A stretch of DNA of 64,000 nt, taken from the NCBI RefSeq assembly GCF_032116555.1, contig NZ_CP134951.1, positions 62,001 to 126,000 on the forward strand. Reading direction: 5' to 3'. This document shows positions 1-64,000 of the stretch, one piece after another. The DNA is from Halorarum halobium. GTDB taxonomy: Archaea > Halobacteriota > Halobacteria > Halobacteriales > Haloferacaceae. A model generated the notes under the pieces. That model worked only from the letters and a program-made list of their open reading frames with translations, ran no database searches and had not been told where the DNA came from. The position numbers and the translations under genes were made by a program. The stretch's first letter is position 1. Each line of letters starts with the position of its first letter.

Positions 1-160
1 GCCGTCGGAACCGTCGCTGCCGTCCGAGCCATCGGACCCGTCGGATCCGTCACTGCCGTCGCTCCCGTCGGATCCGTCACTGCCGTCCGACCCGTCCGAC
101 CCGTCGCCGCCGGAGTCGTCCGAGCCATCGGAACCGTCGCTTCCGTCTCCGCCGCTGCCG
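1..160 (-). repeat. Degenerate 9-bp coding tandem repeat encoding (DGS)n
   Basis: Repeated GAC-GGN-AGY/TCN units on the minus strand. Confidence 0.85.
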
Positions 161-1665
161 TTGTTGCCGTCGCCGCCGGCACCGACGACCTCGTCGATGG
201 GCATCGTCGTCCCGTCGACCGACACGTCGACCGCGTAGCCGTCGTCCTTGGCGTAGCCCAGCACCTCGCCGTTGAACTCGAACGAGTCCAGCTCGTCGGG
301 GCCGAGGTCGTTGACCTTGATCACCGTGTTCCCGTCGGCGTTCGTGCCGATCGAGTCGGGCGAGTCGCTGCCGGACTCAGCATGCTCGCCGAGCTTCGCC
401 TCGCCGGAGACGACGAAGTCGAGGTCGAAGTCGCCCGGGATCGCCGAGTCCGAGATCGGGTTGTCGGGCCCGCCGTGCAGGACGAGCGTGTGGTCGTACT
501 CGGTCGGCTGCTGGTCCTCGTCGTCGCCGACGTCGCCCGAGGACGTGCCGTCCCACGGGCCGATGTCGGGGCCGACCCCCTCGATCTCGTCGGCGACCGC
601 GTAGCCAGTGACCGCCGAGGGCAGCGGGAAGGAGACCTCGCCGTCGGCCGCGAGGTCGGACTCGCTGACGCCGCCGGCCTGGAACTCGTAGCTGCCGGGG
701 CCGGTGGCGACGCAGTTCTCGACGGTGACGTCCATGCCGCCGCCGGACTTGTCGCGGACCAGCACCTGGTCCGTCTCGTTGTAGAACGTGCAGTTGCGGA
801 TCGTGACCGACGAGCCCGCCGCCTCGTCGTGGAGCTCGATCGGGTTGCTCGCGCCGTCGACGTCGAGGTTGATGAAGTAACAGTTCTCGATGAGGAGGTT
901 GCCGGGTTCGCGCAGCCGCACGCCGCGGGCGTTCGGAACGCCCTCCGCGTCCGACCGCACGTCCCGCGTCACCGCGATGAGGCTGTTGCGGACCACGGTC
1001 GTCTCGCTCATCGGGTCGCTCGTCCGGTGGCCGACGCGGATGTTGGCGATGTTGTTGTTGACCGCGGCGCAGTTCTCGTACAGCATCGGGATCTTGTCGG
1101 TGTACGCGCCGTTGTTGGCCATCCACGCCCACGCGGAGTTACGGACGACGGCGGGCTCGCTGCCGTTCGATCCGTCGGGGTTGAACAGCGCTCGATCCTC
1201 CAGCTGGCCGCCGCCCTCGGGCCAGATGAACCCGTTCAGCTCGCTGCCGCGAACGAGGTCGAGTCCGGCCTTCGGTTCGGGGTTCTCCCCGCGGACGACG
1301 ATGTTCTCGACGCGCCCGGCGACGGTGCCGTCCATCGTGTCGGACTCGAGGTTCAACACGACGTCGCCGGGTTCGCCCCCGCCGACGAGCGCGTCGCCCG
1401 AGCCGATCGAGAGCGACTCCCAGGTGTACTCGCCCGGTTCGACGACGACCTCGCCGTCGGGGCTGGCCGTGAACGACGACTGGGCCGCCGCCCCGCCGGT
1501 GAGCGTTCCCACGGATCCCAGCGTCACCGCCGCGGCCGCCGCGCCCTTGAGGACCGAGCGCCGGGAACTGCTCCCCGGCTCCCCCGCGGTCGACCCTTCG
1601 GTATCGCGCTGTTCGTCGGTAACGTCTCCCTTCTCGGCTGCCTCGTCGTTGTGGCGTTTCGCCAT
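1..1665 (-). CDS. Tat-exported right-handed beta-helix-like surface protein with Gly-Ser-Asp repeat linker (3' end runs off window)
   Basis: Not in the ORF track because it is open to the edge. Manual translation from ATG 1665 gives MAKRHNDE...SRRSVLKGAAAAAVTLG (twin-Arg signal), beta-helix-like repeats (VVRNS, LIENCYF, TIRNCTF, TVENCV) and a DGSDGSDGS run, with no in-frame stop seen. Confidence 0.8.
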   Translation of the reverse strand, partial: MAKRHNDEAAEKGDVTDEQRDTEGSTAGEPGSSSRRSVLKGAAAAAVTLGSVGTLTGGAAAQSSFTASPDGEVVVEPGEYTWESLSIGSGDALVGGGEPGDVVLNLESDTMDGTVAGRVENIVVRGENPEPKAGLDLVRGSELNGFIWPEGGGQLEDRALFNPDGSNGSEPAVVRNSAWAWMANNGAYTDKIPMLYENCAAVNNNIANIRVGHRTSDPMSETTVVRNSLIAVTRDVRSDAEGVPNARGVRLREPGNLLIENCYFINLDVDGASNPIELHDEAAGSSVTIRNCTFYNETDQVLVRDKSGGGMDVTVENCVATGPGSYEFQAGGVSESDLAADGEVSFPLPSAVTGYAVADEIEGVGPDIGPWDGTSSGDVGDDEDQQPTEYDHTLVLHGGPDNPISDSAIPGDFDLDFVVSGEAKLGEHAESGSDSPDSIGTNADGNTVIKVNDLGPDELDSFEFNGEVLGYAKDDGYAVDVSVDGTTMPIDEVVGAGGDGNNGSGGDGSDGSDGSDDSGGDGSDGSDGSDGSDGSDGSDGSDGSDGSDGSDGSDG

Positions 1666-2183
1666 ACCCGGTAGGAAGTGGTTTCCTGAAAAGCCGTTTC
1701 GACCAGCTCCGGCCTACTATCGGGTAATACCGCCCTACTTGTGGACGGATGCCGACCGACTGGTTACCAGTTCTCGACCGGCTCTCGTTGGTCGTAGGTA
1801 CGAGTCAGTTAATCCCGGCCGGGACGCGGTGAGCGGAACTAGGAGCGTGTTACTCGTGGTAGGGACCATCAACCCGCGACGGGCCGAACTCGCCCCCGTC
1901 CTACACGCGCCTTACTACGGGAGTAAAAGCCGCTTACCGGGGACGAGAGATGCTAACCCGGCGATCGCCACGGCTGGAGACGCCCCACAGCTCACGCTTC
2001 CAGGGTCGTGTTCGACCGCCTGGACGCCGCGATCGATCGGCTCGGACCCGGCCGTAGCAACGCGTCTCTCGCCGGTACGACGGGGTTACCCTCGTCCCGG
2101 TCGGATTACTCGACGGTAGTGTGAGCCAACGACCAGGAGACAGCGGCCTCATAACAAATGTCGCGTGGTTTCTGGGGGAAGCC

Positions 2184-3821
2184 GTGAGCCGACACGACTC
2201 CGATGGACTCGGGACCCTGCTCGTGGGGCTCGACGGCGCGTGCCTGCCGGTGGTCGAGCCGCTGGTCGCCGAGGGGCGACTCCCGGCGCTCGCCGACCTG
2301 CTGGACCGCGGCGCGTCGGGCCCGCTCGAATCCCAGATCCCCCCCTGGACCCCCAGCGCCTGGCCCTCGCTCTACACCGGGACGAACCCCGGGAGACACG
2401 GCGCGTTCGACTTTCTCACCTTCGACGGCTACGACTGGGACGTGGTGAACCGCTCGCACGTCCGCGAACGCGCGCTCTGGGAACTGCTCTCCGAGCGCGG
2501 CCGCCGCAGCGTCGTGGTCAACGTCCCGGTCACGTCCCCGCCCCCGGCGTTCGACGGCGCGCTCGTCCCGGGCTACATCGGCCCCGAGTCCCCCCCCACC
2601 CACCCGGAGGGGCTGCTGGACGAGCTCCGCGCGGAACTGGGCGGGTACCGCGTGTACGCGCCCGACGACGTCGAAGGGGACGAGCGGGTCGAGTGGTATC
2701 GGCGGCTTACCGGGATGCGCGGCGCCGCGTTCCGACACCTCGTCGACCGCTTCGACCCGACGTTCGGCTTCCTCCAGTTTCAACAGACCGACACGGTGTT
2801 TCACGAGCGACCCGAGGACGACGAGGCCGTCCGGGCCGTCTACGAGGCGGTCGACGCGGAGGTCGGCGCCGTCCTCGACGCCTGCGACCCGGACACGGTC
2901 GTCGTCGCCAGCGACCACGGCGTCGGTCCCTACGACCCCGAGGAGTTCCGCGTCAACGAGTTCCTCCGCGAGCGCGGCTACGTGGAGACGACGCGGGGCG
3001 AGGGAGGGATGCCCTCCTGGGGCCAGATCAGCCGGGACGCGGGCGGCGGGGACGGCGACTCGGACTCCGACGGTGACGGCCAGTCGCTCGGCGAACGCCT
3101 CGTCGCGCGCGCTGCCGCGATGGGAATCACGAGCCAGCGCATCGGCGCGCTGCTCTCGCGGCTCGGGCTGGCCGAGTTCGTGCTGGACTACGTCTCGACG
3201 GACACGGTCCGGGCCGGCACCGAGCGCGTCGACTTCACGCGCTCGACGGCGTACATGCGCTCGCGGACGGAACTGGGCGTCCGCGTCAACCTCGCGGGCC
3301 GGGAGCCGGACGGGACCGTCTCGCCCGCGGAGTACCCCAGCGTCCGCGACGACATCGTGGCCGACCTGGCGGGCGCGGAGACGCCCGCCGGCGACCCGGT
3401 GTTCTCGACGGTCGCCCCCCGCGAGGCGTTCTTCGAGGGCGAGCACGTCGAGGACGCGGCCGACGTCATCGCGGTCCCGGCCGACTTCGACACGTACCTC
3501 TCCGCCTCGCTGCTCGGCGACACCTTCGGCCCGGCGGCCGAACCGTGGAACCACAAACGCGACGGGCTGTTCGTCGCCGCCGGCGACGGCGTCGACACGG
3601 ACGCGAGCCTCCGGGACGCCCACCTCTTCGACGTCGCCCCGACGGTGCTCTCCTCGCTTGGCGTCCCACCGAGCGCCCGGATGGACGGCGACCCGCTCCC
3701 GGTCGTGGATCCGGTCCCACCCGACGACTACCCGGCGTTCGACCCGGAGGCGACGCGCCGGACCGACGACGAACGAGTCGAGCAGCGACTGGCCGATCTC
3801 GGCTATCTGGAGGACCGATGA
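2184..3821 (+). CDS. Alkaline phosphatase superfamily protein (nucleotide pyrophosphatase/phosphodiesterase type)
   Basis: LLVGLDGA, PPWTPSAWPSLYTGTNPGRHG, VVASDHG, WNHKRDG and C-terminal RLADLGYL motifs. The GTG start at 2184 is chosen over the ORF-track start at 2121. Confidence 0.85.
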   Translation: MSRHDSDGLGTLLVGLDGACLPVVEPLVAEGRLPALADLLDRGASGPLESQIPPWTPSAWPSLYTGTNPGRHGAFDFLTFDGYDWDVVNRSHVRERALWELLSERGRRSVVVNVPVTSPPPAFDGALVPGYIGPESPPTHPEGLLDELRAELGGYRVYAPDDVEGDERVEWYRRLTGMRGAAFRHLVDRFDPTFGFLQFQQTDTVFHERPEDDEAVRAVYEAVDAEVGAVLDACDPDTVVVASDHGVGPYDPEEFRVNEFLRERGYVETTRGEGGMPSWGQISRDAGGGDGDSDSDGDGQSLGERLVARAAAMGITSQRIGALLSRLGLAEFVLDYVSTDTVRAGTERVDFTRSTAYMRSRTELGVRVNLAGREPDGTVSPAEYPSVRDDIVADLAGAETPAGDPVFSTVAPREAFFEGEHVEDAADVIAVPADFDTYLSASLLGDTFGPAAEPWNHKRDGLFVAAGDGVDTDASLRDAHLFDVAPTVLSSLGVPPSARMDGDPLPVVDPVPPDDYPAFDPEATRRTDDERVEQRLADLGYLEDR

Positions 3822-4813
3822 GCATCGACATCCGCACGACGGACGACCGACAGTGGAACGACATCGTGAGCGACTCCCCGGCGGCGACCCCGTTTCACCG
3901 CGCGGAGGCGCTGGACGTGCTCGAGACGCACGCGAACGCCACGCTCCACCGGCTCGCGGGGTTCAAGGGCCAGGAGCCGGTGGGGCTGTTCCCCGTCTAC
4001 GAGGTCGCGAAGGGGCCGGCGACGGCGGCCGTGTCGCCCCCGCCGGACCTCAAACTCCCGTACTTGGGCCCGTCGCTCCTCAACACCGGGAAGCTCAAGC
4101 GACGCAAGCGGGACCGACGCCACCGTCGGTTCATCGACGCCGCGCTGGAGTGGGTCGAACGCGAGGTGTCCCCGAATCTCTGGAACGTCCGGACGCCGGT
4201 CGGCTACGACGACATCCGGCCGTTCCAGTGGCGTGAGTACGAGGTTTCCCCCCGATACACGTACGTCATCGACCTGGAGACGACCCCGGAGGACCTGCTC
4301 GGGCGGTTCAGCTCGGACCTGCGGAAGAAGGTCCGACGGGAGTACGACGTCAGCTACGAGGTGACCGAGGAGGGGCCGGCCGCCATCGACCGCATCGTCG
4401 AACGCACGCGGGAGCGCCACGAGGAGCAGGGCGAGTCGTTCCCCCTGACGGCCGAGTTCGTCCGGATGCTGGCCGACCGGCTTCCGGACGGAACCGTTCG
4501 GCCGTACGTCTGTCGGATCGACGGCGAGTTCGCCGGCGGCCTCATCGACGTCGAGGGGGACGAGCGTGCGGGCGCGTGGATCGCCAACGGCAAGACGGAC
4601 GCGCCGGTTCCCGTCAACGACCTGCTCGAATGGCGGGTCTGTGTCGACGGGATCGACCGCGGCCTGAGCACGTACGACCTGATGGGCGCGAACCACGAGC
4701 GCATCTACTCGTACAAGGCGAAGTTCGCCCCCGACCTGGTCCAGTACTTCACCGTCCAGAAGGGGTCGGTCGGGATGAACGCCGCCACGAAGCTCTACAA
4801 GAAACTCCGCTGA
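3818..4813 (+). CDS. GNAT/FemAB-like acyltransferase
   Basis: ATGA overlap with the upstream gene; W..IV...PFH N-terminus, RYTYVIDL and YDLMGAN...YKAKF motifs. Confidence 0.8.
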   Translation: MSIDIRTTDDRQWNDIVSDSPAATPFHRAEALDVLETHANATLHRLAGFKGQEPVGLFPVYEVAKGPATAAVSPPPDLKLPYLGPSLLNTGKLKRRKRDRRHRRFIDAALEWVEREVSPNLWNVRTPVGYDDIRPFQWREYEVSPRYTYVIDLETTPEDLLGRFSSDLRKKVRREYDVSYEVTEEGPAAIDRIVERTRERHEEQGESFPLTAEFVRMLADRLPDGTVRPYVCRIDGEFAGGLIDVEGDERAGAWIANGKTDAPVPVNDLLEWRVCVDGIDRGLSTYDLMGANHERIYSYKAKFAPDLVQYFTVQKGSVGMNAATKLYKKLR

Positions 4814-5009
4814 CAGGTGGGCCACGTCGAGTCGACTCCGGCGGCCCTCCGCCGGCGTAAGCCGAGCGTACCGGACGACGGCGGAGGGTGCCGAAGCCGA
4901 CGAACGGTCCACTGAAAACCAGCGAACTGGGGAAAACTGGGTTTCAGCCGCACTTACGTCCGAACACGCCCTTCATACCAAAGTGGCAACCCGTCGTACG
5001 CCAGCGGGC

Positions 5010-5444
5010 ATGCCAGACATCGACCGTCGGAAACTGCTCGGACTCGCAGCGACAGGACTGGCAGCCGGGCTGGCCGGCTGTGGCTCTCCCGGCACGGACG
5101 AGGGCACCGAACCGCTCGAAACGGAGACGGTGGGCGACGGAGCGGAGACGGAGGAGGAGACGCCGACGGAGACGGAGGCCGAAACCCCGACCGAGGCCGA
5201 GGACGCGACCGAAACCGAGGCGGAGGCCGGGGTGGGCAACGAGACTGAGACGGAGATGGGTACGGAGACGGAGGTCGGAGTGGGTAACGAGACGGAGATG
5301 GGCAACGAGACGGAAATGGGTAACGAGACTGAAACGGAGATGGGTACGGAGACGGCAATGGGCAACGAAACCGGGACGGAGACGGCAATGGGTAACGAAA
5401 CCGAGACGGCAATGGGTAACGAGACGGAGACGGAGACGGCCTGA
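5010..5444 (+). CDS. Small Tat lipoprotein made almost entirely of Glu/Thr-rich (GNETETEM-like) repeats
   Basis: MPDIDRRKLLGLAATGLAAGLAGC (twin-Arg plus lipobox) followed by low-complexity repeats. Confidence 0.8.
   Translation: MPDIDRRKLLGLAATGLAAGLAGCGSPGTDEGTEPLETETVGDGAETEEETPTETEAETPTEAEDATETEAEAGVGNETETEMGTETEVGVGNETEMGNETEMGNETETEMGTETAMGNETGTETAMGNETETAMGNETETETA
5230..5440 (+). repeat. Coding tandem repeats of ~18-24 bp (e.g. ATGGGYAACGARACSGAGACG)
   Basis: Visible repeated units encoding MGNETETE / MGTETA. Confidence 0.85.
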
Positions 5445-5661
5445 TCGGGCTACACCGATCACGACGGCGACCCGCGACGGGTTCCGAAGCGAGCGGGAAG
5501 CCGACCGACCGGTTCGGAACGTTTTGCTAACAAACTCGCTTTTCTCGTTCGGACGGTTCGTCCGGTTGGGAACGCGGCTCGGCCCCCGCCCGCCAGCAGG
5601 GAGTCGACCCCTCGACATGACCGGGCGGCTTCGGTGCCGACGACGACGCCGTGCCCCGATC

Positions 5662-6798
5662 TCAGCCTCGCAACGAGTCCACCGGCCGGTCGTTGGCGGC
5701 CTTCCACGCGGGGTAGATTCCGCTCAGCAGGCTCGCCAGGACCGCGAACCCGAAGCCCAGCACCAGGTAGCGGAGCCCGCTCCAGTTGAACACGAGCATC
5801 GCGTCGCCGGCGATCGCGTCGAACATGAAGAGGCCGACGGCGAGCGAGACGGCCGCGCCGACGAGGCCGCCGACGACGCCGAGGAACATCGCCTCGGTGA
5901 GGATCATCCGGAGCACCTCGCCCCGGCGGATCCCGACGGCGCGGAGCACGCCGATCTCGCCGCGGCGCTCGATCGTGCTCATCAGCATGACGTTGAGGAT
6001 GGCGACGCTGGCGACGATCAGCGAGATCGACCCGATCCCGAGCAGCGCGAGGTTGAGCGTGTTCAGGAACGATCCGACGTTATCCTGGCCGCCGAACGTG
6101 AAGACGCTCAACACTTGCTCGTCCTCGCCGTTGAACCGCTCGGAGATGCTCGCGGCGATCTCCTGGGCGGCCGCGCCGTCCTCGGCGATGATCGTCACCG
6201 TCCCGTAGTGCTGCTGGTCGGAGAGCGCCGAGACCGGCAACACCAGTTCGTTGCCGCCCCCGAACCCTTCCGTCTCGATGAACCCCCTGATGCGGTAGAG
6301 CTGGCCGTCGTACTCGACGGGGTCACCGATCTCGAGCCCGAGGCGCGTGGCCGTCCCGTTGCTGATCAGGGCACCGGACTGGAGCCGCTCGGGGGATTCG
6401 CCCCTCGACACGTTGTACATCGCGCTCGCCTGCGTCACCCCGGTGACGCTCACCCACGCCTCCTGGCCGTTCCGCGACGTGATCGTCGTCGAGTTCGACT
6501 TCTGTGGAACGACGGTGGCGTCGTCGGCGATGCCCCGGATCTCGGACACCTGATCGTCGGTGATGCCGTCCGTGGTGATGTCCTGGCCCGGCGAGACCGT
6601 CACCTCGTCGGTGAGGCTTCCGAGGCTCGAGGTGGCCTGCTGCTGGAGGGCCGCGCCCGCCATCCCGAGCGACGCGATGGAGATCACGCCGATGACGATG
6701 CCGAGCGCGGCCAGCCCCGTCCGGACGCGGTTGCGTCCGAGGTTGCGCCACGCCATCAGGGCGCTCGGGAACCGCCACAGCACGTCGGCGATGCCCAT
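5662..6798 (-). CDS. ABC transporter permease, MacB/FtsX family
   Basis: MAWRNLGRNRVRTGLAALGIVIG, ERRGEIGVLRAVG and IYPAWKAA motifs; start at MGIADV. Confidence 0.9.
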   Translation of the reverse strand: MGIADVLWRFPSALMAWRNLGRNRVRTGLAALGIVIGVISIASLGMAGAALQQQATSSLGSLTDEVTVSPGQDITTDGITDDQVSEIRGIADDATVVPQKSNSTTITSRNGQEAWVSVTGVTQASAMYNVSRGESPERLQSGALISNGTATRLGLEIGDPVEYDGQLYRIRGFIETEGFGGGNELVLPVSALSDQQHYGTVTIIAEDGAAAQEIAASISERFNGEDEQVLSVFTFGGQDNVGSFLNTLNLALLGIGSISLIVASVAILNVMLMSTIERRGEIGVLRAVGIRRGEVLRMILTEAMFLGVVGGLVGAAVSLAVGLFMFDAIAGDAMLVFNWSGLRYLVLGFGFAVLASLLSGIYPAWKAANDRPVDSLRG

Positions 6799-7460
6799 CA
6801 CTGGATCACCCCGTCGACGAGCCTGACGACGCGGTCGGTGTACTCCTCGAGCTGTTCGTCGTGGGTCACCGAGACGATGGCGACGTCCTCGTCCTCCTTG
6901 AGCCGCGTCAGCTCCTCGAGGATCGTCTGCCCGGTGTCCTGATCCAGGTTGCCGGTCGGCTCGTCCGCGAGCAGGATGTCGGGCTCGTTGATGAGCGAGC
7001 GCGCGATGGCGACCCGCTGTTGTTGCCCGCCGGACAGCTCGCTCGGCGTGTGGTCGAGGCGGTCGCCGAGGCCGACCCGCCGGAGCAGATCGACCGCCCG
7101 GTCGTGACGGTCGACCGAGGTGTCCCACATCGACGGGAGTTCGACGTTCTCGGTCGCGGTGAGCATCGGGAGCAGGTGGAAGTCCTGGAACACGAACCCG
7201 ATGCCGGACCGGCGCTCCTCGGTGAGTTCGTCCTCGCTGAAGTCGGTCACGTCACGCCCGTCGAGCCGGACGGTTCCCTCCGTCGGCGTGTCGAGCAGGC
7301 CGATGACGTTCAACATCGTGCTCTTGCCCGAGCCCGAGGGACCGATGACGGTGACCATCTCGCCGCGGTCGGCGTCGAAGTCGACGCCCTTCAGCGCCTC
7401 GATGGTCTCCTCGCCGCTGCGGTAGCGCTTCACGGCGTCCTCGAGTTCGATGACGCTCAT
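6798..7460 (-). CDS. ABC transporter ATP-binding protein (LolD/MacB-like)
   Basis: [33 protein letters not shown]. Confidence 0.95.
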
Positions 7461-8656
7461 TGGTTGCGCCATCGGTACACCGCGCCCCCGATCACGACCA
7501 GCGCGAGGACCGCGCCGATCGGGAGCAGCGGGAGCCCGCCCGAGCCGCCCTGTTGGGGTGGTTCCCCCGGCTGGCCCCCGTTGCCGCCCGGCTGGCCCAT
7601 CCCGCCCGGCGGGGAGGCGTTCGTGGACCCGATCTCCAGCGTTTGGGTCGTCCGCACCCGCTCGCCGTCGACGAGATACGTGATCTCGACGGGCACCGAC
7701 GACGTGCCCGACTCCACGTCCCCAGTCAGTTCGAACGTGGCGAACTCGCTGGCGTCGATCGCCCCGATGAAGTACTCGCCCGACGGCGAGACGGGACTCA
7801 CGCTCTCGCCGTCAGGGATCCGGACGAGCACGGACTCGGTGTCGGTCCCGCCGATGTTCGCGGCGTCACCCTGGATCGTCAGCTGTCCGCCGAGCCGCGT
7901 GGTCTCGATCCCGGTGAGCCGGATCTCCCCTTCCACCTGCCCGTCGTCCGCCACGTCGACGGTGTGGGTGGCGGTGTGGCTCGTTCCCGCGGCCGTGTAG
8001 CTCGCGGTGAACGTGACCGCGCCGGCCGAGACGTTCCCGGTGTCGAACGCCGTGGATCGGCTCGTCTCGGGGGCGATGTCGAACAGCAGGTTGCGTTCGA
8101 TCGTCTCCCCGCCGGCGCTCGCCGTGATCTCGACGTCGGAGAGGTTCGTGTTCCCGAAGTTCGTCAACGTCACCTCGGTGGTGTCGGACCGGTTGGGGAC
8201 CGCGGTCGAGGAGAGTTCCGCCTTGACCGTCGGGTCGGCGACGTCGACGTAGACCGGGTAACTGTAGGACCGGTAGTCGCCGCTCTCGTCCTGGACGACC
8301 ACGTGGGCGGTCAGCCGCTTCTGTCCCGGGCTGTCGAACGTCGTCCGCAGCGGCACCGAGACCGACCCGCCCGGCGCGACCGACCCGACGTCAGCGACCC
8401 GTCCGTACTCGTCGGTGGTTCCGGACCGTCGGAGGTAGACGTCGGTGATCTTCACGGTCTCGCTGCTGGTTTCGAGGTTGGACACCGTCGTCTCGATGGT
8501 GACGCGCTCGCCGGTCACCGGATCGTCCGGCGTGACCGTCACCGACGAGATCTGGACGTCGGCCCGGACCGCCGTGGCCGGCGCCACTGCAACCGCTACA
8601 CTGCTGGTGAGGACCGCGCAAACGACGAGGAGTTTGCTCAATCGTAACGGGGACAT
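7457..8656 (-). CDS. Secreted, C-terminally anchored CARDB/COG1361-like Ig-fold protein partnering the ABC exporter
   Basis: Signal peptide, beta-rich repeats, Gly/Pro linker, C-terminal TM helix plus YRWR; overlaps the ATPase start. Confidence 0.75.
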   Translation of the reverse strand: MSPLRLSKLLVVCAVLTSSVAVAVAPATAVRADVQISSVTVTPDDPVTGERVTIETTVSNLETSSETVKITDVYLRRSGTTDEYGRVADVGSVAPGGSVSVPLRTTFDSPGQKRLTAHVVVQDESGDYRSYSYPVYVDVADPTVKAELSSTAVPNRSDTTEVTLTNFGNTNLSDVEITASAGGETIERNLLFDIAPETSRSTAFDTGNVSAGAVTFTASYTAAGTSHTATHTVDVADDGQVEGEIRLTGIETTRLGGQLTIQGDAANIGGTDTESVLVRIPDGESVSPVSPSGEYFIGAIDASEFATFELTGDVESGTSSVPVEITYLVDGERVRTTQTLEIGSTNASPPGGMGQPGGNGGQPGEPPQQGGSGGLPLLPIGAVLALVVIGGAVYRWRNQ

Positions 8657-9044
8657 GTGTGGTCACCATCACGCGACTGTTGAATGCTTTTCCGTTCGAC
8701 ACGAACGGGTCGTACCCGGTCGCCCGAACGCCATTCCCCGGTCGATGCCGTTCCGCGGCTTCGGGCGATGGAGACGGGGGTCCGGTTCACGGTTCCGGTT
8801 TTGCGGGACCGGCCGCCGGCTCACGTTCCCGTCCGCCGTGAGTACCGATGAGATGACAGAAGTGCGCTCGAACGACCGTTCACCCGAATCCACACGCCAC
8901 AGTTTCTCTCTACCGGCCGTAGCTAGCTCCCGCACGCCGACGTTTGATATAGCGATATGAGGTATATCTGAACGTCGAACGCCGTTACTCGCCGTGTTCG
9001 AGGCCGAAACAGCCGATGTTCGGTCGATGGCCGGTCGCCACGAT

Positions 9045-9076
9045 CCACTCGGTTGTAATCGAATACAACCAAGTGG
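9045..9076. other. Imperfect inverted repeat with 13-bp arms and 6-bp spacer; candidate recombinase binding/crossover site
   Basis: CCACTCGGTTGTA-ATCGAA-TACAACCAAGTGG, 12 of 13 arm positions complementary, 37 bp before the recombinase ATG. Confidence 0.6.
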
Positions 9077-9113
9077 TTATTTGTGGGTCGACGCCTTCGG
9101 GTCGGCCCACGAC

Positions 9114-10304
9114 ATGGCCTCCGCAGACGACGCCCGGTCCGGGGAAAGCGAGCCGCCGCTGCGTCGGCTCGTCGACGACTTCCTCGAATCGAAGGCGGAG
9201 CGCGGCTCCGGCGCGTACGCCGCGAGCGCCGCGTCGGTGCTCGATCGGTTCGCCGAGTGGCTCGCGGCGCGGGACCGGACGCTCGCGGATCTCGACGACG
9301 AGCGGCGGGGCCCACAGCTCATGCGCGGCTACGCCAAGCACCTCCGACGGCGGGCGAACGCGGCCGACGGCATCTCGGCCGCGACGGCGAACACCTACTA
9401 CGCCTACGTCTCGGGCTGTCTCGCGTACGGCGTCCGGGACATGACGCTCTCGGTGAACCCCGCCCGGAGCGAGACGGCCCGGGAGGAACTCCCCGCGGCC
9501 GAGGGGAAGCGCTCGGACCAGCAGTTCTGGAGCCGCGACCAGCGCGACGCGCTGGTCGAGCACGCGGCCCGCCGGGCGTCGACGGCGATCGAGGCCGAGC
9601 CGTTCGCGGCGCTGACCGAGGCCCGCGATCACGCGCTCGTCGCCACGCTCGCGTTCGCGGGCGTCCGGGGCGCGGAGGTGCTCTGCCACCGGAAGGACGA
9701 CCGGCGGGGTCGCCAGGGGCTCCGCTGGTCGCGGGTCGACCTCGACGACGGCACGGTCGAGGTGCTCGGCAAGTCCAAGACCGAGGGGAAGCGGTGGCAA
9801 CACGCCTCCCTCCCGGGGCCGGCCCGCGACGCGCTGGCGACGCTGAAGCGCGTCCAGCGCCCCCCGACGCCCGACTGGCCCGTGTTCGTGACGGATCACG
9901 CGCCCACGCTGTGGTCGTGCGCGCGCGAAGAACTCGGTGACGAGCGGGTCGATGACCTCGTGGCCGAGCACGGCGACGTCGGGGCCGTCCTCCGGGCCGA
10001 AGCGGTCGTCCCGCCGGCGCTCACCACCGACGGCGGGCGCTCGGTGCTGCGTCGACTCACCGACGCCGCGGGGATCGACCTCCCGGACGGGGCGTCGTAC
10101 CTCAAACCGCACGGCGCGCGCCGCGGCATCGGCGAGGAGCTGTACCGCGTCGACCGCGGGCTGGCACAGGACCTGCTCCGGCACGAGGAGCTCTCGACGA
10201 CGAAGGACCACTACCAGCACATCGACGCGGCAGAGCGCACGGCGGCGATCGACGCCGAACTGGAGCGGCTCGACGACGAACGTGGGGACGACGAGCCGCG
10301 GTGA
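9114..10304 (+). CDS. Tyrosine recombinase/integrase (XerC/D-like) with N-terminal core-binding domain
   Basis: Catalytic set R (GVRGAE), K (LGKS), HxxR (PHGARR), H (LRH), Y (HYQH); start at MASADD. Confidence 0.9.
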   Translation: MASADDARSGESEPPLRRLVDDFLESKAERGSGAYAASAASVLDRFAEWLAARDRTLADLDDERRGPQLMRGYAKHLRRRANAADGISAATANTYYAYVSGCLAYGVRDMTLSVNPARSETAREELPAAEGKRSDQQFWSRDQRDALVEHAARRASTAIEAEPFAALTEARDHALVATLAFAGVRGAEVLCHRKDDRRGRQGLRWSRVDLDDGTVEVLGKSKTEGKRWQHASLPGPARDALATLKRVQRPPTPDWPVFVTDHAPTLWSCAREELGDERVDDLVAEHGDVGAVLRAEAVVPPALTTDGGRSVLRRLTDAAGIDLPDGASYLKPHGARRGIGEELYRVDRGLAQDLLRHEELSTTKDHYQHIDAAERTAAIDAELERLDDERGDDEPR

Positions 10305-10812
10305 CGGCGACTCGACCCGGCGTCCGCTGGCTACTCGTCTCCGGTACGACTCATCTCAGAAAACAGGCCATTCGATAGAATGAGGATATAGTTGACACCT
10401 CTCCAGCGGCGGTACCGAACCGTCCGTCACGGAACGGCGTCGCCGACGTTCGCCGTGGTCCATCGTGGTAGTTCCCCGCAGTGTTCCTATCCCGACGTCC
10501 CTTCTCGGTGTCGACGGAGCCGACAGCACTCGTCGGTTCGACGTGCCGCCGTTCGTCGCCCGCCGAGCGGTTCGAAACATAATGAATCGTATCATCACTG
10601 GAAACTGTTATTTCTGACTCGGCATTCGGTACGAGAGTCCGTGTGATGGCGTCGGACGCGACCGGCGCGCGGCCACATCGCGCCGGGCTCCTCGGCGGGC
10701 GATCCAATCGACCCACATCGTGAGTCCGAAATTAACTCACAAAAGAGCGTTATATATACGGTAAATTTAACACAATGTATGTTTACTGCCTCTCATGGAC
10801 AGATTCGATACT

Positions 10813-12036
10813 ATGGGTTCCAGACGGAAGTACCTCAAAACGGCGGGAGCGGTGGGCGCGGCCGGTCTGAGCGGCCTCGCCGGCTGTACGGCGCTCGGCG
10901 GCTCCGGCGGGTCGGGCACCATCACCATCGCGGCGGCGGTTCCCGAGACCGGCCGCCTCTCGAGCGTCGGCAACGAGATGCTCGAGGGCTACCGGCTCGG
11001 GGTCGACCTGCTCAACGAGGACGGCGGCATCGACGGCAGCGAGGTCGAACTCATCGTCGAGGACGACGAGAGCGACGCCCGGCGGCTCCGCGAGGTGCTC
11101 CAGCAGATCACCAGCAACAACGACGTCGACGTGATCTGGGGGAGCTTCTCCAGCCCGCTGGTGATGGCCGGGAGCGCGTTCGCGGAGAACCAGGGACTCC
11201 CGTTCCTCGCGGTCGCGACCTGCTTCGAGGAACCGCTTGTGAGCGGCGAGAAGGAGTGGACGTACACGCCGTTCCCGAAGACGCGTGACGTGACCCGGGC
11301 GACCGGCGAGATCCTCGGGATGTTGCCCGAGGACGAGCGCCCCCAGCGGGTGGGCATCTGGGAGGAGAACTCCGGCTGGGGTGCCGAGATGGCCGACGCC
11401 TGGGAGTCGACGCTGTCCGGGGCTGGCTACGACGTCGCCATGCGCGAGACGTACAACACCGGGAACGGCGACTTCTCGACGCTCATCGCGCAGGCGGAGA
11501 GCGCGAACGTCGAGGCGCTGCTCGCGAACCCGCAGCCGCCGGACGGCATCACCGCGATGAAGCAGCTGAACTCCTCGGGCTACATGCCGTCGTTCATCGA
11601 GTTCGTCCGCGCGGCCGACCCCCAGGCGTGGTGGTCGGCGCTGGGCGAGGCGGGCGCGGGCGTCCTGATGAGCCCGGGCTGGGCCCCGGGGATGACCGAC
11701 AACGGCAACGAGGCGCTGTTGAGCGCCTACCAGGAGCGGTTCGCCGAGTCCGAGGACGAGATCCCGCGCGTGATGGTCGGCGTCGGCTACAACCTGGCCC
11801 AGACGACCGGACAGGCGCTCGGCGCCGCGGGCTCCTCCGAGCCGGACGCGGTCCGGAGCGCGCTCGACGAGGAGGAGTTCAACACGGTCATCGGCGAGTT
11901 CTCGTTCGACCAGTACGGGATGCCCGAGGAGGGACAGCTCGCCGCGGCGAGCGCACAGTGGCAGGGTGGCGAACAGCGCCTCGTCTTCCCGCAGACCGAC
12001 CAGGCGTCCGAGATGCGCTACCCCATCGAGCGGTAG
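10813..12036 (+). CDS. ABC substrate-binding lipoprotein, LivK/PBP1 family (aromatic-acid type), paralog 1
   Basis: SRRKYLK...LAGC Tat lipobox and PBP1 motifs; AT-rich TATA-like region at ~10750-10770. Confidence 0.85.
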   Translation: MGSRRKYLKTAGAVGAAGLSGLAGCTALGGSGGSGTITIAAAVPETGRLSSVGNEMLEGYRLGVDLLNEDGGIDGSEVELIVEDDESDARRLREVLQQITSNNDVDVIWGSFSSPLVMAGSAFAENQGLPFLAVATCFEEPLVSGEKEWTYTPFPKTRDVTRATGEILGMLPEDERPQRVGIWEENSGWGAEMADAWESTLSGAGYDVAMRETYNTGNGDFSTLIAQAESANVEALLANPQPPDGITAMKQLNSSGYMPSFIEFVRAADPQAWWSALGEAGAGVLMSPGWAPGMTDNGNEALLSAYQERFAESEDEIPRVMVGVGYNLAQTTGQALGAAGSSEPDAVRSALDEEEFNTVIGEFSFDQYGMPEEGQLAAASAQWQGGEQRLVFPQTDQASEMRYPIER

Positions 12037-12137
12037 TCGGCGCGGGCCGACGGGGGTTCGATTCTGCCGGCGGGTTCGATTCCGACCGGAGGAGGATTCT
12101 GACGGGGTGACGATTCGACGATCGGGGCCGACCCCGC

Positions 12138-12659
12138 TCAGTCCCGTTCGTTCGACGACAGGCTATCGAACAGTCGCGGGTCGGTCCCGAACTTGAGGAC
12201 GTTCGTCATCACCGAGTTGCGGAGGTTGCTGATCACCCGGCCGTGCTCCTTGTAGAACTCGTGGATCCACTGGGAGCCGGCCTCGCGGCTCGGGAACATC
12301 ATCACCGACGTCCACTGGTACTCGCCGTCCGAGAGGAAGTAGAACAGCGTGTGCTCGTCGTCGCGGATGTACTCCATCGCCTCGCGCCACTCGTCGGCGA
12401 AGTGCTCGGGGTTGAACTTGAACTCGAACTTCTCGAAGATGAAGTACTCCTCGTTCGGGATGATCGCCTCCCGGAACACGCCCTCCTCGCGCATGTTCCG
12501 GATCGACTTGCTCACGGTGACGTGGGAGATGTCCACGCCGTGGTCCTCCGCTAACACCTCGGTGATCTCGCGGGCCGAGCGCTGCGGGTCGGTCGCCAGC
12601 TCGCGGAGGATCAGCACGTCACGCCGCTTGAACTCCCAGTCGGGTTCCGAGTCGGACAT
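12138..12659 (-). CDS. Winged-helix (Lrp/AsnC-like) transcriptional regulator
   Basis: RDVLILRELATDPQRS...ISHVTVSKSIRNMREEGV HTH pattern. Confidence 0.75.
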   Translation of the reverse strand: MSDSEPDWEFKRRDVLILRELATDPQRSAREITEVLAEDHGVDISHVTVSKSIRNMREEGVFREAIIPNEEYFIFEKFEFKFNPEHFADEWREAMEYIRDDEHTLFYFLSDGEYQWTSVMMFPSREAGSQWIHEFYKEHGRVISNLRNSVMTNVLKFGTDPRLFDSLSSNERD

Positions 12660-12794
12660 GGTGGTACTGGCCGACACGACGGTGAGTCCCGAGAGTGTTT
12701 CGATGGTTCGAGCGAGCGGTTCGAGGGGGCCGTCCGCGGACTGCGGCGACGGCCGAGAACCTCCCGGGCGACCGAAGGGACCACCGACGATCCG

Positions 12795-14741
12795 CTACTC
12801 GCCCTCGAACTCGGGCTCGCGGTCGTCGCGGAACGCGGTCACGCCCTCCAGCATGTCGTCGGTGCTCACGAGCAGGCCGAACCCCTGGCTCTCCAGGTTC
12901 AGCGCCGTCTCCAGGCTCGCGTCCTGCCCGTCGTTGATGACCTTCTTCGCCACCTTCAGCGCGACCGGCGGGCCGGAGACGAGGTCCTCGACGTAGTCGT
13001 CGACGACGTCGTCGAACTCCCCGGCGGGGACGGCGCGGTTGATGACGCCCCAGTCGGCGGCCGTCTCGGCGTCGACGTGGTTCCCCCGGAACACCAGCTC
13101 CTTCGTCCGCACCTCGCCGACGAGGCGGACGAGCCGCTGGGTCGCGCCCCCGCCCGGGATGACGCCGAGGTCAATCTCGGGCGTCCCGAACGCGGCGTCC
13201 TCGGTGGCGACCCGCATGTCGCAGGCGAGCGCGAGTTCGAACCCCGCGCCGAGACAGTAGCCGTCGATCTTGGCGAGCGTCGGCCGCTCGAACTCGTACA
13301 CCGTCCGGAACACGTCGTCGACGTCCATCATGTCCCGCGGCTCCGCGGTCGGGAACGCGGTCAGGTCGGCCCCGGCGCTGAACGTCCCCCCGCTGCCCTC
13401 GAACACCACGCAGGAGACCTCCTCGGTGTCGACCTCCCCGAGCAGGCGGTCGACCTCCGCCAGCATGTCGTCGTTGAACGCGTTGAGCCGCTCCTCGCGC
13501 TCGAACGTCACGCGCAGGACGCCGTCGTCGTCGAGTTCGTGCGCGAGGTAGTGGTACGGCCCGCCGTGGCTGTAGTCGTAGAACCCCTCGCCGGCGGCCT
13601 CGCCCGTGTGGCCCGCCTCGACGCGCTCGCGCAGGTAGTCGGCCGGCTCGTACCGCGCCTCGCCCGTCTCCTCGTACAGCGACGCCAGCTTCTCGTGGAT
13701 CGCGTCGAGCCCGCGCTTGTCGGCCATCCGGCAGACCCCCTCGGCGAACCCGCCGCCGAGGCGCATCCCGACGTCGATCTCCTCGGGCGGGGCCACGCCG
13801 GCCCCGACGAGCTTCGCGGCCTCGTTGACCATCCGGGCCTCGATCCGGAGCGTGTCGAACCCCTCGCCCTGGCCGTGCTCGTAGTCCACGCCCTCGCCGT
13901 CCTCGTGATCGTAGTAGCCCCGCCCCGACTTCTTCCCCAGGTGACCGCTCTCGACCTTCTCCTTCCACACCGGCGGGATCGGCCGGCCGGCCTCCTTGCG
14001 GGCGTGATAGCCGATGTCGATGCCGGTGAAGTCGGCCAGTTCGAACGGCCCCATCGGGTAGCCGCGCCGGAACACCATCGCGGCGTCGGCCTCGCGCACC
14101 TCGGTCTCGTCGGCCGAGAGCATCCAGGCGGCCTCGGCCATGAACGGGACCAGCACGTTGTTGACGACGAAGCCGTTCACGTCCTTGCGGACGAAGATCG
14201 GCGTCTTGTCGATCGACTCGGCCCACGCGGCCGCGGTCTCGGCCGTCCCGTCCGCGGTGTGGTCGCCGTACACGACCTCGACCAGGTCCATCTTCACCGG
14301 CGGGTTGAAAAAGTGCGTCCCGACGACCCGCCCGGGCCGGTCGGTCGCCTCCGAGATCTCCGTGATCGAGAGGCTCGAGGTGTTGGTCGCCAGGATCGCG
14401 TCCGCCGGGGCCAGCTCGTCCAGGTCGGCGAATATCTCCCGCTTGAGGGCCATCTTCTCGGGCGCGGCCTCGACGACGAGGTCGGCGTCGTGGACGGCCG
14501 CCTCCAGCTCGGTCGCCGTGTCGATCCGGTCGAGCACCGAACGGGCCGACTCGTCGATCTGCCCCTTCTCCTCGAGCTTCTCGAGGCTCCACTCGATGCT
14601 CTCGTAGCCGTCGCGGACCAGGTCCGCCTCGACGTCGCGGAGCGTCACGTCGTACCCGCCCAGCGCCGCCACCTCGGCGATGCCGTGGCCCATGCTCCCC
14701 GCGCCGAGGACGGCGACCCTTTCGATCGTATCCACAACCAT
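12795..14741 (-). CDS. 3-hydroxyacyl-CoA dehydrogenase / enoyl-CoA hydratase fusion
   Basis: VLGAGSMGHGIA, NTSSLS, HFFNPP, YPMGPFEL; C-terminal crotonase motifs FSAGADL, GAGFELALACD, PEIDLGVIPGGG. Confidence 0.95.
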   Translation of the reverse strand: MVVDTIERVAVLGAGSMGHGIAEVAALGGYDVTLRDVEADLVRDGYESIEWSLEKLEEKGQIDESARSVLDRIDTATELEAAVHDADLVVEAAPEKMALKREIFADLDELAPADAILATNTSSLSITEISEATDRPGRVVGTHFFNPPVKMDLVEVVYGDHTADGTAETAAAWAESIDKTPIFVRKDVNGFVVNNVLVPFMAEAAWMLSADETEVREADAAMVFRRGYPMGPFELADFTGIDIGYHARKEAGRPIPPVWKEKVESGHLGKKSGRGYYDHEDGEGVDYEHGQGEGFDTLRIEARMVNEAAKLVGAGVAPPEEIDVGMRLGGGFAEGVCRMADKRGLDAIHEKLASLYEETGEARYEPADYLRERVEAGHTGEAAGEGFYDYSHGGPYHYLAHELDDDGVLRVTFEREERLNAFNDDMLAEVDRLLGEVDTEEVSCVVFEGSGGTFSAGADLTAFPTAEPRDMMDVDDVFRTVYEFERPTLAKIDGYCLGAGFELALACDMRVATEDAAFGTPEIDLGVIPGGGATQRLVRLVGEVRTKELVFRGNHVDAETAADWGVINRAVPAGEFDDVVDDYVEDLVSGPPVALKVAKKVINDGQDASLETALNLESQGFGLLVSTDDMLEGVTAFRDDREPEFEGE

Positions 14742-15063
14742 CTTGTGAAATACGTATCGTACATCTCGTGCTTGAATCTGGCGGTTGTTGTAACGTGAAG
14801 CGGGTTCCGGAGTTTCCAGCGTGTGTTCCGACACGCTCCCCGTCGCCGGGCGGCGGAAGGCGAGGACGACGGCCCGGCGAACGCGACCCTCCGGGGCCGC
14901 CCCGTCGCCGAGGAACCGGCTCGATTCGACGGGGCCGAAATTTCCACACGATATGGAATCGCCAAAATCGGTCCAAAATGTTAATTAGCGCCCCGACACA
15001 CAGTCGGGCAATGGGAGACGTGACCACGGGACGAGACGTCGGCCGGCCGGCGGGGGCCGGACG

Positions 15064-16254
15064 ATGACGCGGTCGGTCGGCATCGTCGGCGGCGGGCACA
15101 CGCGGTGGGGCCGCCGCGAGGCGACGTGGAAGGATCTGGCGGCGGAGGCCGGCAAGGCGACGTTCGACGCGGTGCCGGACGTCGGCCCCGAGGACGTGGA
15201 GGGGCTGTTCGTCGGCGCGGTCCAGCCCGAGCGGTTCGCGTTCCAGACGCACGTCGCGCCGCTGGTCGCCGAACTGCTCGGCATCAACGTCGACGCGATG
15301 ATGGCCCGCACCGAACTCGCCTGCGCGAGCGGCCAGGCGGCGCTCCGCTACGCGTGGCTCGCCATCGCGGCCGGACAGCTCGACACGGCGCTGGTGCTCG
15401 GCGTCGAGAAGATGAACCTCCCCGAGTCCGCGGGCGAGGAGATGCAGGCGAGCATGACGAACGTGCTCGACCGGGAGTTCGACGGCGTCAACGGGCTGAA
15501 CGCGCCGCCGTACTTCGCGATGATCGCCCAGCGACACATGCACGAGTACGACACCACGCGCGAGCAGGTCGCGCAGGTGAGCGCGAAGAACAAGAGCCAC
15601 GCCGCCCACACCGAGTACGCCCAGTTCCGCGACGAGGTGACCGTCGACGACGTGCTGGAGTCGTACCCGCTCTCGCCGCCGCTGTGTCTGTACGACTGTA
15701 GCGGCGTCACGGACGGCGCGGCCGGGCTGCTCCTCATGAGCGAGGAGAAGGCCCGCGAGGTCACCGACGAGGCGACCTGGATCACGGGCAGCGGGCAGGC
15801 CTGCATGGCGAGCAACTCCATCAACAACCTCCCGTCGCTGTCGGCGTGGCCGCAGGCGACCGTCGCCGCCGAGGGAGCCTACGAGGACGCGGGCATCGAC
15901 GACCCGCTCCGCGAGATCGACGTCGCGGAGATCCACGACTGCTTCTCGATCAGCGAGATCGTCGAGTACGAGGACCTCGGCTGGGTCGAGAAGGGCGAGG
16001 GCGGCCAGTTCGTCGAGGACGGCCGGAGCGAACTCGACGGCGACATCGGCGTCAACCCGCGCGGCGGCCTGCTCGGCTGCGGGCACCCGCTCGGCGCGAC
16101 GGGGATCTCGCAGGCGCTGGAGATCCACGACCAGTTCCGCGGCGACGTGCCCGACGAGCGGCGCGTCCCCGACCCGGAGACGGGGCTGATCCACAACCTC
16201 AGCGGGAGCGGCTCGGTTCACAGCGTCATGGTCATGGAGCGTGAGCGCCCATGA
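15064..16254 (+). CDS. Thiolase, SCP2-thiolase-like family
   Basis: ELACASG catalytic Cys, EIHDCFS, GHPLGATG. Confidence 0.9.
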   Translation: MTRSVGIVGGGHTRWGRREATWKDLAAEAGKATFDAVPDVGPEDVEGLFVGAVQPERFAFQTHVAPLVAELLGINVDAMMARTELACASGQAALRYAWLAIAAGQLDTALVLGVEKMNLPESAGEEMQASMTNVLDREFDGVNGLNAPPYFAMIAQRHMHEYDTTREQVAQVSAKNKSHAAHTEYAQFRDEVTVDDVLESYPLSPPLCLYDCSGVTDGAAGLLLMSEEKAREVTDEATWITGSGQACMASNSINNLPSLSAWPQATVAAEGAYEDAGIDDPLREIDVAEIHDCFSISEIVEYEDLGWVEKGEGGQFVEDGRSELDGDIGVNPRGGLLGCGHPLGATGISQALEIHDQFRGDVPDERRVPDPETGLIHNLSGSGSVHSVMVMERERP

Positions 16255-16883
16255 GCGACGACGCGACGCCGAGAACGGACGGCACCGAGGGGGAGGCGGC
16301 GACGGGCCGCCACGCACACGGGACGGACGGCGGCCGGGAGGGGCTGCTGCCCGACGGTGGCCGTCGGACCGTCGAGCTCCCGGACACCATCGAACTGCCG
16401 CGCCTGCTCGACTTCTACGAGCTCCAGACCGCTGAACACACCAGGATTCACGAGTTCTACGACCGGCTGCGCGAGGGCGTCCTCTCGACGACTCGCTGTG
16501 CCGACTGCGACGCGCTCCACTACCCGCCGCGGGTGGTCTGTCCCGAGTGTACGGGCGAGGACCTCGAGTACGTCGAGCTCCCCGACACGGGAACGCTGTA
16601 CGCGTTCAGCGCGCTCCGCGGCGGCGCGCCGATGGGGATGGCCGACGAGGCGCCGTTCACGGTCGGCGTCGTCGACCTCGACGGCGTGGACGTGCGGCTG
16701 TCGGCCCGCATCGACGGCGCCACGGTCGAGGACCTCGACATCGGCGACCCGGTCGAGTTGGCGGTCGTCGACGTCGACGGCCCGGCGGACCACGAGCGCG
16801 TGTTCTACCGGTTCGAGCCGGCCGGCGCGACGGGCGGCGAACCGACCCACGGCGACCGGCCGGCCGAGCACGCGGAGGAGTGA
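16251..16883 (+). CDS. DUF35 zinc-ribbon/OB-fold thiolase partner
   Basis: CADC...YPPRVVCPEC, GTLYAFS; ATGA-coupled to the thiolase. Confidence 0.9.
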   Translation: MSDDATPRTDGTEGEAATGRHAHGTDGGREGLLPDGGRRTVELPDTIELPRLLDFYELQTAEHTRIHEFYDRLREGVLSTTRCADCDALHYPPRVVCPECTGEDLEYVELPDTGTLYAFSALRGGAPMGMADEAPFTVGVVDLDGVDVRLSARIDGATVEDLDIGDPVELAVVDVDGPADHERVFYRFEPAGATGGEPTHGDRPAEHAEE

Positions 16884-16885
16884 CC

Positions 16886-18511
16886 ATGCACGAGTACGAC
16901 CTCACCATCACGACGTTCCTCGAACGCGCGACCGAGCTGTACGGCCACAAGGAGATCGTCACGAAGCTCCCCGACGGGGGCCTGCACCGCTACACGTACG
17001 CGGACGCCGCCGATCGCATCGCGCAACTCGCACACGCGCTCGACGAGTTCGGGCTCGACCGCGGCGACCGCGTGGCGGCGATGGCGGCGAACCACTTCCG
17101 CCACTACGAACTGTACTTCGGTCCGGCCTGTAGCGGCCGCAGCGTCCACACGGTGAACCACCGGCTGCCCGACGAGCACCTGGTCCACATCATCAACGAG
17201 GCGGAAGACAGGCTGGCCTTCGTCGACCCCGAGTTCCTGGAGACGGTCGAGGGCGTCGCCGACGACCTGGAGACCGTCGAGCGGTACGTCGTCCTCGCCG
17301 ACGAGGTGCCCGACACCTCTCTCGGCCCGGTCGTCGACTACGAGTCGTTCATCGACGGCTACGCGACCGAGTACGACTGGCCCGACCTCGACGAGGACAC
17401 CGAGTGCGGGCTCTGCTACACCTCGGGGACGACGGGGCTCCCGAAGGGCGTCCAGTACTACCACCGGAAGGTGTACCTCCACACGATGGCCCACGGCCAC
17501 GTCGACGTGTTCGGCGTCGGCGAGCGCGACACGGTGATGCCGGTCGTGCCGATGTTCCACGTCAACGGGTGGGGGTTCCCGTACACGGCGACGTTCTTCG
17601 GCTCCGGGCTCGTCCTGCCGGGCGGCCACACGGACGTCGAGTCGGTCGCCGGCCTGATCGACGACGAGGACGTGACCGTCGCTGCGGCGGTGCCGACCGT
17701 CTGGATCGACATGGAGTCGCACCTCGGCGACGACGAGGCGGGCGTCCTCGACAGCCTCGACCGCGTGCTCACCGGGGGGAGTTCCCCGCCGGAGTCGCTC
17801 ATGCGCCACTACGACGAGGTGTACGAGGCTCCGATCCACCAGGGGTACGGCATGACCGAGGCGTCCCCGCATCTGGTCAACACGTTCGTGACGACCGAGG
17901 CCGAGACGCTCCCCGAGGAGACCCGCTACCGGCTCCGGATGAAGGCGGGCATCCCCGCCCCCGGCGTGCAGATCCGCCTCCGCGACTCCGAGGGCGAGCC
18001 GGTCCCCCACGACGGCGAGACGCGCGGGGAGATCCACGCCCGCGCGCCGTGGCTCATCGACGAGTACTACGAGCGCCCCGAGGCGAACGAGGAGTCGTTC
18101 TCCGAGGACGGGTGGTTCGAGACGGGCGACATCGGCACCATCGACGAGCACGGCTACCTCGACGTGGTCGACCGCCTCGACGACGTCATCAAGTCCGGCG
18201 GGGAGTGGATCCCCTCGATCCAGCTGGAGAACGAACTCATGGGCCACGACGGCGTCGAGGAGGCGGTCGTCATCGGGGCCGACCACGAGAAGTGGCAGGA
18301 GCGCCCGGTGGCGTACGTCGTCCGCGCGGACGGGTCGGCCGACGAGGCCGCCCTCCGCGAGCACCTGCTCGACCGCTACCCGAAGTGGTGGCTCCCGGAC
18401 CTGTTCGTGTTCGTCGAGGACGTGCCGCGAACCACGACCGGGAAGTTCGACAAGAAGCTGCTGCGCGACTCGTTCGACGAGGAGTTCGGCACCCTCCCGA
18501 CCGAGGAGTGA
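16886..18511 (+). CDS. AMP-forming acyl-CoA ligase (medium/long-chain or aryl-alkanoate)
   Basis: YTSGTTGLPKG, GYGMTE, WFETGD, IKSGGEWI, TGKFDK. Confidence 0.93.
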   Translation: MHEYDLTITTFLERATELYGHKEIVTKLPDGGLHRYTYADAADRIAQLAHALDEFGLDRGDRVAAMAANHFRHYELYFGPACSGRSVHTVNHRLPDEHLVHIINEAEDRLAFVDPEFLETVEGVADDLETVERYVVLADEVPDTSLGPVVDYESFIDGYATEYDWPDLDEDTECGLCYTSGTTGLPKGVQYYHRKVYLHTMAHGHVDVFGVGERDTVMPVVPMFHVNGWGFPYTATFFGSGLVLPGGHTDVESVAGLIDDEDVTVAAAVPTVWIDMESHLGDDEAGVLDSLDRVLTGGSSPPESLMRHYDEVYEAPIHQGYGMTEASPHLVNTFVTTEAETLPEETRYRLRMKAGIPAPGVQIRLRDSEGEPVPHDGETRGEIHARAPWLIDEYYERPEANEESFSEDGWFETGDIGTIDEHGYLDVVDRLDDVIKSGGEWIPSIQLENELMGHDGVEEAVVIGADHEKWQERPVAYVVRADGSADEAALREHLLDRYPKWWLPDLFVFVEDVPRTTTGKFDKKLLRDSFDEEFGTLPTEE

Positions 18512-18550
18512 GTCTGGGGCGGCCCGGGTCGGCCCCGGCCGCCTGCCCGC

Positions 18551-20041
18551 TCAGAACGGGTACTCGCGCGGCTCGTGCTGGATCGAGATCCACTTCGTCT
18601 CGGTCACCTCGTGCAGGAACTCGTCGCTGTTGTACCCGCCCATCCCGGAGGCGCCGGTGCCGCTGAAGGGAACGTGCGCCTCGTCGTTGATGGGCTGGTC
18701 GCCGATGTGGACCATGCCCGTCTCCATCCGGTCGGCGATCTCCCTCGCGGTCCCCAGGTCGCCCGCGTGGACCGAGCCCGAGAGCCCGTGCTCGGTGTCG
18801 TTGGCGAGTTCGACCGCCTCGTCCACGTCCGAGAACGGGATGACGGGCGCGACGGGGCCGAAGTGCTCGTTACACGCCGCGGCCATGTCGTTTGTCACCT
18901 CCGAGAGCACGGTCGGGGCGACGACGAGCGAGTCGTCGACGCCGTCGAGTTCGACCGTCTCCCCGCCCGTCTCCAGCGTCGCGCCCGCCTCGACGGTCTC
19001 CTCGACGTACCCCAGCATCTGGTCGCGCTGGGACTCGTCGATGATGGGGCCGACGACCGTCCCGGGGTCGTGGGCGGTGCCGACCGGGAGCGACTCCGCC
19101 CGGTCGACGAGGGCGTCGACGTACTCGTCGTAGGCGTCCTCGTGGACGAGATGGCGGTTGATGGAGATGCACACCTGGCCCTGGTGGACGAACGAGCCGA
19201 AGGTCGCGGCGTCGACCGCCCGGTCGAGGTCGGCGTCGGCGGTGACGACGTGGGCGTTGTTGCCGCCCAGTTCCATCGCCGGGGTGGCGAGGTTCTCGGC
19301 CGCCTTCGAGGCGACGCGCCGCCCGACGGGCGTCGAGCCGGTGAACGCGACGACGTCGCCGTGGCGGTGGCTCGCGACCGCGTCGCCGACGTCGGAGCCG
19401 CGGCCCGTGACGACGTTGAGCACGCCGTCCGGGAGACCCGCCTCCTCGGCGAGCTTCGCGAAGAGGAGTCCGCCCGTGATCGGCGTGTTCGACGCCGGCT
19501 TGACGACGACCGCGTTGCCGGCGGCGATGGCCGGCGCGACCGCCCGCATCGACAGGTTGAGCGGGAAGTTCCAGGGCGAGATGACGGTGACGACGCCCTT
19601 CGGGACGCGCTCGACGATGTTCTCCTTGCCGGGGACGTTCGAGCCCGCGTGCTCGCCCTTCATCCGGCGGGGGAGCGTCGCCGCCTCGGCGGCCTGGTCG
19701 GTGGCGATCTTGATCGACGTCTCGCCCATCGCGCGCGAGCCGCCCGCCTCGTACTCGAGCAGTTCGACGATCCCCTCCTTGTGCGCCTCCAGCCCGTCGA
19801 CGAACGCCTGCGCGGCCTGCTGCCGTCGGGCCGGGGGCGCGTCCGCCCACTCCTCGTGGGCCGCCTGCGCGGCCTCGTAGGCGTCGTCCACGTCCGACTC
19901 GACCGCGGCCGGGACCTGCGCGACCGTCTCGCGCGTCGAGGGGTCCTCGACGTCGATGGTCCCGTCGCCGGCCGATTCGACCCACTCGCCGTCGACGTAT
20001 AGGTCGTTCCAGTCGGCGTCTATCGAGATACTGTCTCCCAT
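18551..20041 (-). CDS. NAD(P)-dependent aldehyde dehydrogenase (benzaldehyde/vanillin dehydrogenase-like)
   Basis: ISPWNFP, FTGST, MELGGN, HQGQVCISINR, EHFGPV. Confidence 0.9.
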   Translation of the reverse strand: MGDSISIDADWNDLYVDGEWVESAGDGTIDVEDPSTRETVAQVPAAVESDVDDAYEAAQAAHEEWADAPPARRQQAAQAFVDGLEAHKEGIVELLEYEAGGSRAMGETSIKIATDQAAEAATLPRRMKGEHAGSNVPGKENIVERVPKGVVTVISPWNFPLNLSMRAVAPAIAAGNAVVVKPASNTPITGGLLFAKLAEEAGLPDGVLNVVTGRGSDVGDAVASHRHGDVVAFTGSTPVGRRVASKAAENLATPAMELGGNNAHVVTADADLDRAVDAATFGSFVHQGQVCISINRHLVHEDAYDEYVDALVDRAESLPVGTAHDPGTVVGPIIDESQRDQMLGYVEETVEAGATLETGGETVELDGVDDSLVVAPTVLSEVTNDMAAACNEHFGPVAPVIPFSDVDEAVELANDTEHGLSGSVHAGDLGTAREIADRMETGMVHIGDQPINDEAHVPFSGTGASGMGGYNSDEFLHEVTETKWISIQHEPREYPF

Positions 20042-20137
20042 GGCGTTCGGCGTTCGGACTCCAGCACAAAAACGGATGGGGCGAGAGCGGGGGAGCCGGC
20101 GTCGACCCGTCGTTCGGGGGGCGTCGAACCGCGCGGT

Positions 20138-21364
20138 TCAGTACCGCCCGATGGTGGCGATCGGCGGGCCGCCGCGCGGGCCGTACGGCGCGTCGTCGAG
20201 CCACTCGCCGGCGTCCTCGTAGTAGTCGGACAGCCCGGCGGCGGCCCGCTTCTTGAACTTCGTCACGACGCCGTCGCCCTGGAGGTACTCCAGCGCCTCG
20301 CCGGCGGCGTTCTTGTTCCACTCGGCGGCCGCCTCGCGCCGGGCGCCGTACAGTTCGACCTCTGCGCGGGCGACCCCGTCGCTCTCCGACCGCGCGGCGA
20401 CCGCGATGGCCGAGGCCGCCTCGTCGGCGTCGGCGATGCCGGAGTTCATCCCGCGCGCGCCGAACGGCGCGAACAGGTGGCCCGCCTCGCCGGCCAGCAG
20501 GACCCGCCGGTGTTCGTCGACGAACGAGTCGGCGGTCACCTGCTTGAACTGGTAGGAGGAGACCCAGTCGACCCGGTCGCGGTAGCGCTCGCCCAGCGTC
20601 TTTGCCACCATGTCGCTCACGACCGCGTCGCTCGCCAGCCGCTCGGGGTCGTCGGTCAGCTTGCACTGGATGTCGACGCGCCAGCCGCCCGTGAACGGCA
20701 CGAGCAGGACGTTCCGCCCGCCGACCTCGGGGTGGTCGTAGTGGAACACGCGTTCGTGTGCGCGCGGCTCGTCCGGGTGCTCGTCGACGTCGGCGATGAT
20801 GAACGAGTTCTCCGACTGGCTCCCCTCGAAGTTCGAGCCGATCTCCTTGCGGACCGTCGAGCCGGCCCCGTCGGCCCCGACGACGTACGGCGTCTCCCAC
20901 TCGCGGCCGTCCTCGGTCTCGACGCGGACGCCGTCGGGCTCCGACTCGACCGTCTCGACCGCCGAGTCCCAGTGGATCTCGACGTCGAGTTCCGCCAGCG
21001 CGTCCAGCAGGAACTCCTCGGTCTCGACCTGCGGCAGGCTGGTGAAGTGCGGGAGGTCGCCGGTGCCGCCCGGGCTGTCGTACGTGCGCGAGAACACCTC
21101 CTTCCCGCGGAACAGCGTCCGCCGGGTGGGCCACACCAGCCCCGCGTCGGCGAGCCGCTTGCCCAGCCCCTCGCGGTTGCGTTCGAGCGTGTGGAGCGTC
21201 GTGCCGTGGACGTAGATTGCCCGGCTCCCCGGCCGGTTGCGGCCCTCGGGCTCGGCTTCCAGGACGACGACCGGGACGCCCCGGGCCCGGAGCGCGAGCG
21301 CGGCGGTCATCCCCGTCGGCCCAGCGCCGGCTACGACGACCGGGTCGTGCTGACTCTCGGACAT
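20138..21364 (-). CDS. FAD-dependent aromatic monooxygenase (group A flavoprotein hydroxylase)
   Basis: VAGAGPTG, VVGADGAGSTVRK, LLAGEAGHLFAPFGARGMNSGIADA; start at MSESQH. Confidence 0.88.
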   Translation of the reverse strand: MSESQHDPVVVAGAGPTGMTAALALRARGVPVVVLEAEPEGRNRPGSRAIYVHGTTLHTLERNREGLGKRLADAGLVWPTRRTLFRGKEVFSRTYDSPGGTGDLPHFTSLPQVETEEFLLDALAELDVEIHWDSAVETVESEPDGVRVETEDGREWETPYVVGADGAGSTVRKEIGSNFEGSQSENSFIIADVDEHPDEPRAHERVFHYDHPEVGGRNVLLVPFTGGWRVDIQCKLTDDPERLASDAVVSDMVAKTLGERYRDRVDWVSSYQFKQVTADSFVDEHRRVLLAGEAGHLFAPFGARGMNSGIADADEAASAIAVAARSESDGVARAEVELYGARREAAAEWNKNAAGEALEYLQGDGVVTKFKKRAAAGLSDYYEDAGEWLDDAPYGPRGGPPIATIGRY

Positions 21365-21493
21365 ACTCGATACTCGGATAGGGGACCCAAAGCGGTTTTG
21401 GTTAGCGCACCCACGATCATCGGGAGCCGACACCCGCGGCCGGTACCGACCCGAAGAGCATGTTTTATGGTCGCACTCGCCGCCAGTTCCAGT

Positions 21494-22372
21494 ATGCGAT
21501 TCGTGACCTACGACGAGGGCCGCCTCGGCCTGCTCACCGACGACGGCGAGGGCGTCATCGACCTCTCCGACCGGCTCGGCATCGACTCGCGCGACCCGCT
21601 CGTCGCGTACATGCGGGGCGACTACGACGCGTCCCGGTACGCCGACGCAGAGCCCGACCACGACCGCGCGGCGGTCGACCTCGGCTCGCCGGTCCGCCGG
21701 CCGGGGAAGGTCATCGCCGCGCCGCTCAACTACGAGAACCACATCGAGGAGGCGCTCGCGGACCGGGACATCACCACCGAGGAGTGGTTCTCCATCGAGG
21801 ACAAGGGCTACTTCCTGAAAGCGCCCTCCAGCGTCGTCGGTCCGGACCACGGCGTCGAACTCCCGTTCTCGGACCGCCGGACGGACCACGAGATCGAACT
21901 CGCGTTCGTGATGGGCGAGGAGGCCAAGGACGTGTCCGCCGAGGAGGCGTGGGACCACGTCTTCGGCTACACCATCCTGCTCGACATCTCCGTGCGCGGC
22001 GACCAGGACCGCTCGAACCGGAAGTCCTACGACACGTTCACCGTCGTCGGCCCGTGCGTCGTGACGGCCGACGAGATCGACGACCCGCAGGACCTGGAGA
22101 TGGAACTGCAGCTCAACGGCGAGACGCGCCAGCGGGAGAACACGGGCGACATGGTGTACACCTGCGCGGACGTGGTGCAGTACGCCTCCATCGGCGCGAC
22201 GATCGAGGTCGGCGACGTGATCACCACCGGCACGCCGGAGGGCGTGAGCGAACTCCACGACGGCGACACGATCGACGCCGAGATCGAGGACGTGGGGTCG
22301 ATGACGGTCGACGTGACCGGGCGGGACGTGCGGTTCGCGGACGTGGACGTGGCGAAGGGCGGACAGGAGTAG
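21494..22372 (+). CDS. Fumarylacetoacetate-hydrolase family protein (fumaryl/maleylpyruvate hydrolase candidate)
   Basis: PGKVIAAPLNY, FLKAPSS, DHEIELA, KSYDTF, GDVITTGTPEGV; divergent from the monooxygenase. Confidence 0.88.
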   Translation: MRFVTYDEGRLGLLTDDGEGVIDLSDRLGIDSRDPLVAYMRGDYDASRYADAEPDHDRAAVDLGSPVRRPGKVIAAPLNYENHIEEALADRDITTEEWFSIEDKGYFLKAPSSVVGPDHGVELPFSDRRTDHEIELAFVMGEEAKDVSAEEAWDHVFGYTILLDISVRGDQDRSNRKSYDTFTVVGPCVVTADEIDDPQDLEMELQLNGETRQRENTGDMVYTCADVVQYASIGATIEVGDVITTGTPEGVSELHDGDTIDAEIEDVGSMTVDVTGRDVRFADVDVAKGGQE

Positions 22373-22422
22373 TTCAGGACGCCGTTTTCCTCGGGTTTCG
22401 TTTTCCGTCCGTCGCGTCGATT

Positions 22423-22510
22423 GCCTCGAACGCCCCTCGCGACTGTCGGCCTGCGCGGGACGCTCCGCGCTCCTCGGCCTTCGGCCTGCGGTGCTCCCCC
22501 TCGCGCGCGG
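22423..22510. repeat. Intergenic GC-rich REP/MITE-like element, copy 1
   Basis: Shares TCGAACGCCCC-CGCGRCTGTCGGC...CGCTSCGCGCT...CCCTCGCGCGCG with 28506-28640; internal GGCC-TTC-GGCC hairpin. Confidence 0.6.
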
Positions 22511-22681
22511 GCCGTCGAGGTGACGGCCGACGGCCTCCGCGACGTCGAGGGCGACCTGTGGACCGTGGACCGGGAGGAACTCCGGAATTCGGTCGGCGAG
22601 ACGCGCGAGCGCGTCGTCGGCCGCCACGGGCTCTGGTTCGCGTTCCGGACCCACTACGGGGAGACACACGTCCTCCGGTAG
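22511..22681 (+). pseudogene. Probable 3' gene remnant with no convincing start, ending ...RHGLWFAFRTHYGETHVLR
   Basis: Coding-like acidic, GC3-rich frame beginning right after the repeat element. Confidence 0.4.
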
Positions 22682-22743
22682 CGGGGACCGCATCGCGCGG
22701 GGGGAGGCTTTATGTCCGCGCGCGGACGACGGCGTGACAGACG

Positions 22744-23448
22744 ATGGCAATCCTCGAATTGGACGAGATCGACGTCGGATACGGGGCCGTGCAGGTCATC
22801 TGGGACGTGAGCCTCGACGTGGCGGAGGGGGAGACGGTCGCGCTGCTTGGCGCGAACGGCGCGGGGAAGACGACCGTGCTGAAGACGATCTGTGGCCCGC
22901 TCACGCCGATGGACGGCGACGTCCGCTTCAGGGGCGAGTCGATCGGCGGCCTCCAGCAGGACGAGGTGGTGCCCGAGGGCATCGCGCACGTCCCCGAGGG
23001 CCGCGAGATCTTCCACGATAGCTCCGTCGAGGAGAACCTCACGCTCGGCGCGTACGCGAACCGCGACGGGATGGCCGAGCGCCGCCGCGAGGTGTACGAC
23101 ATCTTCCCGCGGCTGGAGGAGCGCACCGGCCAGCGCGCGGGCACGCTCTCAGGGGGCGAACAGCAGATGCTCGCCATCGGCCGGGGGCTGATGTCCGACC
23201 CCGACCTCCTGCTGCTCGACGAGGCGAGCCTCGGGCTCGCGCCGGTGCTCGTCGACGACGTGTTCGACGCGATCGAGCGCATCAACGACGAGGGGACGAC
23301 CGTGCTCATCGTCGAACAGGACGTCCACAACGCGCTGCGGGTCGCCGACCGCGGCTACGTCCTCGAATCGGGTCGCGTGTCGCTGTCGGGGTCGGCCGAG
23401 GAACTCGCCGAGGACGAGCGCGTCGCCGCGTCGTATCTCGGCGGCTGA
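22744..23448 (+). CDS. livF: Branched-chain-type ABC ATPase (LivF-like)
   Basis: GANGAGKTT, HVPEGREIF, LSGGEQQMLAIGR. Confidence 0.9.
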   Translation: MAILELDEIDVGYGAVQVIWDVSLDVAEGETVALLGANGAGKTTVLKTICGPLTPMDGDVRFRGESIGGLQQDEVVPEGIAHVPEGREIFHDSSVEENLTLGAYANRDGMAERRREVYDIFPRLEERTGQRAGTLSGGEQQMLAIGRGLMSDPDLLLLDEASLGLAPVLVDDVFDAIERINDEGTTVLIVEQDVHNALRVADRGYVLESGRVSLSGSAEELAEDERVAASYLGG

Positions 23449-23572
23449 GCGGCCGAGCGCGCGCGGCGGCCGACGTGGAGCGACGGCGACCGCCGACGGC
23501 CCGCGAACGGCACACGAAGAACCGAGGACGGAACGAACGGACCGAAAAACTCGAACTTCTCGCCGGAGCGGG

Positions 23573-24619
23573 CTAGGCCCCTTCGGACCGCGACTCCTCG
23601 ACGTCCGACGGGGGCGTCTCCGTCTCCTCGTCGTCCGAGAGGTAGCGCCGTTCGACGAGCCCGTACAGCCCGCTCGGGACGAAGACGATGAACAGGATGA
23701 TGAGCAGTCCCTCGATCGTCGTCGCCAGCCCGCCCGCGACGGCGCGGAGTCCGGTGTCGAGCGCGAGGAACAGCCCCGCCCCGATGACGGGCCCGAGCAT
23801 CGTCCCCATCCCGCCGAGGATGACGACGACGAGCGTGTCGATCATCCAGACGACGTCCAGCGTCGACTCGGGGTTGACGTACAGCGTGAACTGCGCGTAG
23901 ATCGCGCCCGTCAGCCCGGCCATGAGCGAGGAGATCACGAACGCGTACATCTTGTACCGCAGCGGGTTGACGCCGAGGCTGCTCGCGGCACCCTCGTCGC
24001 CGTGGATGGCCCGCATCGCGAGCCCCCAGCGGCTCTCGATCACGAGGTACGCCGCGACCAGCATCCCGACGGTGACGACCAGCGCGAGGAGGTACATCGC
24101 GTCGGCCCCGATGCTGCCGTTGATGTAGTAGCCGGTCGAGCCGCCCGAGAACCGCCGCTGGTCGAGCAGCACCAGCTGGATGATCGCCGCCAGCGCCAGC
24201 GTCCCGATGGCGAAGTAGTGGCCCGTCAGCCGGAACATGATCGGGCCGGTGGCGAGCGCGAGCAGGCCGGCGGCGAGCGCGCCCCCGAGCAGCGAGACGA
24301 TCGCGACCGCCGCGGGTGAGCCGAGCGGGATGAGCTCGGGCAGCCCGGCGCGCGAGGGCGTCGTCAGCCACGCCGAGACGAACGCGCCGGTCCCGAAGAA
24401 GGCGGCGTGGCCCAGCGAGACCTGCCCGGCGTACCCCGCCAGCACGTTCCAGGAGATGCCGAGCATCGCGAACACCAGCCCGGTGAACACGATCTCGGTG
24501 ATGTAGGCGGTGGTGGTGAACGGCACGATCGCCAGGAGCGCCACCCCCACGGCGGCCAGCGCGAGCCGTCGCCGGTCGCCGGCGATCCCCTCGGCCGCGG
24601 CGCCGAACCGGTCCATCAT
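23573..24619 (-). CDS. livM: Branched-chain-type ABC permease (LivM-like)
   Basis: WNVLAGYAGQVSLGHAAFFG, YFAIGTLA, VILGGMGT. Confidence 0.9.
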   Translation of the reverse strand: MMDRFGAAAEGIAGDRRRLALAAVGVALLAIVPFTTTAYITEIVFTGLVFAMLGISWNVLAGYAGQVSLGHAAFFGTGAFVSAWLTTPSRAGLPELIPLGSPAAVAIVSLLGGALAAGLLALATGPIMFRLTGHYFAIGTLALAAIIQLVLLDQRRFSGGSTGYYINGSIGADAMYLLALVVTVGMLVAAYLVIESRWGLAMRAIHGDEGAASSLGVNPLRYKMYAFVISSLMAGLTGAIYAQFTLYVNPESTLDVVWMIDTLVVVILGGMGTMLGPVIGAGLFLALDTGLRAVAGGLATTIEGLLIILFIVFVPSGLYGLVERRYLSDDEETETPPSDVEESRSEGA

Positions 24620-25500
24620 TCGCCGTCACCCCCGCCGGTGCCGAACAGCCCCTGGGGCCGCACGACGAGCACGAGGAGGAAGATGGTGAAGCTGATGATG
24701 TCCCGGAAGCCGCCGCCGAGATACAGCGTCCCGAGGTTCTCGGAGACGCCGAGAACGAGCCCCCCGACGAGCGTCCCGGCGATGCTCCCGACGCCGCCGA
24801 GCACGACCACGGCGAACGCCTTCAGCAGGTACGACCACCCGACGAACGGGGTGATGGGGAACAGCATCGAGAGGAGCGCCCCGGCGGCCCCGGCGAGCGC
24901 CGTCCCGATGCCCAGCGTGATGACGTAGATGCGGTCGGTGTCGATGCCCATGTACCGCGCGGCGTCGCGGTTCTGTGCGGTCGCCCTGATGGCCCGCCCG
25001 GTCGTCGTGTACCGCAGGAACGCCCAGGTGGCGAGGATGAGCGCGACCGAGACGACGAACGTCACCGTCCGCGGGAACGAGAACAGCACCGGGCCGATCT
25101 CGAGGCTCTGTCCCGAGATGCCGACCTCGGCCGAGCGCGCGTCGCTCCCGAGCACGATGCGCCCGAGGCTCTGGAGCACGAGCGCGAGACCGAACAGCAC
25201 GATGATCGGCTGTTCGATCCCCTCGTCGACGACGCGGTCGAGCACGAGCACCTGGATGGCCATTCCGAGGACGAAAAGCAGCGCCATCGCGACGAACATC
25301 CCGATCAGCGGCGTGATCCCGGCGGCCGCGAACAGCAGGATGGCGACGTACGCGCCCAGCATGAGCATGTGCCCGTGCGCGAGGTTGACGATGTCCATGA
25401 TCCCGAACACGAGCGAGAGGCCCAGCGCGGCCACGGCGTAGATCCCCCCGAGGAGGAGCCCGTTGACCAGGATCTGTAAGACGAGTTCAGTCGGCGGCAT
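24616..25500 (-). CDS. livH: Branched-chain-type ABC permease (LivH-like)
   Basis: NGLLLGGIYA, NLAHG, VVLGGVGSI, RPQGLFG. Confidence 0.9.
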   Translation of the reverse strand: MPPTELVLQILVNGLLLGGIYAVAALGLSLVFGIMDIVNLAHGHMLMLGAYVAILLFAAAGITPLIGMFVAMALLFVLGMAIQVLVLDRVVDEGIEQPIIVLFGLALVLQSLGRIVLGSDARSAEVGISGQSLEIGPVLFSFPRTVTFVVSVALILATWAFLRYTTTGRAIRATAQNRDAARYMGIDTDRIYVITLGIGTALAGAAGALLSMLFPITPFVGWSYLLKAFAVVVLGGVGSIAGTLVGGLVLGVSENLGTLYLGGGFRDIISFTIFLLVLVVRPQGLFGTGGGDGE

Positions 25501-25551
25501 ACGTGTGAGTCGGTGGTTGGTGGGGCATATAAAACCGGGGTGGGGAGCGGG

Positions 25552-26802
25552 TTATCGCTCGCCCCAGGGCGTCATCGGGTACTCGAAGTCCATCGCGGCG
25601 TCGCCGTCGACGTCGGGGTAGACGGTGTGCTGGCCGCCGTCCCACCACTGGCCGGTCGGCGCGGTGAGTTCGCCCTCCGTCGGCAGCCCGTTGCTCTCGA
25701 AGGTGAAGTCGCCGATGACGGTCCCGAACTCCGTCTCCCGGAGCGCCGACTGGTACGCGCCGGGGTCGGTGGACTCGGCGGCCTGCGTGGCCTGCAGCGC
25801 GACCTGCGCGACGTTGTAGGCCCCGCCGACGGCGGTGGGGATGAGCTGCCCCTGATCGAGGCCGTACTCCGACTCGTAGGCGCTCTGCAGGTCCGTGTTG
25901 CCGTTCCCGGTCATGCCCGGGACCCAGCCCGGACACATGCAGGCGTACGCGCCCTTCTGGCCGAGCGCGGACCACCACGCCGTCGGGTCGGCCGCGCGGA
26001 CGTACTTCAGCACCTCCGGCGTGTAGTCGTTCGCCTGCATCTGGTTGATCGACGTGATCCCGCCCGGCGGCGTCGGGTTCGACAGGAGGATCTCGACCTC
26101 CTGGCTCTGCGACTGGGAGATGAGCGTCGAGAAGTCCTCCGAGCCGAGTGAGAACGTCTCGCGCAACACGACGTCGTAGCCCGCGTCCGAGAGCGTCGAC
26201 TCCCAGGCGTCGGCCTGTTCCGCGCCCCAGCCGGAGTTGGGCTCCCAGATGCCGACGCGGCTCGGCCGCTCGTCCTCGGGGATGAGTTCGAGTAGCCCCT
26301 GCGTGGAGCGGGCCACGTCGCGCGATTTGGGGAACGGCGAGTAGGTCCACTCGTACCCCTCGTTCCGGTGGGGGCCCTCGAAGGCGAAGAACGCGCCCAG
26401 GAACGGGATGCCCTGGTTCTCCGCGAACGCGCTCCCGGCCGTGACCAGCAGGCTGGAGAAGCTCCCCCAGATCATGTCGACGTCGTTGTTGCTGGTGATC
26501 TGCTGGAGGCTCTGGCGCACCTGATCGGCACTGCTCTCGTCGTCCTGGATGACGATCTCGACCTCCTGGTCCAGCTGGTCGTTCATCCGGGCGACCCCGA
26601 GTTCGTAGCCGCGCCGGACGTCCTGGCCCAGCGAGGAGAACGAGCCGGTCTCCGGGACCGTCGCCCCGATGGTGAGCGTGCCCGACCCGCCGGAGCCGCC
26701 GAAGGCCGTACAGCCGGCGAGCCCCGTCATGCCGGCCGCACCCGCGGCACCGACCGTTTTCAGGTACTGTCGTCTGGAGTTACCCGTAGCACTGTCTACC
26801 AT
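25552..26802 (-). CDS. ABC substrate-binding lipoprotein, LivK/PBP1 family, paralog 2
   Basis: SRRQYLK...LAGC; close paralog of 10813-12036. Confidence 0.88.
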   Translation of the reverse strand: MVDSATGNSRRQYLKTVGAAGAAGMTGLAGCTAFGGSGGSGTLTIGATVPETGSFSSLGQDVRRGYELGVARMNDQLDQEVEIVIQDDESSADQVRQSLQQITSNNDVDMIWGSFSSLLVTAGSAFAENQGIPFLGAFFAFEGPHRNEGYEWTYSPFPKSRDVARSTQGLLELIPEDERPSRVGIWEPNSGWGAEQADAWESTLSDAGYDVVLRETFSLGSEDFSTLISQSQSQEVEILLSNPTPPGGITSINQMQANDYTPEVLKYVRAADPTAWWSALGQKGAYACMCPGWVPGMTGNGNTDLQSAYESEYGLDQGQLIPTAVGGAYNVAQVALQATQAAESTDPGAYQSALRETEFGTVIGDFTFESNGLPTEGELTAPTGQWWDGGQHTVYPDVDGDAAMDFEYPMTPWGER

Positions 26803-27004
26803 GCTATGCGTCCTCATTACGCTCTCGTATGTAAAACCATGTGGTTCTTCTCCCCGTTTTCGCCCCGGAACGATGGTCCAGACCCCGCTCCACGACGGTG
26901 GTCGCACCGAGAAAGCAGCCGGAACGCCGGGACCGCGACGATCGGACGGTGCGATCGGAACGCTCCGATCCGGCCGCCGCGACCGGGCCGTTGCGACCCG
27001 GCCG

Positions 27005-28087
27005 CTACGAAGAGGGCTCGGCCTCGGCGTAGAAGTTGAACGCCTCGAGCACCGGCCGGTCGGTCATCCCCAGCAGGATCGCCTCCCCGTCCGGCTCGTG
27101 GTGGTGGATCTCGTCGGGCGGCACCACGAAGATGTCCCACTGGCCCCACTCGAGCGCCTCGTCGCCGACGTGGGTGGCGCCCTCGCCCTCGATGACGAAG
27201 TACACCTCCGTCGCGTTGTGGAAGTGCGGGTCGGTCGCCTCCTGGAGCAGCTGCGCGCGGAACGACATCGTCGGGAACAGCGGCTCCTTCCCGGTGGCCG
27301 GGTTGACGTACGCCAGGCTGTAGCCGTCGTGCGGGTCGGGCTCGTCGTTGTCGGCGCGCTGGCGCAGCGACTCGAGCATCTCGTCCCAGCCGAAGCGGTA
27401 CGGCGGCGTCGCCTCCCTGTTCCCCTCGAACGGGCCGGGGATGGTGCCGTCCCCCTTCTCGTCGGCCGGCCGGCCGCGGCCGTACTGGGAGTCCCAGTAG
27501 CCCTGCGTCTTCGTCACCGGCTGGCGTTCGAGCTCGTGGTTCTCGAACACCTGCTTCTTGTTCAGCGAGTCGAGGAACAGCGGCAGGTCGAGCACGTCGA
27601 GCCAGGCGGCCGTCTCGTCGGAGTCGTTGACGTGGTCGTGCCACTCCCACTGCGGGGTGGTGATGAGGTCGTTGTTCTCCATCGGGAACTCCTCGCCCGC
27701 CACGACCGTCTTCATCTCCTCGTTCCCGTCGATGGTGAACCGAAGGGCGTTGGCCGAGTGTCGGTGCGAGGGCGCGGTCTCGCCGGGCGAGACGGTCTGG
27801 ACGCCGACGTAGATGCTGTTCGAGATGGCGTTCTCGGTCCCGGTGTTGATGGGCACGGCGACGCGCCGCTGGAACCCCGGCGGCAGGTCGGCGATGGGAA
27901 CGTCCGACTCGACGCCGTCGATGGCGGCCTGGATGTCCTCCCAGTGCCAGATGTCCGTCTCCAGGTCGTCCATGACGTTGCCGAAGTCGTCCTCCACCTC
28001 CCAGAGCGGACGGAGGCCGTGTTCCTCGAGGATGCTCCGGGTCTCCGCACTGACCTCTAGGAGTTCCTCAGGGTCTTGCTGGGCCAT
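27005..28087 (-). CDS. gdoA: Gentisate 1,2-dioxygenase (bicupin)
   Basis: PGETAPSHRHSANALRF, TPQWEWHDH, WLDVLDLP and second cupin HFHNATEVYFVIEGEG; context of FAH, thioesterase and CoA ligase. Confidence 0.85.
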   Translation of the reverse strand: MAQQDPEELLEVSAETRSILEEHGLRPLWEVEDDFGNVMDDLETDIWHWEDIQAAIDGVESDVPIADLPPGFQRRVAVPINTGTENAISNSIYVGVQTVSPGETAPSHRHSANALRFTIDGNEEMKTVVAGEEFPMENNDLITTPQWEWHDHVNDSDETAAWLDVLDLPLFLDSLNKKQVFENHELERQPVTKTQGYWDSQYGRGRPADEKGDGTIPGPFEGNREATPPYRFGWDEMLESLRQRADNDEPDPHDGYSLAYVNPATGKEPLFPTMSFRAQLLQEATDPHFHNATEVYFVIEGEGATHVGDEALEWGQWDIFVVPPDEIHHHEPDGEAILLGMTDRPVLEAFNFYAEAEPSS

Positions 28088-28247
28088 GGACAATAGTTAG
28101 CACAGATTCGGCATAAGTGTATTGGACGGGCGAGCGGGCCGTCGCCCGGATTCGCGGCCCGTGAGGGCCGTCCTCGTCGGTATCCGTTCGATGCGTCGGG
28201 GGGTCGGCGCGGTTCGAATGCGGCGTTCGCGTCGCCCGGCTCGCGCG

Positions 28248-28424
28248 CTACGCCCGCACCTGGTCGTCGAACACGTCGCTCGATCGGAACACCGACCGGC
28301 AGTCCTCACAGACCATCTGCCCCTGGATGGCGTACTCCCAGAGCTTCCCCCCACACTGCAGGCAGTCGAAGTGCGCCTGGACGAACGGGTCGGCGTCCGA
28401 GTAGATGTTCTCGAAGTCGGCCAT
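28248..28424 (-). CDS. 58-aa zinc-ribbon microprotein (CxxC-x14-CxxC)
   Basis: Manual translation MADFENIYSDADPFVQAHFDCLQCGGKLWEYAIQGQMVCEDCRSVFRSSDVFDDQVRA; shorter than any ORF in the track. Confidence 0.8.
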   Translation of the reverse strand: MADFENIYSDADPFVQAHFDCLQCGGKLWEYAIQGQMVCEDCRSVFRSSDVFDDQVRA

Positions 28425-28505
28425 GGTGTCGTGTTGGGTGAGGAGGTCAAAAAGGATGCCGTCCGCGCCAGTCCGGTGTCGTCCGGGCCTGTTGTCGCCT
28501 CGGCC

Positions 28506-28640
28506 GCATCGAACGCCCCCGCGGCTGTCGGCTCGGTGCGGCCGCTGCGCGCTTCGCGCTCCCTGCGGTCGTTCCGGTACTCGTCCCTCGCGCGCGTCGT
28601 CTCTCCCCTGCGGGGCTCGCCGTCACGCGCGACAGCCGGC
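28506..28640. repeat. Intergenic REP/MITE-like element, copy 2, with CGGCTGTCG...CGACAGCCG inverted repeat
   Basis: Similar to 22423-22510; 9-bp inverted repeat at 28522-28530 and 28630-28638. Confidence 0.6.
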
Positions 28641-28671
28641 TGCTCTCCGGTCTCGTAAACCGGGAAACCGG

Positions 28672-29145
28672 TCAGTCGTCGGCGTACGGCTCCATCGCCG
28701 AGCGGAGGTCGTCGGGCAACTCCATCGAGCCGTCGCCGCCGTGGTGGGCACAGACCCGCTGCTCGTGGCCCGAGAACGCCACCTCGCCGTCGTTCCGCGC
28801 GACGTACTCGAACCGCACGCTCCGGGTGCCCAGTTCCGGGGTCAACTCAATGCTCACCTCGTCGCCCGCCTCCACCGGCGCTTCGAACTCGAAGTCCATC
28901 TCCACGAGCGGCAGCCCGAACCCGTGCTCCTGTGAGATCTCCCAGAACGGGAAGCCGACCGCCTGCATGAACATGTCCGAGGTCTCGTGGAGCGCGTCCA
29001 CGATGCGCGGGTAGTGCGCGATGCCGAACGGGTCCGTGTCCGAGAACCGGACCGTCCAGACGCGCTCGAAGCCCCCGTCCGCTCCGTCCGGTCCGTTCGC
29101 CCCGTCCACTTCGTCCGGCCCGTCCCGCTCGCCACCGTCACTCAT
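28672..29145 (-). CDS. Hotdog-fold acyl-CoA thioesterase (4-hydroxybenzoyl-CoA thioesterase family)
   Basis: VRFSDTDPFGIAHYPR, LPLVEMDFEFEAP. Confidence 0.88.
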   Translation of the reverse strand: MSDGGERDGPDEVDGANGPDGADGGFERVWTVRFSDTDPFGIAHYPRIVDALHETSDMFMQAVGFPFWEISQEHGFGLPLVEMDFEFEAPVEAGDEVSIELTPELGTRSVRFEYVARNDGEVAFSGHEQRVCAHHGGDGSMELPDDLRSAMEPYADD

Positions 29146-29887
29146 CGCCCGCACCTCCGTCCAGCACGACGAGCGCGTCGAGCGCGACCGCCCCGTCGTC
29201 GGTCGACAGCACCGGGTTCACGTCCACCTGCGCGACCGCCTCGCGCTCGACGAGCAGGTCGCCGACCGCACACACCACGTCCGCGAGCGCGTCCACGTCG
29301 GCGGCGGGCCGGCCGCGGTAGCCCGAAAGCAGCCTGGCGGCGGTCAGTTCCTCGACGGCCTCGCGCGCCTCGGCGCGGTCGAGCGGCGCGAGCCGGTGGC
29401 TCGTGTCCTCGTACACCTCGGTGAAGACCCCGCCGAGCCCCGTCAGCACCACCGGCCCGAACGACGGGTCGCGCAGGCCGCCGACGATGACCTCCGTGCC
29501 GGCGTCCACGTCGCGCGCCTCCTCGACGAGCACCGCGGCGTCGATGCCCTCGTCCTCGGCCGCGTCGAAGACGCGCTCGGCGGCCGCCGCGACCGCCTCA
29601 CTGGAGTCGAGTCCCAGCGCGACGCCCGCGCCGTCGGCCCACTCGCTCTTGTGGGTGACCGCCGGCGATGACACCTTCAGGACGACCGGGAAGCCAAGAT
29701 CGGCCGCCGCATCGGCCGCGGATTCGGGGTCGGCGGCGACGGCGAACTCGGTCGTCTCGACGCCCGCCTCCGCGAGCAGCGACTTGGCTTCCGCCTCGGT
29801 GAGCGTCGTCCGTCCGTCCGCCCGCGCCGCCGCGACGGGGTCGGCGGACGGGTCGCCGGCGGGCGCGCCCGAACCGGCATCAGACAT
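29138..29887 (-). CDS. acdB: ADP-forming acyl-CoA synthetase beta (ATP-grasp) subunit
   Basis: LTEAEAKSLL, GFPVVLKV, HKSE, DPSFGPVV, DVNPV. Confidence 0.85.
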   Translation of the reverse strand: MSDAGSGAPAGDPSADPVAAARADGRTTLTEAEAKSLLAEAGVETTEFAVAADPESAADAAADLGFPVVLKVSSPAVTHKSEWADGAGVALGLDSSEAVAAAAERVFDAAEDEGIDAAVLVEEARDVDAGTEVIVGGLRDPSFGPVVLTGLGGVFTEVYEDTSHRLAPLDRAEAREAVEELTAARLLSGYRGRPAADVDALADVVCAVGDLLVEREAVAQVDVNPVLSTDDGAVALDALVVLDGGAGDE

Positions 29888-31256
29888 CGGCGCTCACCTC
29901 CTCGGACACACCAGTTTTCCCGAGTTCCGCGAAGCGGGCCAGCAGCGCGGTCGCCTCGGCGGCGCGCTCGGGCGAGGTGAACGTCGGCACGCCCGCCTCC
30001 CGGAGCGCCGCGAGTTCGTCGTCCATCGCCCCGGGCGGCCCCTCGGTGGCGAACAGCACCGGCTTCCCGACGCGCTCGGCGAGCCCGTCGAGCGTCTCGA
30101 CCGGGTAGCCGAGCGCCTCCTCGAACAGCTCGTAGACGAGGACGACGTCCACGGCGTCGTCCTCGGCGACCGCCTCGACCACCTCGCCGAACTCGGGCAT
30201 CGGCCGGCCCGTGTCGACGGGGTTGCCGGCGAAGGTGATGCCCGGGAGGATCTCCTCGACCCGCTCTCGCGTCTCGGGGCCGAGATCGGGGAGGCTCGCG
30301 CCGCCCCGCTGGAGCCGGTCGGCGACGATGATGCCCGGGCCGGCCTGGGCGGTCACGACGCCCACGTTCGCGCCGGCGGGCGCCGGCGAGTCGGCGAGCG
30401 CGACGCCGGCGTCGAGCAGCGCCGCCGTGGAGTCGACCGTCGGCACGCCGTACTGGGCGAAGCCGGCGGTGTAGAGGTCGTGATCGCCCGTCAGCGCGCC
30501 CGTGTGCGACTCGGCGAACTCGCCGACGTCGGACTGGCCGACCTTGTACGCCGCGACGGGCGTTTCGGCCGCGCGGCACGTTTCGAGCAGCGAGCGGCCG
30601 TCGTCGGTGCCCTCGACGTGGAGGATCACGGCGTCGGTGGCGTCGTCGCCGTCGAAGTACTCGATCGCCGCCTCGAAGCCGACGTTCGCCCGGTTGCCCA
30701 GCCCGACCATCGCCGAGACGCCGCGCCCCTCGCGGAGCGCCTGAAACGCGAGCTGGTGGGCGACGCCGCCGCTCTGGGCGACGATGGCGACGTTGCCGGC
30801 CGGGAGCCGCTCGACGCCGCCGGCGAAGGAGGCGAGCAGGTCGTCCCGCGGGACGACGAAGCCGCTCGTGTTCGGCCCGAGCAGCGCGAGGTCGCCCTCG
30901 GCAGCGATCGAGACGATCTCGTCCTGGAGCTCCTCGCCCTCGTCGCCGGCCTCCGCGAAGCCGCCGGCGTAGATGACGGCCCCGCCGACGTCGGCCGCGA
31001 CGCACTCGGCGAGCACGTCGGGGACGACCGGGCCGGGGACACACAGCAGCGCGAGGTCGACCGGCTCGTCGACGTCGGTCACGGACGCCACGAACGGCTC
31101 GCCGAACACCGACCCCTCGCCGGAGGGGTTGACGGGGTAGACGCGCCCGTCGAACGCGACCGCGTTCGCCATCGCCTCGTAGCCGATCTTCCCCTCGGTG
31201 CTCGAGGCCCCGACGACCGCGACGGTTTCCGGGCTGAACAGGCGTGTCAGGTTCAC
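29880..31256 (-). CDS. acdA: ADP-forming acyl-CoA synthetase alpha (CoA-binding) subunit
   Basis: LFSPETVAVVGAS, LLGPNTSG, AQSGG, phospho-His motif SHTGAL, NPVD; GTG start. Confidence 0.85.
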   Translation of the reverse strand: MNLTRLFSPETVAVVGASSTEGKIGYEAMANAVAFDGRVYPVNPSGEGSVFGEPFVASVTDVDEPVDLALLCVPGPVVPDVLAECVAADVGGAVIYAGGFAEAGDEGEELQDEIVSIAAEGDLALLGPNTSGFVVPRDDLLASFAGGVERLPAGNVAIVAQSGGVAHQLAFQALREGRGVSAMVGLGNRANVGFEAAIEYFDGDDATDAVILHVEGTDDGRSLLETCRAAETPVAAYKVGQSDVGEFAESHTGALTGDHDLYTAGFAQYGVPTVDSTAALLDAGVALADSPAPAGANVGVVTAQAGPGIIVADRLQRGGASLPDLGPETRERVEEILPGITFAGNPVDTGRPMPEFGEVVEAVAEDDAVDVVLVYELFEEALGYPVETLDGLAERVGKPVLFATEGPPGAMDDELAALREAGVPTFTSPERAAEATALLARFAELGKTGVSEEVSADV

Positions 31257-31427
31257 GGTTTGCTGTTGGCTGATGTCACCAAATCGTTTTCCCTGACGTG
31301 TCGTCGGCTCGTCCGTCGGTGCGTTTGGGGGGCTTTCGAGGCGTGCGTCACGACAACCGACCAACCTCCACGATCCGCCGCGAACGAGGAGTAGGTTTAT
31401 GCGAGGCGATAGTCAACGACTCCCACA

Positions 31428-32177
31428 ATGGCGTTACTGGAGGGCGAACATCTGACGAAGCGCTTCGGCGGGGTCGTCGCCGTCGACGACGTCTCGTTCT
31501 CGATCGACCGGGGCGAGGCGGTCGGGCTCATCGGACCGAACGGCGCGGGCAAGTCCACGCTGTTCCGACTCATCACCGGCGTCCACTCGCCGACCGAGGG
31601 CACCGTCACGCTCGACGGCGAGGTCATCACCGGCCGGAAACCGTACCAGATCTGTCACCGCGGGCTGGTGAAGACCCACCAGATCGTCAAGCCGCTGGAG
31701 GGGCTCACGCTGCTGGAGAACGCGACCGTCGGCGCGGAGTTCGGCGGCCGTGACCCCGAACATCCCGAGGAGCGGGCCTACGAGGCCCTGGAGTTCGTCG
31801 GGCTCGACCACATCGCGCACGACGAGCCGGACGAGCTGAGCGTCGGCGCGCTCAAGCGACTGGAGATCGCCCGCGTGCTGGCGACCGACCCCGAGGTGCT
31901 GCTGCTCGACGAGGTCGCTGGCGGGCTCGACACCGAGGAGACCGAGGAGATCGTCGACCTCATCCGCGAGATCCGGGACCGCGGGACGACGGTGTTCCTC
32001 ATCGACCACGTGATGCGCGCGCTCATGTCGGTCAGCGAGCGCGTGTTCGTCCTCGACAAGGGCGAACTCATCGCGGAGGGCACCCCCGAGGAGATCCAGA
32101 ACGACGAGCACGTCATCGAGGCGTACCTCGGCGAGAGCGCCGCGCGCGACCACGCCGGCACGGCCGCGGGCGACTGA
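31428..32177 (+). CDS. livG: Branched-chain-type ABC ATPase (LivG-like)
   Basis: KRFGGVVAVDDVS, GPNGAGKST, LLLDEVAGGL, VIEAYLG. Confidence 0.9.
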   Translation: MALLEGEHLTKRFGGVVAVDDVSFSIDRGEAVGLIGPNGAGKSTLFRLITGVHSPTEGTVTLDGEVITGRKPYQICHRGLVKTHQIVKPLEGLTLLENATVGAEFGGRDPEHPEERAYEALEFVGLDHIAHDEPDELSVGALKRLEIARVLATDPEVLLLDEVAGGLDTEETEEIVDLIREIRDRGTTVFLIDHVMRALMSVSERVFVLDKGELIAEGTPEEIQNDEHVIEAYLGESAARDHAGTAAGD

Positions 32178-32256
32178 CCCACGGGTTCACGGGTCGCCAT
32201 GGCGACCGGCGACCGACGCGGTCGGTCCGGTCGGGTTCGGCCACCGCTCGCTCCGG

Positions 32257-32883
32257 CTACTCCGGCTTTCCGATGAAGTTCACGAACCGCTCCAGCGTCC
32301 CGCTCGCCCCGTCGGTCACCGACGAGCCGTGGTACACGAGGCCGACGTCGAACTCGTAGCCCAGCAGCCGCTCGAGGCTCTCGTCGGCCCGCGCGAGGTC
32401 GGCCGAGAAGAACGCGGTCGGCAACACGAAGCCTCCCTCGGGCAGCCCCCGCGCGTCCGAGCCGAACACGGCGTCGCCCAGCACCGCGACGCCGGCGTCC
32501 TCGTCCACGAGCGAATGGTGGTGGTCGGCGTGGCCGGGCGTGTGGACGGCCGTAAACCGCCCGACTGCGTCGCCGTCCCCGTACCGACGGGTCGGCTCGT
32601 GGTCGTCCAGTTCCAGCCCCTCCGGGGCCCACGTCTCCAGGTCGTAGCGCTCGGCCAGCCCCGCGACCCCGCCGACGTGGTCGGGATCGCCGTGGGTCAG
32701 GACGAGCCGTTCGGGCTCGACCCCGAGTTCGTCGAGCCGGTCGGCGACGACGTCCACGGTGTCGGCGAACGCCGCGTCGACGAGCGTCGGGACCTCGCCG
32801 TCGAACAGGAACACGCGGTAGCGCCCGCCGTTCAGTTCGGCCACGGTCAGATCGTAGACGTCCGGCGCGATCTCGTCGGTCAT
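32257..32883 (-). CDS. Metallo-beta-lactamase-fold hydrolase
   Basis: TLVD, LTHGDPDHVGG, HTPGH, LGDA, YHG. Confidence 0.85.
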   Translation of the reverse strand: MTDEIAPDVYDLTVAELNGGRYRVFLFDGEVPTLVDAAFADTVDVVADRLDELGVEPERLVLTHGDPDHVGGVAGLAERYDLETWAPEGLELDDHEPTRRYGDGDAVGRFTAVHTPGHADHHHSLVDEDAGVAVLGDAVFGSDARGLPEGGFVLPTAFFSADLARADESLERLLGYEFDVGLVYHGSSVTDGASGTLERFVNFIGKPE

Positions 32884-33045
32884 GCGGTCGGGATTCGCCC
32901 CGCCACCGACTAAGCGTTTTCCGCGGTCGGCGACGGGCGAGTTCGGTCGGGCCGGGAAAGCCGCCGATCTCCGGTCGGCGGTCGGGCTCCCCTTCCGGAA
33001 CACCCATAGGACCCCGTGTCGTGGGATGGGACAGATTCGTCACAC

Positions 33046-34488
33046 ATGGCGACCCTCCCCGGCTTCCCCGACGACGCGCTCCCCGACCTCGACCCGTCGT
33101 GGCTATCGGTCCCGGCCGGGCTGGCGGCCGCGGGGCTGGTCCTTCGCTACGCGCCGCTCTCGCCGGACGCGGCGACGATGCTCGCCATCACGGTGTTCAG
33201 CATCTGCCTCTGGATCGGCGCGCCCGTCGAGCCGTGGTTCACCGGGCTGCTGGCGCTCGGGCTCGTCGGCGTGACGTTCTCGACCGAGCTCGCGCTCGTC
33301 GGCTTCCGCTCGCCGGCGACCTGGCTCGTCGTGCTCGGCATCCTGCTGGGCGAGGCGACGAGCCGCAGCGGGCTGGCGAGCCTCGTCGAGCGCTACTCGC
33401 TCCGCGCGCTGGCGCGCCGCGGGACCGGCGACGCGCGGGCCGCCTACCGCTTCCTGCTGGCCGCGCTCTCGGCGGCCGCGCTGGGACTCGTCGTGCTCGT
33501 GCCCTCCTCGCTCGTCCGCGTGCTCATCCTGGGGCCCATCCTCGTCTCCGTGGGCGGCGTGTTCACCGAGCGCCGGCCGAAGATCGGCCTGTTTCTCGGC
33601 CCGCTGTTCGTCACCTACTACGGGGGGACCGGCGTTCTCACCGGGTCGCTCGCCAACATCATCATCACCGGGCTGGTGGAGGCGAACGCCGGCCTCTCGA
33701 TCGGCTGGGTCGAGTGGGCGATGTGGCTCGGGCCGGTGATGGCGGTGGGCCGGTCGGTCGCCATCGCGCTCGTCGCGTACGTCCTCTACCGGCCGCGGGA
33801 CGCGGACGCCGTCTCGGCCCCGGAGGCGGACGATGACGGCGCCTACCCGGGCGAAGCCGGCGGGACGGAGATCGAGGTGTCGGGCGAGCAGTGGCGGATG
33901 CTCGCGTTCCTGCTGGTCGGCGTTGCGATCTGGGCGACCGACTCGCTCCACGGGCTTCACCCGTTCTACGGCGCGCTCGTCGTGACGCTGCTCGCGTTCG
34001 CCCCCCGGATCGGCGTCGTCGGCCCGGACGCGCTCGCGGACGCCGACTTCTCGATCGCCTTCTTCCTCGGCGCCATCTTCGCCATCGCGGAGGGGCTCCG
34101 GCGCACCGCCTTCACGGATCTGGCTGCCGGGGCCATCCTCTCGCGGCTCCCCGAGGGTGCGCCGCTGGCGCTCGTGCTCGCGTTCGTCGTCGTCGCCGCC
34201 ATCGCGCTCACGTTCCTGATGGAGGGGCTCGCGGTCGCCAGCGTGCTCACGCCGGTGCTGGTCCCGTTCGCGGCGGGCGCGGGGGTGCCGCTGCTTCCGG
34301 TCGCGCTCGTCGAGGCGGTCGCGCTGAACACCTACTTCTTCCCGTACCAGTCGGCGGTGCTCGTCGCCATCCTCGGGCTCGACGTCGTCGACTCGCGGGA
34401 ACTCATCCGGATGGCGACAGTCTGCTCGCTCGTGACGCTGCTCGTGCTGGTGCCGATCCAGATCGGAATCTTCGTCGTCGCCCTGTGA
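33046..34488 (+). CDS. SLC13/DASS family (di/tricarboxylate or anion) permease
   Basis: Many hydrophobic helices; PSSLVR, LTGSLANII, FFPYQS. Confidence 0.8.
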   Translation: MATLPGFPDDALPDLDPSWLSVPAGLAAAGLVLRYAPLSPDAATMLAITVFSICLWIGAPVEPWFTGLLALGLVGVTFSTELALVGFRSPATWLVVLGILLGEATSRSGLASLVERYSLRALARRGTGDARAAYRFLLAALSAAALGLVVLVPSSLVRVLILGPILVSVGGVFTERRPKIGLFLGPLFVTYYGGTGVLTGSLANIIITGLVEANAGLSIGWVEWAMWLGPVMAVGRSVAIALVAYVLYRPRDADAVSAPEADDDGAYPGEAGGTEIEVSGEQWRMLAFLLVGVAIWATDSLHGLHPFYGALVVTLLAFAPRIGVVGPDALADADFSIAFFLGAIFAIAEGLRRTAFTDLAAGAILSRLPEGAPLALVLAFVVVAAIALTFLMEGLAVASVLTPVLVPFAAGAGVPLLPVALVEAVALNTYFFPYQSAVLVAILGLDVVDSRELIRMATVCSLVTLLVLVPIQIGIFVVAL

Positions 34489-34557
34489 GCGCCCCGCGGT
34501 CATCGGCGTCCGCCGCCGCCGTCGCCCGCCTCCGTCGCCGACGGGCGCTTGCCCGAC

Positions 34558-36135
34558 TCAGCCGAAGTGCTCCTCGATGACCGACTCGCGCAGCACCGTC
34601 CCCGTGTCGGTCCGGGGGAGCGGGTCGGTCCGGACGGCGTACTCGCGGGGGCGCTTGAAGTCGGCGAGCGAGTCGCTCGCCGTGCAAAAGTCGTCGAGGT
34701 CCGGCGCGTCGACCGAGCCGTCGGTCACGACGACCGCCGTCACGCGACGGCCCCAGCGCTCGTCCTCGATGCCGAACACGAGCGCTTCGCTCACGGCCTC
34801 GTGTGCCTCCAGCGCTCGCTCGACCTCCGCCGGGTAGACGTTCTCGCCGCCGCTCGTGAACATGTTGTCCACGCGATCAACGATGTAGAGGAAGCCGTCC
34901 TCGTCGATCCGCGCGACGTCGCGCGTCCGGAGCCACTCGCCGAAGTAGCTCTTCGCCTGCGCCCGCTCGTTGTCGATGTACCCCTCGGACATGCCCGGCC
35001 CGCGGGCGATGATCTCGCCGCGCTCGCCGGCGTCGACGGTCGCCTCCGGGTCGGGATGCTCGTCCACCGGCGCGGTCTCGACGACGCGAAGCTCCCACGA
35101 GAACGCCTCCTTGCCGATCGTCCCCGGATGCTCGTCCTGGGCGCTCGGGTGCGCGAACGTGAGGTCCGGCCCGGCCTCGGTCATCCCGTACGTGTTGTAG
35201 AGGTGCTCGGAGAGCAGTTCCGTGGTGCGCTCGACGAGGCGCTCGGTGACGATGGCGCCGCCGGTCCGGACGTACTCCAGCGACCCCGTGTCGTAGCCGG
35301 CCTCGGCCTGCACCTCGTTGATGGCGTCGAGCTGGGTCGGCACGGCGAGCAGGCCGGTCGCGCCGTGGGCCTCGACCAGTTCGAGCACCTCCTGCGGGTC
35401 GAAGCTGGGGTGCAGGACGACGGTCGCGCCCGCGAGGAAGTGGGGGTAGAGCCACGCATCGGAGGTGACCATGTGGTACCAGGGCGTCGTCACGACGGCG
35501 GTGTCGGTGACGTCGATGCCGTGTTCCATGACGCCCTGGACCGCGCCGAGCCACAGCTGCTCGCCGTCGAAGCGGACGGCCTTGGGCCGGCTGGTCGTCC
35601 CGCTGGTGTAGAAGACGCTGCACTCCTCGCCCGCCGGGAGGTCCTCGTGGAGGTCGTCGTCAGCGTCCGCGAGCACGTCCTCGTAGGACTCGACGCCGGC
35701 GGCGGCCGCGCCGTCGACGTCGCCGGCGGCATCGAGGGAGGTCAGGTCGGCCTCGCCGGCGTGGATGGCCGTCTCGAACGCGCCCCGCGCGAGCATGGCG
35801 AGCGCGGTCGCGGCGTTCGCGTCGTCGAAGACGAGCGCCTCGGCGTCGGCGGTCTCGGCCATCGCCACGAGCTCGCCGACCTCGCCGCGGAACGAGAGCT
35901 GGACCGTCGCGGCGCCGCGCTTGTGGCCCGCGACCATCGACTCGACCGCGCAGGGCCCGTTCAGCGCGAGCACCGCACAGCGCCCGTCGCCGATGCGCTC
36001 CCGGAGGGCGTTCGACAGGCGCGTGCTCCGTCGGTCGAACTCGCGGTAGGTGAACGAACGGCCGTCGGCGGTGACGACCGCCGTGTCCGCGCCGTGACAT
36101 CGCACCGTGCGGTCGAATGCCTCGAGGAATTTCAT
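34558..36135 (-). CDS. Class I adenylate-forming enzyme (AMP-forming acyl/aryl-CoA ligase)
   Basis: YTSGTTSRPK, YGMTE, SGGENVYPAEVE. Confidence 0.88.
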   Translation of the reverse strand: MKFLEAFDRTVRCHGADTAVVTADGRSFTYREFDRRSTRLSNALRERIGDGRCAVLALNGPCAVESMVAGHKRGAATVQLSFRGEVGELVAMAETADAEALVFDDANAATALAMLARGAFETAIHAGEADLTSLDAAGDVDGAAAAGVESYEDVLADADDDLHEDLPAGEECSVFYTSGTTSRPKAVRFDGEQLWLGAVQGVMEHGIDVTDTAVVTTPWYHMVTSDAWLYPHFLAGATVVLHPSFDPQEVLELVEAHGATGLLAVPTQLDAINEVQAEAGYDTGSLEYVRTGGAIVTERLVERTTELLSEHLYNTYGMTEAGPDLTFAHPSAQDEHPGTIGKEAFSWELRVVETAPVDEHPDPEATVDAGERGEIIARGPGMSEGYIDNERAQAKSYFGEWLRTRDVARIDEDGFLYIVDRVDNMFTSGGENVYPAEVERALEAHEAVSEALVFGIEDERWGRRVTAVVVTDGSVDAPDLDDFCTASDSLADFKRPREYAVRTDPLPRTDTGTVLRESVIEEHFG

Positions 36136-36253
36136 GGTGGCTGAACTGTGTGAACACTCCGCATTTATCCGTTTAAGGATTGCGATGGCCCGCGTCGCAG
36201 TCACGCGAATTCGGCCGACCGGTCGGGGCGAGACGGACGGCGACGGGGTTTTC

Positions 36254-36270
36254 GTTCGCTCTCACCGAAC
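36254..36270. promoter_or_regulatory. Palindromic operator GTTCG-N7-CGAAC upstream of the CoA ligase
   Basis: GTTCGCTCTCACCGAAC. Confidence 0.55.
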
Positions 36271-36285
36271 GGGGATGACGGTCGC

Positions 36286-37053
36286 CTACCGGTAGGCGAG
36301 GTTGAGTTCGACGTCGTTGGTCGAGGCCCGCAGGCGCTCGGCGAGGTCGGTCTCGCAGCGCTCCCGGCTGACGCGGTGGGCGGGGCCGGCGACCGCGAGC
36401 GCGCCGTGGACGGACTCTTCGAACACGAGCGGGACCGCGACGGCGTGGATCCCCTCCAGGTCCTCGCCGAGGTTCAGCCCGTACCCCTGCTCGCGGACGC
36501 GCTCGAGTTCGGCGAGCAGCGCGTCCGGGTCGGTGATGGTGTTGTCCGTCCGCGCCGGCAGGCCGTGGGCGTCGATGATCTCCCGGACCTCGGATTCGGG
36601 AAGCTGTGCGAGGATCGCCTTCCCCCCCGAGTTGCAGTGCATGTACGCCCACGAACCGATGAGCGTGTTGGCGTTGATGTTGGTGCGACCGGCTCGGCCG
36701 TAGAGATACATCAGTCGACCGTTCTCGTGGGCGAGCAGCCAGGCCATCTCCCCCGTCGACTCCACGAGGTCGTCCACGATGGGCTTTGCCGCCTCGTACA
36801 CGTCGTACTGGTTGCGGACGTACTGGCCGTAGCTGAAAAACTGCAGGCCGAGGTGGTAGGTGTCGCCGCGCTTCTCCACGAAGTCGTGGGCCAGCAGCGA
36901 CGCGAGGTGGTCGTGGACCGTGCTCTTCGCGAACCCCGTCCGCGCCGCCAGCTCGGTGACGCCCATCCCGTCGGCCTCGCGGAGCTGTTCGATGATGGAG
37001 AATAGCGTCTCGTCCGATCTCACCCCCCTTCCGTCCGTGGTCTCTCTGGGCAT
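36286..37053 (-). CDS. IclR family transcriptional regulator
   Basis: GVTELA...KSTVHDHL HTH, HCNSGGKAILA, TITDPDAL, VAVP. Confidence 0.93.
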   Translation of the reverse strand: MPRETTDGRGVRSDETLFSIIEQLREADGMGVTELAARTGFAKSTVHDHLASLLAHDFVEKRGDTYHLGLQFFSYGQYVRNQYDVYEAAKPIVDDLVESTGEMAWLLAHENGRLMYLYGRAGRTNINANTLIGSWAYMHCNSGGKAILAQLPESEVREIIDAHGLPARTDNTITDPDALLAELERVREQGYGLNLGEDLEGIHAVAVPLVFEESVHGALAVAGPAHRVSRERCETDLAERLRASTNDVELNLAYR

Positions 37054-37179
37054 ACTCGAACCCAGTGACGCCTGCTACTAAACTCTTCAGCCCGTGCGGC
37101 CGGCGGCGACACGGCCTCCTGGCGTCGTTTCCCCGGGAATCAGCAGCGTCTGATATCCACGTTCCGTCTCTCGATTTTG

Positions 37180-37196
37180 GTTCGGTCAGACCGAAC
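37180..37196. promoter_or_regulatory. Perfect 8-1-8 palindrome, candidate IclR operator
   Basis: GTTCGGTC-A-GACCGAAC. Confidence 0.65.
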
Positions 37197-37291
37197 GAAC
37201 TGTCGTGTTCGTTCACGTTGGTTCGAATCGTCACGAAAATTCCCCCGATTCGGCGAGATTCGGAACCCCTCGCCGCGGTGATCGGTCACTA

Positions 37292-37308
37292 GTTCGGTGA
37301 CACCGAAC
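37292..37308. promoter_or_regulatory. Perfect 8-1-8 palindrome, candidate IclR operator
   Basis: GTTCGGTG-A-CACCGAAC. Confidence 0.65.
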
Positions 37309-37497
37309 GAAGATCCCGCGGCGCGGTCGGCGTGTTACACTGGTACGTCTGTAAGGAGCTCCGCGCTCGGAGGGAGCGACGGGGCGGAACGGGGAAGAGT
37401 GGACGGGCGAAACGGGGAACGGCTGGACGAGCGGAACGACGGGGACGGGTTCGCGTCGGCGTGAAGGGCTCGGGCGTTCGAGCGGGGACGGGGGGCG

Positions 37498-39450
37498 CTA
37501 CGCGGCGAGCTCCTCGACGTAGTTGCGGTCCTCGGAGAGCGCCTCGGCGTCCTCCGGGAGCAGCGCGACGACGAAGTACTCGGCGTGCTCCTCCAGGTAG
37601 TCGACGACCCGGGCGATGCGGTCCGAGTCGATTGCCTCCAGGGAGTCGAGCACGATGAACGGCAGCTCCTCGTACACGTCGTGGACGAGATAGCCCGCGA
37701 GCGCGAACACGAGTCCCGTCACCTCGCGCTCGCTCTCGGAGAGGTGGTCGACCGTGTCCCGGTAGGACTGGCCGTCGTCGGTCGAGCGGATGATGTGCAG
37801 GTCGAACTCGGGGCGGGTCACCTTTCTGCGCCCCTCGCGCACCTCGCGCTCGCGCCGCTCGATCCAGATGCGCTCGATGTTCTCGTACTGCAGGATGTCG
37901 AGGACGGCGTCCATGTGGTCGTTGAACGACTCGACGGCGTCCTCCTCGATGCGGTCGACGCGCGTCCGCAGCTCGGTGAGCTCCTCGGCGATCTGCTCGC
38001 GCTCCTCCTCGAGCCCCTCGACGTCGGCGACGGCGTCCTCGCGCTCCTGGATGCGGCCCTCGACGCCCTCGAGCTCGGATTCGAGCCGTTCGATGCGGAG
38101 CTCGAGCTCGTTGGCGCGGCGGTGCTTCTCGATGACCTCGTCGTAGTCGCCCTCGCCGACGCGCTCGGTCTCGTCCTCGAGCTCCTCGACGACCTCGGCC
38201 TGCTCCTCGCGTGCGGATTCGAGCTCGTCGATGCGCTCCTGGGTGGCCTCGATCTCGCTCTCGATCTCGTCGAGCCGTCGCTCGGCGCGCTCGCGCTCCC
38301 GGCGGGACCGCTCGATTTCGGACCGTTCGCTGGAGAGCTCGTCGATCCGGCTCCGTATCTCGTTGCGCTCGTCGAGCTTCTCCTTGCGGATCTCCGAGAG
38401 CAGGTCGACCGTCTCGGCGATGCGGTCGCGCTCGACTTCCGAGCCGCACGTCCAGCAGACCGTCTGTTCGCTCTCGTCGACGAGCTGGTCGGTGACGGCC
38501 CCGTCGTCGCCGGTCGGATCCCCGTTCAGGTCGAGATCGAGCCCGTCGCCGTCGAGCATCTCCTCGTTGAAGCTGATGACGCTCTGGAGCTCACCCAGCG
38601 TGTCGTCGAGCGCGCGCTTTCGCCGCCTGGCGTCGGCGATTCGGTCGGCGATCGCCTCGGGGTCCCGCTCGGCCTCCTCGCTCTCCGCCAGGGTCTCCTC
38701 GAGCGACTCCCGTTCCGCCTCCAGTTCGTCCAGGCTCGTCCGCTCGGCCTCGACGTCGAACTCCACGTCCTCGAGCTCCGAGCGCGCCTCGCGGAGGTTC
38801 TGGAACGCCTGCTCGATGTCCTCCTTGCGCGACCGGCTCTCCTCGAGGTCCGCGTCGAGCTCGTCGATCTCCGCCTGCACGGCCTCGCGCTCCTCGCGCG
38901 CCTCCGCGAGCTTCTCCTGGATCCCGGTGCGCTCGGCTTCCAGGTCCGGCAGCTCGCTCTCGAGCCGTTCGAACTCCTCGATGCGGTCGTCGATCTCGTT
39001 CTTCTCGCGCTCGCGTTCGGCGATCTCGGCCTCGATGCGGTCCGTGTCGATGGGCCGCATGATGATCTCGCGGAGGTCGTCGCCGCGCTCGACCGCGCGG
39101 CGCACCTCGTTGTTCTCGAGCAGGAACGCGAACATGTCCGCGAGCTGCGGGTCCTCGAGGTACGGATCGCCGTCGAAGACGACGGTGTCGCCCCGGCGCG
39201 TCAGCGTCCGCGTGCAGGTCTGGTCGCCGAACTCGAGCTCCACGCGCCCCTCGTCGGCGTCGCCCTTGAGGGACGGCTTCTCGCTGCCGAGTCCCGCCAT
39301 GATCGCCTGCAGGAACGACGTTCGGTTGGTCGCGTTTCGCCCGCTGAGAACGGTCACCCCCGGCGGAAGCGTCACCTCAGCCTGGTCGATGCCGCCGATG
39401 TTGTGCGCCCGGATGTGGACGTCCTGTCGCGTGAGTTCCGTCGATTCCAT
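37498..39450 (-). CDS. Archaea-specific SMC/Rad50-like coiled-coil protein (Sph family)
   Basis: NIGGID, degenerate Walker A GRNATNRTS, long acidic coiled coils with central CWTCGS, LSESER signature, IVLDSLEAID. Confidence 0.9.
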   Translation of the reverse strand: MESTELTRQDVHIRAHNIGGIDQAEVTLPPGVTVLSGRNATNRTSFLQAIMAGLGSEKPSLKGDADEGRVELEFGDQTCTRTLTRRGDTVVFDGDPYLEDPQLADMFAFLLENNEVRRAVERGDDLREIIMRPIDTDRIEAEIAEREREKNEIDDRIEEFERLESELPDLEAERTGIQEKLAEAREEREAVQAEIDELDADLEESRSRKEDIEQAFQNLREARSELEDVEFDVEAERTSLDELEAERESLEETLAESEEAERDPEAIADRIADARRRKRALDDTLGELQSVISFNEEMLDGDGLDLDLNGDPTGDDGAVTDQLVDESEQTVCWTCGSEVERDRIAETVDLLSEIRKEKLDERNEIRSRIDELSSERSEIERSRRERERAERRLDEIESEIEATQERIDELESAREEQAEVVEELEDETERVGEGDYDEVIEKHRRANELELRIERLESELEGVEGRIQEREDAVADVEGLEEEREQIAEELTELRTRVDRIEEDAVESFNDHMDAVLDILQYENIERIWIERREREVREGRRKVTRPEFDLHIIRSTDDGQSYRDTVDHLSESEREVTGLVFALAGYLVHDVYEELPFIVLDSLEAIDSDRIARVVDYLEEHAEYFVVALLPEDAEALSEDRNYVEELAA

Positions 39451-39587
39451 CGTAACATGTTGTTGATTTCACGGGCTTAACTGTTTTTCTTCTCGTAAGA
39501 ACCGGTCCCGCCGGTCCCGCCGCCCGTGACCGTCAGGCCCGCCGACCGCGCTTCGACAGGAGCGAACGCCCCCGGTTCGTCGGCCGA

Positions 39588-40190
39588 TCAGCAGTCGCAG
39601 CCGCCCTGCCTGATGAGCTCGCCGACGGCATAGCCCGTGCCACACTCGCTGCAGACGACCTGGATGTCGACGAACACCTCGTACTCGCGGTCGGTCAGGT
39701 CCTCCGAGTTCACCAGCCCCTCGATGGTCGACTCAGCGACGACCGAGGTGCGCCCCTGGAGCCGTTCGAGCGTCTCGATCTTCCGCTGGACGCGGTCGGC
39801 AGAGCGGTCCGGCAGCTCGGCGTCGCGGTACTTCGTCAGGTACGTGTGGATCGCCTGGTGGGTGACGAAGTCGTCGCGGACCCGATCCACGTCGACGCCG
39901 TCCTGTTCGAGTTCGCGGCGCTTGCGCATCCGGTCGGCCTCGGAGACGTCGTCGCCGGTGAGCACGTCGTAGGTCGTCTCCACGTCGCTCGACAGGGCGG
40001 TCCCGCCGGAGTCTGTGATGGCCGACTCGAGCACGCTCCGGTTGAACTCGTCCGCGAGGTCCCGGAGGCTCGTGCGCTCCCCGCCGTCGCCCGTCCAGCT
40101 CGCCTCGAGTCGCTCCCCCATCCCGACCAGGTCGTACTCGTCGATGACGCGTGCGACCTTGCTGTTCCGCTGGGGACCGGATGTCGTCAT
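39588..40190 (-). CDS. rdfA: RdfA-like (rod-determining factor A family) protein
   Basis: SKVARVIDEYDL, SLRDLADEFN, DFVTHQAIHTYL, C-terminal CxxC...GGCxC; directly upstream of Sph as in haloarchaeal rdfA-sph pairs. Confidence 0.75.
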   Translation of the reverse strand: MTTSGPQRNSKVARVIDEYDLVGMGERLEASWTGDGGERTSLRDLADEFNRSVLESAITDSGGTALSSDVETTYDVLTGDDVSEADRMRKRRELEQDGVDVDRVRDDFVTHQAIHTYLTKYRDAELPDRSADRVQRKIETLERLQGRTSVVAESTIEGLVNSEDLTDREYEVFVDIQVVCSECGTGYAVGELIRQGGCDC

Positions 40191-40388
40191 GAACTCCCCT
40201 TCGCACCCTCCCATTACAAAGGAACCGATGTCGGCGGTCGCGCGGCGGGGACGCGAGGCGTCCAAACCGGTTCGGACGGTTCGCTCGGTTCGTCCGACTC
40301 CTCCATTACAGAGGTATCGGTGTAAGTTCGAGCGGGGGGCGGCGACCGCCGGTTCCCCTCTCGGAAACGGCCGCTCCGCCGCCCGGCG

Positions 40389-41204
40389 CTAGCTGAACGT
40401 CGGGAACTCGTCCTCCGTGTCCTCCATGTTGACGTTCACCTCGATGACGTTGGCGGTGTTGACGACGTGCTCGACGAGTTCCTCGTGGTACTCGGGCTGT
40501 TTCATGCGCTTGACGGGGCCGGAGACGCTGATGGAGCCGAGCACGCGCCCGTGGCGGTTGCGGACCGGCGCGCCGACCGCCTGCAGGCCCTTGATCTCCT
40601 CCTCGTCGTTGAGCGCGTACCCCTGCTCGCGGACCGTCTCCAGTTCCTCGAACAGCGCCTCGCGGTCGGTGATGGTCGCCTCCGTCTTCGCGGGCAGGCC
40701 GTAGCGGTCGACGATCCACTCCACGCGTTCGCGCGGGAGGAACGCCAGGATGGCCTTCCCGGTCGCCGAGAAGTGGAGGTAGTCGGCCCGCTGGAGCTTG
40801 TTCACCTGGTAGCTGCTGCCGACCGCCTTCTCCCCGCTCACCTTGTAGAGGTTGACGCTGAGACCGTGCTGTTCGGCCGCGAGGTGGGCGAACTCGCCGG
40901 TCTTCTCCGCCAGCGTCTCCAGTTCGCTCTTGCCGATCTGGTAGAGCGTGTTCTGGTTCCGCACGTACTCGCCGACGAGCAGGAACTGGAGCGAGAGCCG
41001 GTACGTGTCGCCCTCCTTGACGACGAACTTCTCCTCGCGCAGCGTGCTCAGGTAGTTGTACACGACGCTCTTCGAGAGGTCGAGGTGGTCCGCGAGCTCG
41101 GTCACCCCTGCGCCGTCGAGCGCTTCCAGCGCTCGAATCACGTCGAACGCGCGCGACACCGTCTCCAGGGTCCGGGGCGAACCGGGCGTGGGGTCAGTTG
41201 TCAT
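40389..41204 (-). CDS. IclR family transcriptional regulator
   Basis: GVTELADHLDLSKSVVYNYL, HFSATGKAILA, ISVSGP. Confidence 0.93.
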   Translation of the reverse strand: MTTDPTPGSPRTLETVSRAFDVIRALEALDGAGVTELADHLDLSKSVVYNYLSTLREEKFVVKEGDTYRLSLQFLLVGEYVRNQNTLYQIGKSELETLAEKTGEFAHLAAEQHGLSVNLYKVSGEKAVGSSYQVNKLQRADYLHFSATGKAILAFLPRERVEWIVDRYGLPAKTEATITDREALFEELETVREQGYALNDEEEIKGLQAVGAPVRNRHGRVLGSISVSGPVKRMKQPEYHEELVEHVVNTANVIEVNVNMEDTEDEFPTFS

Positions 41205-41585
41205 GGCGGCGCTTCACGTCCCTCCGACAAAGGTGTTTGTATTTGACGTACGTCCGATTTCCATGGATCGGCCGATACTGCCGTCTCCCGTGAGTCTCCT
41301 CGGGACTCGTCGAAAATGATTCTCTCTTATCACCCGAAAAGACACGTTAAAGGGTCCCAATAGTGGATTTTCCAATATCGAACGTAACCGTTTCCATATC
41401 GAGAATCCGTGTGAACAAGGGGCACGCGACGCGTCGCTCCCCGAAGCGACGCCCCCGCGTGGAATCCGGGCCGTGGAGCGGGTCGTGGAACGTGAACGAC
41501 GGAGTGCAGGCCGTCACGGGAAACCGAGGCCGACGGGCCGTCGCCTCGCGGCCTCGGCGTCAGCCCCCACGTCGTCCCCGGCTCG

Positions 41586-42833
41586 TCACTCCCCGGCCAG
41601 GTCCGCGAAGGTGCCGGCGAGCACGCGCGTCACGGCCGCACAGTCCGCCCAGTCCGTCCACTCGCGGGGGTTGTGCGAGACGCCGTCGACCGAGGGTGCG
41701 AAAAGCAGCGCGGCGTCGGTGACGGTGGCGACGTGCATCGTGTCGTGGCCCGCGCCGGAGTGGAGGTCGAGGGTCCCGACGCCGGCGGCCTCGCCGGCGT
41801 CGTGGAGCGCCCCGCGGAGCCGTTCGTTCATCCCGACCGGGCGGCGGTCCCACTCGTGCTCGAACACGGTCGTCACCGGCCGCTCCGCCTCCAGTCGCGC
41901 GAGGCTCGCCCTCGTGGCCTCGATGACCGACCGGATGGCGTCGTAGGAGACGTCGCGCACGTCGACGGTCAGTTCGACCGATCCGGGGATGACGTTCGGC
42001 GCGTTGGGCGAGACCCCGAGTTTGCCGACCGTCGCGACGGTCGTCTCCGAGACGTCCGGCTCCGTCCCGGTCGCGCGCTCGACGTCGAGCACGAACTCGC
42101 TTGCGGCCGTCAGCGCGTCCGCCCGCTCGGCCATGGACGTGGAGCCGGCGTGGTCCGCCTCGCCCGCGATCTCGACGGCACAGCGCGAGAGGCCGACGAT
42201 GCTGGAGACGACCCCCGCGGGGACGCCGGCGTCGACGAGCCGTTCGGACTGCTCGACGTGGATCTCGATCCAGGCGTCCCAGCCCGCGGCGTCGACGGCC
42301 CCCTCGCCGCGGTAGCCGATGTCCGCGAGCGCGTCGCCCAGCGGGATGCCGTCGTCGTCCTCGATGGCGAGCGCCTCGTCGACGGTCAACTCGCCGGCCG
42401 CGACCCCGGAGCCGACGAGGCCGCCGCCGAAGCGCTGGCCCTCCTCCTCGGTGAACGAGACGACCTCGACGGGCCGCGCGGGTTCGACGCCGGCCTCCTG
42501 GAGGGTGCGGACCGCCTCCAGCGCGCCGTAGACGCCGAGCGGGCCGTCGAAGATGCCGCCTTCCGGGACCGAGTCGAGGTGACTCCCCGACGCGACGGGC
42601 GCAGCTTCGGGGTCCGCGCTCGGGGGACACCACCGCCCGACGACGGTGCCGACCGCGTCGACGCGGACCGTCAGGCCGGCGTCGCGCAGCCGTTCACAGA
42701 GGAACTCCCGCGCCCGGCGGTCCGGTTGTGTCCCCGTCAGTACCGTCCGTCCCCGACCGGCCGCCGACGGAACGGCCCCGAACTCGGCGTTCGCCTCGAG
42801 GTCGCTCCTGAGTCGCTGCTGGTTGACGTCCAT
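41586..42833 (-). CDS. M20 Zn-dependent amidohydrolase (N-carbamoyl-amino-acid/allantoate amidohydrolase type)
   Basis: SGSHLDSVPEGGIFDGPLGV, FTEEEG, EIHVEQ, GEADHAG, SGAGHD, SHNPRE. Confidence 0.9.
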   Translation of the reverse strand: MDVNQQRLRSDLEANAEFGAVPSAAGRGRTVLTGTQPDRRAREFLCERLRDAGLTVRVDAVGTVVGRWCPPSADPEAAPVASGSHLDSVPEGGIFDGPLGVYGALEAVRTLQEAGVEPARPVEVVSFTEEEGQRFGGGLVGSGVAAGELTVDEALAIEDDDGIPLGDALADIGYRGEGAVDAAGWDAWIEIHVEQSERLVDAGVPAGVVSSIVGLSRCAVEIAGEADHAGSTSMAERADALTAASEFVLDVERATGTEPDVSETTVATVGKLGVSPNAPNVIPGSVELTVDVRDVSYDAIRSVIEATRASLARLEAERPVTTVFEHEWDRRPVGMNERLRGALHDAGEAAGVGTLDLHSGAGHDTMHVATVTDAALLFAPSVDGVSHNPREWTDWADCAAVTRVLAGTFADLAGE

Positions 42834-43023
42834 GGCTGACACTGCCCGAGTCGTGGCTCACCCTATTTTACTGTTTGCCAACGTGCGTGACTCGTGGCAC
42901 TTTGCCGCCGAGCGCGGGTGCCGGCGCACTCGGCCGGAACGGCGGGCCGCACCCGGTTTCCGGGCCGCGCGAGCCGGTGACGAACACAAATTTTATTAGT
43001 TATGAGTAATACTGACGCCGTGT

Positions 43024-44700
43024 ATGCAAGACCCTAGCAAGGGGACCGACTCCCCGGACAGCAACGCAACTCCGGCCCGGAGCGGGGCGGGCCGTCGCGC
43101 GTTCCTGAGCGCGGTCGGCGTGACGGGCGCGTCGGCGCTGGCCGGCTGTGCCGGCGGCGGCGACGGCTCCGGATCGGGCGGCACCGACGGCGACGCCGGC
43201 GGGACGGGCGGCGGTGGCGGCGACGAGACCGACACCCCCGCGTCGGGCGGCCCGCAGACGGGCGGGACGCTCCAGTGGGGCGGGGCGGTGCCGGTTCAGG
43301 GGCTCGACCCGCACATCGACACCTCGGCGGCGTCCAAGCGCGTGCTGGAGAACGTGTACGAGGAGCTGGTGAAACTGCAGGACGACTACTCCATCGAGCC
43401 GCACCTGGCAAGTTCGCTGGAGCAGTCCGAGGACAACACGCTGCTGTCGATGGAGCTGGAGGAGGGCGTCACGTTCCACGACGGCTCGGAGATGACCTCC
43501 GAGGACGTGCTGGCAACCTACGAGCGCGTCCAGAACGGCGACTTCCTGGCGACCGGCTTCTTCGAGTACGTCGAGGAGCTGCGCGCCCCGGACGACTACA
43601 CGTTCGAGATCCAGCTGACCCAGCCGTTCGCGCCGTTCATCGCGAAGATGGCGACCGCGGAACTGGCCATCATGCCCGCCGAGAACGCCTCGAAGGAGAT
43701 GGTCGAGGAGCCGATCGGCACGGGCCCGTATCAGTTCGAGAGCCGCGAGATCGAGACGTCGTTCACGATGTCGCGCTACGAGGACTACTGGAACGCCAGC
43801 GAGGAGAGCGGCCCGTTCATCGACGAGATCGTCAAGAGCGAGATCCCCGATCCGAGCGTCCGCCTCCAATCGTTCATGGCGGGCGAGTACGACTTCATCA
43901 ACGGCATCGCGCCCAAGGACGCCTCGCGCGTCCAGAACGACTCCAGCGTCCGCTTCGAGACGCAGTTCCCGAAGTCGCTCGTCTACCTCGGGCTGAACTG
44001 CGACCGGGAGCCGTTCGACGACAAGGACGCCCGCCTCGCGCTCGACTTTGCGGTCGACAAGGGGAAGGTCGCCGAGGCGGCGCTGTACGGCACCGGGCAG
44101 ACGACGGCCTCGCCCGCCGCGCCCGGCAGCCCGTACGTCCACCCGGACATCGGCCCGCGGCCGCGCGACCTCGACCGCGCCCAGGAGCACCTCGACGCCG
44201 CCGGCATGTCCGACGGCTTCTCGGCGACGTTCAAGATCCCGCAGTCGTACCCGACCCAGGTGCAGGGCGCGGAGGTCATCGCGGCCGACGCCGCGGAGGT
44301 CGGCATCGACCTCGAGATCCAGCAGATCACCTGGAGTTCGTGGCTCTCGGACGTGTACACGAACCGCGACTTCCAGGCGACGACGAGCTCCTACCTCGCG
44401 CTCTGGTACCCCGACGTGTCGTTCTACAAGTTCCTCCACCCCGACGGGGCGTTCTTCTTCACCGGCTGGAGTAACGACGAGTACAACTCGCTCGTCGAGG
44501 AGGCCCGCGCCATCTACGACGAGGCCGAGCGCGCGGACCTCTACCACCAGGCGACCGAGATCATGCACGAGGAGCGCGCCGGCCACCTGCTGCTCTGGTG
44601 GCAGCCGAGCCTCTACGCCGCCCAGCCCGCCTACAAGGGCGACATGGGCGCGCCGGACGGCTCCACGCTCCAGTTCCAGGACAACTGGCTCGACCGCTAA
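43024..44700 (+). CDS. ABC substrate-binding lipoprotein, Dpp/Opp (SBP family 5)
   Basis: RRAFL...LAGC, LDPH, FHDGS, PIGTGPY. Confidence 0.92.
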   Translation: MQDPSKGTDSPDSNATPARSGAGRRAFLSAVGVTGASALAGCAGGGDGSGSGGTDGDAGGTGGGGGDETDTPASGGPQTGGTLQWGGAVPVQGLDPHIDTSAASKRVLENVYEELVKLQDDYSIEPHLASSLEQSEDNTLLSMELEEGVTFHDGSEMTSEDVLATYERVQNGDFLATGFFEYVEELRAPDDYTFEIQLTQPFAPFIAKMATAELAIMPAENASKEMVEEPIGTGPYQFESREIETSFTMSRYEDYWNASEESGPFIDEIVKSEIPDPSVRLQSFMAGEYDFINGIAPKDASRVQNDSSVRFETQFPKSLVYLGLNCDREPFDDKDARLALDFAVDKGKVAEAALYGTGQTTASPAAPGSPYVHPDIGPRPRDLDRAQEHLDAAGMSDGFSATFKIPQSYPTQVQGAEVIAADAAEVGIDLEIQQITWSSWLSDVYTNRDFQATTSSYLALWYPDVSFYKFLHPDGAFFFTGWSNDEYNSLVEEARAIYDEAERADLYHQATEIMHEERAGHLLLWWQPSLYAAQPAYKGDMGAPDGSTLQFQDNWLDR

Positions 44701-44715
44701 CCACCTCTCCCCTTC

Positions 44716-45675
44716 ATGTCGATGTATAACTACGTGTTCCGCCGCGTGGGGTTCATGGCGGTCACGCTGTTTTTCGTCACGCTGATCGCCTTCGCCGTCA
44801 CCACCATCCTGCCGGGCGACGTGGCGCTGCTCATCCTCGGGCCGAACGCCACCGAGGAGTCGCTGGAGGCGCTCCGATCGCAGATGGGGCTGAACCGGCC
44901 GCTGTACGTCCAGTACTTCGACTGGGTGTTCGGGTTACTGCAGGGTGACATGGGCCAGTCGCTCCGTTTTAGCGAGCCGGTCTCGGCGCTGGTCGCCGAG
45001 CGCCTGCCCCGGTCGCTCATGCTCGCCGTCTCGGCGACGTTCGTCGCGGTGGTGCTGTCGATCCCGCTCGGGGTCTACGCGGCCATCAACCAGAACGAGG
45101 CGCCCGACGTCTCGGCGTCGATGTTCGCGTTCGTCGGCATCTCGATGCCCATCTTCCTGTGGGGGCTGGTGTTCATCCTCGTGTTCGCGGTGTGGTTCAA
45201 CTTCTTCCCCACCGGCGGCTACGTCCCGCCGAGCGAGGACCCGATGGCCACGCTCTCACACCTCGTGCTCCCGGCCGGCGCGATGGGTTTCGCGCTCACC
45301 GCCTACATCATGCGGATGACCCGGTCGTCGATGCTGGAGGTGCTGAGCGAGGAGTACATCAACCTGGCCCGTGCCAAGGGGATGAGCCAGCGGGTCGTCG
45401 TGCTCCGCCACGCGCTGAAGAACGCGGTCATCCCGGTCATCACGGTCATCGCGTTCCAGTTCAGCTACGCGTTCGGCGGGGTCGTCGTCCTGGAGGAGGT
45501 GTTCTTCTGGCCCGGCATCGGTCGGCTGACGCTGACCGCAATCCAGAGCAGGGACATCCCGCTCATCCAGGGCTGTATCATCGTCGTCGCGCTGATATAC
45601 ATGTTCTCGAACTTCGCCGCCGACCTGCTGTACGCCTACTTCGACCCGCGGATCCGCTACGGGGGTGAGGAGTGA
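44716..45675 (+). CDS. Dpp/Opp ABC permease (DppB-like)
   Basis: LPGD, YINLARAKG, RHALKNA, EEVFFWPGIG, DPRIR. Confidence 0.92.
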   Translation: MSMYNYVFRRVGFMAVTLFFVTLIAFAVTTILPGDVALLILGPNATEESLEALRSQMGLNRPLYVQYFDWVFGLLQGDMGQSLRFSEPVSALVAERLPRSLMLAVSATFVAVVLSIPLGVYAAINQNEAPDVSASMFAFVGISMPIFLWGLVFILVFAVWFNFFPTGGYVPPSEDPMATLSHLVLPAGAMGFALTAYIMRMTRSSMLEVLSEEYINLARAKGMSQRVVVLRHALKNAVIPVITVIAFQFSYAFGGVVVLEEVFFWPGIGRLTLTAIQSRDIPLIQGCIIVVALIYMFSNFAADLLYAYFDPRIRYGGEE

Positions 45676-46613
45676 TGGCGACAGAGCAGGAGGCACCGAC
45701 CGACCGTGGAATCGGCATCAGCGACGCGCGGCGCGAGCGGCTCGGCCGCTTCGCGCGCAAGTTCCGCCACAACACGAAGGCGATGCTCGGGCTGACCATC
45801 GTCGCGTCGCTCGTCCTCGTCGCGTTCTTCGCGCGGCCCATCGTCGTCGAGGGGATCACGGTCCAGCCGTTCTCGCTGGCGCCGTACCCCGTCGCCGAGA
45901 CGAACATCCCCGACCGGACGCAGGCGCCGTCGCTGGCGCACCCGTTCGGCACCGACGACCTCGGCCGCGACATCTTCAGCCGGGTCGTCGTGGGGAGCCG
46001 CATCTCGCTGTACGTCGGCTTCGGCGCCATCTCGGCCGCGCTCGTCGTCGGCGCCGTCCTCGGCGTCGTCGCCGGCTACGCGGGCGGGCTGACCGACGAG
46101 CTGCTGATGCGCGTGATGGACGCCGCCATGGCGTTCCCGCCGGTGCTGCTCGCGCTGACGCTGCTGGTGGTGCTCGGGCCGGAGTTGAGCAACGTCATCA
46201 TCGCGCTGGCGTTCGTCTACACGCCCTACATCGCCCGCGTCTCGCGGAGCGCGGCGCTCGCCGAACGGAACGAGTCCTACGTCGAGGCGGCGGTCGCGCG
46301 CGGGGAGAGCGACTCGCGCATCGTGTTCGCCGAGGTGTTCCCGAACTGCACCGCGCCGATGCTCGTCCAGGGGTCGCTGAACATCTCCTTCGCCATCCTG
46401 GCGGAGGCCAGCCTCTCGTTCCTGGGACTCGGGGCACAGCCGCCCCGGCCCTCCTGGGGGCTGATGATCAACACCGGCCGCGGGTTCATGGAGACCGCGC
46501 CGTGGATGCTGCTGTTCCCGGCGCTGGCCATCGGCATCGCCGTCGTCGGATTCAACATGCTGGGTGACGGGCTCCGCGACGTGCTCGACCCCAAGGTGGA
46601 GGCGATAGAATGA
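45675..46613 (+). CDS. Dpp/Opp ABC permease (DppC-like)
   Basis: HPFGTDDLGRDIFSR, YVEAA, EASLSFLGLG, GDGLRDVLDP. Confidence 0.92.
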   Translation: MATEQEAPTDRGIGISDARRERLGRFARKFRHNTKAMLGLTIVASLVLVAFFARPIVVEGITVQPFSLAPYPVAETNIPDRTQAPSLAHPFGTDDLGRDIFSRVVVGSRISLYVGFGAISAALVVGAVLGVVAGYAGGLTDELLMRVMDAAMAFPPVLLALTLLVVLGPELSNVIIALAFVYTPYIARVSRSAALAERNESYVEAAVARGESDSRIVFAEVFPNCTAPMLVQGSLNISFAILAEASLSFLGLGAQPPRPSWGLMINTGRGFMETAPWMLLFPALAIGIAVVGFNMLGDGLRDVLDPKVEAIE

Positions 46614-48742
46614 CCGAGTCACCGACCCGGTCCGACGGCCCGCTCCTCGACGTTCGAGACCTGCGGACGGAGTTCCGCACGGAGGAGGGACCCATCGTCG
46701 CCGCCGACGAGGTGTCGTTCAATCTCGACCGCAGGGAGACGATGGGGCTGGTCGGCGAGTCCGGCGCGGGCAAGTCGGTGACCGCGCGCTCGCTCATGCG
46801 GCTCATCGACGCGCCCGGCGATATCACGGGCGGCGAGGTCGTGTTCGACGGCGAGGACCTCCTCTCCTACACGGAGGCCGAGATGCGGGACGTGCGGGGC
46901 AACCGCATCGCGATGATCCCGCAGGACCCGATGTCCTCGCTCAACCCGGTGATGACCGTCGGCGAGCAGATCGCCGAAACCATCCGCCGCCACCAGGGCG
47001 CCTCGAAGAAGGCCGCCCGGGAGCAGGCGATCGAGGCGATGGACGAGGTCGGCATCCCGGACGCCGCCGAGCGCGTCGACGACTACCCGCACGAGTTCTC
47101 GGGCGGAATGCGCCAGCGCGTGCTCGTCGCCATCGGCTTCTCCTGCGAGCCCGACCTCATCATCGCCGACGAGCCGACGACCGCGCTCGACGTGACGACG
47201 CAGGCGAAGATCCTCGAACTGCTGAACGACATGCAGGAACGGGAGGGCACCGCGGTGCTGATGATCACCCACAACCTCGGCGTCGTCGCCCAGACGTGTG
47301 ACCACGTCGGCGTGATGTACGCCGGGAACCTCGTCGAGACGGCGCCGCTGATGGAGCTGTTCGACCGGCCGCGCCACCCGTACACGCGGGCGCTCATCGA
47401 CTCCATCCCGGAGGTCGAGACCGACTACGACGAGCTTCCGACCCTCGCGGGCTCGATGCCCGACCTGGGGGACCTGCCCGACGGCTGCAACTTCGCGCCG
47501 CGGTGTCCCCACGCCACCGAGGACTGCCGGGTCGGCGGCGACCCGCAACTGGATGGCGTGGCCGATGCCCCGTCGAAGGCGGCCTGCATCCACGCCGCGG
47601 ACCTCGACCTCTCGGAGAGCACGACGCCCGACGCGACCGGCGGCCGGGACGCGGTGGATCGGAGCGGGGAGCCGCTGTTCGAGGTCCGCGACCTGCGCAA
47701 GCACTTCGCGGCCGGCGACGGGATCCTCGGCAACCTCCACCTGTCACGGGACGGCGGCGGGCTGCCGACGCTCGAACGCCGGTCCGTGAAGGCCGTCGAC
47801 GGCATCAGCTTCGACGTCCACGCGGGCGAGACGGTCGGGCTGGTCGGCGAGTCCGGCTGCGGGAAATCGACGGTCGCGCGGACCGCGTTGCGGCTCATCG
47901 AGCCGACCGACGGCGAGGTGTACTTCGAGGGCCAGCCGGTCCACGACCTCGGCTCGACCGAGGTCAGGAGCCTGCGCCGCGAGATGCAGATGATCTTCCA
48001 GGACCCCGGGAGCTCGCTCAACCCGCGCAAGACCGTCGGCCGCATCGTCGGCCGCGCGATGGAGAAACACGACATCGCCACCGGCGAGGAGAAGCGCCGG
48101 CGCGTGCGGGAGCTGCTCGAGCGCGTCGGGCTCTCGGGCGAGGCCGCCTCGAAGTACCCCCACGAGTTCTCCGGCGGGCAGCAGCAGCGGGTCGCCATCG
48201 CCCACGCGCTGGCGGTCGAGCCGAAGCTGATCGTCTGTGACGAGCCGGTGTCCGCGCTCGACGTGAGCGTGCAGGCCCAGATCCTCAACCTGCTCTCGGA
48301 CCTCCAGGCCGAGCGGGGGCTGGCGTTCCTGTTCATCTCCCACAACATCGGCGTCGTTCGGCACATCTGCGACCGCGTCGCGGTGATGTACCTCGGCAAG
48401 ATCGCCGAGTTCGGCACGGTGGACCAGGTGTTCTCCGCACCGTTCCACCCCTACACCGAGAGCCTGCTCTCGGCGGTGCCAAACGCCGACCCGCACCGGC
48501 GGCCGGAACGCATCCTGCTGGAGGGGAGCGTCCCCTCGCCCATCGATCCGCCGTCGGGCTGTCCGTTCCAGACGCGCTGCCCGCGGAAGATCGGTGACGT
48601 CTGCGAGACCGACGTCCCCCCGCTGGAGGACGTCGGCGAGGGCCACCACATCTCGTGTCACCTCTCGATCGAGGAGATGAGCGAGCGCGAATCGTTCATC
48701 GCGGCCCCCGAACCGGACGCGGGCGCGGCCGAGTCCGACTGA
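46610..48742 (+). CDS. Fused DppD/DppF ABC ATPase
   Basis: Two ATPase domains (GESGAGKS, GESGCGKS), each followed by HPYT and a Cys-rich tail. Confidence 0.93.
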   Translation: MTESPTRSDGPLLDVRDLRTEFRTEEGPIVAADEVSFNLDRRETMGLVGESGAGKSVTARSLMRLIDAPGDITGGEVVFDGEDLLSYTEAEMRDVRGNRIAMIPQDPMSSLNPVMTVGEQIAETIRRHQGASKKAAREQAIEAMDEVGIPDAAERVDDYPHEFSGGMRQRVLVAIGFSCEPDLIIADEPTTALDVTTQAKILELLNDMQEREGTAVLMITHNLGVVAQTCDHVGVMYAGNLVETAPLMELFDRPRHPYTRALIDSIPEVETDYDELPTLAGSMPDLGDLPDGCNFAPRCPHATEDCRVGGDPQLDGVADAPSKAACIHAADLDLSESTTPDATGGRDAVDRSGEPLFEVRDLRKHFAAGDGILGNLHLSRDGGGLPTLERRSVKAVDGISFDVHAGETVGLVGESGCGKSTVARTALRLIEPTDGEVYFEGQPVHDLGSTEVRSLRREMQMIFQDPGSSLNPRKTVGRIVGRAMEKHDIATGEEKRRRVRELLERVGLSGEAASKYPHEFSGGQQQRVAIAHALAVEPKLIVCDEPVSALDVSVQAQILNLLSDLQAERGLAFLFISHNIGVVRHICDRVAVMYLGKIAEFGTVDQVFSAPFHPYTESLLSAVPNADPHRRPERILLEGSVPSPIDPPSGCPFQTRCPRKIGDVCETDVPPLEDVGEGHHISCHLSIEEMSERESFIAAPEPDAGAAESD

Positions 48743-49156
48743 CCCGCCGCCGGTGAACGGGGGCGGGGCGCGTCGCCACCCGAGGCGGCCGTCCGCTGTC
48801 GGCTGCCGCGCCGGACTCGACGACCGATCGGTCGAACGATCAGCGATCGGATGAATACGACGAACGTTCAAACGAATTGGCGTTTCGACGGGGGCGGGCG
48901 GCTATCGGTTCAAAGTACCCTGATTAGGCTCGAACCGTCCGGTATCCCCCTTTTGACGTGATCAATTCGGGACGACGTCGACCGACCAGAAAACTGGACC
49001 GACTTCACCAGATCCGACACGAGTGGGCGGTAGAGGTCACGTTTCCGCGATTCATCGAAGAAGGTTGGTCGATCCCCGTCGATGCTGATGTCGTCTCCAC
49101 GGAATAGTCCGGAGATGGACCGGTTCGAGTGACTCGTCCGAACCGACGCGGGGCGG

Positions 49157-49648
49157 TCACCCGTCCGGGTTCGGGACGAGCGCCCCGCTCAGTCGATAGC
49201 AGACGACGTCGACGAGCCCGAACAGGAGGCCGACGGCCAGCCCGACGATGGCCCCGCCGGCCGCGCCGATCAGCAGCAGGAAGGCCGACGCCGCGACGTC
49301 GACCATCCCGTCGACCACCACGTTCACGGCCGCGATGACCAGCGCGATGCCGACGACGAACCCCATCCCGACCAGCGCGCCCCCGAGCGTCCCGCGCAAC
49401 AGGAGCCGTCCGGTCTCGCCCGCCTCGCTCCGCACGAGGCCGCCCTCCGCGAACACCCACCGTGTCGAGAGCCAGAGTAGCAGCCAGAGGTAGCCGAAGC
49501 CGGCGAGTCCGGGGAGGGTGCCGAACTGGGGCAGCACGTCCGCCAGCCCCCCGCTCGCGTGGCCGAGGATGAGCAGCGGGAGCGCGAAGGCGACGAGGTT
49601 GAACGTCGCCACGAGCCAGACTTCCGCCGGGTCGGCGGCCTCACCCAT
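49157..49648 (-). CDS. Hypothetical membrane protein (~4 TM)
   Basis: Hydrophobic ORF overlapping the upstream gene by 8 nt. Confidence 0.7.
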   Translation of the reverse strand: MGEAADPAEVWLVATFNLVAFALPLLILGHASGGLADVLPQFGTLPGLAGFGYLWLLLWLSTRWVFAEGGLVRSEAGETGRLLLRGTLGGALVGMGFVVGIALVIAAVNVVVDGMVDVAASAFLLLIGAAGGAIVGLAVGLLFGLVDVVCYRLSGALVPNPDG

Positions 49649-50075
49649 GGGCGAGCACCTCCGCGAGGACGACGACGGCCAGTAGCGACCACGTGGTTAC
49701 TAGATAGCTCCGTTCGAGCGTCGACCCGAACTCGGATTCTCGACGCAGGTCGGCCCCGGCCGGGACTCGGAGTACGAGCCCCGTCCGGAGGAACGACCCG
49801 AGGACGACGACGAGGACGACGAGCAGTTTCGTCGTCAGCAGGCCGCCCCAGCGGGTCGCCGGGCCGGGCGCGCCGAGGGCGCCGAGGTTGCCGACGCCGG
49901 TCGCCAGCAGCAGGGCGAGCACGGTCCAGAAGGCGCACTCGACCCGGCGCAGTTGCGCCCGGTCCGGTCTGGCCGGCGTCTGGAAGGCGTACCAGGTGAC
50001 CGCCGTCCCGCCGACGAGCGCGACCATCGACAGCAGGTGGACGGTCCTGACGGCGACGTGGAGGGCTGTTGCCAT
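49641..50075 (-). CDS. CopD-like/DUF4149-like membrane protein
   Basis: RTVHLLSMVALVGG, ATGVGN, KLLVV, C-terminal LAHG. Confidence 0.65.
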   Translation of the reverse strand: MATALHVAVRTVHLLSMVALVGGTAVTWYAFQTPARPDRAQLRRVECAFWTVLALLLATGVGNLGALGAPGPATRWGGLLTTKLLVVLVVVLGSFLRTGLVLRVPAGADLRRESEFGSTLERSYLVTTWSLLAVVVLAEVLAHG

Positions 50076-50118
50076 CGGCGTCGGTTCTCGGCGGGGTGAC
50101 AAATAACGGGGTGGTCGC

Positions 50119-51084
50119 TCACTCGGCGTCGGAACCGCCGTCGAGATACGGGATGCCGACCCACTCGGGCCCGCGGCCGATCCACTGGTGGTCGGTCGCG
50201 CCGCCGATCTCGTCGGCGGTCCACTCGATCGGCTCCCAGTCCGGCTCGAAGTTGAGATAGCCCGGTCCGGCGAACAGTTCGACCCGGACGCCGCTAGCCG
50301 GGTCCGAGACGTAGAGGAAGTCCGCCTGCGTGATGGCGTGCCGGCCCGGCCCGCCGTCCGGGGCGATGCCGTGCTCGGCGAGGACGTCCGCCGCGTCCCA
50401 GAGGTCGTCGAACCCGTCGACGTGGTAGGAGACGTGGTGGAACGTCGACTCGCTGCCCGCCTCCTCGCGGTGGATGGCGATGTCGTGCGGGAGCGCGGTG
50501 ACCGCGAGCCACCAGCCCCACAGTTCGTCGTCCTCTCCGCGGTACCGCTCGCGCGTCTCGAACCCGAGGACGCCCTGGAGCCAGGCGGCGTGGTCCCGGG
50601 AGACGGCGTCCTGGAGGTGGACGTGGTCGATGCGGCGCGGCGCGACCCGGTTCGCCTCGGCCTCGCTGTACAGCCGGTTGTGGAGCTTCGACCGCCGACC
50701 CTCCGGCGCGTCGGGCTTCTCGACGTCGTAGTAGAACTCGTACCGGTGGCCGAACCGCTCGACGCGGATCGCCTCGCCCTGTCCGCGCTCCTCGCCGGCC
50801 GGGACGTGGGTCACGTCGATCCCGTCGGCCTCGAACTCCCGTGCCAGTTCGCCCAGCGCCGCGGCGTCGCGCGTGCGGAACGCGACGTGGTCCACGCCGC
50901 CTCGGTCCGCCTCGGTGAGGCTGAGGGTGTGGTGCTCCCAGTCGCGCATCCCGCGGAGGTATGCCGTCCCGTCGACCCGCTCGGTCACCTTGAACCCGAG
51001 CACGTCCCGGAAGAACCAGAGCGACTCCTCGACGTCCGGAGTGTAGGCCGCGACGTGGCCGAGTTTGGCGAGCGGGGAGCTCAT
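50119..51084 (-). CDS. Extradiol ring-cleavage dioxygenase (catechol 2,3-dioxygenase-like, VOC fold)
   Basis: LGHVA, RRIDHVHL, PHDIA, FHHVSY, GPGRHAIT..FLY..DP...RVELF metal-ligand pattern. Confidence 0.88.
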   Translation of the reverse strand: MSSPLAKLGHVAAYTPDVEESLWFFRDVLGFKVTERVDGTAYLRGMRDWEHHTLSLTEADRGGVDHVAFRTRDAAALGELAREFEADGIDVTHVPAGEERGQGEAIRVERFGHRYEFYYDVEKPDAPEGRRSKLHNRLYSEAEANRVAPRRIDHVHLQDAVSRDHAAWLQGVLGFETRERYRGEDDELWGWWLAVTALPHDIAIHREEAGSESTFHHVSYHVDGFDDLWDAADVLAEHGIAPDGGPGRHAITQADFLYVSDPASGVRVELFAGPGYLNFEPDWEPIEWTADEIGGATDHQWIGRGPEWVGIPYLDGGSDAE

Positions 51085-51235
51085 CGCCGCTCCCCCCCGC
51101 TCGTCGTCCCCATTCCCGGTGCCAGCACCGCTCCGGAACCGCCCGCGTCGTCCGTCCCGCTCGCTACGTGCATGTGGCGCTCGTTCCGGGATGGTCCCCG
51201 GCGGTTGTTAATTGATAGCATCGTTCGGTGGGGGT

Positions 51236-52204
51236 TCACTCGACCAGGGCCGCGACGTTGCCGCCGAGCACCCGCTCGCGGGCCGACTCGTCCAGGTCCA
51301 TCCCGTCGACGGCGAGCAGGCCGGACTCGATCCACTCGCGACCGCGTCCGGGCCCGAACGGGTAGTCGGTGCCGAACACGAGCCTGTCGTCGCCGAAGAA
51401 GCCGTGCGCGCAGTCGTGGGCGATGGCCGAGCCGCTGACGGCCGTGTCGGCGTAGAACTCGCGGAAGTGGTCGCTCGCCCGCTCGGAGAGCTCCGGCAGA
51501 TCGGTGTCCGCGTAGTTCTCGGGGTACTCCCGGCGCGACCGGACGAACGAGTCGATCCGGCCGCCGTAGAACGGCACCATCCCGCCGCCGTGGTGGGCGA
51601 GCAGGTCGAAGTCGTAGGCTTCGGTGACGCCGCCGAACACCAGCCGCGAGAGCGCGAGCGTCGTGTCGAACGGCCAGCCGAAGAGCCGGTGCTCCATGTA
51701 CTCGCTGGCCCAGTCGTACCAGTCGTGGAGCTGCGGGTGCATCCACAGGGGGGCGTCGTGGCGCTCGGCCCGCTCGAACAGCGGGTGGAACCGCGGCCGG
51801 TCGATTGGCTCGCCGTCGACGTTCGAGAACATCTGGATGCCGGCCATGTCGAGCTCATCGATGCACCGATCGAACTCGGCCATGAACTCCTCGTTCACCT
51901 TCGGGATGGTGCCGACGGGGACGAACCGGTCCGGGTGGTCGTCGGCGATCCGTCGCACCTCGTCGTTCGCCAGCTTCGTCAGTTCCAGGGCCGTCTCGCC
52001 GTCCATTCCCTGCCAGAGCGGCGGGAGCGCGAGCGTGAGCACCTGCCTGTCGATCCCGTACTCGTCCATGTCGCCGAGCCGGCGGTCGAGGTCCCAGAGG
52101 AACGACGGGTCGCCCGTCAGCCCCTGGAAGTCGTACTCGGCGACGAGGGTGTCGTAGAACTGCTCGGTCAGGACGTGGGTGTACGCGTCGATGGTGTCCG
52201 GCAT
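51236..52204 (-). CDS. Amidohydrolase_2 family protein (ACMSD/LigW-like decarboxylase or hydratase)
   Basis: IDAYTH, LWMHP, FGWPFDT, AHHGGGMVP, FYADT, FGTDYPF. Confidence 0.85.
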   Translation of the reverse strand: MPDTIDAYTHVLTEQFYDTLVAEYDFQGLTGDPSFLWDLDRRLGDMDEYGIDRQVLTLALPPLWQGMDGETALELTKLANDEVRRIADDHPDRFVPVGTIPKVNEEFMAEFDRCIDELDMAGIQMFSNVDGEPIDRPRFHPLFERAERHDAPLWMHPQLHDWYDWASEYMEHRLFGWPFDTTLALSRLVFGGVTEAYDFDLLAHHGGGMVPFYGGRIDSFVRSRREYPENYADTDLPELSERASDHFREFYADTAVSGSAIAHDCAHGFFGDDRLVFGTDYPFGPGRGREWIESGLLAVDGMDLDESARERVLGGNVAALVE

Positions 52205-52299
52205 GTGTGGTGGTGTTCGATCGGTTTGGATGGTTCGGACGATTCGGACGGGTGGGACGGAAATTCCGTGTGACCGAGTCGGTCGGTCGGCCGTCCCGC

Positions 52300-53091
52300 C
52301 TACAGGTTCGAGCGGGCGTCCCCGCCGTCGACCATCACCGCCTCGCCATTGATGAACGACGAGCGCTCCGAGGAGAGGAACGCGACGACGTCGCCGTACT
52401 CATCCGTGGGGCCGAGCCGCCCCTGCGGGATGTCCTCCGTCCAGGCGTCGTACCCCTCCTCGTACGTGTCGTGGGCGCCCTGGTCGACGGACGTCTGGAT
52501 GAGATACTCCATCCGGTCGGTCTCGTGGGCGCCGGGCATGACGGCGTTACAGCGGATCTCCGGGGCGAGCTCCCGCGAGAGCGTCTTCTCCAGCCCGATG
52601 ACGCTCATCCGCACCGAGTTCGAGAGCACGAGGCCGTCGATGGCCTCCTTCACGCTGTGGGACGTCGAGCAGACGACGGTGCCGCCGCCGTCGGCCCGGA
52701 GGTGCTCGACGGACTCGCGCACGAGCCTGACGACGCTCATCACCAGCAGGTCGTAGGCGTCGTACCACTCCTCGTCGGTCGTCTCCAGGAACGGCTTGCT
52801 CGGCGGGCCACCGGCGTTGGTGACGAGGTGGTCCAGCCCGCCGAACTCGTCGACGGCGCGGTCGACCAGCGCCGACACGTCGTCCGCGTCGGTGAGGTCG
52901 CCCGGCTGGCCGACGACCTCGCCGGTCGCCGCCTCGCGGACGTCGGCCACGGCCGCCTCGAGCCGCTCCTCGTCCCGTCCGTTGACGACGACGTTCGCTC
53001 CCTCGCGGGCCAGCGCGGTCGCCGCCGCCTTTCCGAGCCCGCTGCTCGATGCAGCGACGATCGCGGAGTTCCCCGTGATGTCGAGGTCCAT
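52300..53091 (-). CDS. Short-chain dehydrogenase/reductase
   Basis: AASSSGLG, LVTNAGGPP, VDGG. Confidence 0.9.
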   Translation of the reverse strand: MDLDITGNSAIVAASSSGLGKAAATALAREGANVVVNGRDEERLEAAVADVREAATGEVVGQPGDLTDADDVSALVDRAVDEFGGLDHLVTNAGGPPSKPFLETTDEEWYDAYDLLVMSVVRLVRESVEHLRADGGGTVVCSTSHSVKEAIDGLVLSNSVRMSVIGLEKTLSRELAPEIRCNAVMPGAHETDRMEYLIQTSVDQGAHDTYEEGYDAWTEDIPQGRLGPTDEYGDVVAFLSSERSSFINGEAVMVDGGDARSNL

Positions 53092-53169
53092 GCTGTGAAC
53101 GTGTCACGAGTTCGGTCCTAACGGCTCACCTTCTGGCAACACTTTCCGACTGTTCGGGGAGGGAGGCGG

Positions 53170-53574
53170 TCAGGCGGGGCTCGGCGTCCGGGACTGCGAG
53201 ACGTACGCCGCGAGATCTGTCGTGGTCACGATGCCGATGACGCCGTCGGCCTCGGAGACGATGGGGACGTGGTGGACGCCGTTGTCCAGCATCGCGTCGG
53301 CGACGTCGCCGACCGCGTCCTGGGCCGTCGCGGTGATCAGGCCGGTGCTCATGTACGCGGAGACGGGCGTCTCGTCCTTCGGGCGGCGTTCGGCGACGAT
53401 GCGGACGAAGTCCGTGGAGGTGAGGATGCCCGCGAGTTCGCCGTCGTCGTCGGTCACCAGCACCGAACTGATCTCGTGGTCGAGCATCGTTCCGGCCGCG
53501 TCCTCGACGAGCGTGTCCGGCGCGACGGTGATGGGGTCGGAGGTCATGAGTCGCGCGACGAAGATGTCGTCCAT
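53170..53574 (-). CDS. CBS-domain pair protein
   Basis: LMTSDPITV, GILTSTD, HHVPIV, GIVTTTD. Confidence 0.9.
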   Translation of the reverse strand: MDDIFVARLMTSDPITVAPDTLVEDAAGTMLDHEISSVLVTDDDGELAGILTSTDFVRIVAERRPKDETPVSAYMSTGLITATAQDAVGDVADAMLDNGVHHVPIVSEADGVIGIVTTTDLAAYVSQSRTPSPA

Positions 53575-53881
53575 GGAACTCCGTTCGTCGGTCGGGTGTT
53601 AAGAGTTGTCGTGAGGATGACTCACAACGGGGCAAACGCTGACGGGTGTCGAATTATCCGGTTCTAGACCTGGAGAATAATGTCCGTTCGTAGTGTGTAT
53701 CCCATTCGAGACGATTATACATCCCCCGGAAACGCATATTCGTGATAACTCTTCCAGCAATTTGGCTATAACTAGGACGATTCAGGAGTAGATTTTTACC
53801 CGAGATTCCGTACGGATCGGACCGAAACGGCTGTCGTTTGGGCACGATTGAGCCCAGGAATCACCCGTTCACCCACGGACC

Positions 53882-55648
53882 ATGGTACACGAGAAGGAGC
53901 ACTGGAAGGAGGAGTTGTACGGCGACGACCTCCGGGAGCGGATCGAGTCGTTCGCCGAAGCGGGATGGGAGTCGATCCCCGAGGACGAGCGCGAGGAGTG
54001 GTTCTCGCGCTTCAAGTTCTGGGGCGTCTTCCACCAGCGGAGCGGCCAGGAGAGCTACTTCATGCTGCGGCTGACGAACTGCGGCGGCGTCCTCGAACCG
54101 GGACAGCTCCGGGCCATCGGCGAGGTCGCCCGCGAGTACGCGACCGGGCCGGTCGAGAACCCGGAGTTCGGTGACGCCTGGATCGACCTCACGACCCGCC
54201 AGTCGGTCCAGCTCCACTGGCTCAAGCTGGAGGACATCCCCGACGTGTGGGAGAGGCTGGAGGCCGTCGGCGTCTCCTCGCGCTCGGCCGGCGGGGACAC
54301 GATGCGGAACGTCTCGGGCTGTCCGGTCGCGGGCAAGGACGAGCACGAGTACGTCGAGACGCGCCCGCTGCTGGATCGCATCCAGCACGAGCTCCGCGGC
54401 GACGACGCGCTCTCGAACATGCCCCGGAAGTTCAACATCTCGGTCACGGGCTGTCGGGAGGGCTGTGCGCAGGACGCCATCAACGACGTCGCGCTCGAAC
54501 CCGCACGGAAGCTCGTCGACGGCGAGGCGGTGACGGGGTTCAACGTCCGTGCGGGCGGCGGGCTCGGCGGGCGCGAACCGCGCCGCGCCCGCCCGCTCGA
54601 CGTGTTCGTCACCCCCGACCGGGGGTACGAGATCGTCCGGACGTTCGTGGAACTGTACCACGAGGCGGGCGACCGGAGCAACCGGAGCAAGAACCGTGCG
54701 CGCTTCTTCGTCGACGACTGGGGGACGGAGGCGATCCGCGAGGAGCTCGCCGACCGGGTCGCGTTCGACCTCCGGCGTGCGGGGACGAGCTTCCGCACGG
54801 AGTACACGTACAACGCCGGCCGGAAGTCCGAACGCGGGAAGCACGACCACGTTGGGGTCCACGACCAGCCCGACGGCCGGAACTACGTGGGGCTCAGCGT
54901 CCCGGTCGGCCGCATGGGTGCCGAGGAGACCATCGAACTGGCCGACATCGTCGACGAGTACGGCAGCGGCGAGGTGCGGCTCACCCGCCGGCAGAACCCC
55001 GTCATCGTGGACGTGCCGGACGGGGCGCTCGAGGACTTGCTCGCCGAGCCGCTGCTCGAGACCCACACGCCGGAGCCGGGCGTGTTCGGCCGGGGCGCGG
55101 TCGCCTGCACCGGCACGGAGTTCTGCTCGCTCGCGCTGACCGAGACGAAGGCTCGGACGGCCGCGATGCTGCGCTGGTTCCGGCACAACGTGGAGGTCCC
55201 CGATGACGTCTCGCAGCTGAAGCTCCACTTCTCGGGCTGTACCGCGGACTGCGGGCAGGCGATGACCGCGGACATCGGGCTGCAGGGGATGCGCGCCCGC
55301 AAGGACGGCGAGATGGTCGAGGCGATGGACGTCGGCGTCGGCGGCGGCGTCGGCGCGGAGCCCTCGTTCATCGAGTGGACGCGCCAGCGGGTCCCGGCCG
55401 ACGAGGTGCCGGGGATGATCCGCAACCTCGTCGGGGCGTTCGCCGCGCTCCGGGAGGACGGCCAGACGTTCCGCGAGTGGGTCGACATGACGGGCCACGA
55501 GACGCTCGTCGAACTCGCCGAACCGGAGGAGACCTCCTACGAGGACCCCTGCCTCCACGACGCGAAGCAGTCGTGGTACCCCTTCGACGACGGCGAGAGC
55601 CCGGCCCCGACCGACGTGAACGACGAGCCGCTCCCGAGCGATGACTGA
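53882..55648 (+). CDS. nasD: Ferredoxin-dependent assimilatory nitrite reductase (siroheme/4Fe-4S)
   Basis: DLTTRQ, PRKFNISVTGC, ACTGTEFC, SGCTADC; heads an operon with nitrate reductase (also called nirA). Confidence 0.88.
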   Translation: MVHEKEHWKEELYGDDLRERIESFAEAGWESIPEDEREEWFSRFKFWGVFHQRSGQESYFMLRLTNCGGVLEPGQLRAIGEVAREYATGPVENPEFGDAWIDLTTRQSVQLHWLKLEDIPDVWERLEAVGVSSRSAGGDTMRNVSGCPVAGKDEHEYVETRPLLDRIQHELRGDDALSNMPRKFNISVTGCREGCAQDAINDVALEPARKLVDGEAVTGFNVRAGGGLGGREPRRARPLDVFVTPDRGYEIVRTFVELYHEAGDRSNRSKNRARFFVDDWGTEAIREELADRVAFDLRRAGTSFRTEYTYNAGRKSERGKHDHVGVHDQPDGRNYVGLSVPVGRMGAEETIELADIVDEYGSGEVRLTRRQNPVIVDVPDGALEDLLAEPLLETHTPEPGVFGRGAVACTGTEFCSLALTETKARTAAMLRWFRHNVEVPDDVSQLKLHFSGCTADCGQAMTADIGLQGMRARKDGEMVEAMDVGVGGGVGAEPSFIEWTRQRVPADEVPGMIRNLVGAFAALREDGQTFREWVDMTGHETLVELAEPEETSYEDPCLHDAKQSWYPFDDGESPAPTDVNDEPLPSDD

Positions 55649-55778
55649 GGGGGACCGGCACCCGGCGACCGGCCGCGAGCACGCGTCGATGGACGCGGCA
55701 CCGGAGCTGTTCCCGCTCGACTGGACCGCCCCGGACCCGGTTCTCGACAGGGAGCGGCCGGAGGGGGGCGAGCGGTGA
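55641..55778 (+). CDS. 45-aa microprotein bridging nitrite and nitrate reductase genes
   Basis: MTEGDRHPATGREHASMDAAPELFPLDWTAPDPVLDRERPEGGER; 8-nt overlap with the nasD stop and GTGA overlap with the nasA start. Confidence 0.55.
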   Translation: MTEGDRHPATGREHASMDAAPELFPLDWTAPDPVLDRERPEGGER

Positions 55779-57955
55779 CCGACCCCGTCCCGACGACCTG
55801 TATGCGGTGTGCCGTGGGCTGTGGCCACCTCCAGCACGGCGTCGACACCGGCTACGGCATCGCCTCGGTGCGCGGCGACGTCACCCACCCGACGAACCGT
55901 GGGCTCGCGTGCCAGCGCGGCATCCGCGAGACGGCGGACCCTGCGGGCGAGTGGCTCACCCGACCGCTGATCCGCGAGGGCGACGCGCTGCTCCCGACGA
56001 CGTGGGACGTCGCGCTCGACCGCGTGGTCGAGGGGTTCTCGAACGCGCTCGCGGGCGACTCCGACGGCCTCGCCGTCCTCGGCAGCGGCCAGCAGACCAA
56101 CGAGGCCGCCTACGCGCTTGGGAAGCTCGCCCGCGGCGGCGTCGGCACGCGGTACTACGACGCGAACACGACGCTGTGCATGGCCAGCGCGGTGACGGCC
56201 TACTACGACGCGTTCGGCAGCGACGCGCCGCCGTGCACGTACGACGACGTCGACGACGCGGCGACACACGTCGTCTGGGGGGCGAACCCGGCGGTCGCGC
56301 ATCCGGTGATGTTCCGCTGGATCGAGGAGAGCGCCCGCGAGGACGACAGCAGGCTCGTCGTCGTCGACCCCGTCGAGACGAAGACCGCGGGCGTCGCCGA
56401 CGAGCACGTCACCCCTGACCCGGGCACCGACCTCGCGCTCGCCCGAGCGGTCCTCGCGCGGGTCGTCGAGCGCGGGGGGGTCGACCGCGCGTTCGTCGAC
56501 GCGGCGACGGAGGGGTTCGCGGACCTGGCTGCCGCCCTGCCGTCGGTGGCCGACGCCGCCGAAACCGCCGGCGTCGACGTCGAGACGGTCGACGCGCTGG
56601 CGGCGGCGTTCGCCGACCCAACCCTGGTCTACTGGGGGATGGGCGTGAACCAGAGCGTCCAGGGGACCGACACCGCGGCCGCGCTCGTCGACCTCTGCCT
56701 GGCGACCGGGAACCTCGGTCCGGGCACGGGGCCGTTCTCGCTCACCGGCCAGGCGAACTCGATGGGCACGCGCGTCGTCTCCTCGAAGGGGTCCTGGCCC
56801 GGACAGCGCTCGTTCACGGACCCCGACGAGCGCCGGGTCGTCGCCGAGGCGTGGTCGGTCCCCGTCGACCGCCTGCCCGCCGACCCCGGCCCAGGCCCGG
56901 TGGGAACCGTCGAGGCCGTCGAGGACGGCCCGGTGGAGGCCGTCTGGGCCGTCGCCACGAACCCGGTTGCGGGGATGCCCGACGGCTCCGTCGTCCGCAA
57001 GCGCCTCGAGGACGCGTTCCTCGTCGTTCAGGACGCCTTCCACACCGAGACGGCCGAGGTCGCCGACGTGGTGCTCCCGGCGGCGACGTGGGGCGAGTCC
57101 GACGGCACGACGACGAACATGGAGCGCCGGGTCTCGCGCGTCCGCCCGGCGATGGACGTGCCGCCGGGGGTCCGGACCGACCTCGACGCCATCACGACGG
57201 TCGGCGACCGGCTCGTCCCGGGGCTGTTCGACGCGACCGAACCCGAAGCGGTCTTCGAGGAACTGGCCGCGCTCACCGCCGGCACGCCCGCCGACCTGTC
57301 GGGCATCAGCTACGACCGGCTGGACGCGGCGGGAGCGGTCCGCTGGCCGGCGCCCGACGCCGTCTCGGAGGGCGGCTACCGCTACCTCGCGGACGGCGCG
57401 GCCGGCGAGCCGGACGGTTGGACGTTCGAGACTCCGTCGGGCCGGGCGCGGTTCTCGTCGGCCCGCCACGCCGGCGTCCCCGAGCCCGTCGACGACGACT
57501 ACCCGCTCACGCTGACGACCGGCCGCGAGGCCGACGGCTACAACACCGGCGTCCGGTCGCGCGACGCGGACTCGCCCGCCTCGCCGCTGGCTCGTGTCAA
57601 CCCGGCGACGCTCGACGCGACGGGCGTCGCGGCGGCGACGGGAACTGGCAGCGGCGACGGCGACGCAACCCCCGGGGACGAAGGCGACCACGGCGACCGG
57701 GGCGACGGCGGAGCGACCGCGCTGCTCGACTCCCGCCGCGGGCGCGTGCCGGTCCGCGTCGATTCCGACCCGGCGGTCCCGGAGGGGCTCGTCTGGCTCC
57801 CGATCCACCACCCGCGGACGAACGAGCTGACGCTGCCCGAAACCGACCCCCGCTCCGACGAGCCGAACTTCAAGCAGTGCGCGGTCCGGCTAACGCCGGC
57901 GACGGGGACGGGCGAGAGCGCCGTCGCGGACGCGGAGGCGATCCGCGGTGACTAG
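55775..57955 (+). CDS. nasA: Assimilatory nitrate reductase (Mo-bisPGD)
   Basis: CMRCAVGC...C, NTTLCMASA, WGANP, TGQANSMG, LTLTTGR, DPRSDEPNFKQ. Confidence 0.92.
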   Translation: MTDPVPTTCMRCAVGCGHLQHGVDTGYGIASVRGDVTHPTNRGLACQRGIRETADPAGEWLTRPLIREGDALLPTTWDVALDRVVEGFSNALAGDSDGLAVLGSGQQTNEAAYALGKLARGGVGTRYYDANTTLCMASAVTAYYDAFGSDAPPCTYDDVDDAATHVVWGANPAVAHPVMFRWIEESAREDDSRLVVVDPVETKTAGVADEHVTPDPGTDLALARAVLARVVERGGVDRAFVDAATEGFADLAAALPSVADAAETAGVDVETVDALAAAFADPTLVYWGMGVNQSVQGTDTAAALVDLCLATGNLGPGTGPFSLTGQANSMGTRVVSSKGSWPGQRSFTDPDERRVVAEAWSVPVDRLPADPGPGPVGTVEAVEDGPVEAVWAVATNPVAGMPDGSVVRKRLEDAFLVVQDAFHTETAEVADVVLPAATWGESDGTTTNMERRVSRVRPAMDVPPGVRTDLDAITTVGDRLVPGLFDATEPEAVFEELAALTAGTPADLSGISYDRLDAAGAVRWPAPDAVSEGGYRYLADGAAGEPDGWTFETPSGRARFSSARHAGVPEPVDDDYPLTLTTGREADGYNTGVRSRDADSPASPLARVNPATLDATGVAAATGTGSGDGDATPGDEGDHGDRGDGGATALLDSRRGRVPVRVDSDPAVPEGLVWLPIHHPRTNELTLPETDPRSDEPNFKQCAVRLTPATGTGESAVADAEAIRGD

Positions 57956-59276
57956 CAAGGTCGAACAGCTCTGTCTCGCCACGCTCGGGTTCTTCTGGGC
58001 GTTCCTCATGTGGTTCTCGACGGCGGCGTTCAGCCCGAGCATCGGCGTCGCGTTCGGGCTCACGACCGGCGAACTCGCGCTGCTGGCGAGCTCGGCGCTC
58101 TGGCTCGCCCCGCCGGGTCGCGTGCTGGCGGGCTGGGCCGCCGACCGCGTCGGCGCCCACACCACGTTCACCGTCATCCTCGCGGTCACCGGACTGGTGA
58201 GCATCGTCTCCTCGTTCGTCACGAGCTACGAGGTGCTGTTCGTGGCCCGACTCGTCGTCGCCTCGGCGGGCATCAGCTTCGTCGTCGGCATCCAGCACGT
58301 CGCCCAGTGGTTCGACGAGCACGAGATGGGCACCGCGGAGGGGCTGTACGCCGGCACCGGCAACGTCGGCGCGGGCGTCGGCGCGCTGGTGCTCCCGCGG
58401 CTCTACGGCGTGAACTTCGGCGACGCGTTCCTTCACCTCGGCGTGGGCGCGCTGCTCATCGCGGGGCTCTACTGGTGGCGGGGCGTGCCCGCGAAGGACG
58501 CCGCGTCGGCCGAGGTCGCCCGGTCGAACGCGTCGCTGAAGGACACGCTGTTCGTCTGGACGCGCTACTCGGCCATCGCGCTCATGCTGGCGTACGCGAT
58601 GTCGTTCGGCCTCGAGACGGCGATGAACTCGTGGCTGCCGAGCTACTACGCCACGGGCTTTGCGAACGAGATCGGCGATCTGGGTTTCGAGGGCGTCGCC
58701 GCCGTCCAGACGGCCGCCGGGACGTTCGCGGCCGTCCAGTCGTTCAACGCCTCGCTCTGGCGGCCGTTCTCGGGGTACATGTCCGACCTCTGGCAGCGCA
58801 AGGGGTGGACGCCGTACCCGGTGCTCGCGGACGACCGACCGTACTCCCCGCGGGTCCACTGGCTGCTGACCGCGCTCGTCTGCATCACGGTCCTGATGGT
58901 CGCGCTCACCGTCGTCGGGATGCTCGGGCTGCTCCCCGCCTCGGTCGTCGTCTTGGCGGCGTTCGGCGTCGCGGTCAGCTTCGGCACGGGCGGCGTGTTC
59001 GCCATCGTGCCGGTCCTGTTCCCGGATCGACCGGGGACAGCCTCGGGGTTCATCGGGGGGATCTCCACGACCGGCGGCATCGTCTACCCGGTCGTGTTCG
59101 GCGGCGTCGGGAGCATCCACGCGGGCTACGCGGTCGTCGCGATCGCGTTCTTCCTCCCGATCATCGCCTTCTACGTCCGGGTGATGGGTCGCGGCGGCGG
59201 GGTCGCGGAGGGTGGAATCGGCAGCCGGGAGCGCTGGCTCGGCGAGGAACCGGCCGTCGCCGGGGGCGACGACTGA
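57948..59276 (+). CDS. nasB: Nitrate/nitrite MFS transporter (NarK/NNP family)
   Basis: AEGLYAGTGNVG nitrate signature, FGTGGVFAIVP. Confidence 0.88.
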   Translation: MTSKVEQLCLATLGFFWAFLMWFSTAAFSPSIGVAFGLTTGELALLASSALWLAPPGRVLAGWAADRVGAHTTFTVILAVTGLVSIVSSFVTSYEVLFVARLVVASAGISFVVGIQHVAQWFDEHEMGTAEGLYAGTGNVGAGVGALVLPRLYGVNFGDAFLHLGVGALLIAGLYWWRGVPAKDAASAEVARSNASLKDTLFVWTRYSAIALMLAYAMSFGLETAMNSWLPSYYATGFANEIGDLGFEGVAAVQTAAGTFAAVQSFNASLWRPFSGYMSDLWQRKGWTPYPVLADDRPYSPRVHWLLTALVCITVLMVALTVVGMLGLLPASVVVLAAFGVAVSFGTGGVFAIVPVLFPDRPGTASGFIGGISTTGGIVYPVVFGGVGSIHAGYAVVAIAFFLPIIAFYVRVMGRGGGVAEGGIGSRERWLGEEPAVAGGDD

Positions 59277-59440
59277 TGTCCGGCGGCGAGCCGACGCCAG
59301 ACGAGGACGACGGTCGCGGACACGACGACTGGTACCGCTGGGGGCGCGCGGTGCTGTACGCCGAGATGGCGCTCGCGGTGCTGGTCACCGTGTTCTCGCT
59401 GTATCTCGCGTTCACCGGGCGGGCCGGGCTCCTGACCTGA
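59276..59440 (+). CDS. 54-aa single-TM membrane microprotein
   Basis: MSGGEPTPDEDDGRGHDDWYRWGRAVLYAEMALAVLVTVFSLYLAFTGRAGLLT; TGATG overlap with the transporter stop. Confidence 0.7.
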   Translation: MSGGEPTPDEDDGRGHDDWYRWGRAVLYAEMALAVLVTVFSLYLAFTGRAGLLT

Positions 59441-59458
59441 CGCGCCCGCCGCCCGCCC

Positions 59459-59887
59459 TCAAAACGAGAGGTGGGAGGTCGAACTCGGGCCGTCGTCGTC
59501 GCCCCAGCCGTCGTCGTCCTCGATGCCGCCCTCGTGGACGAACGCGTAGCCGTCGTCGGTGAGATACACCGTCCCGTCCTCGACGCTCACGTCGACGCCG
59601 ACGAGCGTCGTGTGGGCGGCGTCGCCGTTGTCACAGTGGCCCGAACAGGAGTCGAACGTCGACCCGTGTTTCGGACAGATCAGCTCCCCGTCGCGCATCG
59701 CGACGCCCATCCCGCGGTCGAGCCGCTGGGCCTCGTGCGTACAGCGGTTCACCCACGCCTCCACGCCGTCCTCACAGGGGACCAGGATCACCTCGTCGTC
59801 GGTGCCGTGGGCGTCGGTGGCCGTGAACAGCCACGAGCGCCCCTCGCGGACCGCCTCGACCGTCGTGAGTTCGGTGCGTGTGCTCAC
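59459..59887 (-). CDS. Rieske [2Fe-2S] domain protein
   Basis: NRCTHE...CPKHGSTFD; GTG start. Confidence 0.85.
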   Translation of the reverse strand: MSTRTELTTVEAVREGRSWLFTATDAHGTDDEVILVPCEDGVEAWVNRCTHEAQRLDRGMGVAMRDGELICPKHGSTFDSCSGHCDNGDAAHTTLVGVDVSVEDGTVYLTDDGYAFVHEGGIEDDDGWGDDDGPSSTSHLSF

Positions 59888-59973
59888 ATCCGCGAGACCC
59901 GCCCGTCGGCGAAATTTCTTTCCCTCGGCGCGTCCCCGCGACCGACGTCCCTCCGAACCCCGTGCAGGGACCG

Positions 59974-60954
59974 CTACTGCTCGGCCGGAGGGGCCTCGTC
60001 CTCGGGGCGCGGCAGCGGGAACGAGACGCCGGTCTGCTCGCGCGAGACGGCCCAGAGCCGTCGCGCGGCGGCCCGGTCGTGCGAGCGGTCGGACGACTCC
60101 TGCCGCTCGGGCGCGCCGCGCATGTTCATGAGCCCGCCGGGACCGTAGTACGCGCCGCCCTCGACGTCCGGCGCGGTGGCGGCGTACAGCGACGGGAGCG
60201 CGCCGGCGGCCGCCGACTGGCCGAGCACCGCGTTCGCCGCGCGCATCACGAGTGCCTTGAGGCGCGAGCCGTCCATCTCCGCGCCGCGGGACTGGAGGTT
60301 CGTGGCGGCGTAGCCGGGGTGGACCCCCACGCTCGTCACGTCGGCCGGAACCGAATCTGCCGCTGTTTCCGCCGATTCTGCGTCGTCCGCGCGCCGATCC
60401 AGTTCGTACGCGAACAGCAGGTTCGCCAGTTTCGACTGGCCGTAGGCGTCCCACCGGTCGTACTCCCGCTCGCCGTGCAGGTCCTCGAAGTCGATGCGGC
60501 CGTTCTCGTGGAGGCCGCTGGAGACGGTGACGACCCGCGCGTCGTCCGCGAGGTCCTCGAACAGCAGGCCCGTGAGCGCGAAGTGGCCGAGGTGGTTCAC
60601 CCCGAACTGCGTCTCGAACCCGTCGGCCGTCTCGCGCCGGGGGATCGCCATCACGCCGGCGTTGTTGAGCAGCACGTCGATATCGGGCTTCTCGCGCTCG
60701 TCGGCCGCGAACGACCGGACCGAATCGAGGTCCGCGAGGTCGAGTTCCGCGACCGTCAGGTCCGCGTCGGGGACGTCCCCGCGGACGTCCCTCGCGGCCG
60801 ACTCGCCGCGTTCGACGCCCCGGCACGCCATCACGACCGTCGCGCCGGCGCGGGCCAGTTCTCGGGTCGCCTCCAGTCCGATGCCGCTGTTCGCCCCGGT
60901 CACGACCGCGCGTCGGTCGGACTGGTCCGGAACGTCCGCCGCCGTCCAGGTCAT
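59974..60954 (-). CDS. SDR oxidoreductase (retinol dehydrogenase-like)
   Basis: [26 protein letters not shown]. Confidence 0.9.
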
Positions 60955-61152
60955 ACCGGTCCGTGGGGTGCTACGACCTAAACCTGTGGCCCCGACCGGC
61001 GCGCCGCCCGAACCCGCGTTCCGATACACCTAAGAAATAAATGTAGTATTGAAATCTGTTACGTTCGAAGATCGATCCGGCTCCTCCGGGGAGAGGCCCT
61101 CGCCGGCGGGAACCGCGGGGACCTTTGCGGTCCGTCCACGTAGCCGGAATGA

Positions 61153-61713
61153 ATGGCCTCCGAACGCGAGAGGATGCTGAACGGCGATCGCTACGACCCG
61201 ACCGACCCGGAACTCGTGGCCGAGCGCGAGCGGGCGAGGCGACTCGTCCGACGGTACAACCGGACGACTGCGGACGAGTCGGACCGACGGGACCGGTTGC
61301 TCGCGGAGCTGTTCGGCACGGTCGGTGACGACCCGTACGTCGAACCGCCGTTCCGCTGTGACTACGGCGACAACGTTCACGTCGGCGAGAACTTCTACGC
61401 GAACTTCGACTGCGTCGTGCTCGACTGCTGTCGCGTGGAGTTCGGACGGGACTGCAAGCTCGGCCCCGGCGTCCACGTCTACACCGCGACGCACCCGCTC
61501 GACCCGGCAGAGCGGGCCACCGGCACGGAGTGGGGCGAGCCCGTCACGGTCGGCGACAACGTCTGGATCGGCGGGCGGGCGGTGCTCAACCCGGGAGTCA
61601 CCGTCGGCGACGACGCCGTCGTCGCCTCCGGCGCGGTCGTGACCGAGGACGTCCCCGACGGCGTCGTCGGGGGCAACCCTGCGACGGTGATCAGGGGGAG
61701 CACGCGGGACTGA
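61153..61713 (+). CDS. maa: Maltose/sugar O-acetyltransferase (hexapeptide repeat)
   Basis: EPPFRCDYG, TATHP, VWIGG, GNPA. Confidence 0.88.
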   Translation: MASERERMLNGDRYDPTDPELVAERERARRLVRRYNRTTADESDRRDRLLAELFGTVGDDPYVEPPFRCDYGDNVHVGENFYANFDCVVLDCCRVEFGRDCKLGPGVHVYTATHPLDPAERATGTEWGEPVTVGDNVWIGGRAVLNPGVTVGDDAVVASGAVVTEDVPDGVVGGNPATVIRGSTRD

Positions 61714-61851
61714 CTCGGCCCCGATCCGCGGGCCGAACTCGTCCAATCATTTCGAACTGTCTCATGTACTGTCAGTATACATATCTTTTCTCGTCTTCCC
61801 GGATTCGACCGTCGGGAGAGCGCTTTTCGCGTCTCCCGCCGAGATGAGGGT

Positions 61852-62907
61852 ATGGACGGCGCCTGGGAGCAGAACCGCGAGCGGCTCGCGTGGGCCGCCG
61901 TCGGCCTCCTCATCACGGGACTCGCGGCCTACCTCGCCCGCTCGTTCGTCGGCTCGATCGTCGTGGGCGTGTTCCTCTACTACGCGACACGGCCCGTGTT
62001 TCGACGGCTCGCGGCCCGGACCCGCCGCCGTGACGTGTCCGCGCTGGTGACGCTGCTGGTCGTCGGGCTCCCGCTGCTGCTCGTCATCGCCTACACCGGG
62101 CTCGTCGCGCTCCGCGAGGTCGGACAGCTGTTCCAGGGCGATCAGCTCGAAGCCTACCGGGAGATGCTGGCCCCGTACGTGAACATCGCGTCGCTGGCGC
62201 GGCCGGACGAACTGGTCGGGCTCCTGGGTGAGAACGCCGACCTGCTCGCGGACTCGGCGGGGGCCATCTTCATCTGGTTCGTCCGCCTGTTCGTCATCCT
62301 CACGGTCGCGTTCTACCTGCTCCGGGACGGCCACGCTGCCGCCGCGTGGTACCGCCGGACGTTCGGCGGCGTCGACGGCGCGGTGGCGTTCGCGGAGGCC
62401 GTCGACGCCGACCTCTCGACGGTGTACGTGGGCAACGTCCTCACCGTCGCCATCACGGCGGTCATCGCCGCCGTCGTGTTCCTGGCGTTCAACCTCGTCG
62501 CCCCGCCCGACGCCGGCGTCACCCCGCCACTCCTGCTCGCGCTGCTCGTCGGCGTCTTCACCCTCTTGCCGGTGCTTGGCATCAAGATCGTCTACGTCCC
62601 GTACGCCGGCTACCTGCTCGTCCGGAGTCTCACCGGCGACGTGGTGCCGCTGTGGGTTCCGGTCGCGTTCTTCGTCGTCACCGTCGTCGTCGTGGACACG
62701 GTTCCGGACGTGTTCATCCGCTCGTACGTGTCGAAGGGGAACGTCAACATGGGGCTGATGCTGCTCTCGTACGTGTTCGGCACGTTCGCGTTCGGCTGGT
62801 ACGGGCTGTTTCTGGGTCCCGTCGTGCTGGTGCTGTTCGTCCACTTCGCCACGCGGATCCTCCCGAACCTGGTCGAGACGGGTCGGAAACGGGTGTTCAC
62901 CGAGTGA
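61852..62907 (+). CDS. AI-2E family transporter
   Basis: FLYYATRP, FYLLRDG, FGWYGLFLGP. Confidence 0.85.
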   Translation: MDGAWEQNRERLAWAAVGLLITGLAAYLARSFVGSIVVGVFLYYATRPVFRRLAARTRRRDVSALVTLLVVGLPLLLVIAYTGLVALREVGQLFQGDQLEAYREMLAPYVNIASLARPDELVGLLGENADLLADSAGAIFIWFVRLFVILTVAFYLLRDGHAAAAWYRRTFGGVDGAVAFAEAVDADLSTVYVGNVLTVAITAVIAAVVFLAFNLVAPPDAGVTPPLLLALLVGVFTLLPVLGIKIVYVPYAGYLLVRSLTGDVVPLWVPVAFFVVTVVVVDTVPDVFIRSYVSKGNVNMGLMLLSYVFGTFAFGWYGLFLGPVVLVLFVHFATRILPNLVETGRKRVFTE

Positions 62908-62969
62908 CCGGTCACCCTCGTAGCGGTCGCGGGGCGGGGGAAACGGCGGCCGGCGAACCCCGGCCCGTC

Positions 62970-63998
62970 CTACTCGGTAGTGTTGGTGGTATCAATGGCG
63001 TCGGTGGCGGTGGTACCGTCGGTCGTCTCGGTCGTCTCGTTGCCCATCGCGGTTCCGGTCGCCGTCCCCGTCGCGTCGGTTTCGTTTCCGACGGCGTCGG
63101 TCCCGGTCGGCGTCCCCGTCTCCTCGGGCGTCTCGCCCTCCTCCGGCGGGACGATCCTGACGACGCGGCCGGTGTCGCCCTCGGGGACGCCCTCCTCGTT
63201 GACGAGGACGTACAGCTCCCCGTCGTTGTCCCGCCCGAACATCCGGACGAAGAAGCTGAACCCCTCGGTGAAGACGAGTTCCTCCATCTCCCAGAGCTCG
63301 TCGCGCGGCACGTCGCCCTCGGAGGGCCCCCCGGGGGTCCCCGTTCCAGTTCCGGTCCCGGTTCCGGTCTCCGTGCCGCCCCCGGTCTCGTTGCCGACGG
63401 CCGTGCCGGCGTCCGACTCGTTCCCGCCGGCGGTCCCGGTACCGTCGGGCGTCGTGGTCGCCCCGTCGCTGTCGAACCCCGCGGGCGGCGTCGCCGTGAG
63501 CACCCGACCGTCGGGTTCGGCACGGGCCGGGTCCGAGGTCCACACGCCGTAGACGTACTTGCCCGTCAGGCCGGGGATGGTGCTCGCCTCGTAGCGGTGG
63601 CCGCCGACGATGGTGATGCCGACGCTCTCGCCCTCGTACTGGTGGGGGAACTCCACGATGGGGTCCTGCAGTTCCGACCCGTCGTAGGGAGCCTCGTTCG
63701 GCTCCGTGTCGGGACAGTCGGTTACGGCGTCGACCTGGCTCGGGTCCTCCGTGCTGAAACAGTGGGTACCCTCCTTCACGTTCCAGCCGTAGTTGCCGCC
63801 GTTCTCGACGAGGTCGGCCTCCTCCCAGAGGTTCTGGCCCGCGTCGGCGACGAACAGGTTCCCCTCGCCGTCGAACGAGATGCCGAACGGGTTGCGGAAG
63901 CCGTAGGCGTAGATCTCGTCGAGGCCGGGGGTATCCTCGCCCGCGAACGGGTTGTCCTCGGGGATGCCGTAGTTCCGGGCTCCGGCGTCGCCGTCGCC
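62970..63998 (-). CDS. PQQ-dependent glucose/sorbosone dehydrogenase family protein (5' end outside window) with Thr/Gly-rich segments
   Basis: IPEDNPF, EIYAYGFRNPF, ADAGQNLWEE, GGNYGW, FGRDNDGELY. Confidence 0.88.
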   Translation of the reverse strand, partial: GDGDAGARNYGIPEDNPFAGEDTPGLDEIYAYGFRNPFGISFDGEGNLFVADAGQNLWEEADLVENGGNYGWNVKEGTHCFSTEDPSQVDAVTDCPDTEPNEAPYDGSELQDPIVEFPHQYEGESVGITIVGGHRYEASTIPGLTGKYVYGVWTSDPARAEPDGRVLTATPPAGFDSDGATTTPDGTGTAGGNESDAGTAVGNETGGGTETGTGTGTGTGTPGGPSEGDVPRDELWEMEELVFTEGFSFFVRMFGRDNDGELYVLVNEEGVPEGDTGRVVRIVPPEEGETPEETGTPTGTDAVGNETDATGTATGTAMGNETTETTDGTTATDAIDTTNTTE

Positions 63999-64000
63999 CG

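Follow-up and report, generated by a model that had tools for sequence, protein, structure and literature searches.

The recombinase locus and its palindromic site

The window, a 64,000-nucleotide stretch of the Halorarum halobium genome, lies on C3, a 196-kb secondary replicon; the other replicons are the main chromosome C1 (3.32 Mb) and C2 (159 kb). Both C2 and C3 carry orc/cdc6 and a ParA-like gene. Within the window, among transport and fatty-acid genes, a palindromic site stands directly upstream of a tyrosine recombinase gene (Table 1). The two arms pair with a single mismatch (positions 9050/9071), and the left one reads CACT-CGGTT-GTA, the family consensus being YACT-N5-TTA. The ATG at 9114 follows 37 bp past the end of the site. 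An earlier note on this DNA had described 13-bp arms with one mismatch, an ATCGAA spacer, 37 bp to the ATG and an adjoining TTATTT, and the sequence agrees on each point. The usual TATA spacing of haloarchaeal promoters is the basis for reading TTATTT as a promoter box. The one-sided motif to the right of the site is a candidate accessory element that might give the site its directionality.

Table 1. Features of the recombinase locus (positions within the window)
Feature	Position	Strand	Remarks
Left arm of predicted recombination site, CCACTCGGTTGTA	9045..9057	+	conserved core 9046-9057
Spacer ATCGAA, 6 bp, predicted strand-exchange region	9058..9063	+	
Right arm, TACAACCAAGTGG	9064..9076	+	family consensus TAA-N5-AGTR; abuts promoter box
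TTATTT, putative TATA-like box of recombinase promoter	9077..9082	+	
One-sided conserved motif, consensus CGCYSTM	9092..9098	+	AGC often ~5 nt further on
Tyrosine recombinase, 396 aa, core-binding and catalytic domains	9114..10304	+	family fam30-003

Of 3000 dinucleotide shuffles made from the 457-bp intergenic region, 11 contained a 13-bp arm pair with at most one mismatch around a 4-10 bp spacer, so that locally a chance origin of the repeat is improbable. The geometry by itself is not rare, 13-6-13 repeats numbering 26 genome-wide; the window palindrome, with 47% GC, is the only one of these below 60% GC. As the earlier note had reported, the window holds no second copy, and the genome scan that it had proposed was likewise negative. 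The palindrome region gave no match in Rfam, and a bacterial promoter and terminator scan, which does not cover archaeal promoters, returned nothing. Elsewhere in the window (5131-5433), imperfect tandem repeats of 18-24 nt apparently encode an acidic low-complexity stretch.

The earlier note had also considered an island attachment site. That suggestion is not supported for this locus: the site occurs once only, the window has neither a tRNA nor a GC step, and the metabolic neighbours are common to related plasmids. Among named relatives, the two closest lie on plasmids of Halobaculum halophilum (81%) and H. salinum (78%) and have the same spacer as the window; the former shares the downstream genes, the latter neither flank.

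The H. halobium genome has one family-type site on C2, one on C3 and none on C1. When a matrix built without these two sites was scanned over the genome, exactly the C2 and C3 sites were recovered (scores 46.0 and 37.9), the best score on C1 being 6.9. The site lies 0.27 and 0.30 of the circle away from cdc6 on the two replicons (hand arithmetic), and GC skew is flat on both. At the C2 paralogue (G000:C2:1820-4272, L251) the 11-6-11 site is free of mismatches; the gene is oriented towards a parA pair and stands back to back with a second family gene, which is 5'-truncated. Upstream of the nine other PF00589 genes of the genome, the best inverted repeats reached 7-9 of 11 pairs, and no site of this type was seen.

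The recombinase and its family

The recombinase ORF is uninterrupted by stop codons. Its product passes the PF00589 threshold, if weakly (29.1 bits, cut-off 27.1), and all six catalytic positions are filled (R185, K220, H333, R336, H357 and Y367), which bears out the earlier description of an intact tyrosine recombinase. Among 112 aligned proteins (those of the 119 loci described below, less six broken or short sequences and one identical), R185, K220, H333, R336 and Y367 are invariant, and position 357 is H in 94 and D in 18. A family profile of 81 sequences aligns with XerD over both domains (E = 1.8e-9). The structure model (pLDDT 91.8) has Cre, XerA and XerH as its top folds, Cre being the best match (TM 0.57/0.68, identity 14%), and no arm-binding domain is seen in it. 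A fold from the single sequence reached a pLDDT of 39.8, and a PDB search with the single sequence gave no relevant match. R309 is also invariant and sits in a helix aligned with the TRQTFWHRIK segment of XerD; by analogy with Xer structures, this helix may read the invariant ACT/AGT of the arms.

Family fam30-003 is the label of a 226-member cluster, built at 30% identity over 60% length by Badel et al. 2021; the main text of that work does not carry the label and gives the entry neither a site nor a function (PMC8371274). The window protein was assigned to it through three named homologues (H7, H23 and H31; 44-50% identity over 76-79% of the query), all three of which, as tested, the cluster lists. 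Membership in the group of the pR1SE1 integrase was rejected, the three homologues belonging to another cluster. Against the XerA model NF040815 the protein scored 26.5 bits, below the cut-off of 220. The Arch1 consensus, compared by eye over profile positions 140-191 only (PMC8138268), does not fit the window protein; it fits a chromosomal paralogue, G000:C1:1335618-1336178 (-). Judged by its sequence, this paralogue is a candidate for the main-chromosome Xer; no recombination site was identified for it.

Conservation of the site across the family

We collected 119 loci, comprising the best matches of two genome searches, 60 chosen regions (closed genomes favoured), two site-less homologues and the C2 paralogue. 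In this non-random sample, whose relatives are not independent and which includes a few duplicates or contig-end cuts, a leave-one-out matrix located the site no more than 500 nt ahead of the gene in 84 cases out of 119 and farther upstream in three more. The distance from site centre to first ATG is 53 nt in 48 loci, 54 in 12 and 50 in 10. The ATG found 50-54 nt past the site does not share the reading frame of the recombinase in several clades (L024, L027, L028, L030 and the C2 paralogue), where it may open a short upstream ORF or leader. The TATA-box score at linked sites has a median of 8.9.

An unbiased scan of spacer lengths over 116 loci found at least 11 of 13 pairs around a 6-bp spacer in 36 upstream regions, five downstream regions and no shuffled region; odd spacers occurred in 0-2 upstream regions. 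Arm positions 1-11 are paired in 54-76 of the 82 unique sites, position 13 in 34 only, and positions 3-8 in 54-69, as against 25-38 expected with independent arms. The spacer is variable and not self-complementary across the family, its outer pair being complementary in 11 of the 82. Conserved arms at a fixed spacing upstream of homologous genes, which the earlier note had proposed to look for, are thus present in the 84 loci; its palindrome with a 6-bp spacer stands, whereas the paired arm across homologues is 11-12 bp long, not 13.

The difference between arms shrinks from 0.51 at 30% protein identity to 0.05 at 90%, and mid-arm bases vary on both sides in concert, tracking the protein clade. 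Because site and gene are inherited together, such tracking alone is no proof of recognition. Co-resident enzymes of different clades have unlike arms (differences of 0.27-0.73 in nine pairs), an indication that the partner of the site is the recombinase and not a single host factor. Recognition of the palindrome by some other protein, such as a host regulator or a partition protein, or a role for it as an RNA hairpin, seems to us highly improbable. The centromere-like position of unlinked sites of family f17 (see below), in the origin-proximal half of their replicons, would suit a protein of this kind, but the arms track the recombinase clade and not the host. As for a hairpin, the 161 mismatches at arm positions 1-11 comprise 42 G-T, 28 A-C and 91 others (hand sum), with no clear wobble preference, and Rfam gave no match.

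Distribution over genomes and replicons

Genes of the fam30-003 type were found in 307 of the 401 Halobacteriales genomes searched, and none was found in phage records or viral contigs. About 260-267 plasmid records carry a family gene and 420 have a Cdc6 match; thus, many replicons persist although no linked gene is present. Sixteen of 52 loci, taken as 6-kb segments, include a ParA-like gene. Gene and site are both absent from the Haloferax volcanii plasmids pHV1, pHV3 and pHV4.

A 53-nt pattern searched in 64 near-closed genomes at a 2-mismatch limit returned 93 rows (30 for the reversed-pattern control), 24 of which were non-palindromic or a reverse duplicate. The remaining 69 sites, judged palindromic by eye, lie off C1 in 62 cases and on C1 in seven. 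Among the 49 that were retrieved and confirmed, a family gene stands within about 3.5 kb downstream in 42 and is absent in seven. In five genomes of genus g11, whose chromosomal genes form a site-less clade, a relaxed pattern found no conserved unlinked site. A family-type 11-6-11 palindrome on one main chromosome (G133:C1:741820, L289) has no flank motif and no family gene within 4 kb.

More than one site per replicon is seen on G124:C4 and G258:C2 (three each) and on contigs of G217 (several). In G124, the sites at C2 41554, C4 141294 and C4 183657 have the same spacer and two of them are inverted on one replicon, an arrangement that would permit inversion or fusion. Identical copies near both ends of G014:C2, G077:C7, G130:C3, G429:C2 and G430:C2 look like untrimmed circular overlaps rather than true duplications. 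The records G121:C2, C3 and C4 start at or just before the site, which falls within their first 160 bases with three different spacers.

Two expectations about placement were not borne out. The site does not mark the terminus: sites are not opposite the origin in the H. halobium genome, in family f17 or in genus g5, the distance between site and cdc6 being 0.03-0.25 of the circle in f17 and 0.34-0.48 in g5 (hand arithmetic). Nor do co-resident replicons avoid shared spacers, which occur, among pairs with matching right arms, in 4 of 19 co-resident pairs and in 15 of 269 pairs between genomes.

Lineages in which gene and site have parted

In genus g5, a core-only pattern matched a site in 13 of the 14 genomes, in none of them on C1; the remaining genome, a single contig, also lacks the gene. 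Intact gene and intact site lie 16-285 kb apart on the same contig in eight of the 14, and no palindrome was found upstream of these eight parted genes. Further cases include gene and site on different contigs of one genome and a genome (85% complete) in which no gene was found. The gene neighbourhoods of the five unlinked g5 sites that we compared are at least partly different.

Family f17 has one intact gene per genome in all five genomes, and these genes form a site-less clade. The site consensus there is CACTTCCGCTTA-N6-TAAGCGGAAGTG, and its reversed control gave no match in nine genomes. In four genomes, the site is present on 5/5, 6/6, 5/5 and 2/3 of the Cdc6-bearing secondary contigs (18/19 in total), with spacers that differ within each genome, and no site was found on C1 at a 2-mismatch limit. 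Likeness of consensus is what ties these sites to the f17 enzyme, to which they would belong. Among 22 unlinked f17 sites, picked on the core alone, the TATA score is below zero in 17, and the right-hand motif is kept in 11 against a background of 0.25%. Unlinked sites without the usual motif include some with a second right-hand flank, a C-run with GGGA or GGTA, mostly followed by CTATGC (L269, L273, L275, L277, L280 and L285).

The constant distance to the ATG and the contact with the TATA-like box could also be those of an operator through which the recombinase only represses itself, its true recombination target lying elsewhere. We regard this as very unlikely: sites remain intact at a long distance from every family gene even as their TATA box and ATG decay, and displaced genes have new promoters and no palindrome. 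A replicon that lacks the gene would not retain an operator but would retain a resolution site, so the retention of sites without the gene argues for a recombination site, not an operator alone.

Possible traces of exchange at the site

A clade of 33 modules with a mean amino-acid difference of 7.9% differs by 2% in right arms, 10% in left arms, 51% in spacers and 35% at four-fold sites. None of its 18 closest pairs has a spacer in common, all have identical right arms, and in 17 of the 18 the right-side identity extends up to the spacer and is followed by a largely unrelated left flank. Such a homology break would fit crossover at the site between replicons; gene conversion between modules, ending where homology ends, could leave a similar one.

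Breaks of this kind in the closest pairs are also what inter-replicon crossovers would leave if the enzyme were mainly an integrase or cointegrate-former, with the site as an attachment point at which one plasmid is joined to another, or to the chromosome, and later excised again. Integration is the role favoured for plasmid 'XerA' genes in the available text of PMC13532300, and the seven sites on C1, together with the identical spacer found on different replicons of G084 and G124, would agree with it. However, each of the seven chromosomes has one site and not an integration pair (at the 2-mismatch limit), the structure model lacks the arm-binding domain, the family was not found in phages, and the window, with neither a tRNA target nor an island signature, holds no element flanked by attL and attR. 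Since gene conversion could give the same spacer break, and a single site on nearly every f17 plasmid suits maintenance better, we consider integration unlikely as the main role.

In several loci two-gene cassettes stand between site and recombinase (L122, L126, L141, L145, L146, L149, L150, L026, L029, L049 and others), mostly in one near-identical clade. They contain DUF7342 with a 152-aa protein, HTH-nucleotidyltransferase pairs, an HTH with a weak PIN match, a DUF7437 HTH with another protein, or an HTH with a protein that we take to be PemK-like. These look like toxin-antitoxin pairs, sometimes stacked. The differing cassettes recall the pdif sites of Acinetobacter plasmids, at which gene modules are shuffled, and the site could chiefly be a joint of that kind, as the excess of spacer over four-fold-site difference in the clade and the clustering of extra, partly degenerate copies on some f17 plasmids might suggest. 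Nevertheless, the secondary replicons of H. halobium and most replicons examined have one site, and the cassettes start about 100 nt to the right of it, unbounded by a second one; shuffling as the chief role is therefore still less likely than integration. The extra f17 copies themselves, half-degenerate and sometimes 1-3 kb apart on single plasmids (G133:C3, C4, C6 and C7; G178:C2; G217), are possibly pdif-like module joints.

A probable resolution system for secondary replicons

The palindrome is very probably the cognate recombination site of the adjacent recombinase, and the main job of the pair is probably multimer resolution of secondary replicons. We likewise think it probable that both hold together, the palindrome being the crossover site at which the pair resolves multimers of the carrier replicon. 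The earlier note had proposed just such a recombinase with its cognate site, and this reading fits best with the geometry and conservation of the site, its linkage to the gene, the intact catalytic residues and the distribution over replicons. By the chemistry of simple tyrosine recombinases, each arm would be bound by one monomer, two sites on a dimeric plasmid would synapse in a tetramer, Y367 would cut where the 6-bp spacer meets the arms, and two successive strand exchanges would yield two monomers. The motif at 9092-9098 would belong to the site and might tilt the reaction toward resolution. Enzyme bound to the right arm would occlude the TATA box and so limit its own expression; for such self-repression we see about as much reason to believe as to doubt. 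In lineages where gene and site have parted, a single enzyme would act in trans on the sites of every secondary replicon.

Several known systems resemble this pair. XerS/difSL of streptococci and lactococci likewise has one recombinase with an adjacent site as a single module for dimer resolution, but difSL, as described in PMC5357621, is a chromosomal, FtsK-controlled site with 11 bp at its centre, whereas the haloarchaeal site has a 6-bp centre and occurs mainly on secondary replicons. Archaeal XerA/dif, in the accounts of PMC2958812, PMC8371274 and PMC5357621, also has a single enzyme and an 11-6-11 site, linked or unlinked by species. By contrast, fam30-003 sites are on plasmids and off the terminus, have their own arm consensus and go with proteins scoring below the XerA cut-off. 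A single main-chromosome site in the termination region, as in XerA/dif, is not what we find, H. halobium C1 having none and most sites of the 64-genome set lying off C1. The loxP site has a 13-8-13 geometry. The haloarchaeal site differs from it in its 6-bp spacer, its overlap with the promoter of the gene and its conserved one-sided flank motif, and several replicons appear to be served in trans in some lineages. As expected of a resolver of the Cre/loxP kind, the gene is found on secondary replicons (putatively low-copy) with the site on the replicon served, although exceptions exist. Cre, too, is a simple tyrosine recombinase encoded by its replicon, where it resolves P1 dimers (PMC8138268), and self-encoded resolution systems occur on mid-size plasmids (PMC11724359, as far as its available text goes). 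The haloarchaeal pair would work like Cre/loxP or XerS/difSL but belongs to neither of these systems, nor to XerA/dif.

A 2026 report places a single Xer-like 'XerA' gene on 75% of the haloarchaeal plasmids related to pHdsl9-3, among which it names a plasmid of Haloplanus sp. GDY1; it reports that a recognition site for these genes was sought in vain (PMC13532300). The GDY1 plasmid NZ_CP098516 carries one fam30-003 member, with site. The plasmid 'XerA' is probably a fam30-003 member; no accession linking the two was found in the part of that report available. In the literature on haloarchaeal tyrosine recombinases, Xer/dif and plasmid dimer resolution, which was mostly open-access so that an older report is possible, the site is not described. 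The enzyme-site pair is a widespread system of salt-loving archaea, and its target site is apparently without prior description.

A wider picture can be drawn, though we hold it tentatively and consider it rather doubtful as a whole: a haloarchaeal Xer/dif-like system for secondary replicons, in which domestication of the gene-site module, on two or more occasions, left one enzyme to serve a site on every plasmid, the one-sided motif gives direction without FtsK, the 6-bp spacer labels the replicon, and megaplasmids are now and then fused, split and reshuffled by crossovers between labels.

The role in termination of the 12 xerC/D-like genes of H. volcanii is given as undetermined in the portion of PMC7776575 available. 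For dimer resolution in polyploid, multi-replicon haloarchaea, an exact candidate site is now given for a widespread recombinase family. The large H. volcanii plasmids, which are without the system, would offer a clean test background if the chromosome is likewise free of it, and the natural enzyme-site pairs, which number over 80 and differ in their arms, are a possible source of orthogonal salt-tolerant recombinases.

Follow-up and report, generated by a model that had tools for sequence, protein, structure and literature searches.

Gene content of the locus

The window, that is, the whole 64,000-nucleotide stretch of DNA analyzed here, lies on a 196-kb haloarchaeal replicon. A first-pass annotation had assigned a candidate hydroxybenzoate-to-gentisate pathway to positions 18551 to 31256, and all the genes that it named are present as uninterrupted open reading frames. 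The span proved too narrow, as the conserved cluster extends from approximately 12795 to 37053 and contains two AMP-forming CoA ligases, here referred to as AMP1 and AMP2. The features of the cluster are as follows.

12795-18511, mixed strands: beta-oxidation module (NCBIfam), with dehydrogenase/hydratase on the minus strand and thiolase, OB-fold partner and AMP1 ligase on the plus strand
18551-20041, minus: aromatic aldehyde dehydrogenase, proposed to convert 4-hydroxybenzaldehyde to 4-hydroxybenzoate
20138-21364, minus: FAD monooxygenase, 408 aa, PhgA-family group A, proposed 4-hydroxybenzoyl-CoA 1-hydroxylase (NIH shift)
21494-22372, plus: FAH-family hydrolase (PF01557), proposed maleylpyruvate hydrolase
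22744-26802, mixed strands: branched-chain-type ABC transporter, with ATPase on the plus strand and two permeases and a binding protein on the minus strand
27005-28087, minus: gentisate 1,2-dioxygenase gene gdoA, bicupin, 360 aa
28248-28424, minus: zinc-ribbon protein, 58 aa, four Cys, absent from the first-pass annotation
28672-29145, minus: hotdog thioesterase (PF13279), PhgB/gentisyl-CoA thioesterase-like
29138-29887, minus: ACD beta (NDP-forming acyl-CoA synthetase), ATP-grasp_5
29880-31256, minus: ACD alpha, TIGR02717 at 337.7 bits, below the cut-off
31428-32177, plus: second ABC ATPase
32257-34488: metallo-beta-lactamase-fold hydrolase (minus) and DASS/SLC13 anion transporter (plus)
34558-36135, minus: AMP2, AMP-forming CoA ligase, beyond the originally annotated span, a rival activating enzyme
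36286-37053, minus: IclR-family regulator, likely regulator of the cluster

The translational coupling proposed for the ACD and thioesterase genes was borne out by an 8-nt overlap at both the ACD alpha/ACD beta and the ACD beta/thioesterase junctions. The gdoA gene shares the orientation of these genes as described; however, it is not coupled to the thioesterase gene, because the zinc-ribbon gene sits between them. A longer version of the monooxygenase, 870 aa at 20138-22750, was discarded, as the relatives have approximately 410 aa and the extension would overlap the FAH gene.

The monooxygenase groups with PhgA

The monooxygenase carries PF01494 and exhibits the fold of a group A single-component flavoprotein together with its FAD motifs. 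For the comparison with the Brevibacillus enzymes we used near-identical stand-ins, equated by eye with the published phgA, phgB and phgC DNA (supplement of PMC11848710); by the same by-eye comparison, the PhgA stand-in has about 8 differences from published PhgA over 410 residues. The monooxygenase shares 184 of 405 residues (approximately 45%) with stand-in P0171 and 182 of 392 (46%) with the PhgA stand-in L159, of which it is the sole match in this genome. Trees were built with FastTree on all 141 rows and with IQ-TREE on 38 of them, and the latter placed the monooxygenase within the PhgA clade with a support of 100/100. PhgA, whose role is described in PMC11848710 and PMC7862547, is the one characterized member of this family and acts on the 4-isomer. 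The haloarchaeal clade was not recovered as sister to Bacillota PhgA in the IQ-TREE analysis, which left the branching order inside the family unresolved, and one family member is located in an aminobenzoate-biosynthesis cluster of Streptomyces; on both grounds, substrates within the family may vary.

The enzyme falls with PhgA in a phylogeny of the kind proposed in the first-pass annotation, and it is far from 3-hydroxybenzoate 6-hydroxylase (3HB6H), MhpA and PobA. Against the NCBIfam models, it reached 114.7 bits at best for MhpA (cut-off 390) and 75.2 bits for PobA (cut-off 351). 3HB6H was absent among the best 25 of 38 families listed for the monooxygenase, and pairwise comparison with one 3HB6H-like protein returned only a 52-residue patch with 21% identity. 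Nor is the enzyme an orthologue of salicylyl-CoA 5-hydroxylase (SdgC), from which it is far removed.

The structural model of the monooxygenase (pLDDT 92) found its best fold match in p-nitrophenol 4-monooxygenase PnpA (TM 0.77, 26% identity), which attacks the substituted carbon para to the phenol. In contrast to the reaction proposed here, PnpA uses no CoA ester and its substituent leaves rather than migrates. Haloarchaeal and Bacillota enzymes have 16 basic positions in common, including a Lys/Arg pair at 371-372, and Lys makes up only 2% of the halophilic monooxygenase sequences; we infer that these conserved positions constitute a candidate site for the CoA phosphates.

Distribution in Halobacteria

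Among 401 Halobacteria genomes, the monooxygenase was found in 58 and gdoA in 60, with both in 56, an association that exceeds chance, although its significance is overstated by such counts because related genomes are not independent. The two genes lie at most 20 kb apart in 46 of these 56 genomes. ACD alpha and beta together accompany them in 51 and the thioesterase in 52; all 56 have either ACD alpha and beta or AMP2, and 55 have either the thioesterase or ACD alpha and beta. The locus-based counts are lower bounds, since ORF calling missed the FAH gene of the window and the monooxygenase of one genome (G221) and shortened some thioesterase starts. The co-occurrence of the monooxygenase with gdoA, acdAB and the thioesterase that the first-pass annotation proposed to test in Halobacteria is borne out, and the synteny is conserved. 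Collectively, sequence, tree and co-occurrence agree that the monooxygenase is a PhgA-family enzyme.

It is highly improbable that the monooxygenase takes a free acid, in the manner of 3HB6H, PobA or MhpA, and that the CoA genes are chance neighbors. Many relatives carry the JGI label '3-(3-hydroxy-phenyl)propionate hydroxylase', and 2 of the 58 genomes have the monooxygenase without gdoA, ACD, thioesterase or AMP2. However, the same label is borne by the Bacillota members of the PhgA clade, and the MhpA and PobA scores far below cut-off, as well as the short 3HB6H patch, speak against a free-acid substrate.

Thioesterase, gentisate dioxygenase and zinc-ribbon protein

The thioesterase belongs to the 4HBT class I hotdog fold. 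It shares 34 of 124 residues (27%) with the PhgB stand-in, whose sole match in the genome it is, and its best PDB match is 5WH9, which we take to be the gentisyl-CoA thioesterase BH1999 of Bacillus halodurans. Asp38 is retained at the catalytic position, while the second Asp is replaced by His53, a replacement found in 41 of 44 haloarchaeal relatives. Compared with BH1999 (PMC516016), the first catalytic Asp is aligned and the second one differs.

GdoA scored 206.6 bits against the gentisate model TIGR02272 (cut-off 442), yet all six of its PDB matches are gentisate 1,2-dioxygenases, and the His108/110/150 motif is retained in 60 of 60 relatives. The score for the 5-aminosalicylate dioxygenase model is nearly equal (202 versus 207 bits), both being under cut-off. 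This near-tie fits a cluster in which 4-aminobenzoate, degraded as the CoA ester, would undergo the NIH shift to yield 5-aminosalicylate. So does the Streptomyces family member (49% identity), whose neighbors are AMP ligases and genes of aminobenzoate biosynthesis. We nevertheless regard aminobenzoate as a very unlikely substrate: the aldehyde dehydrogenase suggests a hydroxybenzaldehyde instead, and the haloarchaeal physiology on record is the degradation of hydroxybenzoate or benzoate through gentisate.

The zinc-ribbon gene adjoins 60 of 61 gdoA copies. It is adjacent to and co-oriented with gdoA at all 59 loci where both were called, plus in G022, and was found in none of the 78 gdoA-less genomes searched. 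Its four Cys residues are invariant in 30 of 30 aligned proteins. Modeled alone, the protein adopts a generic zinc ribbon; there was no significant match in the Pfam or fold searches (best Z of 3.6).

Proposed pathway

Gene content, orthology and co-occurrence are observed, and from them we infer the substrates of all the enzymes and the shift itself. The cluster probably constitutes a haloarchaeal PhgABC-type route, a candidate for the conversion of 4-hydroxybenzoyl-CoA to gentisyl-CoA by an NIH shift. In this route, 4-hydroxybenzoate would be imported or formed from the aldehyde and activated to 4-hydroxybenzoyl-CoA, unless the CoA ester were supplied directly by side-chain beta-oxidation. 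The monooxygenase would place oxygen onto C1, para to the phenol, whereupon the acyl-CoA group would migrate from C1 to C2 and the ring would be re-aromatized to gentisyl-CoA. After the loss of CoA, gentisate would be opened by GdoA to maleylpyruvate, which the FAH protein would hydrolyze directly to maleate and pyruvate. Consistent with the last step, the best PDB match of the FAH protein is maleylpyruvate hydrolase 6JVV (residues 1-276, E value of 1.8e-48). Calling the pathway complete was too strong, since direct hydrolysis would release maleate and no gene for maleate use was identified in the window.

The aldehyde dehydrogenase, present in 34 of 56 clusters, supports 4-hydroxybenzoate as the substrate, because its best PDB matches are 4-hydroxybenzaldehyde dehydrogenase (E value of 1.6e-121) and benzaldehyde dehydrogenase. 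The beta-oxidation module (hydroxyacyl-CoA dehydrogenase/hydratase, thiolase, OB-fold partner and AMP1) could serve to trim the side chains of aryl compounds down to an aroyl-CoA. Each of its genes occurs in 17 to 19 of 56 haloarchaeal clusters, and 16 of 25 Bacillota PhgA loci contain a gene resembling the dehydrogenase/hydratase.

The location of this module beside the monooxygenase gene also fits a monooxygenase that mainly hydroxylates 3-hydroxybenzoyl-CoA at C6, para to the phenol and with no shift, at the end of a route from benzoate, cinnamate and phenylpropionate to gentisyl-CoA. In Fairley's 2006 work, acdB and tieA were reportedly induced on these three substrates in Haloferax D1227 and not on 4-hydroxybenzoate in Haloarcula sp. 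D1, a pattern that suits the 3-isomer and counts against the 4-isomer. Moreover, four genomes (G002, G046, G104 and G223) carry next to the cluster a module that resembles PaaA/PaaC, though divergent, and that may encode a benzoyl-CoA oxygenase; and Haloferax D1227 breaks down the three compounds through gentisate, as described in PMC4005966 and PMC9113102. In this genome, however, the Paa-like module has only chromosomal matches of 30-39%, none of them close, and the sole characterized family member uses the 4-isomer. We therefore consider the 3-isomer unlikely to be the main substrate, although the two activities are not exclusive.

ACD and AMP-forming ligases

The proposed 4-hydroxybenzoyl-CoA route requires that the acid be activated and CoA released. 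The ACD pair comprises a CoA-binding alpha subunit with the phospho-His motif (His251) and an ATP-grasp beta subunit with the second His (His79), residues that have catalytic roles in these enzymes; the His79 motif is present in 53 of 53 relatives, and none of 19 control genomes carries ACD beta. ACD alpha occurs in 57 of 401 genomes, including 55 of the 56 with both monooxygenase and gdoA, and is distinct from the chromosomal housekeeping ACD (39% identity). AMP2, whose best PDB match is feruloyl-CoA synthetase and which has 25% local identity to the PaaK-like PhgC stand-in, occurs in 49 of 401 and 48 of 56 genomes, respectively. An orthologue of PhgC, a PaaK-type AMP-forming ligase, was found neither in the cluster nor in the genome, where the best match (26% over 281 residues) lies elsewhere; this fits a replacement of the AMP-forming ligase by ACD.

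ACD may act as the forward ligase. A tentative alternative, slightly less favored, keeps the same hydroxylase chemistry, with AMP2 or AMP1 activating the acid, ACD using ADP and phosphate to release gentisate and CoA from gentisyl-CoA with formation of ATP, and the thioesterase providing a parallel exit. Such an ATP-yielding release is suggested by the nearest bacterial ACDs, since all three inspected (37-44% identity) are encoded in gentisate operons that include an AMP-forming ligase but no hotdog thioesterase; in one of them, L160, the monooxygenase is salicylyl-CoA 5-hydroxylase-like. Similarly, three genomes of one genus (G022, G070 and G118) have ACD and AMP2 with no thioesterase match, and archaeal ACDs usually run in the ATP-forming direction. 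On the other hand, the 8 of 56 genomes without AMP2 retain ACD and thioesterase, and two of these, from one genus (G137 and G220), have no AMP ligase within the 20 kb examined. Furthermore, G269 lacks ACD, and its monooxygenase is two genes away from a ligase resembling PhgC (36%). ADP-forming ligases are described for NF045492/3, and some such enzymes work in the forward direction. The losses of ACD (5) and AMP2 (8) among the 56 genomes do not overlap, a pattern that chance would often give. That ACD does both, or serves another aryl-CoA branch, appears somewhat unlikely.

Comparison with known systems

The chemistry itself is known, and the haloarchaeal cluster would be a variant of it. With PhgABC of Brevibacillus laterosporus PHB-7a (Zhao et al. 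2018), as covered by PMC11848710 and PMC7862547, the cluster shares the orthologous flavin hydroxylase (45-46%), a same-class hotdog thioesterase (27%) and the CoA-dependent layout towards gentisate. In contrast to PhgABC, the window lacks a PhgC orthologue (best 26% local) and carries ACD, which is found in 0 of 26 Bacillota PhgA loci, a proposed direct maleylpyruvate hydrolase in place of the DinB-type isomerase, and the zinc-ribbon partner of gdoA.

Actinobacterial salicylyl-CoA operons for gentisate, of the Sdg type (e.g., L160 and L161), resemble the window in bringing together genes for an ACD homologue, an AMP ligase, a flavin hydroxylase for aroyl-CoA, a gentisate dioxygenase and an FAH protein. 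Their hydroxylase is essentially unalignable with ours (19-residue patch), and they differ in having a fused ACD and a mycothiol isomerase and in lacking a hotdog thioesterase. The gdoA-acdB-tieA trio of the window is reportedly also that of Haloarcula sp. D1 and Haloferax sp. D1227, ascribed to Fairley (2002, 2006); the NIH shift of 4-hydroxybenzoate is said to have been reported in Haloarcula D1 in 2002, and no hydroxylase gene is said to have been named for these systems. A literature search outside subscription journals turned up no description of an archaeal PhgA or of a haloarchaeal 'hag' cluster; such a 'hag' cluster may nevertheless have been reported recently, so there is a chance that the monooxygenase cluster has been published.

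We tentatively suggest, with some doubt, that about one-seventh of haloarchaeal species carry, in a single bacteria-related PhgA clade, the unnamed enzyme of the archaeal NIH shift. The pathway around it would be a mosaic, with an ADP-forming synthetase that is dedicated to it and reversible and that either charges the acid at the cost of one ATP bond rather than two or regains ATP from gentisyl-CoA. Gentisate dioxygenase would rely there on a small protein that binds metal and is not known from bacteria. If so, a single gene, ready for assay and knockout, would join the carboxyl shift of Haloarcula D1, on record since 2002, to the bacterial enzyme of 2018, and gene content would predict which haloarchaea are able to break down hydroxybenzoates in brines. 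The cluster also sharpens two questions, namely whether the ADP-forming synthetase makes or breaks aroyl-CoA and what role the gdoA-linked zinc-ribbon protein plays.

Other genes of the cluster

The binding protein of the ABC transporter, which had no PDB match at 1e-8, is present in 23 of 56 clusters and the metallo-beta-lactamase-fold hydrolase in 31 of 56. The IclR family was also found in the fetched loci of 26 genomes.

Extent and gene order of the cluster

The cluster is a real feature of this DNA. All genes listed in the first-pass annotation were found uninterrupted, and the coupling it described between ACD alpha, ACD beta (the subunits of an NDP-forming, or ADP-forming, acyl-CoA synthetase) and the thioesterase takes the form of an 8-nt overlap at both junctions. 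The shared orientation of gdoA and the thioesterase gene was also borne out, but a 58-aa gene lies between the two, and the span originally proposed was too narrow, as the conserved cluster extends past both of its ends.

Principal features of the wider conserved cluster
12795-18511, beta-oxidation module with AMP-forming ligase (AMP1)
20138-21364 (-), FAD monooxygenase, 408 aa
27005-28087 (-), gdoA, gentisate 1,2-dioxygenase
28248-28424 (-), zinc-ribbon gene, 58 aa
32257-37053, hydrolase, transporter, second AMP-forming ligase (AMP2, 34558-36135 (-)) and IclR regulator

ACD alpha and beta were neighbours in 52 fetched loci, overlapping by 4 or 8 nt every time, and the uninterrupted order alpha-beta-thioesterase-zinc ribbon-gdoA was found in 31. 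The source contig (196 kb, 70.6% GC) comes from a complete genome of three contigs; since the closest named monooxygenase relatives (88% and 86%) are carried by Halobaculum plasmids, we regard it as a haloarchaeal secondary replicon. Inside the cluster, 22493-22678 (+) is a deletion remnant of a DUF3179-type gene, retaining only the final 60 residues (74% to an intact 496-aa ORF of genome G381). The cluster is flanked by a site-specific integrase-like gene and an SMC-related pair, beyond which an amidohydrolase gene accompanies a peptide-type ABC transporter (9114-10304, 37498-40214 and 41586-48742 together; labels via a related record).

The monooxygenase belongs to the PhgA family

The monooxygenase scored above the cut-off of no NCBIfam family, the MhpA and PobA models remaining far under theirs, and its 22 PDB sequence matches were all weak (best E value of 7e-23). 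The phgA, phgB and phgC sequences are printed in the supplement of PMC11848710, and protein P0171 and the genes of locus L159, our stand-ins for them, are near-identical to these (about 8 differences per 410 residues for PhgA, counted by eye and not computed). The monooxygenase shares 184/405 identical residues with P0171 and 182/392 with the L159 protein, whose sole match in the genome it is. An IQ-TREE phylogeny of 38 rows placed it in the PhgA family, a clade of 30 with 100/100 support. This clade contains one subclade of haloarchaeal sequences (100/100) and one of Bacillota sequences that includes the stand-in (100/99); the tree fixes membership and not their branching order. A FastTree phylogeny of 141 rows agreed. 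Proteins resembling 3HB6H and salicylyl-CoA hydroxylase were hardly alignable with the monooxygenase, and its structure model (pLDDT 92) had PnpA as the nearest fold. A PhgA-family gene (49%) also occurs on a Streptomyces goshikiensis plasmid (L032, 568-21203) in a biosynthetic cluster, alongside genes for DAHP synthase, PabB, AMP ligases, desaturases and a P450; there, shift chemistry may serve natural-product synthesis on an aminobenzoyl ester.

No archaeal PhgA assignment was found in the open-access literature: the accessible text of the reviews PMC9113102, PMC4005966 and PMC6140281 mentions gentisate dioxygenase alone, and that of PMC10581246, PMC10815724 and PMC8305020 holds nothing further on the cluster. 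Primary papers and supplements may already point out haloarchaeal homologues, and prior publication of the assignment is a real, if minority, possibility. A study of a 'hag' cluster may exist.

Distribution among Halobacteria

Across a panel of 401 Halobacteria genomes, the monooxygenase occurred in 58 (25 of 91 genera, patchily inside genera), gdoA in 60, ACD alpha in 57 and AMP2 in 49; because related genomes are not independent, counts are given without p-values. Monooxygenase and gdoA occurred together in 56 genomes, the former alone in 2 and the latter alone in 4, and the distance between them was at most 10 kb in 29/56, 20 kb in 46/56 and 35 kb in 51/56. The predicted co-occurrence held: these 56 genomes carried ACD alpha in 55 cases, alpha and beta in 51, the thioesterase in 52, AMP2 in 48 and all of them in 40. 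For the thioesterase and ACD beta the search covered 80 genomes, of which 61 were carriers and 19 were controls of one family; neither gene had a match in the controls.

Several further genes accompany the cluster. A 107-aa archaeal protein without Pfam match (L061:13673-13996 (-) and relatives), a candidate accessory factor, is present in 48/58 monooxygenase loci, adjacent in 39, and has no match in the Halorarum halobium genome. An FAD/Fe-S oxidoreductase of ~1020 aa (L132 and relatives) is found in 38/56 clusters, in Halorarum halobium only on the chromosome, and might oxidize a 2-hydroxy acid downstream of maleate. A lower module of FAH, oxidoreductase, zinc ribbon, gdoA and transporter (L062, L102) stands alone, with neither monooxygenase nor CoA genes, in genome G028; in G149 such a stand-alone module is present as a second copy.

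Pathway steps and the role of the ACD

According to the accessible parts of PMC7862547 and PMC11848710, PhgC forms the CoA ester, PhgA hydroxylates it with a 1,2-shift and PhgB hydrolyzes gentisyl-CoA. Judged by its orthology to PhgA, 20138-21364 probably encodes the enzyme of the hydroxylation/shift step, and this orthology, together with the co-occurrence, supports the earlier proposal of a putative hydroxybenzoyl-CoA hydroxylase. General flavin chemistry would have the hydroperoxyflavin attack the ring at C1, the position para to the phenol; rather than departing as CO2, the thioester would migrate. The main rival reading makes the monooxygenase a 6-hydroxylase of 3-hydroxybenzoyl-CoA in a benzoate route; the reactions of 4-hydroxybenzoyl-CoA and 3-hydroxybenzoyl-CoA are both para-hydroxylations, and one enzyme might perform both. 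A divergent PaaA/PaaC-like oxygenase module, a candidate benzoyl-CoA oxygenase of a benzoate-to-gentisate route, adjoins the cluster in L057:470-3002 and in G046, G104, G223 and G385; in G385 it has ACD genes embedded, without PhgA.

The thioesterase is the sole genome match of the PhgB stand-in (27%; best PDB match 5WH9). It retains the first of the two Asp residues described for its class in the accessible part of PMC516016, the second being His. PDB matches of GdoA are exclusively gentisate dioxygenases. Because the best match of the FAH protein is a maleylpyruvate hydrolase and no isomerase was seen within the window, maleylpyruvate would be hydrolyzed directly. The aldehyde dehydrogenase best matched 4-hydroxybenzaldehyde dehydrogenase. 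Bacillota PhgA loci follow a comparable plan: they combine thioesterases, AMP ligases and dioxygenases, and many of them also carry beta-oxidation genes.

The ACD may or may not stand in for an AMP-forming ligase of PhgC type. In favour of replacement, the Halorarum halobium genome lacks a PhgC orthologue, the 26 Bacillota PhgA loci lack an ACD, and genome G269, also without ACD, has a PhgC-like ligase two genes away from the monooxygenase; AMP2 is missing from eight genomes, with AMP1 seen in the fetched loci of four. Against replacement, AMP2 (best match feruloyl-CoA synthetase) is almost as tightly linked as the ACD, and one genus has three genomes in which ACD and AMP2 are present but the thioesterase is missing. 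All three bacterial ACD matches inspected, which are nearer to the window's ACD than to the housekeeping ACD, lie in gentisate-type operons with an AMP ligase and without a hotdog thioesterase. In Haloarcula D1, acdB and tieA are reportedly not induced by 4-hydroxybenzoate. These patterns point both ways: the ACD may charge an aromatic acid with CoA or, running in the opposite direction, release CoA from an aryl-CoA ester. Another ACD alpha clade, of 13 stand-alone rows and with no member in the Halorarum halobium genome, lies two genes off the monooxygenase in G214, G227, G277, G336 and G382. Small gamma-carbonic-anhydrase-like proteins (PaaY-like, by eye), possibly a further CoA-releasing enzyme, occur in bacterial and haloarchaeal clusters (L161:11770-12381; 18 haloarchaeal loci).

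A zinc-ribbon gene adjoins gdoA

The 58-aa zinc-ribbon gene adjoins gdoA in the same orientation, upstream or downstream, in 59/59 loci with both called; counting G022 too, it lies beside 60/61 gdoA matches, and the one match without it is a 46%-identical dioxygenase in G385. A search of 78 gdoA-less genomes gave 0 matches to it. All 64 relatives found are close, the organism-named ones being haloarchaeal, and the protein had neither a family nor a fold match. Our guess is that it may supply iron to GdoA or reactivate it; alternatively, it may be a local regulator.

Other genes in the window

An extradiol dioxygenase resembling catechol 2,3-dioxygenase (251 bits against TIGR03211, whose cut-off is 320) has as neighbours a short-chain dehydrogenase and a gene that, by eye, looks like an amidohydrolase (50119-51084 (-) and 51236-53091 (-) for this entry); it possibly marks a second aromatic module, of meta-cleavage type, in a haloarchaeon. 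Nitrite reductase-like, assimilatory nitrate reductase-like and nitrate transporter-like genes, recognized by eye from translations, occupy 53882-59276.
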